A stretch of 64,000 nucleotides of DNA, taken from assembly GCA_963777955.1 (NCBI GenBank), contig CAVZSQ010000015.1, positions 290,899 to 354,898 of the forward strand, given 5' to 3'. Below are positions 1 through 64,000 of the stretch, one piece after another. Under the pieces are notes generated by a model. It had not been told where the DNA came from. It made no database searches and was given only the letters and a program-made list of their open reading frames with translations. Origin of the DNA: Calditrichia bacterium (GTDB taxonomy: Bacteria > Calditrichota > Calditrichia > JAJRVZ01). Within the stretch, counting starts at the first letter, position 1, and the number at the start of each line of letters is the position of its first letter. The translations under genes were made by a program, and so were the position numbers.

Positions 1-373
1 CGATACTCAGCGGTTTACCCTGGTAAAAGTCAACCAGCACTTTGGTATTGGGCAGGATGTACAGTGCCACATCACCGACCAGACCGATATGCAATGAAAC
101 CTGGTCGAAGGTCTGGATATCCATAAAAGTATACATTTCCCCGTCTTGAAAGAGATATTCCATCTCTTTTGTTTCCAGATCAGCCTTAACGATTATATCG
201 TCGCTGCGGAAGCGTTTTTCCGCATTGGTGCCTGTACGGATACTTTTCATCTTCGTTTGAATCATCGCCCGCCAGTTACCGGGAGTAATATGTAATACTT
301 CGCTCAGTTGATAGAGATCATTATTATATTCGATGATCATTCCTTTGCGTAATTGCGTCGCTTTAATCCTCAT
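1..373 (-). CDS. efp: Elongation factor P, 5' part (runs off window); non-canonical tip loop PGNWR
   Basis: Manual translation (absent from ORF track): MRIKATQLRKGMIIEYNNDLYQLSEVLHITPGNWRAMIQTKMKSIRTGTNAEKRFRSDD...EMEYLFQDGEMYTFMDIQTFDQV. ATG at 373-371 overlaps the upstream TGA (ATGA). Confidence 0.93.
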   Translation of the reverse strand, partial: MRIKATQLRKGMIIEYNNDLYQLSEVLHITPGNWRAMIQTKMKSIRTGTNAEKRFRSDDIIVKADLETKEMEYLFQDGEMYTFMDIQTFDQVSLHIGLVGDVALYILPNTKVLVDFYQGKPLSI

Positions 374-1281
374 CTTCTTCCCTCGGAAATTTTAATCCAG
401 TTTTTATTTTTTAATTCTTCATATTTACTTTCGTCTAAAACAAATCGAAATGATTCCGCCTGGGTCTTGACAAAATCCCGGTACTCTTTTGATTTATACA
501 TCTGCTTTAAATCTTTTTCCAGCGGAACGATCTGTTGTTTGACAAACCAGGTGAATGGTTGCTGGTCACCGAGTTCCGTCACACAGCCCCAATCGATGGC
601 CCAGGATATTTTATCCAGCGGGTATTTTCCCAGAGAGCGGTTCAGCGCCAGGTATTTGGCCTGATCCAGCGGATCCAGGTAATAAAAGATCTTGGAATAA
701 AAGACCGCATTATGATAAAATTCCGGAATGTTTATCAGTCCGGCCAGATTCAAACGCCAGCAGATGATCATCAGTAATTCCACTACCACCGCAGAAAAAC
801 CCAGACCGGGATATTTTTGGCCGGGCAGTTGAGGCCGATTCTCATCGAAAGAACCGAGCAGGTTCTGTATACATAACCAGTCAATGGTCAGGCCGAGATA
901 TGTTTTGCCATTGAAAGGACAGGGATACGGCATTCTGATGGTGAAAAAATCTTTGCGCAGGACAAGTTCAATGATGATATTATCCTGGTGCTGCTGATTG
1001 TGATAAATAGTGACCTTATGACGGTAGGGATCACTGGTGTCTATGATAGTCACAACATTTTGAAATCCATGTTGCTGCAGTTTTTTATAAACACCGTATT
1101 TGTGCAGCGCCAGTCTAATCCCTTCCTCGGAGTAATATCCCAGGAAAAAAGTACTGCCCCGCCGGCCCAGGTCCAGATTGAACATGCTTTTTTCGAAAAA
1201 ATCCAATTCGGACAGATTGAGTCGCTGTAGTTGCTCAGTCTGTAACCGCTTGGCGATCAGCCAGTACTTATTGAATTTCAT
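370..1281 (-). CDS. Uncharacterised HDAC-associated protein with putative GNAT-like acyltransferase fold
   Basis: 303 aa. PGQKYPGLGF resembles GNAT motif A and HNAVFYSKIF resembles the N..A..FY.K motif. Starts 2 nt after the HDAC gene. Confidence 0.5.
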   Translation of the reverse strand: MKFNKYWLIAKRLQTEQLQRLNLSELDFFEKSMFNLDLGRRGSTFFLGYYSEEGIRLALHKYGVYKKLQQHGFQNVVTIIDTSDPYRHKVTIYHNQQHQDNIIIELVLRKDFFTIRMPYPCPFNGKTYLGLTIDWLCIQNLLGSFDENRPQLPGQKYPGLGFSAVVVELLMIICWRLNLAGLINIPEFYHNAVFYSKIFYYLDPLDQAKYLALNRSLGKYPLDKISWAIDWGCVTELGDQQPFTWFVKQQIVPLEKDLKQMYKSKEYRDFVKTQAESFRFVLDESKYEELKNKNWIKISEGRR

Positions 1282-1283
1282 GC

Positions 1284-2213
1284 TTATCTCAGAAATATTT
1301 CCCTGATAAAATCATAATAGATATTCCAACTCTGCGGACCGTACCCGCCGCCGGCCAGTATGACCATAGGTACCTTTTTGGCCTGCACCAGATTAAAGAC
1401 GAACAGGTTGCGAACCAGCATTTGCTCGCGGGTTAACTTCATATCGCCTATCGTATCGGCCTCGTACGGATCGGATCCGGCGATATAGAAAACCAGATCA
1501 GGATTAAAATTATTAAAAGCGGGCGGCAAAGTTGACTGCAAAATTTCCAGATAGTGTTGTCCGTCGCTTTTTTCCGGTACGATAATATCAATATTGTTTT
1601 CTTTGCTGACAGTCAGCCAGGGATTGGCATGCATCGAATAAGTCATCACCGCCGGGTCATCTTTGAAGATCAGTAAATTGCCGTCGCCCTGATGATAATC
1701 CAGATCTATGATCATCGGTTTATGAATTAATTTCTTTTTGCGGTATTTGCTTATAGCAATGGCCACGTCATTGATCAGACAAAATCCGGCGGCCTGATCG
1801 GGCCGGGCATGATGAAAACCACCCCCCAGATTGAATACCACACCCTGGTTCTTGATGGCATGTTCTGTGGCCAACAGGGTGCCACCGGTAACAATGCGGA
1901 AAAATTCCAGAATGGACGAATCCCAGGGTGTATCCATGTAGATATGAAAAAGCTGGCTGACATGAGCAGGGTCCTGAATATTCTTTAAATAGGGTTGCGT
2001 ATGGACCAGGCCCATATCGTGATAATTCACCATCCCGGGTATCAGAATTTTTTTCCGGTTAATAATTTTTTTTTCGACCAGGGTATCGCGGATGCGCTTG
2101 AATTTCATGGCATCGATCGTGTCAATCTGGTTCACGCCGCTTAAACCGTGATAATAGTCATGGGAGAATACCACCCATGTATTTTTTTTCCTGAGCAATG
2201 AGCGCAGTCTCAT
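1284..2213 (-). CDS. Zn-dependent histone-deacetylase family protein (AcuC/AphA superfamily)
   Basis: GGGFHHA, GFC, DLDYHQGDG, AGSD and GGGY motifs intact. Confidence 0.92.
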   Translation of the reverse strand: MRLRSLLRKKNTWVVFSHDYYHGLSGVNQIDTIDAMKFKRIRDTLVEKKIINRKKILIPGMVNYHDMGLVHTQPYLKNIQDPAHVSQLFHIYMDTPWDSSILEFFRIVTGGTLLATEHAIKNQGVVFNLGGGFHHARPDQAAGFCLINDVAIAISKYRKKKLIHKPMIIDLDYHQGDGNLLIFKDDPAVMTYSMHANPWLTVSKENNIDIIVPEKSDGQHYLEILQSTLPPAFNNFNPDLVFYIAGSDPYEADTIGDMKLTREQMLVRNLFVFNLVQAKKVPMVILAGGGYGPQSWNIYYDFIREIFLR

Positions 2214-2216
2214 TTT

Positions 2217-3215
2217 TTATTCTTCCCCCAGCTCACCTGCCAGCGCCAGGCTGAAATATTTCTTAATCAAATGCGGATCATTAAAATTTCCCAGCAGCAA
2301 CATGAGTTTTACCAGGGCAGCTTCGGTAGTCATATCCTGCAGCGAAATACACCCTAATTTTTCAGCCTGTTTGCCAAATTCGTAGAGATGCATATCAACC
2401 TGACCGTGTACCGACTGGCTGCCTATAAAAACTAGTTTTCCGGCAGCCAGCAGAGCGGTGATGAATTTTAACCAGTTCGGTCGCGGATTGGGCAGATTAC
2501 CTACTCCATAACCCAGCAGCAGGATGGCCCGCACCGCAGTTTTAAAAACAAATCCGTACAGCTCCGGTTCGAGTCCGGGATAAATCTGGATGACCATTAA
2601 TCCGGAATCGAATACCGGTTTTAATAATGATCGCTGCTTTGAATTCAGAAAATTATGCGGATGCAGTTGAATATTTAAACCGATGGAAGCCAGTTCCGGA
2701 TAGTTGGGTGATTCGAAGCCGGCATAACTTTCCATGCTTAATTTTTTGGTCCGGTTACCCCGCAGCAATTTATTTCCGAAACAGATGGCTACTTCCGGAA
2801 TGGGGTGTGTGGCTAATTCCACGGCGTTAATCAGGTTTCCACGGGCATCGGAGCGAATAGCGGATAAGGGACGTTGAGCACCGGTCAGAATTATGGGTTT
2901 GCGCAAACCGATCAACAGATATGATAAGGCTGCTGCCGTATAGACCAGAGTATCGGTGCCATGGATTATGACGAAACCATCATAATGATCCTGCTCAATT
3001 TTAATAATTGAAAAAATCTTCAACCATTCGTCAGGACTGATATTGGAACTATCAAGATTGAACGGGATTTTAAAATGAATATGGGCAATATCCTTTAACA
3101 GTGGCAGATATTTTTCTATATCGGCTTTGATGTTGCCTGGTTTCAGGGTCATCGACGGCAGAACCGGAGTCATGCCGAAGGTTCCACCGGTATGGATGAT
3201 TAGAATGTTTTTCAT
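2217..3215 (-). CDS. ansA: L-asparaginase type I
   Basis: HTGGTFGM, DSSN, HGTDT, TGAQRP and RGNR motifs. Confidence 0.9.
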   Translation of the reverse strand: MKNILIIHTGGTFGMTPVLPSMTLKPGNIKADIEKYLPLLKDIAHIHFKIPFNLDSSNISPDEWLKIFSIIKIEQDHYDGFVIIHGTDTLVYTAAALSYLLIGLRKPIILTGAQRPLSAIRSDARGNLINAVELATHPIPEVAICFGNKLLRGNRTKKLSMESYAGFESPNYPELASIGLNIQLHPHNFLNSKQRSLLKPVFDSGLMVIQIYPGLEPELYGFVFKTAVRAILLLGYGVGNLPNPRPNWLKFITALLAAGKLVFIGSQSVHGQVDMHLYEFGKQAEKLGCISLQDMTTEAALVKLMLLLGNFNDPHLIKKYFSLALAGELGEE

Positions 3216-3244
3216 TTTCCTGACTGATTATACTTAATATAATT

Positions 3245-3270
3245 AAAAAGCCGGGATAAATCCCGGCTTT
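3245..3270 (-). terminator. Rho-independent terminator downstream of ppdK
   Basis: AAAAAGCCGGGATAAATCCCGGCTTT hairpin with a U-tract on the minus strand. Confidence 0.7.
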
Positions 3271-3305
3271 ATTCTTACTCAATCATCTAATTGTGCTTTT
3301 CCATT

Positions 3306-5988
3306 CTATTTTGCGGTACGGATTGCTTCCTGCGCGGCCGCTAAACGGGCAATCGGTACGCGGTAAGGAGAGCAACTTACATAATTCATACCCACGCGGT
3401 GACAAAAACCAACTGAGCGGGGTTCACCGCCATGCTCGCCGCAGATACCGATCTTCAGCCCGGGCTTGGTCTCCCGCCCTTTCTTGACAGCCATTTCCAC
3501 CAGCTGCCCGACACCGGTCTGATCGAGTGTCTGGAAAGGATCATCCGGCAGAACCTGCTTCTGTTCATATTCAGCCAGAAATTTACCCGCATCATCACGG
3601 GAGAAACCAAAAGTCATCTGGGTCAGATCGTTGGTACCAAAAGAAAAGAATTCAGCCTCCTCGGCTATCTCATTGGCAGTTAAAGCCGCCCGGGGTACTT
3701 CGATCATGGTTCCAATCATGTAGTCAACCTTGACTTTAAACTCTTTCTGTACCTGTTCGGCAGTGTTCTTGACCAATGTTTTTTGATTGGTTAATTCTGC
3801 TTTGGTCCCCACCAGCGGAATCATGATTTCCGGATATACTTTGACTCCCTCCTTGGTCAACTGACAGGCTGCTTCCATGATTGCCCTGGCCTGCATCTCG
3901 GTAATTTCGGGATAGGTAATACCGAGGCGGCAGCCGCGGTGTCCCAGCATCGGATTGATCTCGTGCAAAGAAGCTACCTTCGCTTTCACTTCATCCACGG
4001 ATGTACCCAGTTCGTCAGCCATCTCTTTTTGGCTCTTGTCATCCTGCGGTAAAAATTCATGCAGAGGCGGATCCAGGGTACGGACGGTTACCGGCAGATC
4101 GTGCATCGCTTTGAAGATCCCGTAGAAATCCTCTCTTTGATAGGGCAATAATTTTGCCAGTGCTTTACGGCGGCCGGCTTCATCATTAGCCAGGATCATT
4201 TCACGTACTGCTTTAATGCGGTCGCCTTCAAAGAACATATGCTCGGTACGGCAGAGTCCGATACCTTCGGCGCCGAATTTCCTGGCTACTTCTGCATCAT
4301 GAGGCGTGTCGGCATTGGTGCGCACCTTCAGTTTACGGTATTGGTCCGCCCAGGACATCAATATACCAAATTTACCGGATAGTTCGGGTGTAACAGTTGG
4401 CACTTTTCCTTCGATCACTTCACCGGTTGAACCATCCAGCGAGATCCAGTCCCCTTCTTTTAAGGTCAGTTTACCGACTTTTAAATGTTTCTTTTTATAA
4501 TCAATGTTTAAAACTGAACAACCGGCCACGCAACAGGTTCCCATCCCGCGCGCCACAACTGCTGCATGGGAGGTCATCCCGCCGCGGGAAGTCAATATGC
4601 CTTCGGCTACGTTCATACCACCGATATCTTCCGGTGATGTTTCAATTCGCACCAGCAATACCTGCTCCCCTTTGGCTGCCCAGGCTTCCGCATCATCAGC
4701 GTGAAAAACAATGCGTCCGGTGGCAGCACCGGGTGAAGCCGGTAAACCTTTGGCAATAACATTCTTTTTCAGCTTTCGGATCGAAAGTGGGATGCAATAA
4801 CTGGTCAATCTGGTTAGGATCGAGCCGCATTATCGCTGTCTTGGTATCGATTAATTTTTCATCGGCCATTTCGACGGCTATGCGCACTGCAGCAGCCGCA
4901 GTACGCTTTCCGTTGCGGGTCTGCAACATCCACAGTTTGCCTTTTTGAATGGTAAACTCAATATCCTGCATGTCCCGGTAATGCTTTTCCAGCAGATTGT
5001 AGATTCGATCCAGGTCCTTGTAGGCGGCCGGCATGATCGATTGCAATGTCTGTTGCTCTTTACTGGTTTTAGTAGATTCATTCACCGGCTGTGGATTACG
5101 GATACCTGCTACCACATCTTCACCCTGAGCGTTTACCAGGTATTCACCGTAGAATTTTCTTTCACCGGTGGCCGGATCGCGCGTAAAGGCCACACCGGTA
5201 GCGCAATCTTCGCCCATATTGCCGTATACCATGGCCTGCACGTTAACAGCGGTACCCCAGTTAGCCGGGATATTATGTAATTTACGGTAGGTTAAAGCGC
5301 GTTGATTGTTCCAGGACTGAAACACGGCGCTGATGGCCCCCCACAATTGTTCCCAGGGATCAGTGGGGAAATCCCTGCCGGTATTTTTCTTGATGGCGGT
5401 TTTAAATAGTTGAACCAATTCTTTCAAATCAGCCGCAGAAAGTTCCGTGTCCAGTTTCACACCGCGTTTCTGTTTTAACTCATGGATGATAACCTCGAAA
5501 GGATCCTCCTCTTCCTTTGACTGCGGTTTCATTCCCAGCACCACGTCTCCGTACATCTGAGCGAAGCGCCGGTAGGAGTCCCAGCCAAAACGTTCATTTT
5601 TTGAATTGGTTATCAGGCCCTGCACCGTTTTATCATTCAAACCAAGATTCAGCACGGTATCCATCATACCCGGCATGGAAGCCGGTGCTCCGGAACGCAC
5701 CGAAACCAACAGCGGATTTTTAGGATCGCCGAATGTCGCACCCATGATCTTTTCAATATAGACCACGCCGGCCTTAACCTGATTTATAACCTCCTGGGCA
5801 TATTTGCCCTTGCTCTTGTAGAATTCATTGCAGATTTCAGTCGAAATGGTGAAGCCAGCCGGTACCGGGATGCCCAGATTAGCCATCTCAGCCAGATTCG
5901 CACCTTTGCCGCCCAGCAAAAGTTTCATATCGGCTTTTCCTTCAGCTTTTCCATCTCCAAACTTGTAAACAGACTTAGCAGCGGACAT
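3306..5988 (-). CDS. ppdK: Pyruvate, phosphate dikinase; split by a 1-nt homopolymer indel near 4765-4770 (probable sequencing error)
   Basis: [49 protein letters not shown] and ICGEHGG across the two ORFs. Start MSAAKSVY follows GGAGG. Confidence 0.95.
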
Positions 5989-6252
5989 ATTTCCTCCAAA
6001 CAGTTGTAATATTATCATCAGATAAATTTCATAAATAAACAACGAATTTATGACACCCTTCCAACATTATCAATATAATTTCGGCTATTTTTCCGGAACT
6101 TTTGAGTAAATTCAGGTTAATTTTTAAAATTTATTTAATTACGACGAATCTTATTCACGCCGAATGTCGTTAGTATAAAATATTATGGCATCTGTCTGAA
6201 CTTATTACACAGGCGACCAGGTTATCAGTTATTATAAAGGAATAAAATTAAA

Positions 6253-8655
6253 ATGAAACAGAGATGTTCTTTGCGGTTTCGACTCATACTTATAATGTAC
6301 TTTGCTTTAATACTACTTGCTGCTGCCGGCCAGGCCTGGTCACAAACGACCATCTATGGTTTTATACGCGACCAGCAGACCAGAGAGGCATTGCTAGCGG
6401 CAAACATACAGATTGCCGGCAGTTATCGTGGTACAATTTCTAACGCTGACGGCAAATTCCTGATTGAACTGCAGCAAATACCGGATACTTTAATCGTCAG
6501 TTATATCGGCTATGAAACTCAAAAAATCATTATCGCTGCCAGGCCTGACCAGGAACTGCAAATATTCCTGAAACGGATACTTCTGGAAATGCCGCCGGTA
6601 GTGGTGATCGCCGAAGATCCGGCTATTGAGATTATGCGTAAAGTTATTAATCGCAAAAAAATATGGCGGGATGCGCTAAAAACCTATCAGGCCAGGGCAT
6701 ACAGCCGGTTGGTACTGGAGAATGACTCGGGTATAGTCTCTATTGCCGAAAGCATTTCCGAAACATACTGGGATCGTGAAAAAGGCCTGCGCGAACTCAT
6801 CAAATCCAAGAAACAGACCAGTAATTTAAGCGAACAGGAGAATCTGGCCATTGCCAGTTACATTCCGAACTTTTATGATGATGATATCGATGAACAGGGA
6901 TACAAGGTGATCGGACCTACCCACCCCGCTGCACTGGATTATTATGATTTTAAACTGGAAAAGGTCCGTTTCCTGGGCGAGCAGGATGTCTTCACTATCC
7001 GGGTTATACCGGCCAGCAAATTACAGCCTACCTTTGAAGGGACGCTCGAGGTGCAGGATAGTACCTTTGCCCTGCTGGCAGTAAATTTGAAACCTGGTTC
7101 TGCTATACTTTATCCCTGGCCGATCCAGGAATGGAATCTGCAGTACCGGCAACAATTCAGTAATTTCGGTAAAATTTACTGGTTCCCGGTGGATTACCGT
7201 GTTGAAGGAACCATCAGAATCGGTCTGACCGGTTTGCAATTCCCCAGAATCCATTATAAGCGTATTACCGGATTGACCGATTACCAGATTAACATCCTTT
7301 TACCCGATTCGCTATATCAGAAAAAAGATTTTCTCTCCGTGGATTCGCTGGCCCTGAAGGATCCGGGTCTTTTTACTGAACGTCAGGCAATAATTCCGCT
7401 GACCCGACTTGAAGAAGTTGCCTATCAAACTCTGGATAGTACTATGACCCTGAGCAAGGCTTTTAAACCAAGCGGATTTCTGGCCAGGTTGGTTGAGGTA
7501 CGGGTTGAGGGCGACCGCGAGGATAAAGGGAAAAAATCCAGTAACTTCTTTACTTATCTGGACCCGCAGGTCTGGTTTAACCGTGTGGATGGATTACATG
7601 CCGGACTAAAGTACACTCCCCGCTTAGCGGAACGGCTGCATTTAAGTCTGCTGGCTGCCTATAAAACCGGTATGAAGCGCGGAGCGTATGCAGCCGGACT
7701 GGAATACCGTTTCAGCACTAAAAATCCTGCACGCTTAAAACTCGCTTACAGCAGTAACACGGATATACGCGGCGGGGATTCTGAAAACTATTCCCGTACC
7801 CTGGCCAGTGTGGCTCCTCTGCTGGCGGCTGCAGACTATTTTGATTATTACTGGAACAAATCATTTCAGGTTGAAACTGCCCTGCCGGTCGGTTTTTTAA
7901 AATCGCTGGTTACAGTGCAGTTTAACAGCGAGATCCATAGTTCGGCCAGTAAACATACTGATTTCAACCTGCTTGCTGCGGATTATAGGCAACGATTCAA
8001 TCCGGGGATAGAATCGGGTAATTTGCGGGCACTTGAATTACAGATCCGTTTTGGAGATACTTATATTCCGTTTGGTATGGTTGGGCAAAAGCGATTGGAG
8101 TTCAAAATTGAAATCAGTTCACCGGGGCTATTCCGCAGTGATTATAACTATAGCAGATATAATGTCGGTGCCGATTATAGTTTGAATACCTGGTTAAAGC
8201 GACGTTTATTACCAATGTCCCTGGATTTACATCTTGCCGGAGGTTTTGCTCAGGGTAAATTGCCCGTGCAGAAATTATATAAAATTGACGGCAGTTTGTC
8301 AGGTTTCAGTCCTTTTGGTACCTTGCGCACCCTGGCTTCCCGGCCCTATGAAGGAGAAAAATATGCAGTTATTTTTCTGGAGCACAATTTCAGGACCATC
8401 CTGTTCGAATTAATGGGTTTGGATTTTCTGACCCGCAATGGAATCGGCATCATCATTCATGGTGCTGCCGGCCGGACCTGGATTTCAGCAGAAAGATTGG
8501 AAACGACAAAATTTAAGATCCGCACTACAGACCGCCTGCATCAGGAGATTGGCCTTTCTCTCAACGGATTGTTTAATATGTTCCGTCTTGATGTAACCCG
8601 GCGCCTGGATAGAAATAATACCTTTATCGGTTTTGGATTATCGAGATTTTTTTAA
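6253..8655 (+). CDS. Outer-membrane protein with CarboxypepD_reg-like N-terminus and DUF5686-type body
   Basis: Signal peptide; GFIRD..T.EAL..ANI...GTISN.DG.F...VSYIGY motif; beta-strand-rich C-terminus ending in Phe. Confidence 0.75.
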   Translation: MKQRCSLRFRLILIMYFALILLAAAGQAWSQTTIYGFIRDQQTREALLAANIQIAGSYRGTISNADGKFLIELQQIPDTLIVSYIGYETQKIIIAARPDQELQIFLKRILLEMPPVVVIAEDPAIEIMRKVINRKKIWRDALKTYQARAYSRLVLENDSGIVSIAESISETYWDREKGLRELIKSKKQTSNLSEQENLAIASYIPNFYDDDIDEQGYKVIGPTHPAALDYYDFKLEKVRFLGEQDVFTIRVIPASKLQPTFEGTLEVQDSTFALLAVNLKPGSAILYPWPIQEWNLQYRQQFSNFGKIYWFPVDYRVEGTIRIGLTGLQFPRIHYKRITGLTDYQINILLPDSLYQKKDFLSVDSLALKDPGLFTERQAIIPLTRLEEVAYQTLDSTMTLSKAFKPSGFLARLVEVRVEGDREDKGKKSSNFFTYLDPQVWFNRVDGLHAGLKYTPRLAERLHLSLLAAYKTGMKRGAYAAGLEYRFSTKNPARLKLAYSSNTDIRGGDSENYSRTLASVAPLLAAADYFDYYWNKSFQVETALPVGFLKSLVTVQFNSEIHSSASKHTDFNLLAADYRQRFNPGIESGNLRALELQIRFGDTYIPFGMVGQKRLEFKIEISSPGLFRSDYNYSRYNVGADYSLNTWLKRRLLPMSLDLHLAGGFAQGKLPVQKLYKIDGSLSGFSPFGTLRTLASRPYEGEKYAVIFLEHNFRTILFELMGLDFLTRNGIGIIIHGAAGRTWISAERLETTKFKIRTTDRLHQEIGLSLNGLFNMFRLDVTRRLDRNNTFIGFGLSRFF

Positions 8656-8693
8656 TTCGGATAACTGTTCTTATCCTGTCATGAGCAGCCGTT

Positions 8694-9560
8694 TTATTTC
8701 TTTAAACTGGTTTCCCCGCTCTGGTCAAAAGAAAAAGTCGATTGGGGGATGCCCAGGTTCGGAACAGAAAGATTTAGATCACCGTTCAATTTAAAGGAAA
8801 GCGGTTTATTGCTGCTGAGTAACTGGTAGACCGATGAGCCAATCTGTATAAAATTAAGGGAAAGCGGCAGAGTTAAAGTCTGATTCTTCTTTTCATTCAG
8901 CGAAAAACCCTTGACGGCCGCGGCCTGCACCCAATTAACACCATTTACAGCCAGTCCGTAGTTTAAGTTATTGAATAAGACTGCAAAAGCATTAGCATTC
9001 TTGACATTTAACTTCAATTCGAGATTAGCCCCGGCCAGATTCAGGCTGTTCAGTTTAATTCCTTCCAGGCTGACATTCGGGATTTTGGGCAACGGTACCG
9101 AGCCTTTTTTCGATATTGGAATACGGGTGGCGCCCAGCACAGGCAGATCGAAGGTCAGGCCGCAATCCAGTTGATAAGCAGAAGTGTCCTGATTGATCAG
9201 GCTGGTGACCGTCTGATACATATCGACCAGTTTCAGAGTCAGCGGCAAACTCACTATATTGTCGGCATAGGCGGCAATTTCGATCCCCTGATTCTGATTG
9301 CCGCTGAGAAAAGAGTTGTCATTTATCAGCAACTGGTAATCGAGTCCCTGCAGTTTTATGGCCAGGTTATTCGTATTCTTGATGTTCAGATCAAACAGCA
9401 GCGTTAACTCTGTAAAAGACAGACCGGTGATTGAAGTATTTGCCACCGAAACTTCCGGCGGCTTGATCTGGGATTGCTGTAAAAGATTCAGCACATTCTG
9501 GCATGAAAATAATAGAAAAGGTATGATCATAATGATGAACAGGCTACGATAGGATTTCAT
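8694..9560 (-). CDS. Lipoprotein with two LEA_2/WHy domains
   Basis: Lipobox LFSC; two repeats of the L.L...N.N..A..L..L.Y.L.IN pattern. Confidence 0.8.
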   Translation of the reverse strand: MKSYRSLFIIMIIPFLLFSCQNVLNLLQQSQIKPPEVSVANTSITGLSFTELTLLFDLNIKNTNNLAIKLQGLDYQLLINDNSFLSGNQNQGIEIAAYADNIVSLPLTLKLVDMYQTVTSLINQDTSAYQLDCGLTFDLPVLGATRIPISKKGSVPLPKIPNVSLEGIKLNSLNLAGANLELKLNVKNANAFAVLFNNLNYGLAVNGVNWVQAAAVKGFSLNEKKNQTLTLPLSLNFIQIGSSVYQLLSSNKPLSFKLNGDLNLSVPNLGIPQSTFSFDQSGETSLKK

Positions 9561-9633
9561 AGTTATTGCTCCTCTGCTCTATTGTATAAATATTTATGTT
9601 GCTAATCTAATGAAAAATAGAAATAAAAGTAGC

Positions 9634-11064
9634 CTAATTTTTAGGCAGGGAGATCGTATATTCGCAAAAATTTTCGCTGGTAAAAGTGATTTTTATTTTC
9701 CCGCCGTGCATTTTCAGTTTTTTCTTGACCAGATCCATGTCGCTGAATATTTCTTTACTGTATTCGGCCTCGGTTAAATTTGAGGAAGCCAGACTGGGCA
9801 TAAACAGCAAGCGGATGACCTCGGAGCCAAGGTGATCACCGGGTAAGGCGTTGCCGATGGCTGAAATTTCAGTTTCACTCGAATCGATGGTCTTCTGTAA
9901 TAAGCGCTCAATACGGATCAGCCGGCCGTCATGCCGTAATTTAAATCCGAAAATACGCCGGTCGGCATAAGTCTCGATTTCAATTATACCAGTCGGATTT
10001 TTATTGGCCGACTTCCTCTCTTCGGGTTTTTCGATGCAATAAAAAACGGAAAAACGGATCAGCAGGATCAGGAATTCACGGACAATTTGCTGATGTGAAT
10101 ACGGGATGATTGAATTATCAAAATTTTTATAATTGAACTGAATTTTCCTGCCCAGTTCTTTGGCCAGATTTTCCACCAGATTTTGCAGGGAGCGGATCAT
10201 CAGACCGCCTTCGTATCTGCGGGTGGGACGCAACGAATTATTGAAATGTTTGAAGCGTTGCATCAATAATTTAACATCTTCCAGCATATGCCGGATCTCG
10301 CCCAGTTGAATAACTGCCGGCACAAAATCACTGCCCACAATTTCCGCACGGTCTTTAATTTTGCCTATTTCCACTTCAAAGTTTATCAACTTATCTTTGA
10401 AAAACTTAAGATTAAGCAGGGAAGCATTGCTTTTCAGGTGGTGGACAGTGCGTAAAATTTTATGCAGGATTATTTTGCAGTCCTCGGTCCCATGGGCATT
10501 TTTAAGTTCCGTGTCGATGTTATTCATCTCAATTTCGGTGACTTCAATGAATTCTTTGAGCAGGGGCGGTGCAATGCCCAGAATACAGACCAGCCATTCC
10601 ATTTGCTTCTCGGTCGTTTTTTCGATCTCTTCCAGTTTTTTGGTCAGGGAGATCTGCTTGGTCAGATCTTCAACCGTACAAATGAGTTTGGCAATAGCGC
10701 CCTCGGCCCGGATTCGTTTAAACTTGAAGGACAGGAATTTTGAAGAGGTCCATAAACCCCAGCGATTTTCAAATTGAAATTCGCTGAGATGCAGGGGATT
10801 TAACTCATTGATTGTTTCTTCATCAAGATCGTCACGAAACATCAGATTAAGAAATTCCAGGGTATTGCTGATAATATTTTCAGGCACACGGTGTTCAAGC
10901 AGGGATATAAAATTCTGGCCGGCCGTGACTTTTTGATCGATAATAGATTCCAGGGAAGAAGAGAAATTTTCTTCGATTTCAAATTGCGGATTTAGAAAAA
11001 AAAGACCCTCATCGATCGCGAAGAGGATCAAATTTTTCTCACTGTCAAGTGGTATTGTGTGCAT
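9634..11064 (-). CDS. CheA-like Hpt protein with degenerate HATPase domain (pseudokinase)
   Basis: Paralogous to the C-terminal ~470 aa of the two upstream kinases. Hpt TVHHLKSNASLL intact; N, G1 and G2 boxes lost. Confidence 0.75.
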   Translation of the reverse strand: MHTIPLDSEKNLILFAIDEGLFFLNPQFEIEENFSSSLESIIDQKVTAGQNFISLLEHRVPENIISNTLEFLNLMFRDDLDEETINELNPLHLSEFQFENRWGLWTSSKFLSFKFKRIRAEGAIAKLICTVEDLTKQISLTKKLEEIEKTTEKQMEWLVCILGIAPPLLKEFIEVTEIEMNNIDTELKNAHGTEDCKIILHKILRTVHHLKSNASLLNLKFFKDKLINFEVEIGKIKDRAEIVGSDFVPAVIQLGEIRHMLEDVKLLMQRFKHFNNSLRPTRRYEGGLMIRSLQNLVENLAKELGRKIQFNYKNFDNSIIPYSHQQIVREFLILLIRFSVFYCIEKPEERKSANKNPTGIIEIETYADRRIFGFKLRHDGRLIRIERLLQKTIDSSETEISAIGNALPGDHLGSEVIRLLFMPSLASSNLTEAEYSKEIFSDMDLVKKKLKMHGGKIKITFTSENFCEYTISLPKN

Positions 11065-11222
11065 CCCTAAGTTCTCTTACGACAAAGCGCATCATCAATT
11101 ATTGGGATCAAAAAAATCGAGCTTATAATCCGCACCGGCACATGGATATAAACTCCCCCTGGCGATACCGTCGACCGGTCATTTATCAGCCGGCTGGTTT
11201 TCAGCCCCGGCTAAGACCCTTG

Positions 11223-11669
11223 CTATTCCAGGCACACCACCAGGAAAGATTTATGCTCATTCCAGTTAATTGGAATAACGAAAGACTGGATGTTGTCAGG
11301 CAGTTTGATGTCTTTGGCTTTCCCTTCCACAACTACAGGTACGGAAATCATAAAATCACTGCCGTAGGCCTGCCGGACGTTTCCGGAAATAGTATTGGCA
11401 ATCTCGCCAACCAGATCTTTAATGTCTTCCCTTTTCACCTCTTTGGCGCCCAGAATGATATGGGCAACTGATTTAAGCATTTCTTCGGTTGTCGTAATAT
11501 ACACGCTTCCTTTACGTTTCCCCGATATACCGATAATACCGGTATATTCAAGTACTACGGGAGATTCATCTTTAATGTAAGGAATACCCGTACTGGCTTT
11601 GCTGTTAGTCACCTCATCAAAATAATTCAAAGTACTATCGATAAAAAAATGAAGATCGGTCTCGTTCAT
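11223..11669 (-). CDS. cheX: CheX-family CheY-P phosphatase
   Basis: TGIIGISG...G and GEIANTISGN...ISVPVVV motifs. Confidence 0.88.
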   Translation of the reverse strand: MNETDLHFFIDSTLNYFDEVTNSKASTGIPYIKDESPVVLEYTGIIGISGKRKGSVYITTTEEMLKSVAHIILGAKEVKREDIKDLVGEIANTISGNVRQAYGSDFMISVPVVVEGKAKDIKLPDNIQSFVIPINWNEHKSFLVVCLE

Positions 11670-11686
11670 TTCCAGTTCTCCTTGTT

Positions 11687-12061
11687 TTAATTTTGGGCAA
11701 TAAGCCGTTCAAACGAGCTTCGCAGTTTCTCGGGTGTGAATGGTTTCGGCAAGAAACTTTTAGCACCTAGTTTAATCGCTTTAAGGCCGGTGGCCTTGTC
11801 GGACAATGCAGTAATCACCATCACTTTGACGTCTTTCTTGATCTTCAGCATTTCTTCCAGTACGGTTAAGCCGTCTAATTCCGGCATGGTGATATCGAGG
11901 GTCACCACGTCAGGATCGGTTTGCCTGAAAATATCCAGTGCCACCTTCCCATCTTCGGCTTGGCCGACAACCTCGATATTAAAGTTCTTCAGATGTTTGT
12001 GGATTGCTTCTCTGATGATTAGAGAATCATCTACAATCATCACTTTAACCTTGTCTTTCAT
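11687..12061 (-). CDS. Single-domain response regulator (CheY-like)
   Basis: VDDS, LDITMP, ITAL and PKPF motifs. Confidence 0.9.
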   Translation of the reverse strand: MKDKVKVMIVDDSLIIREAIHKHLKNFNIEVVGQAEDGKVALDIFRQTDPDVVTLDITMPELDGLTVLEEMLKIKKDVKVMVITALSDKATGLKAIKLGAKSFLPKPFTPEKLRSSFERLIAQN

Positions 12062-12130
12062 ACAACCTCCAGTTTTTATATCATTATCGGATTATATCGA
12101 ATTTATCTTGAATAATTATGACATAAATTA

Positions 12131-15007
12131 CTATTGATTTCGGTATAAGGGTAAATTTATTTTAAATTCAAAATTCTTTCCCGGGATATTAGTAATTCTG
12201 ATCTGGCCATCGAATTTCTTTATCTTTTCCTTAATTGTATTCATACCGATTCCCTTCTTGGTAACCGGATCAAATTGTTCCGAAGAATAGATTCCCGGTT
12301 CAAAGATCAATTCGCCCAGTTGTGATTCGGTCCAGGAATCGATGGTGGCAGGCTCCCATTTGCCGAGTATTTTTGCCCGCTGAATCAATTTATCGAATTG
12401 CAGACCACAGCCGTCGTCCCGGTAAGAAAATTCGAAGGTATGCTCATTCAGCCGGGACTGAATTTCAATGATTCCACGCTCTGATTTTTTCCGGTTGCGC
12501 CGTTCCTCAGCCGTCTCAATACCATAGCGAATGGAATTGCGGGCCAGTTGCAGCGTAATATCTTTGACCAGGTTCTTATATAGATGGGGAATGGTTGTGC
12601 CATCGAAATGATCATGGAGCAGGATCACCTGTTTATTCATGGCCGTGCTCATATTCTGAATGAAATTCTTAATGGAATTGAGCATTTTTTCACTCTCATA
12701 ACTGCGTTTGGGCCGGAAGTAACTTTGAATAGTACTCATTTTTTCAATCAGGGAACTGACCTCGCGCAGTGAATATTGAATTTCATTGAGGTGCAGGTTA
12801 ATGCCGATAAAGTCTTTACCCTGGATTTCTTTTTTATCCCGGACCTTGAGAATCAGGTCCTCGGTTTCATCGGCCATATTGGAAAAAAAGGCCAGATCAA
12901 GCAACCCGGAATTCTCTTTAATCGAGCGAACCGACTCGTGTATATTTTCTAAAACCTGGCGGTACACACTTTCATGACCACCCTTGCGCATAACATCGAT
13001 TATGGAGGCCATTTCCATTTGCGCACTGTCGATAAATTCCCGTAACAATTTTGGTTCGACATGCAAAATGCCGATCAACCATTCCAGTCGTTTTTTAGAA
13101 TGAGATTCGACTTCGTTTAAACGTTTCTCCAGGCGTACCTGTTCGGTGATATCATCCACCGCTACAAGCACTTCATTAAACTGGCCGCCATCGATAATTC
13201 GTTTAAACTTAAACGACAGGCATTTCATTTCCGCCAATAATTGATTCTGATGGTTAAAATTCATCTCGATGTTGGTCAGCGGATTAAGTTCATTGATACT
13301 GATCTCATCGACGCCAGGATCAAATATCAATTCTAAAAAACGGGTAACATCATCCAGTCGCTCATCCGAAATTTTATTGCGAAAGAGTTCCAGCAGGTTC
13401 TGCTGGGCTAAATCCCTTCTCTGAAAAATACCTTCCAGGGCCAGTGAGTATTGCGAACTTAATTCGTATTTTGAATTCAACAGAAACAATCCCTCTGCGG
13501 CATTAGCCAGAATATCGTCGGTTTCGCTTTTCGCTCTCTGCAAACTATTGCGCGATTTGCGCAACTCGGTCTCTATTTCACGCCGTTCCGAAATTTCCTG
13601 CTGGGCTTGCTGGTATAATTTGGCATTTTCAATGGCCGTGGCTATCTGTGTACTCAGCAGGCAGGCATTATCGATATCGCTTTCTTTGAAAGCGTTTACC
13701 TGATCACTCTGCATGTCCAGCACGCCGATAAGTTTTTTCCCGACGGTGATCGGTACGGCCAGTTCCGAACGGGTACATTCGCTTGCTTTTTTGATAAAAT
13801 TTGGATTTTTCAGGACATTGTTGCTCACCTGGACTTTGAAGGATTGTGCGGCGGTCCCGACCATGCCCTCGCCTACCTGCAGGGTCAGATCTTTGGAAAA
13901 ATAGGTACTGTATCCACCGGCCAGCGCTTTTAAGCGCAAGGTCTTCTCATCGTTATCAAGCAGCAGTAACATAACCCCGTAAAAACTAAAAGCGTCACAA
14001 ACCGAGGTGACAATGTCCTTCAACAGGGTATCCAGATCCAGGGATCGGTTTATTTTCTGGCCGATTTCATTAAGCAACGTTGCCTGGCGCGCCCGATGAA
14101 GGGCATCTTCTTCTGCTTTCTTCCGTTTATGCTCCAATTCTTCAATTTTTCTGCTCTCCAGTGCATCAAAATAAAGCGCGGCTGCTCCAAGCAGAGCCAT
14201 ATTCTCACGGTCCGATACTTTTATCTCCAGGTTCTGAACCGAACGCTGGAAGACAAAGGAGCGCAGACCCTGATTCAAACTGGTTTTGATCAATTGATAG
14301 GCCCTGGCCAGAGGACCGCCTAAAATAATGATCTCGGGATCAAGGGCACATATAATTGATTTTATAACATCACTGAGATTTAAGCCGAACTGTTTAAAAT
14401 GTTCCCGGGCTTTTTTATCCCCTTTTACTGCCAGTTCATAAACCGTTTCGAAAGGTTCCTGCGCTATGTTTTTAAAATATTGATTGCTGCAGTAATATTC
14501 AAAATCATGATCACGATAAGGTATTTTCCCGAATTCACCCACCCCGCAATTGATCCCTGAATATAGTTTATTCTCGATGATGATTCCTGCACCCATCCCC
14601 TCACCCAGGATCAAGCCTACTACATTTGAATATTTTTTGCCACTGCCAAAATGTTTTTCTCCGGCCGCAAAACAATTGGCATCATTATTTACGTACACCG
14701 GTACTTTAAAATGTTTATGCAATTTGTCTTTCAGGTGCACTTCTTTCCAGGATGGAATACGGGTCACTTCGTAAACGATCCCTTTTTCCACATCAACAAT
14801 ACTCGGTACGCCAATGCCGATACCGGCAACCTGCGCTCCGAAGATTGCCTCGATATGCATGATTAACTCATTGATAATCATGTCCTGGCTGGCTGCTGAA
14901 GAAATTTTATACTGATGAAAAGAATTCAATTCCTGGCCGCTGACCTTCCCCAGGCGCGCATAAATACCGTCTATATCGATGCCAATAATCTGTTTGTCTG
15001 TATTCAT
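12131..15007 (-). CDS. ROK-GAF-(PAS-like)-Hpt-HATPase fusion, class III/CheA-like histidine kinase
   Basis: ROK motifs GIDI, NNDANC and GEFG; GAF motif SELAVPI..G...GVLD; HATPase RNSIRYGIE, DDGCGL and KGIGMN. No predicted TM segment. Confidence 0.82.
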   Translation of the reverse strand: MNTDKQIIGIDIDGIYARLGKVSGQELNSFHQYKISSAASQDMIINELIMHIEAIFGAQVAGIGIGVPSIVDVEKGIVYEVTRIPSWKEVHLKDKLHKHFKVPVYVNNDANCFAAGEKHFGSGKKYSNVVGLILGEGMGAGIIIENKLYSGINCGVGEFGKIPYRDHDFEYYCSNQYFKNIAQEPFETVYELAVKGDKKAREHFKQFGLNLSDVIKSIICALDPEIIILGGPLARAYQLIKTSLNQGLRSFVFQRSVQNLEIKVSDRENMALLGAAALYFDALESRKIEELEHKRKKAEEDALHRARQATLLNEIGQKINRSLDLDTLLKDIVTSVCDAFSFYGVMLLLLDNDEKTLRLKALAGGYSTYFSKDLTLQVGEGMVGTAAQSFKVQVSNNVLKNPNFIKKASECTRSELAVPITVGKKLIGVLDMQSDQVNAFKESDIDNACLLSTQIATAIENAKLYQQAQQEISERREIETELRKSRNSLQRAKSETDDILANAAEGLFLLNSKYELSSQYSLALEGIFQRRDLAQQNLLELFRNKISDERLDDVTRFLELIFDPGVDEISINELNPLTNIEMNFNHQNQLLAEMKCLSFKFKRIIDGGQFNEVLVAVDDITEQVRLEKRLNEVESHSKKRLEWLIGILHVEPKLLREFIDSAQMEMASIIDVMRKGGHESVYRQVLENIHESVRSIKENSGLLDLAFFSNMADETEDLILKVRDKKEIQGKDFIGINLHLNEIQYSLREVSSLIEKMSTIQSYFRPKRSYESEKMLNSIKNFIQNMSTAMNKQVILLHDHFDGTTIPHLYKNLVKDITLQLARNSIRYGIETAEERRNRKKSERGIIEIQSRLNEHTFEFSYRDDGCGLQFDKLIQRAKILGKWEPATIDSWTESQLGELIFEPGIYSSEQFDPVTKKGIGMNTIKEKIKKFDGQIRITNIPGKNFEFKINLPLYRNQ

Positions 15008-15043
15008 CCTGACTCCATTACAAAATCTGTCAAATTTGAGTAT

Positions 15044-18000
15044 TTAAGATTCTGCTGCGGCAAACGTTTTTTCTTTCAAAGCTGCTTCTTTGGTCTTTTT
15101 GGTTAACGGAATTTTAATCGAAAATTCACAAAATTTTCCGGTTTTTGTATTTATCTTAATGCTTCCGCCCAGGCGATCAATTTTGTCTTTGACCAGATCC
15201 ATGCCTACGCCCCGCCCTGCGATCAGACCCGCTTTCTCCGAAGTCGATATTCCGGATTTATATATAATTTCAGCAACCTGCTGATTAGTCCAGCCATCAA
15301 TTTCTTCGGCTGACCAGTGGCCGGAAGTCCTTGCTTTAGCGCGGAGTTTATCGAGTTGCAGACCGCGTCCATCGTCGCGGAAGGTGAAAGCGAAAGTCTT
15401 TTCATTTAAACTCATTTCGATCTCGATGCGGGCCTGCGGATCTTTTTTAAGTACAGACCGTTCCTCGGGATTTTCAATGCCGTGGTAAATGGCATTACGA
15501 ACCATCTGGATAATTATTTCACGCGTGGTCAGACGATAATGGTATGGTATATTCCCGGCATCAAATTTATCGTAAACCAGTTTTACCTTTTTACCCTGCT
15601 CCTGGGCCAGATTATTGATTAAATTCTCGATCGATTTGATAAATAACTCGCTTTCATAACTGCGTTTAGGCCGGAAATGAGAATGCACATTGCTTACGCG
15701 TTCGATCAGATTGTGCAATTCATCCAGGGTCCGCCGGATGTCCCCCAGACGCAACACCAGCGGCACAAAATCTGCGCCGCTTAATTTTGGTTTCTTTTTA
15801 AGATCTTCGATGCGGTCTTCAAATTCATGCGCTTTTTCCACGAAAAATTTTAAATCCAGCAGAGAAGCATTGCCTTTGATGATGTGCATCGAACGATATA
15901 CTTTTTCCAGGACCGGGATAAAATTGCTAACCTGTTCATCCTGCCGCAGGACTTTATCGATGTAGTCTAATTCCAGATAGGCACTTTCAGAGAATTCCTG
16001 CAAAAGTTTTGGCTCCACATGCAAAATGCTCAACAGCCAGTCCATTTGTTTTTTACTCATCGCCAGTGATTCTTCCAGTTTCCGGGCCAGCACAATCTGG
16101 TCGGAAAGATCGTTGACTGTAACGATCAGCTCGGAGACTTTATTTTCATCGTCGATTACCCGTTTGAATTTAAAGGCTAAATACTTTGATTTCAGCCAGA
16201 CGTCTGTCTCATCCCTGAAATTAAATTCGATCTCACTCAGCGGATTGAGATCTTTCAGGGTATCTTCATCAACATCGGTCTTAAACATTAATTCCAGAAA
16301 TTCCTGCAAATTGGTGAAGAGCTTTGTGGTCATTCTTTTTTCGACGATGTCCAGGAAATTTTTTCTGGCCGCACGTTTTTCTTCTAAAATTTTTTCAACT
16401 GCCAGCGAGTACTGCGAGCGTAATTTCAATTCAGGATCGATCAGGAAAATGCCCTCTTCCACATTACGCATAATATTATCGGTCTCTCGCTTCGAACGGC
16501 TCAGCAAACGATTTCTTTCTTTCAGTTCCTGGGTTCGCTCGGCAACCTGTGATTCCAGGAATATCCTTTGCCGGTCTACCCGTCTCATACTGAGCCGATA
16601 AATACTATAGGCCAGGCCCAGGACAAAGAAGGCGGCCAATATTCTAAACCACCATCTTTGCCAGAATGGCGGGGCAATTATAATTTTAATGGACGTTCCG
16701 GCTCTGTTCCAGAGGCCATCACTATTCGTCCCGGCGACTTTAAAGACATATTCGCCGCCATCCAGGTTGGTATAGTTGGCATACCGGCGGTTACCACACT
16801 GGATCCAATCGCGGTCAAATCCTTCCAGTTTATAGGCATAGATGTTTTTTTCGGGATTACTATAATCCAGGGCGGCAAATTCAAATGCGAAAAAATTCTT
16901 GCGGTAAGATAATTGTAATTCATGTATTTCTGAAATGGTAGAATCTAAACTTACTTCCTTATCAAAAATCTTAAACGAAGTAACGATCAGCGGAGGAACA
17001 AACTGGTGTTCCTTTACCGCCTTCGGGTAGAAACGATTATAACCATTAATACCGCCAAAGAACAATTCACCTGACTTGCTTTTAAAGCAGGCCCCCGCGT
17101 TGAATTCATTACTCTGCAATCCGTCATTGGCATCAAAGTTCTTAAAAGTCAAAGAATCCGGAGCGAAGCGGGACAACCCGCGATTGGTACTGATCCATAA
17201 ATACCCATCGTCATCCTCGGCCAATCCATAAATGGTACTGTGGGGTAATCCCTCACTTTCGGTAAAACGGGTAAAAATATTTTCGTCGGGATCAAACCGG
17301 TTTAAACCGCCGCCGAGCGTGCCGATCCACATTATTCCTTTACGATCCTGCAAGATTGCCGAAACACGTTCGTGGCTGAGTGAATTTTGATTATCCGGCT
17401 CGGTCATGTAACGATTAAAAGTTTTACTTACCGGATTGAATTTATTCAATCCTTTATAAGTTCCTATCCAGATAAATCCCTTTTTGTCTTCGTACAAGCA
17501 TAAGATACGGTTATCGGTTAAACTGTTTTTATCGGCCGGATCATGGCGGTAATGACGAAAATTATTGCGGTCACTGATAAACTGATCCAATCCGGCCCAG
17601 GTGCCAACCCACATATTGCCCAGGTGATCCTGCAGCATGGCCCGGACACTATTGTCGCTGAGACCGGACAAGTCCTTGGGATTGTATTTGTAAACTTTCA
17701 CTGAATTGCGGGCGGGATCATATTGACATAATCCGCCACCATTCGTACCGAACCAGATCATTCCGTATTGATCTTCATCGATCACCCTGATAAAATCATC
17801 ACTCAGTGCGTTCTTCTTGCGGGCCTCTGCGCTGAAGACAGTTAACTTATTGGTCCGTTTATCAAAACGGTTGACTCCCTTGCTGGTGCCCAGCCATAAA
17901 TTTTCTCTGCGGTCAACCAGAATCGACCAGACCGTGTTATCGGTTAAACTGTTAGGATCTCCCGGTTCGTTTTTGTAGTGACCGAATCTTCTCTTCTTCC

Positions 18001-19117
18001 AGTCGAAATGATTTAATCCGGCGCCATAGGTGCCAAGCCAAATTGTACCTGATTTGTCGGCGTAGATACAACGCAGCAGGTCGCCGCTCAGGCTGTTATA
18101 TTTGGCAGGATCGGAGAGCACCTGCCAGAATTTATTGCTGAGCGGATCCAGTATATTTAGTCCCAAATCAGTCGCCAGCCAGATCAATCCGGTTCGATCA
18201 CAGAATATAGAATGGATCATGTTATTGTTCAGGCTGTTCTTGTCGTTTTTCCTGGCCAGGTAAGACTTAAATTTCTTGCGTTGTTTATCCAGTTTATTCA
18301 AGCCATGCTGTGTGCCAATCCACAGATTGTGCTGGGGATCTTCCAGAATGCTCAGAATATCATTGCTGCTCAGCGAATTGGCCTGGCGTGGATCGGCGAT
18401 GTATCGCCTGAACCGGAATTCTCCAGATTTAAGTTTCTGGGCAGAACACAAGCCACCCCCCTGCGTACCGATCCATATCACTCCAGATTTATCCTGATAC
18501 AATACAGTAATTTTCTCCGTGCCGAAACTGAAGGGATCCGATTCATCGTTCCAGAAATGGGTGATTTGCCTGGTTTGGATATTTAATAAATCTAATCCGC
18601 CGCCATCAGTACCGATCCACAGATAAATCGTACTGTCCACCAGCAGGGCTGAAACATAGTCGCTGCTGATCGTGTTTTCATTCTTTGGATCATAACGAAA
18701 ACATTCAAATTTTTCGGTGAAGCGATTGAATCGATTAAGACCGCCGCCCAGCGTACCGATCCATAGATTTCCGGCAGAATCACCGGTCACTGCATTTATC
18801 CAGTTATCACTGAGCGAAAGACTATCCTGCTGCACATGTTTGAAAATCTTAAAATTGTAACCATCATAACGATTCAGGCCGTCCTGTGTTCCGAACCAAA
18901 GGAATCCCTGCTCGTCCTGATAAACATCTTCCACAGAACTTTGTGATAAACCCTGTTCGATAGAAATTCGTTTAAAATTCAGGTTATAATTTTGTGCAGC
19001 CAGTTCACCGAAAAATCCAGGACTGCTCAAAATTAAAAACAGACACAGATAATTGTGATACGATCTGACTTTAACAATCGCACAACGGATGGTTGATCCC
19101 CCGCTACTGCTAATCAT
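15044..19117 (-). CDS. Membrane sensor kinase: Reg_prop beta-propeller repeats + Y_Y_Y + TM + Hpt + CheA-type HATPase (no CheW domain)
   Basis: Many D..G.LW.GT..GGL repeats; YAYKLEGFD...YTNL..G.Y.F.V; PPFWQRWWF TM; SMHIIKGNASLL; RNAIYHGIE, DDGRGL, AGRGVGMDLV. Confidence 0.88.
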   Translation of the reverse strand: MISSSGGSTIRCAIVKVRSYHNYLCLFLILSSPGFFGELAAQNYNLNFKRISIEQGLSQSSVEDVYQDEQGFLWFGTQDGLNRYDGYNFKIFKHVQQDSLSLSDNWINAVTGDSAGNLWIGTLGGGLNRFNRFTEKFECFRYDPKNENTISSDYVSALLVDSTIYLWIGTDGGGLDLLNIQTRQITHFWNDESDPFSFGTEKITVLYQDKSGVIWIGTQGGGLCSAQKLKSGEFRFRRYIADPRQANSLSSNDILSILEDPQHNLWIGTQHGLNKLDKQRKKFKSYLARKNDKNSLNNNMIHSIFCDRTGLIWLATDLGLNILDPLSNKFWQVLSDPAKYNSLSGDLLRCIYADKSGTIWLGTYGAGLNHFDWKKRRFGHYKNEPGDPNSLTDNTVWSILVDRRENLWLGTSKGVNRFDKRTNKLTVFSAEARKKNALSDDFIRVIDEDQYGMIWFGTNGGGLCQYDPARNSVKVYKYNPKDLSGLSDNSVRAMLQDHLGNMWVGTWAGLDQFISDRNNFRHYRHDPADKNSLTDNRILCLYEDKKGFIWIGTYKGLNKFNPVSKTFNRYMTEPDNQNSLSHERVSAILQDRKGIMWIGTLGGGLNRFDPDENIFTRFTESEGLPHSTIYGLAEDDDGYLWISTNRGLSRFAPDSLTFKNFDANDGLQSNEFNAGACFKSKSGELFFGGINGYNRFYPKAVKEHQFVPPLIVTSFKIFDKEVSLDSTISEIHELQLSYRKNFFAFEFAALDYSNPEKNIYAYKLEGFDRDWIQCGNRRYANYTNLDGGEYVFKVAGTNSDGLWNRAGTSIKIIIAPPFWQRWWFRILAAFFVLGLAYSIYRLSMRRVDRQRIFLESQVAERTQELKERNRLLSRSKRETDNIMRNVEEGIFLIDPELKLRSQYSLAVEKILEEKRAARKNFLDIVEKRMTTKLFTNLQEFLELMFKTDVDEDTLKDLNPLSEIEFNFRDETDVWLKSKYLAFKFKRVIDDENKVSELIVTVNDLSDQIVLARKLEESLAMSKKQMDWLLSILHVEPKLLQEFSESAYLELDYIDKVLRQDEQVSNFIPVLEKVYRSMHIIKGNASLLDLKFFVEKAHEFEDRIEDLKKKPKLSGADFVPLVLRLGDIRRTLDELHNLIERVSNVHSHFRPKRSYESELFIKSIENLINNLAQEQGKKVKLVYDKFDAGNIPYHYRLTTREIIIQMVRNAIYHGIENPEERSVLKKDPQARIEIEMSLNEKTFAFTFRDDGRGLQLDKLRAKARTSGHWSAEEIDGWTNQQVAEIIYKSGISTSEKAGLIAGRGVGMDLVKDKIDRLGGSIKINTKTGKFCEFSIKIPLTKKTKEAALKEKTFAAAES

Positions 19118-19349
19118 ATCCTCATCCTGTACTTTTCAGTTATAAACATTTTCATTGATAATTCGCAAAACTCACATTGCAGGACATATTTCTATCATAA
19201 ATACTTACTTAAGTCCTAAATGTTTAAATTCATTATCGTCAAAAAACAGAGTTACTTTATTGAGTACGGTAAAGGAAGAGTAATAAGTATGAGCTGAGGT
19301 TAAAAACGGATTATATTTTACTTAGCACACCCGGCAGACTATTGCCGGA

Positions 19350-19724
19350 TCATTTTGCAATAAGGCGTTCGAAGGCATCTTTTAATTTTTGCGGGCCAAA
19401 TGGCTTGGTAATGTAACTTTTTGCGCCCAGACGGAGTGCTTTGAGACCGGTGGCTTTATCGGCTAAGGCAGTAATAACAACAACCTGTACATCCTTATCC
19501 AGCCGGATCATTTCATCCAGGACATCAAAGCCATCGAGTCCCGGCATGGTTATATCGAGAGTAACTATCTCCGGACTATGCTTTTTAAACATCTCCAGAG
19601 CCGAGTTACCATCGGTGGCGGTTCCGATGATCTTAACGTTATAATTCTCCAGGAATTTAGAGATCGCTTTGCGAACCACCAACGAATCGTCAACGATGAG
19701 TAATTTTTTTTGATTTTTATCCAT
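19350..19724 (-). CDS. Single-domain response regulator (CheY-like), paralogue of 11687-12061
   Basis: VDDS, LDITMP, ITALADKATGLKAL and TKPF motifs. Confidence 0.9.
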   Translation of the reverse strand: MDKNQKKLLIVDDSLVVRKAISKFLENYNVKIIGTATDGNSALEMFKKHSPEIVTLDITMPGLDGFDVLDEMIRLDKDVQVVVITALADKATGLKALRLGAKSYITKPFGPQKLKDAFERLIAK

Positions 19725-19814
19725 AAGGTTAATATATCACCATAAGTAGGTTTGTTTGCCAAATATATATTATATAAATGAAAGTTTCAAGCATCTACAG
19801 CGGTTATCAACTTT

Positions 19815-22773
19815 TTATTCAAAATTGAAATTTATCAGCCAGCGGAACTTTTGATGGTCCTTATTGACAGCCAGGTTGCCGATCCACAAAGGAAAATCCA
19901 TCCCGATGCTCTTTAAATTGAATAAAAAATCGGCCCACTTCCCCATTGGCAGCTGTAAACCGAATCCGGCTGATTTTTGAAATTGGCCCAGGGCAGGCAT
20001 GGATCCGGACCAGACCGAACCGATATCGGCAAATACATAAGTCGTTAAATCCCGCAGCATGAACAGGCTGCTATAGCGTAATGGATTAGGAATCACGATA
20101 TCCAGATTGCCGGCAATTATTTTATTGTCCAGGATTGGAGTCGGACTGCCGCTCAGCGAAGCACCGCGCACATTACCGCCACCTGCTTTAAATAAATGAC
20201 CATTCTTACGCCAGGGATAAGGCAGACTACCCTTGCTGCGGTAGAATGGTTCGTTGAATTCATCCCAGCCGTTTGCACCACTTAAGTTAAACTGGAATTG
20301 TGCCGGAACTCTTCCCTTGCCGTAGCCGGTATAGCAGCGCAGCACTGCTTGCCAGTCTGAACGTGCATTCGAGAAAATCCGGCTGGCCTCCAGATAAATC
20401 TGAGCAAAGCCGTAAGCGCTGCCTAAAAACGATGTATGGGTAAAAACCGTCACTTCGTATTTTTTCCTCCAACTGTGGCGGTAGTTGGCTGCGGTTTTAA
20501 AATTGAGGAATAGAGTAGTAACATCATTTTCATCCCAGGCTGCCATTAAATAGGATGGATTAAAAACGTGATGGCCGGTTAATCCTAATCCATACTCGAG
20601 CGACTTAAGATAATTCTGCGACAGTTGACCGGTCAATCCGCAACTGCCCCCCTCCCGGCCGTCCAGACGGTACAGGCTTAGATCAAACCGGACGTTATTT
20701 CCGATAGCATAAAATGGAGTACGGTAAGAAACTTCCGCGTCGACCGCCGGATGGGCCGTTTTATACCATACCCGGGCGTTCAGTTTATGATCGATGTTCA
20801 GGTAACTCCCATTTAATTTGATACCTGCCCTGGCCTGATCATAGTCATTGTAAAAAAATAACGGCCAGATTTCCCAGATATATTTATCTAAAGGCGGAGC
20901 ATAACTCTGGTAACGCATCCAGTGAAATTCCTGTTCGGGCAGGCAGGAGGAAGTATTATTCAAACTGTTTATATCCGTCAAACTCAGTGTTGAATCAAGT
21001 TTGACCATTCTGATTCCGTCCGACAGGGTCAAATTGGCCGTGTATTTTTTTTGACTGAAATGCCAGTAAGGTAAAGTGATCCGGTTGCCGGCCGGTTCGC
21101 TGCTGTTATCGACCGGTACATGAAAACGTTGTACGGTGCCATCTTTTAAATATACGCTGAAATCAACCGGCATGAAGATTTCGGCTTTTCTATCCAGATT
21201 AACCTGGCATTTATAAAAGCGCCGGCCATCAATTTTTTCCCAATGCCCCCGGTAGCCCTGGACCGCATAATCCAAGTTTCCGGCTGGTGCTCAACCACTG
21301 TTCAAAAAACCAGTCCAGATCGCGGTTTGCCGTTTTTTCCATCACTGTAATGAAATCCCGGGTGTAAGGATGGTGAAAACACCATTGATTAAAATATTCC
21401 TGCAGGCCCAGGGAGAACAAACTATCACCCAGGGTATATTCCAGCATGAATAAAACCATGGCCATTTTAGAATATTGCAAAATGTAGATATCATCCCCCA
21501 GATAATCAGAAGGCAAGGCGATAGGATCCCGGTCGAATCCGGATTTACTGTAACGCAGGTACTGCCAAGCCGTGCTCCTGCGGTCGTCATCGCGGTAGGC
21601 GGTTTTCTGTTCAAACCAGCCGGATCTGATCTTCGCTAAATTATCTTTCACTCCGAAGATTGCTTCCATCGCTTTAATTTCAGCAAAGGTGGCAAATCCT
21701 TCATCCAGCCAGCCTTGCTCGGTCTGGTTATTAGCCAGCAGGCCGTAAAACCAGAAATGAGCCATTTCATGCAGCAGTAAGGCGCGGAACTCACCCGGTT
21801 CATACTCCGGATTGATATAATCGTTAAGCAATACGATCTGCGGATATTCAATACCGCCGGCCCGGACATACGTATCAGCAATAGTTAATTGTTGATAAGG
21901 ATAATGCCCGAAAGTATCATTAAAATACTGCAGACCCCGCACCGCCCATTCGTTAACCTGTTTCCAGGATTCGCGGTTATAATCCAGTGCCAGGACATTG
22001 ATGGTGATCCCCTGCCATTCCGACTGCATCAATACATAGGCCGGATCGGCAGTCCAGGCAAAATCATGCACATTTTTTGCTTCATAGTACCATTGAACCG
22101 GCCCGGGCGTCTCATATTCTTCTGACTGTTGCCCTTGACTGCTGCTACTGTCCTTTGCGGAGTTCGCTGCGGAACTACTGAGCAAATTGCCGGTAGCACC
22201 TACTGTAAATCCCGCCGGGACATTTATAGTGACCAGGAAATCCCCCCATTCCTGATAAAATTCGTTATCCAGATGCTGGTGCAGATGCCATCCGTCCCGA
22301 TCATATACCACCGGGGTGACATACCAATTGCCGATGTCGTAATGATTGCCGAGATAGCCATAACGATCACTGGCCGGTGGAATCATTACGGTAAATTTAA
22401 AGTGCCAGCGAACCGATTCACCCGGAGCAAGCGGATGGTGCAGTTGTGTTTTCAGCAGAGTCTGATCGATACTGAAATTTTTCTGCAATGAGTCATTTTC
22501 CTGTATGGTATGGATGGTAATTCCGCCCAGATCGGCTTTAAGGTCGGGCAGGAATAAAGAACCGGCACGGTATTTATTCATATATAAATGGAAGTACAGC
22601 ACCCGCAGGGTATCAGCCGAATGGTTGGTATAAAGTAATGTTTCGTCGATATTCAGATGGTTCAGATTGATATCGAGTTTAACATCCATGGTGTAGTGCA
22701 CGTATTGCTGGAAATACTGTGTTTGATCCGGAGTGGACAGCAAATCCATCCGGGGATTGCAGCAGAACTGCAA
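19815..22773 (-). CDS. Secreted M1-family Zn aminopeptidase with long C-terminal region; frameshift near 21265
   Basis: GGIEYP, HEMAHFWF...WLDEG and DLDWFFEQW motifs; continues in the 19815-21275 frame (LDYAV...). Confidence 0.82.
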
Positions 22774-22796
22774 CTGTACTAAATAGAAGAATTAAA

Positions 22797-24002
22797 TTAT
22801 TCCCCGCCATGTTCATGCTTTTCGATATCATGTGTTAAACCCTCTGCCCGGCTGATGGATTTACGGCCGAATTTCTTTTTTACCAGGTCTTCTATAACAT
22901 CCAGCCGGTCATTATCCTGCAGTCCGCATTCAAATATGTTCATTTGCCTGCCCAGGTCATCGCTGAATCCCGAGATGCCCACACCGATCAATCGCACTTT
23001 CCTGCCTTGCTGATAATTATCAATAAATAATTCTTTCACTACCGAAAAAATTTTTTCAGTATTGGCTGTGACACCCGGGATGGTCTGGACACGGGTAATA
23101 GTATCAAAACTCTGATAACGTAATTTAAGCTGGATGGTCCTGCCGGTTAATCCTTTCTGACGCAAACGGTAGGCCACTTTTTCAGCCAGTTGAAACAGTG
23201 TACGCTGCAGCATATCCAGATCGGTGATGTCCTCGCCAAAAGTGACTTCATTACTCACCGACTTCACTTCATGTCCGGAAATTACCGGGCGGTCGTCCTG
23301 ACCGTGTGCCAGGGCATAAAAATGCTCCCCCAGTTTACCGAAATATTGTTCGAGCAGATCGGCAGGAAATTGACGCAGGTCGCCGATGGTATAGATGCCC
23401 AGATGATTAAGTTTGGCAATAGTTTTTTTACCGGCACCCCAGATGTAGACCACGGCCAGGGGATCCAGGAATTCCTGGATCCCTTGGCCGGCTTCGACGA
23501 TCACCAATCCATCAGGTTTCCTGAGATCCGAAGCAATCTTGGCAATGAATTTATTGGGTGCTATACCGACTGAAGCGGTCAGATCCTGGTTGCGCAAGAT
23601 CCGTATTTTAAGTTCCCGGCCCAGGTTTTCCACGTCCCCGAAAAGATGGAAACTTCCGGTAATGTCCAGGAATGCTTCGTCGATCGACAACGGTTCAACC
23701 TGGTCGGTGAATTCATATAATAATTCGAAGATTTCAGCGCTGACCTGTGAATACAGGTGCCCGTTGGGTGGAACATAAATCCCCTGCGGACATAATTTGT
23801 AAGCCTGGGATATCGGCATGGCGGAATGAACACCGTACCGGCGTGCTTCATAGGAACAGGTGGAGACCACTCCCCGGCCTTTACCCTGTCTGGGATCAGC
23901 ACCGACAATCAGAGGTTTATTTTTGTACTGTGGATGTTCTCTTTGCTCGATGGCGGCAAAAAATGCATCCATATCGACATGCAGAATATACCGGACAGCC
24001 AC
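22797..24002 (-). CDS. dinB: DNA polymerase IV (Y family)
   Basis: HVDMDAFFA, SYEAR.YGV.SAM, SIDEAFLD; clamp-binding-like QMNIF. Confidence 0.93.
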   Translation of the reverse strand: MAVRYILHVDMDAFFAAIEQREHPQYKNKPLIVGADPRQGKGRGVVSTCSYEARRYGVHSAMPISQAYKLCPQGIYVPPNGHLYSQVSAEIFELLYEFTDQVEPLSIDEAFLDITGSFHLFGDVENLGRELKIRILRNQDLTASVGIAPNKFIAKIASDLRKPDGLVIVEAGQGIQEFLDPLAVVYIWGAGKKTIAKLNHLGIYTIGDLRQFPADLLEQYFGKLGEHFYALAHGQDDRPVISGHEVKSVSNEVTFGEDITDLDMLQRTLFQLAEKVAYRLRQKGLTGRTIQLKLRYQSFDTITRVQTIPGVTANTEKIFSVVKELFIDNYQQGRKVRLIGVGISGFSDDLGRQMNIFECGLQDNDRLDVIEDLVKKKFGRKSISRAEGLTHDIEKHEHGGE

Positions 24003-24812
24003 TTACTTTTTGTTTATCCCTGTTGATTTATAGATCATACAGCAGACAAAGACCACGGCCTGCAGCATAATGATCGTTGCTCCGCTCGGCAAATCGAGAT
24101 AATAAGAGAAAATCAAACCCAGCAATGCGCCGCCTGTACCAAAAATTATGGCCACAATAGTCATGGACCGGAAGGTATGGCTGATCAGACGGGCCGCAGC
24201 CGCGGGAATAACCAGAAAAGCGGCGATCAGCACAATCCCTACCAGTTTAATTGCCACTACCACCGTCACCGCGATCAGAATGGACAACAAATAATCGTCT
24301 CTCTTCACCGGGATTCGATCGGACTGGGCCAGGCCGCGATCGAAGGAGGTATAAGCCCAGCGTTTCCAGAGTGGACCGGTAAACAGCGTGATTAATACTA
24401 CCAGCGAGGTGAGTAGAATATCGGTCCAGGAAATAACCAGGATCGAACCGAAAAGATAACTGAAGGCATCACTGGTATAAGTACGTTTAAGAAAAAGAAA
24501 AATGATGCCCAGGGCCATGGAAACCGAGAAAAAAATACCGACGGCCGTATCGCCGCCCAGTTCTGTTTTTTCACTCACCCAGGCAATACCCGCGGCCACC
24601 ATAATTGTGAATGGTACCGCCACCCACAGAGGTTCGATAGACAGCAGAATACCCAGGGCAATACCACCGAAGGCGGCATGAGCCAGGCCGCTGCCCAGAA
24701 AACTCAATTTACGCTGGATGACAAATACGCCGTAATAACTGGCCAGAAAACCGACCAGAAGTCCGCCCAGCAGGGCGCGTTGCATGTATGGTAAGGAAAT
24801 AAACTCAGGCAT
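24003..24812 (-). CDS. znuB: Zn/Mn ABC transporter permease
   Basis: LAHAAFGGIA, YLFGSIL, VGIVLI.AFLVIPAAAA, D.PSGA.II motifs. Confidence 0.88.
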   Translation of the reverse strand: MPEFISLPYMQRALLGGLLVGFLASYYGVFVIQRKLSFLGSGLAHAAFGGIALGILLSIEPLWVAVPFTIMVAAGIAWVSEKTELGGDTAVGIFFSVSMALGIIFLFLKRTYTSDAFSYLFGSILVISWTDILLTSLVVLITLFTGPLWKRWAYTSFDRGLAQSDRIPVKRDDYLLSILIAVTVVVAIKLVGIVLIAAFLVIPAAAARLISHTFRSMTIVAIIFGTGGALLGLIFSYYLDLPSGATIIMLQAVVFVCCMIYKSTGINKK

Positions 24813-25560
24813 CTTGATTCAGGGATAAAAGTCCGTGATGTTTATGGCCGATATGTCCAAAGGCCGTGCGCAAATTATCTTCAGACAAAACCTGTTTAGG
24901 ATTACCGAAAGCTATCTGACGCCGGTTCAGCAATAATACCAGATCAGCATGATGTGTGGTTGCATGCCAGTCGTGGGTGATCATCAGTATGGTGCAATGG
25001 CTTTCATTCTGATACTTCTCCAGCAGTTTGTACATGTCGGCCTCACCCATGGTATCGATACCGGTGGCCGGTTCATCCAGCATGATCAGGCGCGGCTTGC
25101 GCACCATACTGCGGGCCAGGAAAACACGCTGCAATTCACCGCCGGATAAGTTCGACAAGGGCTTGTTGGCCAGGTGCAGCGCCCCGACCTGTTCCAGTGC
25201 CTGCTGGCAGGTCGCGACCTCCTGTTTATTTCTATGCCAGCTCCACTTCATTTTCAATCCGGAAAGCACCAGCTCAATAGCCAGGGCCGGGAAGGTACGA
25301 TCCAGGGTCTTAACCTGCGGAACGTAAGCCAGCCACTCCGGGGGAACATTTTTACTATTTTTACCAAAAAGCAGAAAAGTACCTGCAGCCGGCGCCACCA
25401 TTCCTAAAAGCAGTTTAAAGAAAGTCGATTTTCCCGCACCGTTAGGACCAAAAATAGCTACAAAGGAATTGAGCGGAATTTCAAAATGCAATCCGTCCAG
25501 AGCCAGGAAATCACCATAGCGTACCGACAGACCTGAAATCGAAACGGCCGTATCGATCAT
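24805..25560 (-). CDS. znuC: Zn/Mn ABC transporter ATPase
   Basis: GPNGAGKST, LSGGELQR, LDEP, THD; His-rich tail. Confidence 0.88.
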   Translation of the reverse strand: MIDTAVSISGLSVRYGDFLALDGLHFEIPLNSFVAIFGPNGAGKSTFFKLLLGMVAPAAGTFLLFGKNSKNVPPEWLAYVPQVKTLDRTFPALAIELVLSGLKMKWSWHRNKQEVATCQQALEQVGALHLANKPLSNLSGGELQRVFLARSMVRKPRLIMLDEPATGIDTMGEADMYKLLEKYQNESHCTILMITHDWHATTHHADLVLLLNRRQIAFGNPKQVLSEDNLRTAFGHIGHKHHGLLSLNQDA

Positions 25561-26447
25561 TGCAATGCTCCGATCACGAGTTTTGTATTATAAAGTAAAA
25601 TCTCTGCGTAAGTCCGGCGTTGTGGTTTACCGCCCAGTGGATCCAGTTCGACGATTGGAATACCGGTAATCTCGGCAATTAACCGGGCGGCCCGATCCGG
25701 CAGTTGCGGTTGAGTAAAAATAGCCACTATATTTTCACGCTTTATCTGATCAATCAATTTTTTTATCTGCCTGGCCGTGGGATCGACACCGGGATTGATT
25801 TCCACGACACCACCCGATTTTAATCCGTAACGGCGCAGATAATAATTAAAAAAAGGATGCGCCTGAACTACAGTTTTCCCTTGAAATGATTTCAGGCTTC
25901 CTCTTATTTTCGCATCCAGCTCAAGCAGTTGTGCAGAAAACCTGCGGTAATTTTCAGCAATAACCTGGCGCTGTGACGGAAACAATTTGGACAATGAATC
26001 GGCCAGATTAGCGGCCAGAACATTAACCAGCAGGGGATCGGTCCAGAAATGAGGATCAATTCCCCGGTGGTGTGCATGGGTCTGACCGGACTTGCCCGGC
26101 GGTGGATTTGCTGCCGGAAAATTTTCAAAAAAGATAAGGGAATCCAGGGGAATCAGATCAATGACTTCGATGGTGGAACGTGCCGGGAATTTCTTTACCC
26201 AGTCATCCAGATTGGGCCCGACTAAGAATAAGAGCGATGCAGATTCGATATGGTTGATGTCGCCGGGCGTTGGTTCGTACGTATGCGGTGAAGCACCCGC
26301 CGGCAACAAATCAAGAACCACTGTATGCTGACCGAGCAATTCACTGGCAATCTGTTGCAGCGGATGGATGGTAGCAATATAAGTTGATTGTGCCGTGACG
26401 CCGTAACAAAAGATTAAGATGTAAAAGAATGAATACAGAACGTTCAT
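25557..26447 (-). CDS. znuA: Zn/Mn ABC transporter substrate-binding protein
   Basis: SPHTYEP, His-rich loop HAHH, DPHFW, HPFF.Y, LDPLG. Confidence 0.88.
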   Translation of the reverse strand: MNVLYSFFYILIFCYGVTAQSTYIATIHPLQQIASELLGQHTVVLDLLPAGASPHTYEPTPGDINHIESASLLFLVGPNLDDWVKKFPARSTIEVIDLIPLDSLIFFENFPAANPPPGKSGQTHAHHRGIDPHFWTDPLLVNVLAANLADSLSKLFPSQRQVIAENYRRFSAQLLELDAKIRGSLKSFQGKTVVQAHPFFNYYLRRYGLKSGGVVEINPGVDPTARQIKKLIDQIKRENIVAIFTQPQLPDRAARLIAEITGIPIVELDPLGGKPQRRTYAEILLYNTKLVIGALQ

Positions 26448-26483
26448 TCCGGCACTTAACTATTTAGTTCAGAACAGAATAAT

Positions 26484-26645
26484 TTATTTTTCTTCTTTAA
26501 ACATAACATGTTTGCGGACTACGGGATCATATTTTTTCATTTGCAACCGGCCGCTTTGATTGCGCTTATTCTTGGTAGTCGAATATGTATAGGGACTCTC
26601 GCTGCTGCGCAGTTTAATATTTTCCCGGGCACTTGCCTTGGCCAT
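26484..26645 (-). CDS. rpmG: 50S ribosomal protein L33, Zn-free (Cys-minus) type
   Basis: Manual translation MAKASARENIKLRSSESPYTYSTTKNKRNQSGRLQMKKYDPVVRKHVMFKEEK; AAGGAG RBS upstream. Confidence 0.92.
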   Translation of the reverse strand: MAKASARENIKLRSSESPYTYSTTKNKRNQSGRLQMKKYDPVVRKHVMFKEEK

Positions 26646-26704
26646 AATTTATACTCCTTATATTTATTTTTTACAATCGCTGATCACCCAGCCAGGAGAA
26701 AGAA

Positions 26705-26920
26705 TCAGCTCCTCTTTTTTTCGATATATTCCCGGCTTTTTTTAATTTCCTGTTCGAGGAAAGTTTGTTCATTACTGCCGGCAGGAATTTTAATAAACCT
26801 TTCCGAAAAATTATAGGCATTGCTTTTGGAAGATTTATAAGGAAAAACCACTTTGTATACTTTGACCTGGTCCCCTTTTTTCTTCATAGTTTTTTCAGCG
26901 AATGACTGTGCTTTGGCCAT
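26705..26920 (-). CDS. DUF4295-family small basic protein (bL38-like)
   Basis: MAK...K...KVV...KS.K..AY.F.E pattern; adjacent to rpmG as in Bacteroidota. Confidence 0.65.
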   Translation of the reverse strand: MAKAQSFAEKTMKKKGDQVKVYKVVFPYKSSKSNAYNFSERFIKIPAGSNEQTFLEQEIKKSREYIEKKRS

Positions 26921-27026
26921 CGTTTATTACCTCGTTATATTTGAATATTTCTCAGTATATTTTTAAAAGTCGTATAATTTACAAATTTAAAATGAATATT
27001 TTAACAATTTTTTTTTATTTCCTGAC

Positions 27027-27081
27027 CCATCCCCCTGTACCCCCTCCCTTATATATAAGGGAGGGGATTAAGAGGTGGGTT
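27027..27081. repeat. REP-like GC-rich imperfect palindrome (family shared with 40452-40517)
   Basis: CCATCCCCCT...CCCTCCCTTATATATAAGGGAGGGG...GGTGGG. Confidence 0.65.
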
Positions 27082-27098
27082 ATTTAACAAAATAATTA

Positions 27099-27147
27099 TT
27101 GACAATAAGAGTACACACTACTTAAATTAAGTGTACATCAGTACACT
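27099..27147 (+). promoter_or_regulatory. lexA promoter (TTGACA/TAAATT) with putative LexA box AGTGTAC-ATCA-GTACACT
   Basis: -35 at 27099-27104, -10 at 27123-27128, palindrome core at 27131-27146; extra half-site GTACAC at 27111-27116. Confidence 0.8.
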
Positions 27148-27178
27148 ATCAAATAAAGTCTATTATGGTGAGGGATAA

Positions 27179-27796
27179 ATGAAAAAATTAACCAAACGTC
27201 AGGAGCAGATTCTGCAGATTATAGCGGATTCCGTGGAATTGAACGGTTATCCGCCCACTTATCAGCAATTATGCGATAAATTGGGTATTCATTCGAAAAA
27301 TGGAGTTAAAAAACATGTTGATGCCCTGGTCCGCAAGGGTTATATCGAAAAGGATTCCTCTGCACGGGGGCTGCGTATCCTGGCTGCAGATTATAAACCT
27401 AAAGGAAAGAGCGATACCGACGTCCCGTTACTGGGCCGGGTGGCTGCAGGAACCCCTGTTTTTGCCGAAGAAAACGTCGAACGGTACATACCTGTTCCCC
27501 GCCACCTGATTAAAACCGAAGGACGCTATTATGCCTTGAAAGTCCGGGGGGACAGTATGATCAATGCCGGTATCTACGAAAATGACCTGGTACTGGTGCG
27601 GGCGATCAACATAGCCACCCATAATGATATTGTTGTTGCCCTGATCAATGGCGAGGTGACGGTCAAACGACTGGTCAGCGAAGGTGAACAGGTCTATTTG
27701 CGGGCAGAAAATCCGGCCTATTCTGACATTTATCCTCAGGAAAGCTGGTCCATTCAGGGCAAAGTAATCGGTCTGATCCGCGAGTATTTCAACTAA
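27179..27796 (+). CDS. lexA: LexA repressor
   Basis: LTKRQ..IL..GYPPT HTH; VAAG cleavage site; GDSM catalytic Ser; VTVKR catalytic Lys. Confidence 0.95.
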   Translation: MKKLTKRQEQILQIIADSVELNGYPPTYQQLCDKLGIHSKNGVKKHVDALVRKGYIEKDSSARGLRILAADYKPKGKSDTDVPLLGRVAAGTPVFAEENVERYIPVPRHLIKTEGRYYALKVRGDSMINAGIYENDLVLVRAINIATHNDIVVALINGEVTVKRLVSEGEQVYLRAENPAYSDIYPQESWSIQGKVIGLIREYFN

Positions 27797-27799
27797 AAT

Positions 27800-28246
27800 A
27801 TGACTAAATCCTCATCAAACCCCGGGAATCCATTCACGCGCACATTACCGTTGACCCGGGAATTTTCCAATATACCGTTAATCGGTATGCTCAATTTGAC
27901 AGACGCAGATGCCGATCCGGAATACCAGATCGGCGATTCGATCCGCAATTTTCAAACTGCCGGAAAAGAATTCGTCACCCTGGTCATCAACGATAATTCC
28001 ATGCGCCAGGCCGGGATCATCAAAGGTGATTATTTAACCGTAAATCTGAAATCGAACGTTCAGGACGGCGATCTGACTGTGGTCCGCCTGGGTGAACGAC
28101 TGTACGTCCGCCAGTTTTTCCGTCAGAGTTCAACCCTTATCCGCCTGCAGACCTGCGACGAATTCCCCGCTGTCCTGGTCATCGAGACCAAGACACCGGA
28201 TTTCGAGATAATTGGCAGGGTGTATTCGTTGTCGAGGCAGTTCTAA
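27800..28246 (+). CDS. S24 peptidase-fold protein (LexA-CTD/UmuD-like), predicted inactive
   Basis: IPLIG, DNSMRQAGI..GD, FEIIGRV. No HTH, no Ala-Gly site, catalytic Lys position reads VRQF. Confidence 0.75.
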   Translation: MTKSSSNPGNPFTRTLPLTREFSNIPLIGMLNLTDADADPEYQIGDSIRNFQTAGKEFVTLVINDNSMRQAGIIKGDYLTVNLKSNVQDGDLTVVRLGERLYVRQFFRQSSTLIRLQTCDEFPAVLVIETKTPDFEIIGRVYSLSRQF

Positions 28247-28820
28247 AGGCACTTAGCACTTAGTTCCTGAGTCCCTTAGTCTGAGAACCTGAGTCAGTTA
28301 GTAGTTGAATTTGAGCCATTGATCTTCGTATTAGTGATCTTAATATATCTCGAGTTCACGGAGTTCATTATAGACAGATTCATAGTCTGATTTGGAAATA
28401 AAATTCAATTTAAGCCTATTACAAGTTGGGTCTGAATTCATATATAGAACCCATTGCAATTTGAGAAATCGTACATAACTGAACGATCTCCGAGCGAATC
28501 CTTCGGCATATTACTCGGATCGAAATCGCCGTCTCGAATTCCGAGCAATGCCGGAAAGTTCATTTACAGCGAAAAGCATTGGTCGATTTATTCAAATAGA
28601 TGGGCTCAATTTTTGAATTACGCCAAATATTAATCTCTGTTAAACTGAATTTCATTTGCCAAGATAACATATAAAATCTATCCATTTCTGATACATCGTG
28701 AACTCGACAATAATTCTTAAAACCTTGATCAATAAATTAAATATACAAATCAAAATTCATACTGCAAAAAGTACCTAAGTGCCTAAGTGAACTCAGGTAC
28801 TAAGGCACTAAGGCACTTTT
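28247..28820. repeat. 9-mer tandem arrays (AGTNCCTGA/AGGNACTAA type) bracketing the four-helix-bundle relic
   Basis: TAGTTCCTGAGTCCCTTAG at ~28260-28295; CTCAGGTACTAAGGCACTAAGGCAC at ~28790-28816. Confidence 0.7.
28300..28660 (-). pseudogene. Heavily decayed four-helix-bundle (TIGR02436/23S IVP-like) gene
   Basis: Fragments across frames read AISI.SN.AEGFARRS, RFL.IAMGSIYE.QTQL and ISKSDYESVYNELRELE. Confidence 0.7.
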
Positions 28821-28849
28821 TATACCACCATAAAAACTCTATATTTTGC

Positions 28850-28899
28850 TTGCCTTCCATCCATCCAGTCTTTATATTTTTGGTGTACATATGTACACT
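28850..28899 (+). promoter_or_regulatory. Promoter (TTGCCT-17-TATATT) with putative LexA box GTGTAC-ATAT-GTACAC
   Basis: -35 at 28850-28855, -10 at 28873-28878, palindrome at 28883-28898. Confidence 0.8.
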
Positions 28900-28945
28900 A
28901 AATAAGGATTGGCACGATTATAGCATAAAACTTTTGCAGTTGTAT

Positions 28946-29200
28946 ATGATCTATCAGGATGTCTATGAGGCCATTGAGGTAATCTCCCTGTTTAAAGAGG
29001 GAAAAATTAAGCCGCTGCGCTTTAAATGGAACGGGCGGGTATACCGGATCAACAGATTAAACGGACACTGGGTAAACCCCAAAGGGTATGACAAGCAGTA
29101 TCATTTCTCGTTAATTGCCGATAATTCCGATTATTTCGAGATTATGTTCGATACGGCAACCTTTGAGTGGCAAATCGCCCGGGTCTGCTTGGAGGGATAG
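28946..29200 (+). CDS. Small DUF6504-like protein of SOS mutagenesis cassettes
   Basis: 84 aa with P.RF.W.GR.YRI....G.W pattern and terminal W.I..V; starts downstream of the SOS-box promoter. Confidence 0.6.
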   Translation: MIYQDVYEAIEVISLFKEGKIKPLRFKWNGRVYRINRLNGHWVNPKGYDKQYHFSLIADNSDYFEIMFDTATFEWQIARVCLEG

Positions 29201-29202
29201 AT

Positions 29203-29520
29203 ATGATTGCACACAGTACGGTAAGCCGGACAGACCAGCAAATGCTGGAACTGTTCGAATTCACTACAGCGAAAAAGCCGGAACGGGCCAGGTTGCGGCG
29301 CCGGATTAAGGAAGTAATCTATGGCCGGCGCCCGGCTGTCAAAATTTACAGCAGCCGCTTACAGAGCGAATTATGGCTGGTCAATGAAGGACTGGCAGAT
29401 CCGGCTGATGCAGTTTTTGCCGGCAAGGCCATAACCATGCAGTTACTGGCGGAACTAATGCTGGAACAGGAGAAATCCACGCAGATTCTGCAGGAAATAT
29501 TATCTAACACACCGTGTTGA
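29203..29520 (+). CDS. Hypothetical protein in SOS operon
   Basis: 105-aa ORF with GGAGG RBS, 2 nt after the upstream stop. Confidence 0.6.
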   Translation: MIAHSTVSRTDQQMLELFEFTTAKKPERARLRRRIKEVIYGRRPAVKIYSSRLQSELWLVNEGLADPADAVFAGKAITMQLLAELMLEQEKSTQILQEILSNTPC

Positions 29521-29585
29521 GCCGGTGCCGCAGAATCTGACCTTGCGCAGTGCAGTTAGTTGCAACCACCACTTCTGTGGAAAAT

Positions 29586-29831
29586 ATGAGGCAAAAAATA
29601 ACGATATTTCCAAAAACGATTGACATTGATTCTGTAATACATCTTGTTCGGGGGGAGCGGATCATTTTGGATTCTGATTTGGCAAATATCTACGGAATCC
29701 CAACTTTTCGACTTAATGAGGCCGTCAAGCGAAATCGTGGCCGTTTTCCCGGCGATTTCTTGTTTCAACTTACACGGAATGAATATGATTCTTTGACATC
29801 GCATTTTGCGATATCAAAGAATGGACAATGA
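29586..29831 (+). CDS. ORF6N-domain DNA-binding protein, C-terminally truncated
   Basis: RGERIILDSDLANIYG..T.RLNEAVKRN..RFP.DF.FQLT; stops before the usual GGRR..PYAFTEQG segment. Confidence 0.75.
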   Translation: MRQKITIFPKTIDIDSVIHLVRGERIILDSDLANIYGIPTFRLNEAVKRNRGRFPGDFLFQLTRNEYDSLTSHFAISKNGQ

Positions 29832-29841
29832 GCTGATGCTC

Positions 29842-31054
29842 ATGCGCACAATTCATGCATATCGATGCCGATGCATTCTTCGCGTCGGTGGAACAGGGCT
29901 TCAATCCCCTGCTGCGCAACCGCCCGGTTATTGTCGGCGGCAGTGCCGAACAGCGCGGGGTGGTTCATACGGCCAGTTACGAAGCCCGGGCCCTGGGTAT
30001 CCGCACCGGCATGCCGCTGATCCAGGCCAAACAGATTTGTCCTGCGGCAGTTTTTCTCAAGGGCAACTACGAACACTACCGGGCGGTTTCGCTGATTTTC
30101 CAGGAGATATACCTGCACTACACACCGGCGGTTGAGTTTACCTCGCTGGATGATGCCTACCTGGAATTAACCGGCACGCTGCATTTGCACCAGCATCCCG
30201 AACAGGTCGCCCGGCTGATTCAGAATGAAGTATGGGAAAAAACCGGCGTAGGTGTATCCCTCGGTATCGGCAGCAGCAAGGTTATTGCCGGCATCGCCTC
30301 CGGCCTGAAAAAACCCAAAGGGATCGTGTACGTGGAGCCGGGCCAGGAAAAAGAATTCCTGACCGGCCTGGACGTGGACCTGCTGCCGGGAATCGGCCGG
30401 GTGGCCAAGGAAAAACTGACCGATCTGGGTATTTTCAAAGTGGGGCAACTGGCCCGCCTGTCGCGCTTGCTGCTGGAACAGTTGTTCGGCAGCAACGGCA
30501 GCAAATTCTGGGAGCTGGCCAATGGGTTCGATGCCCGCGAAGTGCAACGGCGCATTATTCCGAAGCAGATCAGCCGCGAAACCAGTTTTGAGGAAGATAC
30601 CGCCGATGCGGGTCTGATCCGGGGCACCTTGCAGTACCTGACCGAACGCATCGCCAAAAAACTGCGCGAGCAGGAATTATCATGCCGCACCCTGGCGGTG
30701 AAAATACGCTACTCCGATTTCAGCGCCCAGAACCGCTCCTGTTCCCTGCCCTGTCCCAGCAACGACAGCCAGGCGCTGTTCCGGACCGTGCATGCGCTTT
30801 TCGAGGAGATGTGCCTGCGGCGCATCCGCATCCGCCATGTGGGAATTGCTGCCAGCCATATCGAGCCGCTGAACTGGCAGGTCATGCTGTTCAATCAGCG
30901 CAGCCGCCAGGAAGCCCTGAACAGTACCCTCGACGTCATCCGCAATAAATTCGGATTCATGTCCATATTGCCGGCCGAGACCATTGAATTGAAACGCAAA
31001 TACCGCCTGCAGCCGAACGGATATATATTGCATAATCCGGCGCTGACGCGATGA
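29842..31054 (+). CDS. dinB: Second Y-family DNA polymerase (DinB-like), LexA-controlled; probable 1-nt indel at 5' end
   Basis: MRTI/MHIDADAFFASVEQ, ASYEAR..G, SLDDAYL, KPKG; clamp-like QVMLF. Confidence 0.88.
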
Positions 31055-31180
31055 AATAAAGGGTAAAGTCGGAGATCTGGCGTTAGACAGATCGGAGATC
31101 TACCAGGTAGAGATAAAGGTTAAAGGATAAAGGGCAAAGGTTTGTCTGATGGGATTAAATATAGCAGAATCAGTTTAATT

Positions 31181-31915
31181 TTACAGCAGAAATGATAAAA
31201 TGGCCAACACGATTGATATGATTGATGTATACCTGAGAAAAATTCTGTAAGAGTTTTCATTATTTTTTTTATACTTATAGTCCATTACAACTGAGGCATA
31301 GCCAGCAAAAGCAAACAAAAAACTCAGACCAGAAATCAGGATGCTTAAACCGGGTGAATTACTGAATATTTTTATGATGCTATCATCGTTTATATTAGGG
31401 AAAAATAAAAAGATAAGAGCCAGTGTCGAAAATACCAAATTTTGGATTTGGGTGGCCAGGGAAATTCGAGTGCCGACATACTTTCCATTTTTATCGATAT
31501 ACCCTTCTCTGTCTTCAAAAAAATTATCAGCGAATATCCAGATCATATAGATATCCTCATCGGGAATATCACCTGCTGTTGCTTCGGGATAATATCCGGA
31601 TCAATCATTGCTTCGCTTATATTCCTCAATTTAAGATGTTTTAATAACTCGTTATAATTATCGAATTTTTGATTAATGTAGGTTACCGTCTTTTCCTTCC
31701 TTTATATCATATAGATCACTCTCGTCAGAAATATCACCTGCTGTTGCTTCGGGATAATATCCGGACTCAATCATTGCTTCGCTTATATTCCTCAATTTAA
31801 GATATTTTAGTAACTCGTTATAATTTTCTGAATATTTTTCCCGGTCGATTGAATTGTAGCTTCAACCAGCTGCCTATCTGTATACTTTGCGTAATCCGGC
31901 TTTTCATTTTGAATT
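31181..31915 (-). pseudogene. Decayed membrane-protein gene with internal tandem duplication
   Basis: AT-rich. Fragments KPDYAKYTDRQL..IDREKYSENYNELL followed by a 3-TM ORF (31181-31546). Confidence 0.45.
31543..31825. repeat. Direct repeat, ~95-bp core x2 (31565-31659 and 31730-31825)
   Basis: AATATCACCTGCTGTTGCTTCGGGATAATATCCGGA...GTTATAATT occurs twice with 3 differences. Confidence 0.9.
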
Positions 31916-32127
31916 GCTGATAATTTGTATTCTTACGGAGATTCAATTCACACCTGTAAAATTTTATGTTTCTTGAAGTTGAAATTTATCTTCCGGATTA
32001 AAATTGAAATCGTATTCCGATATTAATTGTACGCGGGAATAAACGATAATTAATGTTTTCAGTTTTTATTATAAATTTCTCATTCAGTATATTCTGCATT
32101 TCTTAATAATGCTCTGCTAAAATATCA

Positions 32128-32337
32128 CGTCCCTGACGGGACTTAACAGAAATTAAGGAATATCATGTTGCTACAAATATTTTGTCCCTCCGGGACATTT
32201 GATAATAGCCCGGCAATTTATTGCCGGGATTCGAGAATCAAAAAATCATTCCGTCCCGAAGGGACGGTCGAAATTATTATTATTCATGTTCCCGGCAATA
32301 AATTGCCGGGCTATTCTCATAAGATCCCTTCGGGATC
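32128..32337. mobile_element. REP-like/MITE of the type associated with IS200/IS605 (Y1) transposases; non-autonomous
   Basis: Nested palindromes GTCCCTGACGGGAC, GTCCCTCCGGGAC, CCGTCCCGAAGGGACGG and GATCCCTTCGGGATC; inverted pair AATAGCCCGGCAATTTATTGCCGGG / CCCGGCAATAAATTGCCGGGCTATT. Confidence 0.7.
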
Positions 32338-32370
32338 AAATCAGATCAAACAATTACTCAGGTAATTTGT

Positions 32371-33096
32371 CTATTTTGCCAGAGCATTAAAATACAATAT
32401 AAGTTCATCAGTCGATGCCGTAAGCGCCTGAATAGACGCTTCCCGCTCTGCCCGCTTCATTAAATCATTTTTATTGACATCTTTGCTCCCTTCTTTGGCT
32501 AAGATCTCTTTGGTGATGATTGTAGTAAAGGGAATAATTCCGGTACGAACATCGAACACTACAAATTCACAGGTGCTGAATGCCTTAACCCTGTCTTTCC
32601 CCAGAAAAACATATTTATAATATGTATCACTGGTCAGTCTGAAAATCAATAATACATCCGACTGTAATCTTACCGCCGCTTCACGTAATACGGGAACTGT
32701 TGCGTCTTTAGGTAAAAGCATTGTAGGTAAAGGTGTAACTTCAACGACCCGGTCTAATGATAATAATTTTGCAGAAACAGTATCGATGAAATGCTGCTGT
32801 AATTTCAGATAATCTTCCGAACGCCAATAATAGTAACCATAGAACTTGGAAGCTCCGAGGTGTTGATCGTTGCCCTCATATTTTATCAGGGCAATCCTTA
32901 TTTTTTCCGGAAGTACGATCTTGCTGTTCATAATCTGATCAACCACATCCTGACTCATAATGACCTGATCGGAACGGAATAATGAGGATTCCAGCTTGGG
33001 ACGTTCCTGATAATCGGGAAGGTAAGACATGGTTGGTGCTGCGCAACCGATGAGTAAAAAAAGTGGAACTAATAAGATGGATTTTTTCATGAACAT
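32371..33096 (-). CDS. Putative lipoprotein
   Basis: Lipobox LIGC; GGAGG RBS; alpha/beta body ending DVRTG.IPFT. Confidence 0.7.
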   Translation of the reverse strand: MFMKKSILLVPLFLLIGCAAPTMSYLPDYQERPKLESSLFRSDQVIMSQDVVDQIMNSKIVLPEKIRIALIKYEGNDQHLGASKFYGYYYWRSEDYLKLQQHFIDTVSAKLLSLDRVVEVTPLPTMLLPKDATVPVLREAAVRLQSDVLLIFRLTSDTYYKYVFLGKDRVKAFSTCEFVVFDVRTGIIPFTTIITKEILAKEGSKDVNKNDLMKRAEREASIQALTASTDELILYFNALAK

Positions 33097-33214
33097 TCCT
33101 CCTTGCTTACAGCAGTATGAACGGCCTCACGCCGCGGTTAATGCGAACTGATTATTACGATCTTTACGATTCGGTACTTGCAATTCAGTCTATGGTTGAT
33201 GCCGGTGGCAGAAA

Positions 33215-33601
33215 TTAATCCCGTAATATTATACCGTCATATGTATCAAATGTAATTTGTCGTTGCTGACGATCAAAACGTACTCGTACAGTCACTGTAT
33301 CTTCAAGCCTGAATCTGAAGGTATCCATTAAATCATAATCATATATCTTGAATTCAATAAGATGAGAACCCGGAGGATAGTAGTGCAATCCGCTGGTCCA
33401 GGCCGCACTGATGGAATAGTTGGTTGTCACTCTGCCCGAATACATAACGTCATTATCAATTTCTACCTGGATGGAATCGTTTTGAAAATCCCATTCTACG
33501 TCGATGGCCAGGCCGGCAAGGTGACTGTCGGAATCTACTGATTGACCACAGCAAACAAATAAAAGCGAGAGGAAAAGAATTACTTTATACATGTGTATCA
33601 T
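33215..33601 (-). CDS. Putative small lipoprotein, beta-sandwich
   Basis: Hydrophobic N-terminus with FVCC; beta-rich 128 aa. Confidence 0.6.
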   Translation of the reverse strand: MIHMYKVILFLSLLFVCCGQSVDSDSHLAGLAIDVEWDFQNDSIQVEIDNDVMYSGRVTTNYSISAAWTSGLHYYPPGSHLIEFKIYDYDLMDTFRFRLEDTVTVRVRFDRQQRQITFDTYDGIILRD

Positions 33602-33955
33602 TCCATATCTTAAATTTAGTTAATTTCTAACACAATAATAAGGTGAAATAATACGTCTTATTTCCAGAAATGATGAACTGCTAACAGGTATTAATATAAC
33701 CAGCGGATCAGCGATGTCCAAAGAAAAATATTTTCCAGAAATTTGTGATATCTGGCACTATCATGATCAGAGAGTTTTACGATACTAAATTAGATACTGG
33801 TTTGGTAAGTATGGGAAGCCGGGTAATATTCAACTAATTATTGAACCAGTCGAATATAAAAATTCCCGATCGTTGTTCACGGGTACATGCTCTTGTAAAA
33901 GTAGCGGAGCTTTTGTAAATTTTAAGTGGTAGGTGTTATAATAAGTAAGTTCGTT

Positions 33956-34408
33956 ATGAAAACTGTGGAAATATATACCGATGGTGCCTGTTCGGGAAAT
34001 CCGGGACCGGGTGGATACGGCGTGATCCTGAAAAGCGGTTCACATCAACGTGAAATCTCGGCTGGATTCAGAAAAACCACCAACAACCGAATGGAGCTGC
34101 GGGCGGTGATCGAGGGTTTGCGCCTGCTCAAAGAACCCTGCCAGGTTACTGTATATTCCGATTCTAAATACCTGGTCGATGCGGTACAAAAAGGCTGGGC
34201 CCGCCGCTGGCAAAAAAATAACTGGTATCGCAATGTACGCGAAAAAGCTCTGAATACCGATTTGTGGACCACTTTGCTGGAGATGCTGGAAAACCACCAG
34301 GTAAAATTCCACTGGGTACGCGGACATGACGGTCATCCTGAAAACGAACGGTGCGATCAATTGGCCGTCCAGGCCACCAACGGAGAAAACCTGCAAAATG
34401 ACCTGTAA
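33956..34408 (+). CDS. rnhA: Ribonuclease HI
   Basis: [41 protein letters not shown]. Confidence 0.95.
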
Positions 34409-35518
34409 AATTTTCTGGAAATCTTTGCTTACCATTCTGATCGCTGTAATCATCAGTAATTGTGCTTTACAGGGCGGATTCATACCCATTCATACCATCC
34501 GCATTGAAGACATCCAGGTTCAAAAAATTTTTAGAAATAATGCCGATGTGGAAAAAATAACTGCCCGCTGGCAGAAAAGAAAAATTGACCTGCTCTCCCA
34601 GCCGCAGAATCAGGTAATGGCCACCTACTCCCTGGTGGATGATTATACCTATAAAGGCCGCAGCAGCAATGACGCCAGATTGATCGGTACAATTTATTCG
34701 CTGGGCAACAATAGCGGGATGAGCTGGAAAGATGCAAAAAAATCGGATAAAAAAAATAATGATGATCTGGTGTTTATAATTGAACCGGAAGTACGCGAAG
34801 ATAAATTCGTTGATATGGTCTATATCCCTGGCGGTTCTTTTAACATGGGCAGCAATATGAACAAAGAGGAACAACCTGTTCATCAGATTACCGTCAGCGG
34901 ATTTTATCTGGATAAATACGAAGTAACCGTCGCGCAATTCCGCGAGTTCTGCAAAGCGACACGGCGAACCATGCCGCCGCAACCGTATTGGAGTGAAGAC
35001 CGGAATCCGGTGATCAACGTCTCCTGGAATGACGCCTTGGCCTTACGCCAGGTGGAAACGTAAACGCCTGCCCAGCGAAGTCGAATGGGAGTATGCAGCA
35101 CGCAGCGCGGCCAAAGGCTATTATTATGCCTGGGGTAACATCGATCCCGCCAAGAAAATGGGAGGAAATGTTGCCGATGAAACACTGCGCGGCGAAAAAC
35201 AATTCTGGACTGTCTGGAAAGCCTACCATGATGGTTATGTTTATACCGCCCCGGTCGGTACATACTACAGTAACACTTTTGGACTGTATGATATGACCGG
35301 TAATGTTTCAGAATGGTGTAATGACTGGTACAAAGAGGACTATTATAAAGCCAGCCCGGAAATAAATCCTAAAGGCCCGGAAAAAGGCAGTCACAAAGTT
35401 ATCCGCGGGGGATCCTGGAACCTGGGTCCCAGGGATGTACGTACTACCAAACGCCAGCATCTGCGCCCGGAGGTAACTCTGGATTATGTCGGCTTTCAGA
35501 TGTGCCCAGGATAAATAG
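34398..35518 (+). CDS. Lipoprotein with FGE-sulfatase (SUMF1/EgtB/PvdO) domain; frameshifts near 35040 and 35495
   Basis: [57 protein letters not shown](RC). Confidence 0.85.
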
Positions 35519-35523
35519 ATCTT

Positions 35524-35585
35524 AAATTCCAAGAACCAATACCCAAATTCCAATAACCAAATTCCAATTACCAAATTACAAATTA
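35524..35585. repeat. Heptamer tandem array (CCAAATT/CCAATAA type)
   Basis: AAATTCCAAGAACCAATACCCAAATTCCAATAACCAAATTCCAATTACCAAATTACAAATT. Confidence 0.75.
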
Positions 35586-35637
35586 GTCATTGACAACTTC
35601 CATTGACCCAAGTCCAATTCAGTAGGTACATAGTTTA

Positions 35638-35862
35638 GGTAAAGAATTACACGGAGTGCCACAGAGACCTTCGGCACGGAGTTCCACAGAGAAAAGTATT
35701 TTAAGTTAAAGAATAATGACAGCCTGTAAGTCAAGTATATCTATCGCCTGATTTAACAAATTGAATTTTAATCACTTATTAACAAATTTTAATTATTAAA
35801 ATCCTCAATTTTTCCCCGTGGAACTCTTTAGTTCTCCGTGGCCCTCTGTGTAATTCTTTACC
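35638..35862. repeat. Inverted-repeat element of CACAGAG/CACGGAG units with AT-rich core (MITE-like)
   Basis: GGTAAAGAATTACACGGAGTGCCACAGAG...GTTCCACAGAGAAAA pairs with TTTTCCCCGTGGAAC...CTCTGTGTAATTCTTTACC. Confidence 0.75.
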
Positions 35863-35926
35863 CTGAATAATCATGTTCTTGCTTGTTGGAATTTCTATTA
35901 TTTTTTAAAAAATCTGCATTTTCCTA

Positions 35927-35972
35927 TTGCTTTACTTTAAATATTCCTTATTTTAGTGTACAATTGTACACT
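35927..35972 (+). promoter_or_regulatory. dnaE2 promoter with putative LexA box AGTGTAC-AATT-GTACACT
   Basis: TTGCTT at 35927, TATTTT at 35949, palindrome core at 35956-35971. Confidence 0.8.
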
Positions 35973-35979
35973 ATATAAT

Positions 35980-38900
35980 ATGACAGCATTCACTCATTTA
36001 CACGTACATAGTTATTTCAGTTTACTGGATGGCCTGTGCAATCCGGAAGAACTGGTGCTGGCGGTAAAAAAGGCAGGCATGAAAGCCGTGGCCCTGACCG
36101 ATCATGACGGCCTGTATGGCGCGGTGGAATTTTACCAGCTAGCCCGGGAATACGGCATTAAGCCCATTATTGGCGCCGAAATAACCTTAAACGACTCCTC
36201 CACCCTGGTGCTGCTGGTGAAAGACCAGATTGGTTATCGTAATTTATGCCAGTTGATCTCCCAAAGCCGTTTGCAGGGGGGGCATTTAAGGCAGCAGTGC
36301 AGTATCGAAGACCTGCGGCGCTCCAAAGAGGGCCTGATTGTCCTCTCCGGCGGCAACCGGGGTCTGCTCACACGATTATTACGCAAAGGGAATCTGGAAG
36401 CCGCTGTAAGTCTGGCCAGGAAACTGCAGGCCTTATTCGCGGATCATTTTTATCTGGAGTTGCAGCATTTTTCCGGCCAGGATACGCTGACCAACCTGCG
36501 CCTGCGGGATATTGCCGCCGAGCAGAAAATAGCGCTGGTCGCCACCAATAATGTTCATTTTCTGTCTTCGCGGGACTGGCAGTTACGGCGTGTCCTGCAT
36601 GCTATCGATCAGAATACCGTTCTGGAGAAGATAACCAGCGCGGGACATGCCGAACAGTATCTTAAATCCCCGGCCCAGATGGCGGAGATGTTCAATGGGT
36701 TTCCGTCGGCATTACGCAATACCGAAAAGATCGTCCAGCAATGCAACTTTGAATTTGAACTGGGTAAACCGGTCTTCCCTTCCGTTGAGTTGCCAGAGGG
36801 CGAGAGCAGTTTTTCTTTTTTATGGAAAAAATGTTTCAAGGGAGCCAGCAGCCGTTATCAGCCGTTAACCCAGGAAGTGATCAAAAGGCTGGAATACGAG
36901 TTACAAACAATCCATACCCTGGGTTTCTCCGAATATTTCCTGATCGTCCGGGATATCGTGGAATTCTGCCGCCGGGAAAATATTCCCTGTGTAGGACGCG
37001 GTTCCGCCGCCGACAGCCTGGTTTCGTTCGTTTTGAATATCACCCAGGTCGATCCCCTGCGTCATAACCTGTACTTTGAACGCTTTTTGAATCCGGAGCG
37101 GCGGGATCCGCCCGATATCGATCTGGACCTGTGCTGGAAAAACCGCGACCGGGTACTGGCTTATGTCTATAAAAAATACGGCAGCGAGCGGACGGCCATG
37201 ATCTGCACCTTTAATACTTTTCAGAGCCGTTCCGCTATCCGCGATGTGGCTAAAACCTTCGGCCTGCCCGAAGACGAAATCGCCAAAATGACCAAATATT
37301 TGCCGTATCATGCCATCGATAAACTGGAAGAGATATTCAGTTCTCTGCCGGAATTACGGGAAATCCGCCACAATCTGCCCATTTATGAAGAAATCATGAG
37401 GGTGGCCCAACGCCTGGCTGATTTCCCCCGTCATTTGTCCATTCATCCGGGAGGCGTACTCATTGCACCGGATCGTATCACCTACTATACCCCGCTGGAA
37501 GTTGCCGGCAAGGGAATTATTATTGCCCAGTACGATATGTATTCCATTGAAAAACTGGGACTGGTAAAAATCGATCTGCTGGGTGTGCGCTCCCTGAGCG
37601 TTATCACCGACTGCCTGAAGTCTGTTAAACATCAGCATGATTCGTCGCCGGCAAGCGGGCTGCGCAAAGGGACTTTAGCGGATCTGCAATTTTTGCTAAA
37701 AAACGCCGATGAATTATCACCGCTTGATTTGCGCACCATTCCGGAAAACGATCCGCAGGTGACCGCTTTGATCCGCAGCGGAAATACCATGGGCTGTTTT
37801 CAACTGGAAAGTCCGGCCATGCGCGGTTTATTAAAGAAAATGCAAATTGAAACTGTCGATGATGTCATCACGGCCGTGGCCTTGATCCGGCCGGGTGCAT
37901 CCGGCAGCGGAATGAAGGATGTTTACATCCGGCGCCGGGCCGGTCTGGAAAAAATTTCCTATGTGCACCCTGCCCTGGCTGCTGTTCTGGATGAAACGTA
38001 CGGGGTGATAATTTATCAGGAACAGGTACTGCGGGTGGCCCAGCATGTTGCCGGTCTGTCGCTGGGCCAGGCCGATATTCTGCGCCGGGCCATGACCAAA
38101 GCACGCAACAAAAAAGAATTCATGTCTGTTTATCAGGATTTCATTAACGGTGCGTTGCAGCGGGGCATAAAAAACGATCAGGCCGAAACCATCTGGCGGT
38201 TTTTAGCCCAGTTTGTCGGCTATGGTTTCAACAAAGCCCATTCAGCCACCTATGGCACCATCGCCTATCAGACCGCCTTCCTGAAACACTATTTTCCGGT
38301 CGAATATATGTGCGCGGTATTGAACAACCAGGGGGGATTTTATTCGCGCATGGCCTACATGGAAGAAGCGCGGCGGCTGGGAATCAGCCTGTTGCCCCCC
38401 GATGTTAATTATTCAGCCCGTGAGTTCAGTTGCGCAAATTCATCCATCCGGGCCGGCTTGAATACGGTCTTTGAACTGACCGAGCGCACGATTGCCCGTA
38501 TTTTACAGGAACGGGCCAATCGTCCCTTTCAGGACTTATTTGATTTTTTGAACCGCAGCGGTGCCGGCGAAAAAGAGTCGGTACATTTGATTAAATGCGG
38601 CGCAATGAATTCCCTGCACCCCAGTGCCGCCCAGTTGCTGCTGCAGAATAAAATATTATTCAGGAATAAGAAAAAAAAACTGGTCAGTGACTTTGTTACC
38701 GCCGACACCACCCTGGCACCATATAATATATACCAGAAAATACTGAATGAACTGGAACTGCTGGATTGTGCGGTCTCGGCGCATCCTTTGACCCTGTTTG
38801 ACCAGCAAATTGAGTGGCCGGAAATCGTGCTGGCGACACAGTTGGAAAATCATAAAGATCAGACTATTCGTTTCTGCGGCTGGCTGGTAACATCCCGGCG

Positions 38901-39171
38901 GGTCAGTACCGGTAAAAAACAGTATATGAAGTTTCTGACTCTGGAGGACAAATCCGGACTGTGCGAGGCAGTTTTATTTCCCGGGGCCTATACCCGTTAC
39001 GGCCAGTTAATCAAAACCCATGGCCCCTATATTATTACCGGCCAGGTCCAATCCCGTTTACCGGGGGAAGCAAATCTGATCGCTGAGAAAGTCGAACTGG
39101 TGGAAATAAAAAAAACCGAACTGGAAAGTTTGCTGCAGAAAAAAATTCCTCCGGAGTGGAGCGACGATTAG
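35980..39171 (+). CDS. dnaE2: Error-prone C-family DNA polymerase (DnaE2-like)
   Basis: PHP motifs HLHVHS/TDH, GRGSAADS, PPDIDLD, PRHLSIHPGG, KIDLLG, FQLESPAM; C-terminal OB fold MKFLTLED; SOS box upstream. Confidence 0.88.
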   Translation: MTAFTHLHVHSYFSLLDGLCNPEELVLAVKKAGMKAVALTDHDGLYGAVEFYQLAREYGIKPIIGAEITLNDSSTLVLLVKDQIGYRNLCQLISQSRLQGGHLRQQCSIEDLRRSKEGLIVLSGGNRGLLTRLLRKGNLEAAVSLARKLQALFADHFYLELQHFSGQDTLTNLRLRDIAAEQKIALVATNNVHFLSSRDWQLRRVLHAIDQNTVLEKITSAGHAEQYLKSPAQMAEMFNGFPSALRNTEKIVQQCNFEFELGKPVFPSVELPEGESSFSFLWKKCFKGASSRYQPLTQEVIKRLEYELQTIHTLGFSEYFLIVRDIVEFCRRENIPCVGRGSAADSLVSFVLNITQVDPLRHNLYFERFLNPERRDPPDIDLDLCWKNRDRVLAYVYKKYGSERTAMICTFNTFQSRSAIRDVAKTFGLPEDEIAKMTKYLPYHAIDKLEEIFSSLPELREIRHNLPIYEEIMRVAQRLADFPRHLSIHPGGVLIAPDRITYYTPLEVAGKGIIIAQYDMYSIEKLGLVKIDLLGVRSLSVITDCLKSVKHQHDSSPASGLRKGTLADLQFLLKNADELSPLDLRTIPENDPQVTALIRSGNTMGCFQLESPAMRGLLKKMQIETVDDVITAVALIRPGASGSGMKDVYIRRRAGLEKISYVHPALAAVLDETYGVIIYQEQVLRVAQHVAGLSLGQADILRRAMTKARNKKEFMSVYQDFINGALQRGIKNDQAETIWRFLAQFVGYGFNKAHSATYGTIAYQTAFLKHYFPVEYMCAVLNNQGGFYSRMAYMEEARRLGISLLPPDVNYSAREFSCANSSIRAGLNTVFELTERTIARILQERANRPFQDLFDFLNRSGAGEKESVHLIKCGAMNSLHPSAAQLLLQNKILFRNKKKKLVSDFVTADTTLAPYNIYQKILNELELLDCAVSAHPLTLFDQQIEWPEIVLATQLENHKDQTIRFCGWLVTSRRVSTGKKQYMKFLTLEDKSGLCEAVLFPGAYTRYGQLIKTHGPYIITGQVQSRLPGEANLIAEKVELVEIKKTELESLLQKKIPPEWSDD

Positions 39172-39644
39172 CCGGTTGACGGCAAGTTGGTACGTAATTT
39201 ATCCAGGTAACGGTTAAGAGCGGACAAATGGTCCGGAGTAAGTATTTTAGCCGAGCGGTGCAAATTTGCAGCAGCGTAATTTATTTCTTCCAGCATTTTT
39301 AAACCTGCGGGTAAAATCTTAACCTCGGTCTGCCGCCGGTCGGCTTTGTGCCTGCAACAACTGACCAGACCTTTGCGTCTGAGTTTTTCGATCAGGCGGG
39401 ACACCCCTGAGTTCTTGTCCATCATTCTTTCTTTAAGCAGGTTGACCGAAGCATACTCCGGATACTGGCCGCGCAGAATACGTAAAATATTGTATTGTTG
39501 AATGGAAATCCTGAACGGTGTGAGCATACAGGAAAGCCGGTCATTAAGCCTGTAGGCAGTGTAGATGATATTGACCACCGTTTTTTCTTCTGCTGTTTTG
39601 AATTGCTTTGATTTAAGTTCGGATTCCAGCTGCATAAAAATCAC
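39168..39644 (-). CDS. MarR-family transcriptional regulator
   Basis: QQYNILRILRG, SRLIEKL..KGLV and DRR motifs. Confidence 0.88.
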   Translation of the reverse strand: MIFMQLESELKSKQFKTAEEKTVVNIIYTAYRLNDRLSCMLTPFRISIQQYNILRILRGQYPEYASVNLLKERMMDKNSGVSRLIEKLRRKGLVSCCRHKADRRQTEVKILPAGLKMLEEINYAAANLHRSAKILTPDHLSALNRYLDKLRTNLPSTG

Positions 39645-39698
39645 TTGCCGCTCCCATCATCCCCCCTCTGAGACGAGGGGGGAAACAGGATGCTATTA

Positions 39699-40283
39699 TT
39701 ACTTTTTTACTAATTCCAGGTTAATTTCGATCGATACTTCCTTTCCAACCAGCAGACCGCCCCCTTCCAGCGCGGTGTTCCATTTTAAATCGTACTCATA
39801 ACGATCGAGTGCGGTGGTGGCTTTAAAACCCACCCGGGAATTCCCCCAGGGATCCTTGATCAGACCTTTTAATTTAGCTTCTAACACCAGCGGTTTGGAA
39901 ATACCGTGCATGGTCAGCACGCCGCTGATTTTATATGTATTTTCAGCGGATTTTTCAAAGGCAGTGCTTTTAAAACTGATCAGCGGGTATTTTTCCGCAT
40001 CAAAGAAATCGGCTGAACGTAAATGATTATCACGTTTTTCATTGTTGGTAAAAATGCTGGCGGTTTTAATCCCGACTTCAACCTGGGCACCATTGAAATC
40101 GTCACCTTTGGTCTGGACCGTGCAACTGAAGTCATTGAACTTGCCGGTCACTTCGGCGATTACCAGATGCGTGATGGTGAAATTAATGTTGGAATGAGCA
40201 GGATCTGCCTCCCAGCTGGTCTGGGCTGTGCTTGAAAAGGCAATCAGCAGAACCATAACACCCATTAAAATAAATCTGTTCAT
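39699..40283 (-). CDS. YceI-family lipid/polyisoprenoid-binding protein
   Basis: Signal peptide; DPAHS.I.F, RDNHLRSADFFD and DPWG motifs. Confidence 0.92.
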   Translation of the reverse strand: MNRFILMGVMVLLIAFSSTAQTSWEADPAHSNINFTITHLVIAEVTGKFNDFSCTVQTKGDDFNGAQVEVGIKTASIFTNNEKRDNHLRSADFFDAEKYPLISFKSTAFEKSAENTYKISGVLTMHGISKPLVLEAKLKGLIKDPWGNSRVGFKATTALDRYEYDLKWNTALEGGGLLVGKEVSIEINLELVKK

Positions 40284-40394
40284 ATTTCCTCCAATGTTAT
40301 TTTTGATTTATTAATCGTATTTTATATTAAATGACTAGTCACCCAATTTTATTCCCGGATATATAATAATATTTAATACCGGAAGACGTAATAC

Positions 40395-40517
40395 GTCATC
40401 CCGGCCCACGAGCCCGGGATGACAATTCAGTAAGGTCTTTCAGGAACTAATCCATCCCCTAACCCCACCCCCATCCCCCTTCCCTTATAGATAAGGGAAG
40501 GCGGATTAGGGGGATGG
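40395..40517. repeat. Two REP-like palindromes (GTCATCCCG...CGGGATGAC; CCATCCCCT...TTCCCTTAT..ATAAGGGAA...GGGGATGG)
   Basis: Visible inverted repeats; the second is related to 27027-27081. Confidence 0.65.
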
Positions 40518-40638
40518 ATTATTGAGTGGATTTTCAGTCATCAGCATAAACCTTAATTAGAATTTCCTTGCATTTATTTTGGCAACATTTTAGTTTATAA
40601 GCGAGTTCTCAGCACTACTATTTATAAATCGTATTAGT

Positions 40639-41544
40639 ATGAAAAAAGCGGAACAACAACATCTGACTGCTCAGGAAACCAAGGGAATCGTCGATGCTCT
40701 TGAACAGGCAATTCTGGAACACGGCAAATGGTTAAGTACCTGGCATCGCAGTCTGTTATGTAAGCTGCCCTTCCCCAATGATGTGCTTGCTGATAAAGCA
40801 TACGAGATCAGTAATTTCGGTAAATGGTATTATAAAGAAAATTCACCGTTCCTGACCGGGCACCCACTTTTCCGCACGATCGATGAATCGAACCGGGATC
40901 TGCACCGCCTGGCAAAAACACTGGCCTTAAAAGTCAGGAAAACCGAAAAAATCACGCAGCAGGAGTATGAGGAATTTTTACTGGAAGAGTTAAAGTTTTC
41001 AGGAAATTTGATCAAACTGCGCGACGAATTTCATCAGGCCTTATTTTCATTCGATTCCTTAACCCATGTACTGAATCGCCAGGCGTTTTTGAGAATATTA
41101 ACCCAGGAATATGCCCGGGCCTCGCGCCTGGGCAAGCCCTGTTGTATCGCCATGGTCGACCTGGACCACTTCAAAGTGATCAATGATACCTATGGCCATC
41201 AGATCGGAGATAACGTATTACATACGGCCGCTCAGTTTTTAACTTCTAATCTTCGTCCGTATGATTCGATGTGCCGGTATGGCGGGGAAGAATTTCTGAT
41301 ATGTTTACCCTATACCCCGGTCCATCTGGCCAGAAGTACTATGAACAGGTTACAGAAAGGCTTAGCCGCCCTGGCGATCGTGGTCTCGCCCAAGGTGTAC
41401 ATAAAGATCACCGCCTCCTTCGGATTGGTGATCACCGACCCGGCTGTCAGCATGATTGATACCATCACCCGTGCTGATTCAGCCATGTATGCGGCAAAAC
41501 ATGGCGGCGGTAATCAGGTGGTAATCTGGGGTGATAAAGCATGA
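40639..41544 (+). CDS. Diguanylate cyclase with N-terminal CZB-like domain (DgcZ-like architecture)
   Basis: H..W, FGKWYY, DLDHFK.IND.YGH..GD, RPYD I-site and GGEEF. Confidence 0.88.
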   Translation: MKKAEQQHLTAQETKGIVDALEQAILEHGKWLSTWHRSLLCKLPFPNDVLADKAYEISNFGKWYYKENSPFLTGHPLFRTIDESNRDLHRLAKTLALKVRKTEKITQQEYEEFLLEELKFSGNLIKLRDEFHQALFSFDSLTHVLNRQAFLRILTQEYARASRLGKPCCIAMVDLDHFKVINDTYGHQIGDNVLHTAAQFLTSNLRPYDSMCRYGGEEFLICLPYTPVHLARSTMNRLQKGLAALAIVVSPKVYIKITASFGLVITDPAVSMIDTITRADSAMYAAKHGGGNQVVIWGDKA

Positions 41545-41606
41545 GACACTTAAGATCATTTTGATTAATTAAACAGACAATATCCAGAGGTATTTGCAGA
41601 ACAAGC

Positions 41607-42089
41607 ATGTGGCAGGAACCGGAATTAAATACGCTCATAAGTTACAGTTACTTTGGATTTCAGAACACCGATCTGGAGCAACTGTTAAAGCAGAATTCCG
41701 GTAATTCAACTGATTTGATCAAACTGCGTAACTATAAAGACCTGGTTGATCAGGAAATTAATGCCTGTTTCCTGGGATTCCTCAAAGTCCATAACTCCAC
41801 ATATCTTATGTATGCCTATATTTATGATAATAAGGAATATGGCTTTGTCTGGGATACCGGCAACTATGAAATATTTACCCCTGCTGCGAATGGCAGTGAT
41901 ATACCCTGGTTCTTATTTATTAAGCAGGGTCAAACGTTTAAACTTAAAATAATTAAAGCCAATCCCTACCTGCATTATATAACCGAAAAACCTTTCGCCT
42001 CGATGAACGGGCCGGTCCTGAAGTTGGGCTCCTGCCGTGACGCCTATCCGGTTAATGATCAAAGCGAGAATCAATACGCATCCAAATAA
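41607..42089 (+). CDS. Hypothetical protein
   Basis: 160-aa ORF with no recognised motif. Confidence 0.5.
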   Translation: MWQEPELNTLISYSYFGFQNTDLEQLLKQNSGNSTDLIKLRNYKDLVDQEINACFLGFLKVHNSTYLMYAYIYDNKEYGFVWDTGNYEIFTPAANGSDIPWFLFIKQGQTFKLKIIKANPYLHYITEKPFASMNGPVLKLGSCRDAYPVNDQSENQYASK

Positions 42090-42137
42090 TCCCGGTCCCG
42101 TACATTTGCGCTGTAGTTCTACGGCAGCTGGTTGACC

Positions 42138-43346
42138 ATGCAGCGTATCATTCAGATTTATCGTGAAGCATTCTTCGGTTTACCTGAAGCAGCCTGGATA
42201 CTAGCCCTGGCGCTGTTTATCAACCGCAGCGGGTCGATGGTGCTGTTTTTCCTGACTATCTATCTGACCAGCCAGTTGCATTTTTCTGTTTCCACTGCCG
42301 GGGCCATGATCAGTATTTATGGGCTCGGCTCGTTGCTGGGAGCATTTAGCGGCGGCTGGTTGAGCGATGTTTTCGGACCCAGAAAGGTACAAATTTACAG
42401 CCTGTTTTTTTCCGGCTTATTATATATTTTCTTAGGGTATATTCACAGTCCTGTACTGTTCGCGGTATTTCTCTTTCTGCTATCAGCATCTGCAGATGCT
42501 TTCCGTCCGGCCAATTCCACCGCCATGGCCGATGCCTGTCCACCCGAAATCAGGGTACGCGGATTCGCACTGAACCGGTTGGCTATTAATCTGGGTGTGG
42601 CAATCGGACCTGCCATCGGTGGCTGGCTGGCTACCCTGAACTATCTTTACCTTTTCTGGATCGACGGATTGACCTCCCTGCTGGCTATCGGCGTTTTGCT
42701 TTATGCCGCACCCGCTGCTGGTCATCAGGATCAAAGTGCCGGCAAAAATATGATGGCGGCGCCTAAAAGTCCATGGCACGATGTAATATTTCTGACCGTA
42801 TTGAGTCTGGCCTTTTTACTGGGCCTGGCTTTTGTACAGATCTTCAATACCTGGCCGCTATATTTGCGTTCGGTCTATCATTTGTTGGAAAATAAGATCG
42901 GATTGTTGCTGGCTCTTAACGCCCTGATGATTGTAGTTATTGAAATGCCGTTGGTTTTCAGACTGGAGAAGAAAAATCCTGTTAAAATTATGTGCCTGGG
43001 ATCTATTTTCTTTCTGGGCGGATTTATTATTTTGCCCCTGGGTAACAGTTTTTCATATGCCCTGTTCACTGTTTTTATCTTTACCTGGGGTGAAATGCTG
43101 GTATTTCCGTTGATGATCGGTTTTATTGCGAACCGGGCGCCTGACCAGATTCGCGGCCGCTATATGGGTTTGTATACTTTTACTTTCTCGCTTTGTTATG
43201 TGATCGCCCCCCTGCTGGGTACCTGGATCTATGAAAATTATGGCAGCGCCCGGCTCTGGTTCGGTATGAGTTTTATTGCTTTACCGGTAGTTGCCGGATT
43301 TTTGTTCCTGCAACATCGTCTGCAAAACGAAAAACACTTTTCCTGA
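42138..43346 (+). CDS. MFS transporter
   Basis: About 12 TM segments; GGWLSD.FGPR motif A; RGRYMG. Confidence 0.9.
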   Translation: MQRIIQIYREAFFGLPEAAWILALALFINRSGSMVLFFLTIYLTSQLHFSVSTAGAMISIYGLGSLLGAFSGGWLSDVFGPRKVQIYSLFFSGLLYIFLGYIHSPVLFAVFLFLLSASADAFRPANSTAMADACPPEIRVRGFALNRLAINLGVAIGPAIGGWLATLNYLYLFWIDGLTSLLAIGVLLYAAPAAGHQDQSAGKNMMAAPKSPWHDVIFLTVLSLAFLLGLAFVQIFNTWPLYLRSVYHLLENKIGLLLALNALMIVVIEMPLVFRLEKKNPVKIMCLGSIFFLGGFIILPLGNSFSYALFTVFIFTWGEMLVFPLMIGFIANRAPDQIRGRYMGLYTFTFSLCYVIAPLLGTWIYENYGSARLWFGMSFIALPVVAGFLFLQHRLQNEKHFS

Positions 43347-43420
43347 TACCTCTGCTGAATTTTAATACCATTTTATGGGATTTCCCTGTACATTCAGAAG
43401 AAAGCTCAGGAGAAACTGCT

Positions 43421-43999
43421 ATGAATGATGAACCAAAGTTGGAACAAGAGGAGACTAAGAAAGACCGGATTGAGGAACGTTTATTAAAAACGCGTACGAT
43501 TCTGGTCTACGGTGAAATAAACCAGAAACTGGCCAAAGCAATCAGCGAAAGATTACTGGTGCTCTCAGCTGAATCTAAAAAAGACATCCGTATATTTATT
43601 AATTCACAGGGCGGACATGTGGAATCCGGGGATACTATTTTTGATATGATCCGTTTCTGCAAAGCACCGATAAAGATAGTCGGTACCGGCTGGGTGGCCA
43701 GTGCGGCGACTATGATCTATCTGGCTGTTCCGCTAAAAAACCGCTTTTGCCTGCCCAATACCCGCTTCCTTATTCATCAACCACTTGGCGGGATGATCGG
43801 TACTGCCGTGGATCTGGCAATTGAGGCAAAAGAGATTGTCAGGATGAAAAAACGCCTGAATGAAATTATTTCCAAACAGACCGGTCAAAAAATGGAAAAA
43901 GTTGAAAAGGATACCGAGCGCAATTACTGGATGAACGCCGAGGAAGCCAAGGAATATGGGATTGTGGGATCGATTATTAAATCGGAGAGTGAGATATAG
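43421..43999 (+). CDS. clpP: ATP-dependent Clp protease proteolytic subunit (stand-alone paralogue)
   Basis: INSQGG, VASAA, IHQP and EA.EYG motifs. Confidence 0.9.
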   Translation: MNDEPKLEQEETKKDRIEERLLKTRTILVYGEINQKLAKAISERLLVLSAESKKDIRIFINSQGGHVESGDTIFDMIRFCKAPIKIVGTGWVASAATMIYLAVPLKNRFCLPNTRFLIHQPLGGMIGTAVDLAIEAKEIVRMKKRLNEIISKQTGQKMEKVEKDTERNYWMNAEEAKEYGIVGSIIKSESEI

Positions 44000-44027
44000 T
44001 AAAAAAAGGCACTGAGGCACTGAGGCA

Positions 44028-45110
44028 CTATTTCTTAAAAAAATACTCCAACTCATACCCTTCACGGGAGAGTGCTGCTGCATTCTTGCGGATAAATTCC
44101 TGGATTGTTTCTATGCCAATAGCATAGGTTATGCCGTAATAGGTTGACTGATATGCGCGGACATAGGGCTCACCGGTATAGGGACGTGAAAGATCCCATT
44201 CCGAAACGTTGAAATTCTTATCTGGTTGTAAAATATATTGAACTTCCGATGAGACAGCATTGGTTATACCCACCAATTCAAAATTCGGTATACCATCCCG
44301 TACCGCCAATACCAGACCGCCGCTGATACCGCGCTGCAGCGAGCCATCCAATAAAAATGAATTGCGCTGATCATAATTAGGACTGCTTACTATTGCCGTT
44401 GAAACCATCTTTTTAGCCCGCGGGTAGCCAACCAGGTAGGTGAAACAGCCCCAGTCCAGTTCGCTGGCTGCGCCCAGTTTGCAGGAAAGAACCGGGATCG
44501 TCTTTTTACCCTCACTGGGCAGGCCACGGCCATACATAGCGTATGAATTGTCGGCCAGATCCTTACCGACCAGAGCCAGGTCTTTTTCACGGTCAAGGAC
44601 CAGTATTTTAAAATCATTTAATTCCGGCATATCGACCATATTATTATTTTGACCTATTTTGATCGATATATTCTGTATATAAGGAGTATCTTTGCCGAAG
44701 TTATCTTTATAATAGGAAATGAGCGTATCCGGGAAGTTTACAACATGAGCACAAGTTAATAAAACCACCCTGTCCATATAGTGATAGATGATCGTGGAAG
44801 AACCGGTAGAAGGCCGGTCATAGCCGTATTTCACCGTAGCCAGATCCTTCCAGGTTTTAGTGGCAAGTATATCGGTTTTAAGCTGACTGGCCTTATTAAA
44901 ATCATAACTATCGTAAAAAGTTAAAATGCTGATCAGGCGCACCGACTCCAGAATTTCTTTCAATGCCGGTGCGGCCGGTTTCAGCGGAAATTCCGAATCA
45001 TACTTGCCATCCAGTATCTGGTCGTATTTAAATTTATGTATCTCACGCGTACAGGTACTCATTAAAAAGGCAGACAGTAATAATATCACTATCAATAAAG
45101 GATTTTTCAT
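44028..45110 (-). CDS. Trypsin-like serine protease, probable lipoprotein
   Basis: LTCAHVV, DLAL and GISGG triad motifs. Confidence 0.78.
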   Translation of the reverse strand: MKNPLLIVILLLSAFLMSTCTREIHKFKYDQILDGKYDSEFPLKPAAPALKEILESVRLISILTFYDSYDFNKASQLKTDILATKTWKDLATVKYGYDRPSTGSSTIIYHYMDRVVLLTCAHVVNFPDTLISYYKDNFGKDTPYIQNISIKIGQNNNMVDMPELNDFKILVLDREKDLALVGKDLADNSYAMYGRGLPSEGKKTIPVLSCKLGAASELDWGCFTYLVGYPRAKKMVSTAIVSSPNYDQRNSFLLDGSLQRGISGGLVLAVRDGIPNFELVGITNAVSSEVQYILQPDKNFNVSEWDLSRPYTGEPYVRAYQSTYYGITYAIGIETIQEFIRKNAAALSREGYELEYFFKK

Positions 45111-45262
45111 AATTTAAGACCTTAATTATTGTATTAGCTGAGCAATATTACTATTATAAAATTCGTTAGGAACTAAAACAACCATTTTTATTTAAATTGA
45201 AGTGTTTACTTCATTTAATAAATTTATATTGACCGAAATGAAAAAAGGAGTTATCCGCAAAT

Positions 45263-46658
45263 ATGAGCTATAAAAAGATTATGTCCCTGTTGTCACTTTT
45301 ATTAGTGATCACTGCCTTATCCTGCAGCGTAGTTAAAAAAGACGCTCCCAGAAACATTATTCTACTGATTGCTGATGGTGGCGGATTCAACCATATTACT
45401 GCGGCCAGTTTTTTTCAGTACGGACAGACCGGCAAGCAGATTTATGAGTCATTCCCGGTCAAGTTTGCAGTAAGTACTTTTTCAAGCGAAGCAGACCGAT
45501 ATGATCCCGTCAAGGCCTGGAAATCGTTCGACTGGATCATGAAAAAATCTACCGATTCGGCAGCTGCCGCAACTGCTATTTCCACTGGTTATAAAACCAG
45601 AAATGGAAGCCTGGGTGTCGATGCCCTGGGCCAGGTTTTGGAAACGATCGCAGAACGGGCGGAAAAACTTAAAAAATCAAGCGGTGTGGTGACCAGTGTC
45701 CCCATCAATGATGCCACGCCGGCCGCATTTTGTGCTCACGATACTTCCCGGGATAATTACTCCGCTATTATGAACTATATATTGTACAGCAGTGCGGTGG
45801 ATGTCATCATGGGTACTGGTAATCCCATGTACGATGATGAGGGAAAACCGCTGAACGATACCCTTTCGGGATATGCTGAAAATAGGATGCTCTGGCAGAA
45901 ATTTCATGACGGGATCAGCGGGGCTGATGCGGATGGAGATGGTGATAAGGATCTATGGACTTTTGTCGAAGATGAAACAGTTTTTCAAAAACTGACCAGT
46001 GGTGATACGCCACCACGGGTGCTGGGATTGGCCAAAGTCCGTTCGACCCTGCGACAATCCCGTTCCGGAGATAATTTTGACAAAACTTACGGGGATTCCC
46101 TGAGCCAAAACGTCCCCACTCTCCAGGAAATCAGCCGGGCCGCCCTGAACATTCTGGATGAAGATCCGGATGGTTTTTTCCTGATAATTGAAGGGGGTGC
46201 TGTCGATTGGGCCGCTCATGATAACCAAAGCGGCCGGATGATTGAAGAATTAATCGATTTTAATCAGGCAGTGCAAAGTGCAGTAGATTGGGTTAATACT
46301 CACAGTAACTGGGCTGAGACATTGATAATCGTTACTGCTGATCACGAGACCGGATATTTAACCGGACCCGGCTCCGGCAAAAATGATACTACATTCTCTG
46401 ACGTCATCAAAAAACTGGACACCACTCGTTAATAATGGAAAAGGTAATTTGCCTGGTATGGAGTGGCATTCGCACGGCCACACAAACTCGCTGGTACCCT
46501 TTTATGCCAAAGGTTCCGGCGCTGAAAAATTTAAGTTTTATGCCGATGAAGCAGATCCGGTCAGGGGGAAGTATATTGATAATACGGAGATTGGGAAGGT
46601 GATGTTTGAGTTATGGATAATACAGTTACTAAAAATAAGGGGAATTAGTAAAGGATAA
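45263..46658 (+). CDS. phoA: Alkaline phosphatase lipoprotein; frameshift near 46410
   Basis: NIILLIADG, TDSAAAATA, ATPAAF, EGGAVDWAAH, TADHETG, HTNSLVP. Confidence 0.88.
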
Positions 46659-47245
46659 AGGGAGGAAGACCTGGTAAGAGGAGAAAGGTTAAAGGAGAAA
46701 GGATAAAGGTTAAAGGAGAAAGGAAAAAGGTTAAAGTGAAAAGGAGTAAGACTTTTTTGTATTTATTTCTTTTTAGGTATATTCTGCTTCAAAAAATATC
46801 TACGGGTCTTTATTAATCCTGAAAGCATTGATGATATCGCAATAGAATCCTGAATCCATTTATTTCCAGTCGTTGAATCAAAATACTTAATTTTGATACC
46901 GATATATGTTTGTGATCTTAACTCCCCACAGGAGCCTTTGGCATATATTAAAAATCTGAGTAAATTCACGATCAGAACCACGTTCAAATCCTTCAGCAAT
47001 ATTACTGGAAATAGATAAGTCTGAACGGCAAATCTGATTCTTTAGTTCAAAATAATTTTTAGTATAAAAACAGAGAAAGATATTAGCGCACAATTGTGCT
47101 GACTTTGGAGACTTCAAGATCCTCGAATCGTTTATTAGCCATTTATTAGAATCACTAAGTAAAGTATATCTGAAGAAATGCAAAAATTGTACCATATTTA
47201 TTCTTTACCTTTTTCCTTTACCTTTTTCCTTATCCTTTTTCCTTA
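46645..47245. repeat. Inverted heptamer arrays (AAAGGNN ... NNCCTTT) bracketing the four-helix-bundle gene
   Basis: Purine array ~46650-46750; pyrimidine array ~47200-47245. Confidence 0.8.
46763..47142 (-). pseudogene. Four-helix-bundle (TIGR02436-like) gene, frameshifted
   Basis: MANKRFEDLEV / KNQICRS.LSISSNIAEGFERGSD / RFLIYAKGSCGELRSQ. Confidence 0.85.
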
Positions 47246-49096
47246 TCCTACCGGAAATTCCACCCGTACGGTCGTACCAAGGCCCTCCTCTGTACTGCTA
47301 ATTGAAATATCACCGTGATGTTCTTTTATAAAATCCAGGGCAATGGCAAGTCCCAGACCCGTACCCTTGCCCACCGGTTTGGTGGTGAAAAACGGATCCA
47401 TAATCTTGTTCAGTAAATGCTTGGGAATGCCCGACCCGCTGTCCTCAAAAGTAATCCAGATAAAGGTTTTTGTTTCTTTAACGGTAGTACCGCTGCTGAT
47501 AGTGAGTTTTCCGCCCTGCGCCATAGCATCAAAGGAATTGACCGCGATGTTTGAGAATATCTGTTCAACTTTACTTCTATCGGCATTAATCAAGGGTAAG
47601 TTACGGCTTAATTTCTTCTCGATTTGAATGCCTGTTTTCTTGGCACGTATGTTTATCAGCAATAGAATTTCTTCGACAATTTTATTCAGATTAAGCAATT
47701 CGCTATGTGACCGGGAATCCCGGGAGAAACTCAGCAGGTCGGTGATGATACTGGCCATTCTTTCCGTATTTTGCAGCATCTTAGACATTTCATCGCCATA
47801 TTTTTTACCCTCTTGTTCGTCAAATTCATCCTGCAACAATTGCAGCCGGGCGGCAATAACTGATAAGGGTGTATTAAGTTGATGGGCAATCCCCGCCGCC
47901 ATTTGTCCTACCGCCTCCATTTTTTGAGCATGCCGTAATTGTTCTTCCAGGCGTTTACGATGGGTTATATCAGTCAAAAGACCGAGCAGGTATTCCCCTT
48001 CCGGTAAATGAACGCGGGTCAGACTCATCTCCACCATGAACTCGGAACCATCAACACGACGACCAATTACTTCCAGAGCATTTCCTGAATTTAGACTCTG
48101 CAGGCGGTTTAAAAAGTTCTTTGAATCTTTTAAGAACAATATTTTAGCAAAATAGGGTAATAACAATTCAAGTTTGTGATTCAGAATCTCCTCCCTGGTA
48201 TAACCGAACATGACCAGGGTTGTGGCGTTGATTAATTTTACATAACCGTGCCCGTCGATTAACATGATCGCTTCGGCAGCAGACTCCAGCAGGGTTTTGA
48301 ACATGTTCTCGCTTTTTTGCAGTTCTTCTTCGGCTCGTTTACGGGCGGTTATGTCCGTAAAGACCGAAAAACTGCCCAAAAAATTCTTTTGATTATCATA
48401 GAGCGGCTTTGGTGCGACCAGGGTAATTATCCGTTGCCCATCTTTTTTAAGAAAGGCCAGTTCATATGGTTCGCCTCCGCTTTCCTGACGCTGCTTACTC
48501 TGATCGATCAATATTTTACGATTGGTCGCGTCTAAAAAGTCCAATTCGGATCTACCGATGAGTTCAGTGACCGGATAACCCAGCATCTGGCAGAATTTAT
48601 CGTTCACATAGGTTAGTTTATAATCCCGATCCATCCAGGACAGACCCTCATTCATTGTTTCCACCAGCATGCGATAACGTTCTTCGCTCTCGTGCAGGGC
48701 TCGTTCCGCTTTTTTTCGTTCGGTTATGTCCTCGCCTGAACTCAGGGTACCAATAATTTTATTCTGGTCATTCCTCAAAAGCGTATTCCGCCAGGCGATA
48801 GTTCTCACCTGCCCTTTGCAGGTAAGAACATTATTCTCGTAATATTTGAAGTCTTCCAATTCCCCCGTGATCAGTCTTTTAAAAGTAACTTTTACTTCTT
48901 TTCTCTCATTTTCCGGAATAAAGTTATCAATCCAGTTTTTCCCCAGGATTTCATTCTCATTACACTGTAGCACTTCACAGCCTTTTTTATTGATCAAAGT
49001 CACCGATGCATCGGAATCAAGAGCTACAAATATAACACCGGCAATATCGAGATATTTTTCTGCAGTAAAAAAACTATGAGTTGAGGCTGGCAGCAT
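47243..49096 (-). CDS. Cytoplasmic sensor histidine kinase with three PAS domains
   Basis: Three DIT.RK PAC ends; AHQLNTPL H-box; NSFDAM, DSGSG, PFFTTK..GKGTGLGL. Confidence 0.92.
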   Translation of the reverse strand: MLPASTHSFFTAEKYLDIAGVIFVALDSDASVTLINKKGCEVLQCNENEILGKNWIDNFIPENERKEVKVTFKRLITGELEDFKYYENNVLTCKGQVRTIAWRNTLLRNDQNKIIGTLSSGEDITERKKAERALHESEERYRMLVETMNEGLSWMDRDYKLTYVNDKFCQMLGYPVTELIGRSELDFLDATNRKILIDQSKQRQESGGEPYELAFLKKDGQRIITLVAPKPLYDNQKNFLGSFSVFTDITARKRAEEELQKSENMFKTLLESAAEAIMLIDGHGYVKLINATTLVMFGYTREEILNHKLELLLPYFAKILFLKDSKNFLNRLQSLNSGNALEVIGRRVDGSEFMVEMSLTRVHLPEGEYLLGLLTDITHRKRLEEQLRHAQKMEAVGQMAAGIAHQLNTPLSVIAARLQLLQDEFDEQEGKKYGDEMSKMLQNTERMASIITDLLSFSRDSRSHSELLNLNKIVEEILLLINIRAKKTGIQIEKKLSRNLPLINADRSKVEQIFSNIAVNSFDAMAQGGKLTISSGTTVKETKTFIWITFEDSGSGIPKHLLNKIMDPFFTTKPVGKGTGLGLAIALDFIKEHHGDISISSTEEGLGTTVRVEFPVG

Positions 49097-49119
49097 TTGT
49101 TGGTCCTGAAATAGTATAA

Positions 49120-49232
49120 TAGTTCCTGAGTACCTGAGTACCTGAGTTCCTGAGTTCCTGAGTACCTGAGTTCCTGAGTACCTGAGTACCTAGTATCTAA
49201 GGTACTAAGGAACTCAGGTACTAAAGTACTAT
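49120..49232. repeat. 9-mer tandem array (GAGTWCCT) with inverted partner, immediately 3' of tRNA-Ser(CGA)
   Basis: AGTTCCTGAGTACCTGAGTACCTG... x8, then GGTACTAAGGAACTCAGGTACT. Confidence 0.85.
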
Positions 49233-49239
49233 TTTATTG

Positions 49240-49326
49240 CGGAGAGAGTGGGATTCGAACCCACGATAGAGAAAACCCTATACTGGTTTTCGAGACCAGC
49301 TCCTTCAACCACTCGGACATCTCTCC
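49240..49326 (-). tRNA. tRNA-Ser (anticodon CGA)
   Basis: GGAGAGATGTCCGAGTGG...CTGGT-CTCGAAA-ACCAG, long variable arm, GGTTCGAATCC...CTCTCCG. Confidence 0.95.
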
Positions 49327-49421
49327 TCAAAAAGGCACTAGGGCACTTAGGCACTGAGGCACTAAGTAAACCAAAAATATAACGAGATATTTACTTTTAT
49401 CCTTAGTGCCCTTTACTATTA

Positions 49422-49461
49422 TGCGGAGAGGGAGGTCCCTTCGGGAGAACCCTCGGTACCC
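49422..49461 (-). pseudogene. 3' fragment of tRNA-Ser(GGA) with T-loop bases replaced by a TCCCTTCGGGA hairpin
   Basis: TGCGGAGAGGGAGG-[TCCCTTCGGGA]-GAACCCTCGGTACCC matches the reverse complement of 49771-49804 except at GATTC. Confidence 0.8.
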
Positions 49462-49716
49462 AAAATCCTCTTTTAAAATCCTGGTGCCTAGTATAATCCT
49501 GATGACCTTATCTCTTGTCATGATAATACACAAATTTAGTTTAAAATGATTATCTATTCAACCGACTATCACGTTTCAGGATAAATAATATTATATTGTG
49601 AATTAATGTGCGGATATCATTTAAGCAGGTTGAATACATAATATTTTTGACTTAAATTTGTTCTACTTTAAATATGGTTTAGAATTATTTATTACTGTAA
49701 AGTAATATATAATTCT

Positions 49717-49802
49717 GGAGAGGTGCGAGAGTGGTTTAATCGGCACGACTGGAAATCGTGTGTGCCCTACGGGTACCGAGGGTTCGAATCCCTCCCTCTC
49801 CG
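49717..49802 (+). tRNA. tRNA-Ser (anticodon GGA)
   Basis: GGAGAGGTGCGAGAGTGG...CACGA-CTGGAAA-TCGTG, variable arm, GGTTCGAATCC...CTCTCCG. Confidence 0.95.
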
Positions 49803-49810
49803 CAATAAAA

Positions 49811-49980
49811 TAGTACCTTAGTACCTTAGTACCTTAGTTCCTTAGTCCCTGAGTGTCATAGTGATTGATATATTTCATGTTTTTTTATATAAAATTTTTA
49901 GCAAATTAGTTTGCTATATATATAATATACTCAGGTACTCAGGTACTCAGGTACTCAGGGACTCAGGAACTCAGATACTC
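49811..49980. repeat. Inverted 9-mer arrays with AT-rich spacer
   Basis: TAGTACCTTAGTACCTTAG... (49811-49855) and TACTCAGGTACTCAGG... (49928-49980). Confidence 0.85.
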
Positions 49981-50438
49981 AATTCCTCTTCCTCATCTCC
50001 TGAAAAAATTCCGCCAGCAGCGACGCACTCTCTTCTTTTAAAATTCCGGGGATAACCTCCAGGCGGTGATTCAAGCGCGGATCGTTCAAAAGATTAAACA
50101 CACTTGAATGAGCTCCGGTTTTGGGATCGGTGGTGCCGTAGACAACTGTTTTTAGTCGGGACAGGACAATAGCACCGGCGCACATCGCACACGGTTCCAC
50201 TGTGACATACATTGTCGTATCCAGCAGCCACTTCTTGCCCAGCGCAATGGCGGCAGCAGTGATTGCAATCATTTCAGCATGGGCAGTGGGATCCTGCAAC
50301 AACTCAATCTGATTATGTCCCCGGCCGATTACCTTCTCTTCGAAGACCACTACCGCCCCAACCGGCACTTCATGTTTTTTTAAGGCCTGCTTGGCTTCCT
50401 TCAGCGCTTCGACGCATCCAGTGTTCGTGTTTTGACAT
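49979..50438 (-). CDS. tadA: tRNA adenosine(34) deaminase; frameshift near 50410
   Basis: MSKHEHWM / EAL.EA..A...EVPVGAV, DPTAHAE, EPCAMC, DPKTGA. Confidence 0.92.
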
Positions 50439-50461
50439 AGTACAATAGTATAATGAGTTAA

Positions 50462-50590
50462 TGGCCAAAGGTTAAAGGCAAATAGGCCAAAGGAATTAAA
50501 GATAAATTTATTGACCCTTGGCCTTGAACTTTTTACCTTTACCTTTTAGCCTATTTGCCTTTAGCCTTTGACCCTTGCCTCCTACTTTAC
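50462..50590. repeat. Cargo-less inverted heptamer array pair
   Basis: GGCCAAAGGTTAAAGGCAAATAGGCCAAAGG ... CCTTTACCTTTTAGCCTATTTGCCTTTAGCCTTTG. Confidence 0.75.
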
Positions 50591-51459
50591 CCTTTCCCCT
50601 CCAACAAATCCTTCAAATATCTCCCATACGCACTTTTTCCAAGCGGTGCGATCAGTTTCTCCAATTGCTGGGCATTAATAAAACCCATGCGGTAAGCCAC
50701 CTCTTCGATGCAGCCGATCTTTAATCCCTGCCGGTCTTCAATGGTCTTGATATACAGGGTCGCATCAAGCAGTGATTCATGAGTACCTGTATCCAGCCAG
50801 GCAAAGCCCCTGCCTAAAAGTACCAAGTTCAAAGTTCCAAGTTCCAAGTAAAACCTGTTTACATCTGTTATCTCTAGTTCGCCGCGGGGGGAAGGTTTTA
50901 AACTCCTGGCGATTTCGATAACCTGATTGTCATAGAAATAAAGGCCGGTGACGGCATAATGGGACTTAGGTTGCGCTGGCTTTTCTTCAATACTCAGTGG
51001 ACGCATATTTTTATCAAACTCAACTACCCCGTATCTTTCAGGATCCCTGACATAGTAACCAAATATGGTGGCCCCTTTTTTCCGCGATGTGGCACTTTTT
51101 AGTAATTCGGGTAAACCATGACCATAGAAGATATTATCCCCTAAGATCAGGCAGCAGGAATCCCGGCCGATAAAATCAGCAGCAATGATAAATGATTGGG
51201 CTAATCCTTCAGGCCTGGGTTGTTCTTTGTAACTAAGGGTAATACCCCATTTTGAACCATCCCCCAGCAGTTCACGAAAATTAGTCAGATCGTGAGGCGT
51301 GCTGATAACCAGAATATCCCGGATTCCCGCCAGCATCAGCGTGCTGAGCGGATAATAGATCATCGGTTTATCATAAACCGGCAGCAATTGCTTGCTGACT
51401 ACAGCTGTGACCGGATATAAACGTGTTCCCGCACCACCCGCTAAAATAATTCCCTTCAT
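50587..51459 (-). CDS. rfbA: Glucose-1-phosphate thymidylyltransferase
   Basis: [34 protein letters not shown]. Confidence 0.96.
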
Positions 51460-52547
51460 TATCTGATCCCTCTCAGTCCCTGTCGTTCTAACCGGTAAGA
51501 TTTGTCAAATATATGATTACACCAGTCCTGATTCTCCAAATACCATTTCACCGTTTTTTCTAATCCCTCAGTCAAATGAGTATAAAGGTTTCCAGCCAAG
51601 TTCAGATTCAATTTTTGTCGGATCTATAGCGTAGCGCAGATCATGTCCCGGCCGATCGGTTACAAACGTAATCAAATCAGCATGACTTGTAACTTGTGAC
51701 TTGCTTACTAATCTATCCAGTATAGCACAGATTTTTTTGACCAGATTCAAGATTGGTAATTTCATTACGGGCACCGATATTATAAGTTTCCCCCACTTTA
51801 CCCTTTTCCAGCACTCTCAGCATGGCCCGTACATGATCTTCCACGTACAGCCAGTCACGTATATTCTGACCGGCTCCGTAAACAGGCAAGGATTTGCCTT
51901 TGATGGCATTCAGAATGATCACCGGGATTAATTTTTCCGGAAATTGGAACGGTCCGTAATTGTTGGAGCAATTGGTTATTAATCCGGGCAAACCGTAGGT
52001 ATGGTACCAGGCCCGCACAAAATGATCGGAGGCTGCCTTGCTGGCTGAATAAGGAGAATTCGGATGATAGGCGGAGTCTTCTGAAAATAATCCGGCTGGT
52101 CCCAGGGAACCGAATACTTCATCGGTGGATACATGCAGGAATCTGAACGATTCCTTCTTCTGTGGTTTTAATTTTTGCCAGTATTTTAAGGAGATCTCCA
52201 GCAAATTATATGTACCGACTACATTGGTATATAAAAATTGCGTCGGACCGTCGATTGAGCGGTCCACGTGCGATTCAGCGGCCAGATGCATGACCGCATC
52301 AGGGGTAATATTCAGTGAATACTTTACTTATTTTTTTATAATCACAGATATCAATTTTTTTAAAAATATAATTGGGATGGCTTTTAATTTCAGATAGTGA
52401 TTCCAGGTTACCGGCATAGGTCAGTTTATCCACATTAATCACCCGGTAATCCGTATTTTTAAGCAGGTAACGAACCAGATTGGAACCGATGAAACCGGCA
52501 CCGCCGGTAACAAGCACTGTTTTTTCTTTCTGCAATTGATTCCTCAT
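51459..52547 (-). CDS. rfbB: dTDP-glucose 4,6-dehydratase; several frameshifts
   Basis: [33 protein letters not shown] and DRPGHD.RYAID spread over four frames. Confidence 0.92.
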
Positions 52548-52549
52548 AT

Positions 52550-53165
52550 TAAGATTAAAGATGAAAGATTAAAGAGAATTTAAGCAGGAAAGGCGGGAAA
52601 AGGCAAAGGAGGTTATCAAGGCAAAAGGCCAAAGGCAAAAGGCCAAAGGCAAGGGAAAATAATTTATGGTATGATTTTTGCAAATTTAAATTCAGGTTAA
52701 TTGAATATAAAAGGGTGATCGGCTATGATGCGATTTGAAGATTTGCAGGTATGGAAAAAATCAGTAAAACTATGTATAGAGATATATAAATTATTAAGAA
52801 TGTACAAATGATTTTATTTTCAAGGATCAAATCACAAAATCGGCGTTATCAATATCCAGCAATATTGCAGAAGGTTTCGAACGTGGGTCTGACACAGAAT
52901 GTATACGATTTTTAATATATGCAAAAGGATCATGTGGAGAGTTAAGATCCCAAATCTATATCGGGATGCATATCGGTTATATCGATAACAATAATGGTAA
53001 AAATTGGATTAACCAGGCAATTGAAATTTCAAATATGCTGGCAGGATTAATAAAAACGAAACGTAATTATATCAAATTGAAGAGTAATATTAATTAATCT
53101 TTGGCCTTTTGCCTTTGGCCTTTAGCCTCTTTATCCTTTGCCTCTACCTCTTGGCCTTTACCTTA
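52550..53165. repeat. Inverted heptamer arrays bracketing the four-helix-bundle gene
   Basis: AAAAGGCCAAAGGCAAAAGGCC (~52595-52655) pairs with TTTGGCCTTTTGCCTTTGGCCTTTAGCC (~53100-53165). Confidence 0.82.
52725..53097 (+). pseudogene. Four-helix-bundle (TIGR02436-like) gene, frameshifted near 52800-52820
   Basis: MMRFEDLQVWKKS / KDQITKSALSISSNIAEGFERGS..ECIRFLIYAKGSCGELRSQIYI. Confidence 0.88.
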
Positions 53166-54363
53166 TCTGACAACTACTTTCCCCGAATCAATTTCCTTCT
53201 TTTTACCATCAAAGATGATATACAGATAAAGTCCCGGACTTATGTTTCGGTGGTTGTTATTCTGCACATTCCACTGGAAAACGGTATGTCTGAACATCCT
53301 GTTTAAAAACCAGGTCGCCGGCCACGTTACGGATACAATCTGTTGCGCTGGCTGGAAGATTAGCAAAGGTGATGAATTCATGCTGCGGATTGGAGGCGAC
53401 AAAGGGGATTGGAAATACCTTTACCTTCATTCTGGCTTCAGGCAGTTGCAGTAAAGGTGTAATCAGGAGAGTAATACATTGTGCCGGATTGATTTTCCGA
53501 GACAATCTGGAAATGGTATTCGGTAGCGGTGTGTAATCCACTGATGACTCGTTCATGATTTGATAAATATTCCGTATCGGTAGCGGTGGTCAGACCATAA
53601 TTGGTATCCTGGCCGTAATGAAGATGATCCCGTGTAGATTGACTGGTATTCCAGGAGATCCTCACCGTACCGGCAGCGATATCAGTCACAGTATACTCCG
53701 GACACAACCTGATCGGGAACATTCCCCAGATATCTCACGCTGATTACTTTTTGATAAAAAAAGGCATTACTGTCATCAACTTCGGCCCGCAGCACCATGT
53801 GCGCCGTATCCAGGGAATCCAGGTTAGGGGTGATGGTAATGGCATTTCCGTTGGAGGGATTCGGCGTCGAAACGGTCAGATCAGAATCAGCGTGCAACCA
53901 CTGACCAATTCAGTGCAGGAAATGAGGTGGTACCGGATACTGCACCCGGTCGTTCAGATAAATGGTGTTGGGCGGTATATTAATCATATCGGGCAGGATA
54001 ATTTTCGGCATGGCCGTCTGGGCAGTATTGGAATATCCGCTTTCCAGTCGATTTACGTCCACTGCCGTAACCGGTAATAATACGACAAACCGGGCAGTAT
54101 GGTATAGTCCCGGTAGAGCGGGTGCTGCTGCTATAATCCCCCGCTGATAATAGGTATGAGACTTGGCTATTGTTATCTCTTATAGATCTTGAAAGACACG
54201 ATGGTATCACGGACTGCAATACTGTCGGGTAGTCCCACAGTAAATTCCAGCTGCTGGTGCTGTCGTTGACAAACTGGGCCTGAAGCGTAATAAAGTTACA
54301 AGTAACAAGTAAGCAAGTTACAAGTAGAATGAAAGAGTGCTTTATTTTGTTATTTGATTTCAA
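53163..54363 (-). CDS. Secreted FN3-containing protein with T9SS-type C-terminal sorting domain; fragmented by many frameshifts
   Basis: Signal peptide ending LQAQ; FN3 ISWNT...HYG..TNYG...GL...TEYHFQI; CTD VFPIPF...ITF.NLP...WN..N....SPGLYLY. Confidence 0.6.
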
Positions 54364-55120
54364 GGCTGACCACATTCGAGTATGAGACTTTCTTTATTAT
54401 TGATGATTGAACTTACCCGGAAAAGATACAAACCTTTGATCTTTGGTTTTTTATATTTTATCGTTGTTACAGGTAGTGGATTTTCATTTAATTTTATCCA
54501 CTCTGTTTTTGAGGAATGTCGGGCATAAACATTATAGGTGGCACCCCGTACTTCATCCCAGCGAATAATAAGTTCTTCACCTTTTATTTTTACAGTGACG
54601 GCAGACGGCGGGATGGCAACTTTTAATTCTTTTGGTAACTGACTGGCGGTTACCGTACCGAAGCGGCCGGTGGGTGTATTAAAGTGAAAACTGAATCCGA
54701 TGCGGTGCGTACCACCCAGATCGGGATAATTGATGAAGGTATAATTTATATAGTATTTCTGCTGAATATTTATACCCACTCCAAAGGCAGGATTAAAGAG
54801 TTCCCCCGCTACAAACTTATTCCCCACCCTGATGGCAAATTGGTGCCAGTATTCATATTCCGCACCCAGATTAAAATTGAGCGGAGTATCGATCGATTTA
54901 ACCGCATCCAGGGCCAGCCATAAATCCGGGAAACCAATTTTATAGGCGAAGCCCCACCGGTAGGTTTTGGGTAAACGTTGCCTGTGCTGGTCGTATTTCA
55001 TTTCACCGCCCAGGTTATCGATGGTCACTGCGGCGGAAAAAGAATCATAAAAATTACGGAGTAAAACGCCGACGCTGGAAGCCAGGCCGGAGGATCTCGT
55101 CGATATGCAGGTGTTTTATC
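54360..55120 (-). CDS. PorV/UPF0164-family beta-barrel protein with C-terminal FN3-like domain; 5' end lost at the junction
   Basis: NLGG.MKY....LP...R.G.AY, LGAEY, AIRVG, FGVG, DLG.THRIG motifs. Confidence 0.7.
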
Positions 55121-55199
55121 ACTTCCGTCGGCCGGCGACGACATGCGGCCCTCGGGGTACGACGATAGACGTGTGGGTCGGGGAGAGGACCCCATCGCG

Positions 55200-55340
55200 A
55201 ACCACCACTGAAACCGTCTTTTCCACAAACCCCGCATTTTGCGGCCCGCCACGGCACGCCGGGGGTGCGCTCTCCACAGATGTGCAAAACCATGTGGATA
55301 ACTTCGACGAATGCGCTGCAAAGGGACTTTTCACGCAGAT
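55200..55340. promoter_or_regulatory. DnaA-box cluster (oriC part upstream of dnaA) of the high-GC genome
   Basis: Perfect TGTGGATAA at 55293-55301; TTTTCCACA and CTCTCCACA variants nearby. Confidence 0.7.
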
Positions 55341-55390
55341 GCGGACGCGTTCCACGGGGCCTCGTCCGCTCTGCTATACTCCTGCCCCCC

Positions 55391-56217
55391 ATGGAGTCGT
55401 TCCTCGACAGGCTGCTGGCCGACGACGCGGCGGCGCCACAGGCGCCGGACGCGCGTCGTCCAGCGCCTGCCGGCCACGCCGCCGAGGCCGCGCCGGTTCT
55501 GTCTCTCGGACCCGGTGCACCACGGATCGCGGTGTACGACACGCTCACCAGCCCCCCGCGAGTCATCGACGTCGAGGAGAAGGATGTGCCGGCACTGATC
55601 GCGTCGCTCGCCGAGAAGACCTACCACTCGTGCCGCGAGCAGGGCGGGACGGTCCCGTACACCGTCATCACCGAGTTCATCGAGAACCTCATCCACGCGC
55701 GCTTCCGCGACGTGGGATCCCGGTCCTCGACGGCGGCCGCGTGGTGCGCATCTCCGACCACGGCCCCGGCGTCGCCGACAAGGAGCGCGCGTTCGAGCCC
55801 GGGTTCACGACCGCCACCGCCGACGAGAGGCTCTTCATCCGTGGCGTCGGGTCGGGGCTGCCGATGGCGCGCGAGTCGCTCGCCTTCCTCAGCGGCGTGG
55901 TCACGGTCGAAGACAACCTCGGCGGTGGGTCGGTGGTCACGGTCAAGATGCCACAGCAGGCCGCCGCGGCGGCGGCGCAGGCGCGCGACGCGGTCCCGTC
56001 TCCCAAGCTCACGATCCGCCAGAAGCGCGTCCTTGCCCTGCTGATGGAAGTCAACGCCGCCGGGCCTACCCAGGTCGCACGGGAGTTGCACACGTCGCCG
56101 GCGACAGCCCATCGCGAGCTTCATTTACTCGACCAGATGGGATTGGTACACTCCCTGCGCGACGGGAAGCGCGCCCTGACCGAAGACGGCATGGCACTCC
56201 TCGAGCGTCTCTTCTGA
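55391..56217 (+). CDS. HATPase_c-domain protein with C-terminal winged HTH; frameshift near 55715
   Basis: ENLIHA, DHGPG, GVGSGL; then GPTQVAREL..S.ATAHREL..L...GLV. Confidence 0.7.
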
Positions 56218-56308
56218 CGGCCTTCTCCCCCTCCGTCGGCCTCGCTCGTCCGACCCCTCGCAGCGGACAGCGACGCACAGGAGCACGGCGATCGACGAGC
56301 AACTGACA

Positions 56309-57679
56309 TTGATCTGGAACGAGGCGCGCTCCCAGCTTCGCGGCACCCTCAACGACGCGACGTACCGCCTCTGGTTCGAGCGTACGCTGCCGCTCGGGCT
56401 CGACGACGGCGTCTTCGTCATCGGCGTCCCCAACGACTTCGCCAAGGACTGGATCGACTCGCGCTTCGACGGCGTACTGGGCGACGCGCTGGCCGCGGTG
56501 ATGGGGCCCGACATCGGCTTTCGCACGGTCGTCGACGAGGGTGCCGCGGCGATCGCCGGCAGCATCCCGGCCGTACCCGCGACCGAGGCGGCCGACACGC
56601 CCGGCGACGAGGCCCCGCCGGTCGCCACCGCCACCGGCGCCAAGGGCCTGAATCCGCGATACACCTTCGACCGCTGGGTCGTCGGCCCCCACAATGAATA
56701 TGCCACCGCCGTCGCGCGCAGCGTGGCCGAATCGCCGGCCGCCGCCTACAACCCGGTCTTCATCTACGCCGACACGGGTCTCGGCAAGACCCACCTCATG
56801 CACGCCATCGCCCACCAGATCAGCGCCGCCGACCCGCGCCTCCAGGTGCGCTACGTGACGGTCGAGAAGTTCACCGACGACTTCATCAACGCAGTGACGG
56901 AGAAGGGCCGCATCGAGGGCTTCAAGCAGCAGTACCGCAACAACGACGTCCTGCTCATCGACGACGTCCAGTTCCTGGCCGAGAAGCAGCAGACGCAGGT
57001 CGAGTTCTTCCACACGTTCAACGCGCTCTACGAGGCGTCGCGACAGATCGTCATCACCTCCGACCGGCAGCCACGCGAGCTCGAGGAGCTCGACGACCGG
57101 CTGCGCTCGCGCTTCGGACAGGGCGTCGTCGTCGACATCGGTCGTCCCGACCTCGAGACGCGCATCGCCATCCTTCGCCGCCAGGTGAAGTCGGAGGGGT
57201 TCGCGGTCACCGACGGCGAGGTCCTCGAATACATCGCCAGCCGCGTGTCGTCCAACATCCGCGAGCTCGAGGGCGCCCTGCGCCGGGTCGTCAGCTACGC
57301 CTCGATCACCCGCGCTCCGGTCGACGTCGACCTCACCAAGCAGGCGCTGAAGGACATCCTCCCGGACCGCTACGCGCAGCCGATCACGATCGAGATGGTA
57401 CAGAGCGAGGTCGCGCGTCAGTTCGGCGTGCACGTCAGCGAACTGCGCAGCGACAAACGCACCTCGCAGATCGCCTACGCGCGTCAGATCGCCATGTACC
57501 TGTGTCGCGACCTCACCGAGGCGTCGCTGCCGGCGATCGGCCAACGCTTCGGCGGCCGTCACCACACGACGGTGATCTACGCGGTCAATAAGATCGAGCG
57601 CGTCTTGCAGGATCCCCACGAGCGTCAACTCCACGAGGTGATCGCCGTCGTCACGGCACGCCTCAAGACTCCACGTTAG
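56309..57679 (+). CDS. dnaA: Chromosomal replication initiator DnaA (start uncertain)
   Basis: YNPVFIY..TGLGKTHL, IDDVQF, RLRSRF, NIRELEGAL, RQIAMYL, GGRHHTTV. Confidence 0.97.
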   Translation: MIWNEARSQLRGTLNDATYRLWFERTLPLGLDDGVFVIGVPNDFAKDWIDSRFDGVLGDALAAVMGPDIGFRTVVDEGAAAIAGSIPAVPATEAADTPGDEAPPVATATGAKGLNPRYTFDRWVVGPHNEYATAVARSVAESPAAAYNPVFIYADTGLGKTHLMHAIAHQISAADPRLQVRYVTVEKFTDDFINAVTEKGRIEGFKQQYRNNDVLLIDDVQFLAEKQQTQVEFFHTFNALYEASRQIVITSDRQPRELEELDDRLRSRFGQGVVVDIGRPDLETRIAILRRQVKSEGFAVTDGEVLEYIASRVSSNIRELEGALRRVVSYASITRAPVDVDLTKQALKDILPDRYAQPITIEMVQSEVARQFGVHVSELRSDKRTSQIAYARQIAMYLCRDLTEASLPAIGQRFGGRHHTTVIYAVNKIERVLQDPHERQLHEVIAVVTARLKTPR

Positions 57680-57986
57680 GCGGCCGCCGGGCTGAGCCGC
57701 CTCGTCCGGGTCACCGCGCGTGAGCCTGTTTCCACAGTCCTTGTTGACAACCGCCGTACAAGCTGTGGACACAGTCGCGTCCCGGCACCAAAGCCGGTAT
57801 GCTACCCGCGAGAGTGACCCCGATCCGGCGGGTCGCGTGATGTCGCGCACACGGCGTCCACACCGTTCTCCACCACGGCGTTCGCGTCTGCGAGCAGGCA
57901 CTCCCGCCGGAGTCCACACATCTCCACATGGCCTGTTACTACGACGAAGTCGAGAAGAAAACTCTTCTCATCAATAAGGAGCCGGG
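57680..57986. promoter_or_regulatory. dnaA-dnaN intergenic oriC with degenerate DnaA boxes
   Basis: TTTCCACA, TGTTGACAA, TGTGGACAC and GTCCACA repeats. Confidence 0.7.
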
Positions 57987-59089
57987 ATGAGGTTCTCGTG
58001 TGACCGTGCAGCTCTCGTCGAAAAGCTCAACGTCCTTGCGCGCGGCGTGTCCTCGCGGAGCGCTCTTCCTCGTGCTCTCCGGCGTGCTGCTCCAGGCGCG
58101 CGAAGGTCGTCTCGACCTCTTCTCCACCGACATGGAGCTGTCGATCAAGGCGACCCTCACCACCGCGATAGAAGCCGAGGGCGAGGCGGTCGTCCCGGCG
58201 CGGCTCTTCACCGACGTGGTCAAGAACATGGACGCCGCCCAGGTGCGTCTCGAGTCGGCCGAGGGCTCGGTGCGTATCACCGCCGGCAAGGCGGTGTTCA
58301 CCCTGAACTCCTGGGTGGCGAGCGATTTCCCTCACACGACGACATTCGACATGGAGCATTCCTTCACGATCGGTTCGGTGCCTCTGGTCGAGACGCTCGA
58401 GAAGGTGGGGCGCGCGGCCTCTCGAGACGAGACGCGCCCGATCCTCACCGGTGTGCTGGTGAAGATGGGTGGCGGCACGCTCAAGATGGTCGCGACCGAC
58501 AGTTATCGGTTGAGTGTCAAAGAGACGCTGGATCGAGGGCGGCCCCAAGGACGAACTCGAAGCGATCGTGCCGGTCAAGGCCTTGAGCGAGGTTCAAAGG
58601 CTGGCTGGCGCTCTCGACGAAGCGGCGATCAAGGTCGCGATCACTGAGAACCAGGCACTGTTCGAGATCGGCGACGTCTGGATCGCCACACGTCTCATCG
58701 ACGGTCAGTTCCCGAACTATCGTCAGCTTCTCCCCGAGAGCTTCGACCACACCGTCGAGATGAAGCGCGACGACTTCATCTCGGTGGCACGCCGCGTCAG
58801 CCTTCTGGCCCAGAAGAACACGCCGTTGCGGCTGCAGTTCACCGAGGGCAAACTGACGATCCGCGCCGTCACGCAGGACGTCGGCCAGGCCGAAGAAGAA
58901 CTCGACGTCCCCTTCAGCGGCGAGCCGTTCGAGATCGGCTTCAACCCGGCGTTCTTGATCGACGGCCTCGACAGCGTCGACGGCGACGTCGTCTCACTCG
59001 AGTTCATCTCACCGCTGCGACCCGGATTGTTGCGCGGCGCCGACGAGGGCTCCTTCTATCTGATCATGCCGATCCGGCTCAACACCTGA
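57987..59089 (+). CDS. dnaN: DNA polymerase III beta clamp; two frameshifts
   Basis: TDMELSI, DETRPILTGV, VATDSYRL, RLIDGQFPNY, IGFNP, YLIMPIR. Confidence 0.94.
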
Positions 59090-59118
59090 GGGTCGGCGGG
59101 GCGGCGCCGGGCGGTCAC

Positions 59119-59340
59119 GTGAACGACATCGCCGTCCGGGGGTCCATCCAGCTGGGCGCCTTCCTCAAGGTCGCCGGAGCGGTAGCGACCGGCGGCGAGG
59201 CGAAGTGGGCAGTGCAGAGCGGTGACGTCACCGTCAACGGCGTCACCGAGACTCGCCGCGGTCACCGTCTCTCCGATCGCGACATTGTGATGTTCGCCGG
59301 CGCGGAGTACCGCGTGTGTATGTCGGTGCCCTGGAGCTTC
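59119..59340 (+). CDS. S4-like RNA-binding protein (YaaA/YbcJ); 3' end uncertain
   Basis: IQLGAFLK.AG...TGGEAK..V..G.V.VNG..ETRRG; typical position between dnaN and recF. Confidence 0.85.
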
Positions 59341-60533
59341 GTCAACTTCCGCTCCTACAGCGACGCGGTCGTGGAGTTCCATCCGGGACTCAACGTGATC
59401 GTCGGCCGCAACGCGAGCGGCAAGACCAACCTCCTCGAGGGCGCCTGCTTCGCTCTACGCGGCGCCTCGTGCCGCACGAATCGCGAAGAGAAGGCCGTCC
59501 GTTGGGGGGCGGCGTTCACGCGAGTGGAGGCGACGCTCGCCGCTCCGCCGGCGACGGCGGCGACGGCGGCGGACCCGGGCGACGAGCGTCGCCTACGCAC
59601 CCGGCCAGGGAAAGCAGGCCCGTGTCGACGGTGTCGAGGTCGAGTCGCTCGACGAGCTGCGCCGCCAGGCGACGGTGCTCGTCTTCGTCCCAGAGAGCCT
59701 GCTGCTCGTCAAGGGCGCGCCGGCGCGCCGGCGCGCCCACCTCGACGCGTTCGCATCGACCTTCGACCGTTCCTACGCCGCCGCTCTGCGCGACTTCAAT
59801 GAGGCCGTGCGGCAGCGTAACGCGCAGCTCGCGGCGGTGCGCGACGGGAGCCCGGTCGCCGGTCTCGACCCGTGGCGATCGCCAGGTCGCACGCTGCGGC
59901 CTCGCCCTGAGTGGACGCCGCCGGGCGCTGGTCGACACGCTGGCGACCGAGTTCGCCCGCTACGCCGCGCGCCTGGCGCCCGGCGGCGGCTGCTCGGGTT
60001 GAGTCTCGTGACCCAACTCGACACCCTCGAGCCGGGCGAAGAGGGATTCCTCGCGGCGCTGGGCGCGCGGCGGCAGACCGACATTCGCCGCGCGGTCACC
60101 GGCATCGGCCCACAGCGCGACGACCTGCTTCGCCGAGGTCACGATGGCGGCGCCGGACGCGGAGCCGCGCCGCACGCCGGCGCTGAGAGTGGCGCCACCC
60201 CTGGCGCCGGCCGCGACCTGAGGCTGTTCGGCTCGCAAGGCGAGCAGCGGGCGGCAGTGCTCGCCTTGCTGTTCGCCGAACGCGACGTCGCCGCCGCGGC
60301 GACTGGCGACGTCGGGACGCTGCTCCTGGACGACGTCATGAGTGAGCTCGACGACGCGCACCGCCGCCTGCTCGTGGAGTTGCTCACCGCTGGTGGTCAG
60401 GCGATCGTCACGACGACCAACCGGCACTACTCCGCCCCCGACGAGGAGCTCGCCGGCGCGCACGTCATCGAGCTCGGCCCCGAGGGGCCCGAACCGGAGC
60501 TCCCGGGGAGGTCGCACCGAGGGGTGCGCGTGA
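59316..60533 (+). CDS. recF: DNA replication/repair protein RecF; multiple frameshifts
   Basis: NFRSY, GRNASGKTNLLE, GPQRDD, GSQGEQR, LLDDVMSELD. Confidence 0.9.
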
Positions 60534-60610
60534 GGTCCGGCGGCGCCGGTCGCCCCGCTCCCCGCGAGAGTCGTCGGCCCGCGGCCGGCGCATCCGCAGG
60601 CGGCAACGCC

Positions 60611-60949
60611 GTGAGCGACTTCGAGCGCCTCGGCGACCTGCTCGCCGAGACCCTGCAGCGGGTCATCCAGAGCGACGAGGCGAAGGCCTACCGTGGCTGG
60701 GCGCACGCCGCGGGCGACGAGGTCGCGGCCGTGACGCGGCCGCGACGCCTCGCCCGCGGCGTGCTCACGGTAAGTGCGAGACGGCGGCCTGGGCAAGCGA
60801 CCTGGACTATCTCGCGCCGCTGATTCGTCGAGAAACTCGCCGCAGCCGACTCCGAGACCCCGGTGAAGCGCATCCGCTTCATCGTCGCGGCGCGGTCTCT
60901 CGGCGCGAGGCAGGAAACGCCACCCCCGGGGGAGAAGAATCAAGACTAG
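60611..60949 (+). CDS. DUF721/DciA-family protein; frameshifted
   Basis: LGDLL...L, W...AG..VA..TRP..L..GVL.V; lies between recF and gyrB. Confidence 0.7.
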
Positions 60950-61295
60950 ACCCGCGTGCGATCGCGCGCCGGTCGACCCGGGTACCGACGGCGGAGCGAG
61001 AGGAGCCGAGCGACACTGGACAACCCGTCCCCGACCAGGTCGCCACAGCCGGCCCACAGCCGGCCGGACGGGCCCTTGTGGCCGGTTCTCGACGGCACCG
61101 CTTCTGTCACCCCGAACGGCACCGGAAAAACCACCGATTTGCGGGATATTCAGGCTCCGCTCGAGCTTCAGGTCGAGGCCTGCTTCTGGTATACTCGAAC
61201 CAGTCGCGACGAGCGTGGCCATCGGTTTCTCCACACGCGTCCCTGATCCGAACGACACAGCACGCCAACGACTCGTGCGCCCAAGGTGAGGTCAG

Positions 61296-63732
<2,437 letters not shown>

Positions 63733-63786
63733 GCAAACGCCGCAGGCGTCCGTGCAGCCGGCACCGACGAACGACGGGTAGACAAG

Positions 63787-64000
63787 GTGGACCACCTCCA
63801 GACACTCGAAGGCAAGATCGAGCCGATCGAACTCGAAGACGAGATGCGCTCGTCGTTCATCGACTACGCGATGAGCGTGATCACCGACCGGGCGCTGCCC
63901 GATGTCCGCGACGGCCTCAAGCCGAGCCAGCGCCGCGTGCTGATCGCCATGCACGACCTCGGGTTGGCGCCCAACAAGCAGCACCGCAAGTGCGCCAAGA
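63787..64000 (+). CDS. gyrA: DNA gyrase subunit A, 5' part
   Basis: [30 protein letters not shown]. Confidence 0.95.

Follow-up and report, generated by a model that had tools for sequence, protein, structure and literature searches.

The chemotaxis kinase CheA ordinarily takes its input from receptors, and a gene cluster that places three CheA-like proteins beside two CheY-like receivers and a CheX-family protein raises the question of how signals enter such a system, which of its kinases are active, and what the phosphorylated CheY acts upon. The cluster examined here lies in a Calditrichia bacterium (assembly GCA_963777955.1, contig CAVZSQ010000015.1), within a 64,000-nucleotide stretch of DNA referred to as the window. 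A preliminary description of this window had proposed a self-contained, receptor-less pathway in which three Hpt-HATPase paralogues pass their signals directly to stand-alone CheYs.

Organization of the gene cluster

Six co-oriented open reading frames on the minus strand were confirmed, in the transcription order cheY1, K1, K2, cheY2, cheX, and K3. The first, cheY1 (19350..19724), encodes a stand-alone receiver of 124 aa with Asp57 and Lys107 intact and lies 5′ of K1 in some relatives only; cheY2 (11687..12061), also a stand-alone receiver of 124 aa (Asp56 and Lys106 intact), is the conserved CheY of the cassette. The product of cheX (11223..11669), the genome's sole CheX-family match, retains the ExxN motif (Glu89, Asn92) and is 63–86% identical among 19 aligned K3-cassette orthologues, falling to 51–57% in two further cassettes. 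A candidate sigma-70-like site with 10 of 12 matches lies upstream of cheY1 (19762..19790, minus strand), from a promoter and terminator scan whose yield was at chance level (25 sigma-70-like sites against 23.8 in shuffled sequences).

The three kinase-like proteins, K1 (15044..19117, 1357 aa), K2 (12131..15007, 958 aa), and K3 (9634..11064, 476 aa), have cores that are pairwise 37–42% identical. The PAS-like/Hpt/RPxRxYE/HATPase core attributed to all three holds as regards the relatedness of the cores and the motif, which is present in each, varies among homologues, and aligns with the linker immediately N-terminal to P4 of CheA. It holds less well for the end domains, since the PAS-like domain has no Pfam match and was seen through structure models and fold searches, and K3 has no HATPase_c match. 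Each chain ends no more than about 20 residues past the ATPase fold, and Pfam detects no CheW domain in any of the three, as the preliminary description had stated.

Domain architecture and class assignment

Class III histidine kinases (HKIII) join a sensor to an Hpt domain and a CheA-type ATPase without a dimerization or CheW domain, and are accompanied by a single-domain regulator, CheX, and, in many but not all systems, a soluble chemoreceptor. The class was reportedly defined by Adebali et al. in 2017, in J Bacteriol 199:e00218-17, and the features used here are those reported for it. The earlier assignment of the cluster to this class fits the architecture found. An Hpt followed by a CheA-type ATPase is present, though Pfam Hpt matches fall below the cut-off in K1 and K3; of 61 active-type homologues, all match HATPase_c and 59 match Hpt. 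The K3 model superimposes on P4 (1i58; Z 16.5, rmsd 3.7, 162 aligned) and P1 (1tqg; Z 14.3, rmsd 2.4, 104 aligned) of Thermotoga maritima CheA, and in the models the helical bundle runs directly into P4, leaving no P3. Neither P3 nor P5, which are counted among the four core CheA domains in a passage of PMC10782961, has a Pfam match in K1, K2, K3, or 68 K3 homologues, either would occur in one active-type homologue at most, and NCBIfam CheA scores lie far below the cut-off, which separates these proteins from CheA (class II). Sensory N-termini are carried by K1 (Reg_prop/Y_Y_Y) and K2 (ROK/GAF), and a single-domain response regulator and CheX stand alongside. The soluble chemoreceptor, an optional feature, is absent from the cassette.

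K1 begins with a predicted signal peptide, periplasmic Reg_prop beta-propellers, a Y_Y_Y domain (Pfam), and one transmembrane helix at about residue 826, followed by the PAS-like domain, an Hpt whose His1078 (codon 15884..15886, minus strand) is the predicted autophosphorylation site, and the CheA-type ATPase. Asn1208, Asp1248, Gly1252, and the G2 box are all intact, the catalytic residues align with those of T. maritima CheA P4, and the ATPase matches CheA at E 1e-21; K1 is predicted to be active as a kinase.

K2 is a soluble protein in which ROK (E 2.7e-38) and GAF domains (Pfam) precede the shared core. Across seven aligned ROK fusions, the putative sugar-binding residues are kept (the Asp109 and Glu158 regions are conserved) and the ATP loop is divergent, where Asp109 and Glu158 are presumed to bind sugar and the loop to be the phosphate-1 ATP loop; K2 is probably a sugar sensor. 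Its N-box and G1 box are intact, the first G2 Gly is replaced by Lys917, and Arg694 occupies the Hpt His position. The His is also lost in a congeneric genome and kept in the K2 of four other aligned genomes, and the K2 core is under purifying selection (dN/dS 0.062).

K3 is a conserved, predicted pseudokinase

K3 has no input domain beyond the common PAS-like domain, and its ATPase has lost the N-box Asn (Phe338), the G1 Asp (His378), the last G1 Gly (Leu382), and the G2 box. Its His378 (codon 9931..9933, minus strand), which stands where the G1 box normally has its adenine-binding Asp, is a family signature found in 94 of 98 K3 homologues, among which the last G1 Gly is never kept (0/98) and the N-box Asn is kept in 15. 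The Hpt His, present here as His208, is kept in 51 of the 98 and is Tyr in 21, and the Lys and Gly that follow it are mostly lost. The set of features that marks an active histidine kinase (N-box Asn, DxGxG in G1, GxGxG in G2, and a phospho-His) is therefore not found in K3. Among the same homologues, an alanine was also seen in the G1 box, and one protein (P0030) matched the G2 regular expression.

Among 150 cluster representatives, 126 are canonical at every site and nine carry the Asp-to-His substitution, all of them 490–510 aa long. K3 proteins group in a single clade (FastTree support 1.0) that branches from within the Calditrichota K1 proteins, and they are found in 30 of the 80 genomes, which represent six families between them. 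The dN/dS of K3 is 0.018, and that of its dead ATPase part 0.013, while the K1 core has a value of 0.058. In four of four genome pairs K3 is the better conserved of the two, in one pair by a single point only. On these alignments K3 is a catalytically dead pseudokinase and the most conserved kinase-like member of the operon. The three paralogues of the preliminary description thus share a core but are not three intact kinases, K2 lacking the Hpt His and K3 the ATPase residues.

A proposed genome-wide network and a conserved cassette

The genome encodes nine HKIII paralogues, six of them outside the cluster, including copies at C3:184149 and C13:316905, against only two close CheYs of the cluster type and one CheX, which is at odds with a self-contained pathway. 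In three relatives (G023, G049, and G050), the cluster's own sensor ends after a His-less Hpt, so that phosphate must come from elsewhere. No MCP or CheW gene lies in the window, as had been noted; the one MCP match in the genome belongs to a separate CheA cluster, and it and both CheW matches are on another contig (C13). Direct wiring from sensor to CheY without a CheW domain is supported, but an argument for receptor independence from gene absence proved uninformative, because CheW and MCP match elsewhere in 30 of 30 K3 genomes.

Conservation of the cluster was borne out for its core, as a sensor kinase, cheY, cheX, and K3 recur across Calditrichota families, although the relatives compared are kin and not independent. 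The six-gene order was rejected as a conserved unit, being confined to four genomes of the window's own family (G000, which is the genome studied here, G004, G006, and G007). Most K3 cassettes are without K2, and eight K1-type kinase-cheY(-cheX) cassettes do without a neighbouring K3, which the design therefore does not require. In one relative, a CheX/CheC-like domain is fused N-terminal to the PAS-Hpt-ATPase core. A literature search, with most subscription journals outside its coverage, found no HKIII pseudokinase and no HKIII from Calditrichota.

Proposed role of K3

The explanation favoured here, with a confidence only somewhat above even, is that the cluster serves as the hub operon for an HKIII network spanning the genome, in which K3 acts as a non-catalytic, DivL-like partner of CheX and CheY~P. 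K1 and the six paralogues elsewhere bring their own input domains and, by analogy with CheA, their CheA-type ATPases would phosphorylate the Hpt His without receptors or CheW. The phosphate would then pass to only two CheYs of the cluster type, mainly CheY2, and be removed by the single CheX, so that a single CheY~P pool may gather many inputs. Sensors that have lost the His, K2 among them, would signal by way of an active kinase with which they form mixed complexes. K3, which has lost its catalytic residues while remaining under strong constraint, would neither bind ATP nor need its His; it would hold CheX and read CheY~P, with DivL and DivK~P as the model, serving as an output or feedback node.

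Structure prediction offers a faint hint that K3 binds CheX. The predicted complex scored 0.43, a value in the tool's range that is more often wrong than right unless the pairing is likely beforehand, and the best of three controls scored 0.00; contact agreement between runs was at least 90% and the partner pLDDT at least 80. In calibration, 116 of 157 solved complexes and 2 of 215 mismatches reached the mark; those that did so with a score of 0.60 or less were just 18 of the 157 solved complexes and both mismatches.

The strongest competitor, though an unlikely one, casts K3 as an allosteric co-subunit. The shared PAS-like domain and helix would mediate its pairing with K1, K2, and the dispersed paralogues, whose activity K3 would set with no direct contact to CheX or CheY~P. 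Both elements are conserved in K3 and active kinases alike, and catalysis has been lost four times independently in retained sensor paralogues (K2 of this genus, the K1 of G006, a K1 truncated past the Hpt in G023, G049, and G050, and the sole copy in G020 and G022), a retention that implies signalling through partners; K2 remains under purifying selection. K3 is, however, tied more tightly to cheX, which lies directly upstream of it in 27 of 27 loci examined, than to a kinase, which adjoins the cassette in 23 of the 27. In G028, G059, and G067, a cheY-cheX-K3 trio has no neighbouring kinase and K3 is the sole match at E ≤ 1e-40, more distant HKIII-type genes being present in G028.

Output of the pathway

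The weakest step of the favoured explanation concerns its output. Family searches for FliM, flagellin, PilT, T2SSE (PilB), and T2SSF (PilC) returned no match in this genome, which is 91.8% complete, so that absences are subject to incompleteness. In this genome the pathway may control no flagellar motor and no type IV pili. An association of HKIII with pilT has been published, as paraphrased in a passage of PMC6501615, and on a rival reading this would be an unexceptional HKIII pathway acting on type IV pilus motility, in line with the 2017 proposal, with the pilus genes missing from the assembly. A PilT-family match does occur in 22 of 30 K3 genomes and in 66 of the 80 genomes searched, with FliM in 9 of the 30. 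Counter to the published link, both FliM and PilT are undetected in eight of the 30 K3 genomes; the eight without detectable PilT (91–95% complete, two families), this one included, keep the cassette intact and under strong selection, and in G000, G004, G006, and G008 (91–93% complete) PilT, T2SSE, and T2SSF are all undetected. Pilus control is consequently judged improbable.

Foremost among the candidate outputs stands cell polarity or surface behaviour by way of an MglA/MglB module. An MglB-like Roadblock protein was found in five of five genomes tested, all of them K3 genomes and without a K3-negative control. An Agl-Glt-like core was rejected as a co-occurring output, since its ExbD-like gene is present in 76 of 80 genomes and does not track with K3; such a core alone is unlikely to drive motility (PMC3169522). 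Bacteroidetes gliding was likewise set aside, with GldM in 0 of 5 genomes in a search whose controls also gave no match, and weak PorP/SprF matches in 4 of 5. A bolder version, to which little probability is given, would make K3 a dedicated CheY~P effector, derived from a dead CheA-type kinase, that with CheX bound replaces FliM and steers MglA/MglB-dependent polarity and an Agl-Glt-like motor. Calditrichota without flagella or pili would then possess receptor- and array-free taxis to sugars and glycans, based on sensor kinases, some active and others dead, that mix in one pool.

Possible phosphorelay or decay

K2, with its ATPase intact and His lost, might phosphorylate His208 of K3, which would relay the phosphate to CheY in the manner of CheA4 and CheA3 of Rhodobacter sphaeroides, a precedent described in part of PMC10782961. 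The complementary pattern is exact in this genome, but the uneven retention of the Hpt His and of its following residues among K3 homologues, the His of K2 in four other genomes, and the lack of K2 from most K3 cassettes rule it out as a conserved mechanism and render it highly improbable as the general explanation; a K2-to-K3 relay could serve as a side path in this genus. That K2 and K3 are decaying, functionless duplicates is barely credible despite their lost residues and the split of K3 into two frames in four assemblies, given the low dN/dS of both, the single K3 clade with fixed family-specific residues across six families, and similar splits in unrelated genes of the window's own assembly, which suggest indel errors.

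Comparison with known systems and significance

The systems of Adebali et al. (2017) reportedly also fuse a sensor to an Hpt and a CheA-type ATPase, lack dimerization and CheW domains, and have a regulator and CheX alongside; the present system differs in its conserved sensorless pseudokinase after cheX, a cassette without a soluble chemoreceptor, the failure to find pilT in this and seven other K3 genomes, a ratio of nine paralogues to two CheYs, and the repeated use of ROK as an input domain. With the CheA-CheY-CheX core of T. maritima it shares the P1 and P4 folds in K3 and the ATPase in K1, whereas P3 and P5 are lacking, input comes from fused sensors, and FliM was not found in the genome. 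Hybrid two-component sensors of Bacteroidetes with Reg_prop/Y_Y_Y regions, which have a glycan-sensing role, resemble K1 in their periplasmic propeller and Y_Y_Y input, but their output is HisKA-REC-AraC, while that of K1 is an Hpt-CheA-type kinase and CheY.

Caulobacter DivL, like K3, carries a PAS region and has lost kinase catalysis, yet selection maintains it next to a single-domain regulator, and its Tyr in place of His is matched in the K3 homologues that carry Tyr; binding of the phosphorylated regulator DivK has been shown for DivL, according to the Discussion of PMC4211667. DivL is nevertheless a class I protein (DHp-CA), and K3 is an Hpt bundle with a CheA-type P4 whose nucleotide pocket is blocked, which leaves DivL as a working analogy only. 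In R. sphaeroides, too, a CheA-type paralogue with a dead ATPase stands beside an active one, but CheA3 (PMC10782961) retains a CheW domain as well as a phospho-His that it cannot do without, whereas the K3 His is not conserved and K3 has no CheW domain.

Class III kinases form a link between two-component and chemotaxis signalling; the literature search found no experimentally defined output for them. The operon provides a complete, mostly soluble set suited to in vitro reconstitution (the K1 core, K2, K3, two CheYs, and CheX), and breaks the reported pilT link in eight genomes. It also adds a family of CheA-type pseudokinases with a fixed Asp-to-His substitution in the nucleotide pocket, which is under tighter constraint than the active paralogue. 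If K3 does read CheY~P, this would answer what CheY targets in cells without a flagellar switch.

Architecture of the Cluster Kinases

The six minus-strand open reading frames that the preliminary description had placed at 9634–19724 of the window are present there, in the order cheY1, K1, K2, cheY2, cheX and K3. K1 (1357 aa) matches the Pfam families Reg_prop, Y_Y_Y and HATPase_c together with a weak Hpt match, K2 (958 aa) matches ROK, GAF and HATPase_c, and K3 (476 aa) carries a weak Hpt match only; both cheY products match Response_reg, and the 148-aa cheX product matches CheX. The paralogues had been described as lacking the CheW (P5) domain, and indeed Pfam reports no CheW domain and the chains stop just past the ATPase fold. 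The PAS-like/Hpt/ATPase core that they were said to share is upheld in part, in that a PAS-like domain is seen in models of K3 and the K1 core, but no Pfam match backs the PAS label. In the AlphaFold models of K3 (pLDDT 78, pTM 0.41) and the K1 core (pLDDT 89.5, pTM 0.67), an α/β PAS-like domain is followed by a helix, a helical bundle and the ATPase in that order, and neither model shows a P3 hairpin. The K3 model aligns with CheA P4 (1i58; Z 16.5, rmsd 3.7, 162 aligned) and with CheA P1 (1tqg; Z 14.3, rmsd 2.4, 104 aligned); for the P1 part, unrelated helical bundles give similar Z values.

By architecture, the cluster can be assigned to the class III histidine kinase (HKIII) systems, as first proposed, under what we take to be the definition of that class beyond its pilus marker. 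The kinases are, by domain content, not CheA, because they lack P3 and P5, which one account counts among the CheA core domains (PMC10782961). Passages of two other sources add nothing further on class III kinases (PMC12471899, PMC4316618).

K3 as a Pseudokinase Family

Judged by their residues, the three paralogues are catalytically unequal. Aligned with the P4 domain of T. maritima CheA, K1 retains His1078, Asn1208 and both the DDGxG and GxGxG boxes, and the first Asp of its DDGxG box corresponds by counting to CheA Asp449, presumably the adenine-binding residue. K2 has Arg694 at the Hpt His position. K3 keeps His208, but its N-box Asn is replaced by Phe338, its G1 Asp by His378 and its last G1 Gly by Leu382, and the G2 box is missing. 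A complementary K2/K3 pair as a conserved design was considered and dropped, because relatives' K2 sequences contradict it: the K2 His is missing in this genus only and is present in the four other genomes aligned.

ROK–HKIII fusions like K2 recur (P0090, P0092, P0109, P0115, P0116, P0123, P0136, P0142, P0154, P0161, P0165 and P0176), ten among 150 representatives and two others. In all seven fusions aligned, the Asn-Asp and Glu regions of the ROK domain are conserved and the ATP loop is divergent, which, given the roles that we assume for these residues, fits a sugar sensor in K2 and makes the fusions probable sugar sensors.

K3 itself appears to be a conserved pseudokinase family. A K3 profile search returned 100 proteins, of which 98 were analysed after removal of two active ROK-PAS kinases. 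The G1 Asp position is His in 94 of the 98 (gap in three, Ala in one) and the last G1 Gly is substituted in 95 (gap in three); 15 retain the N-box Asn, 51 have the Hpt His and 21 a Tyr at the latter position, and a G2-like regular expression matches one. As a control, the 150 best cluster representatives were checked: 126 show all catalytic marks, and the nine that carry the Asp-to-His change are each 490–510 aa long. Pfam HATPase_c matches 1/68 K3 proteins versus 61/61 active-type proteins. In a 70-sequence tree, which excludes partial and truncated rows, the K3 sequences group together as a single clade within the K1 proteins (FastTree support 1.0), suggesting that it probably arose once, by duplication and sensor loss. 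Comparison with a congeneric genome gives a dN/dS of 0.018 over 287 K3 codons and of 0.013 over the dead ATPase part of K3, compared with 0.058 and 0.062 for the K1 and K2 cores. In all four genome pairs, K3 shows higher conservation than the K1 core (97/90, 92/91, 80/61 and 80/67%). Nineteen K3 loci among genome contigs, found by a pattern-based search that can miss distant members, bear Calditrichota titles for all but one ("bacterium"). Literature searches turned up no report of an HKIII pseudokinase.

Distribution and Gene Order

HKIII-type matches occur in 41 of the 78 phylum genomes at least 80% complete; of the 80 genomes searched in total, 30 carry K3. Upstream DNA was inspected in 27 of these 30, leaving out G001 (contig edge), G054 and G070; cheX lies directly upstream of K3 at every locus, cheY upstream of cheX at 26 and a sensor-bearing paralogue upstream of cheY at 23. 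Conservation of the six-gene order is partial, the complete order being confined to this genome (G000) and its relatives G004, G006 and G007. Eight kinase–cheY cassettes, with or without cheX, have no adjacent K3 (G011, the second copy in G023, G029, G037, G038, G048, G056 and G058).

The flanks, at 6253–9560 and 22797–24002 of the window, encode a DUF5686/carboxypeptidase-regulatory outer-membrane protein, a double LEA_2 lipoprotein and dinB. The lipoprotein gene lies 73 bases past K3 and is not conserved directly after it; judged by likeness at the N-terminus, G004 and G007 also have the outer-membrane (DUF5686) gene and dinB next to the cassette. A gene that we take to be pyruvate phosphate dikinase-like and an M1 peptidase gene (with its C-terminal part), at 3306–6042 and 19815–22773, each occupy two overlapping frames; these splits look like indel errors, such splits being frequent in the assembly.

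A Proposed Hub with Dead Sensors

The preliminary description regarded the cluster as a self-contained pathway, a view that the rest of the genome does not support: G000 encodes nine core paralogues (three in the cluster and six elsewhere; inputs of propeller, GAF, PAS or receiver type) against one CheX and two CheYs of cluster type (next receiver at E 4e-19 versus 5e-52), and none of the six dispersed paralogues is adjoined by such a CheY. The cluster is thus probably a hub rather than a closed unit. Elsewhere in G000 (C15:7239–12928; L068), a hybrid kinase and a gene we take to be CheR-like precede an HKIII that carries a receiver at its N-terminus, with a similar trio in G004; this HKIII may bring classical two-component input into the network. 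In G028, a cascade (L057:6507–13845) comprises a HAMP-HKIII, CheY, a CheX-like–PAS–Hpt(Gln)–ATPase fusion and a CheX-like–PAS hybrid kinase, the CheX-like domains serving as N-terminal input modules.

Among sensor-bearing paralogues, catalysis was lost independently in four lineages, with the genes kept. In G023, G049 and G050 the cassette sensor stops after a His-less Hpt and the cassette holds no active kinase, so that phosphate would have to come from outside it. In three genomes (L019:3517–7518, L071:2720–6724 and L072:3128–7123), the membrane sensor is kept without a kinase domain and ends right past the His-less Hpt, in frames almost equal in length (1332–1335 aa). Dead sensors presumably work via partners.

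A Proposed Role for K3

We favour a model in which K3 would hold CheX and read CheY~P, and consider it, as a whole, slightly on the probable side. Three lines link K3 to CheX: their constant adjacency (27/27), a natural fusion in G028 of a CheX-like domain N-terminal to a PAS–Hpt–ATPase core, and a predicted K3–CheX complex scoring 0.43 against 0.00 for the best control, with at least 90% contact agreement between runs and partner pLDDT of at least 80. The prediction, made with alignments built in this analysis, weakly suggests a contact; the complex-score mark was reached by 116/157 solved complexes and 2/215 mismatches, but at scores of 0.60 or below by just 18 of the 157 and by both mismatches. 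As precedent, DivL is a dead kinase able to read a phosphorylated single-domain regulator (PMC4211667).

That K3 is instead an allosteric co-subunit seems possible but unlikely. Less likely still is a pilus regulator whose pilus genes are absent from the assembly only, a reading favoured by PilT-family matches (E ≤ 1e-60) in 22 of the 30 K3 genomes. According to a paraphrase of Adebali et al. (2017) in PMC6501615, class III kinases always co-occur with the pilus marker. Searches of G000 (91.8% complete) gave no match to FliM, flagellin, PilT, T2SSE or T2SSF, and FliM is undetected in 21/30 K3 genomes versus 10/50 others. In eight K3 genomes, all 91–95% complete, neither FliM nor a PilT-family match was detected; six belong to the window's family and two to another, and one (G007) has a PilB/GspE-type ATPase. 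Kin among these genomes are not independent. A relay from K2 to K3 is decidedly improbable, and K3 as a relic scarcely credible.

Candidate Outputs

Candidate outputs in G000 are an MglA/MglB pair, an Agl–Glt-like core and a one-MCP CheA cluster, none of which tracks demonstrably with K3. Beside the mglA–mglB pair (C13:122387–127500) are a receiver and a PAS kinase, as well as a HAMP protein and another Roadblock-like ORF. In the Agl–Glt-like core (C22:879121–889927, L090), MotA/TolQ, a pair of ExbD proteins and a GltG-like protein accompany two large TPR proteins; a further gltG-like copy lies at C22:394283–395474. Such a core by itself is judged an unlikely motility driver (PMC3169522). An ExbD-like marker is present in 76/80 Calditrichota genomes. 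The chemosensory cluster, a separate locus (C13:178255–187853, L054), holds the only MCP match of the genome together with ParA, a receiver, CheW and a multi-Hpt CheA–CheW–REC in two frames; it resembles what we take to be the Chp/Tfp-type class, in a genome where pilus ATPases are undetected. Exactly one MCP match occurs in 22/30 K3 genomes, and CheW and MCP are matched in all 30, so that the putative receptor independence of the cluster has the missing P5 domain as its sole basis. The analysis tested the proposed hub structure, estimated selection on the kinases, and covered the recurrence of dead sensors and the lack of detected pilT and fliM.
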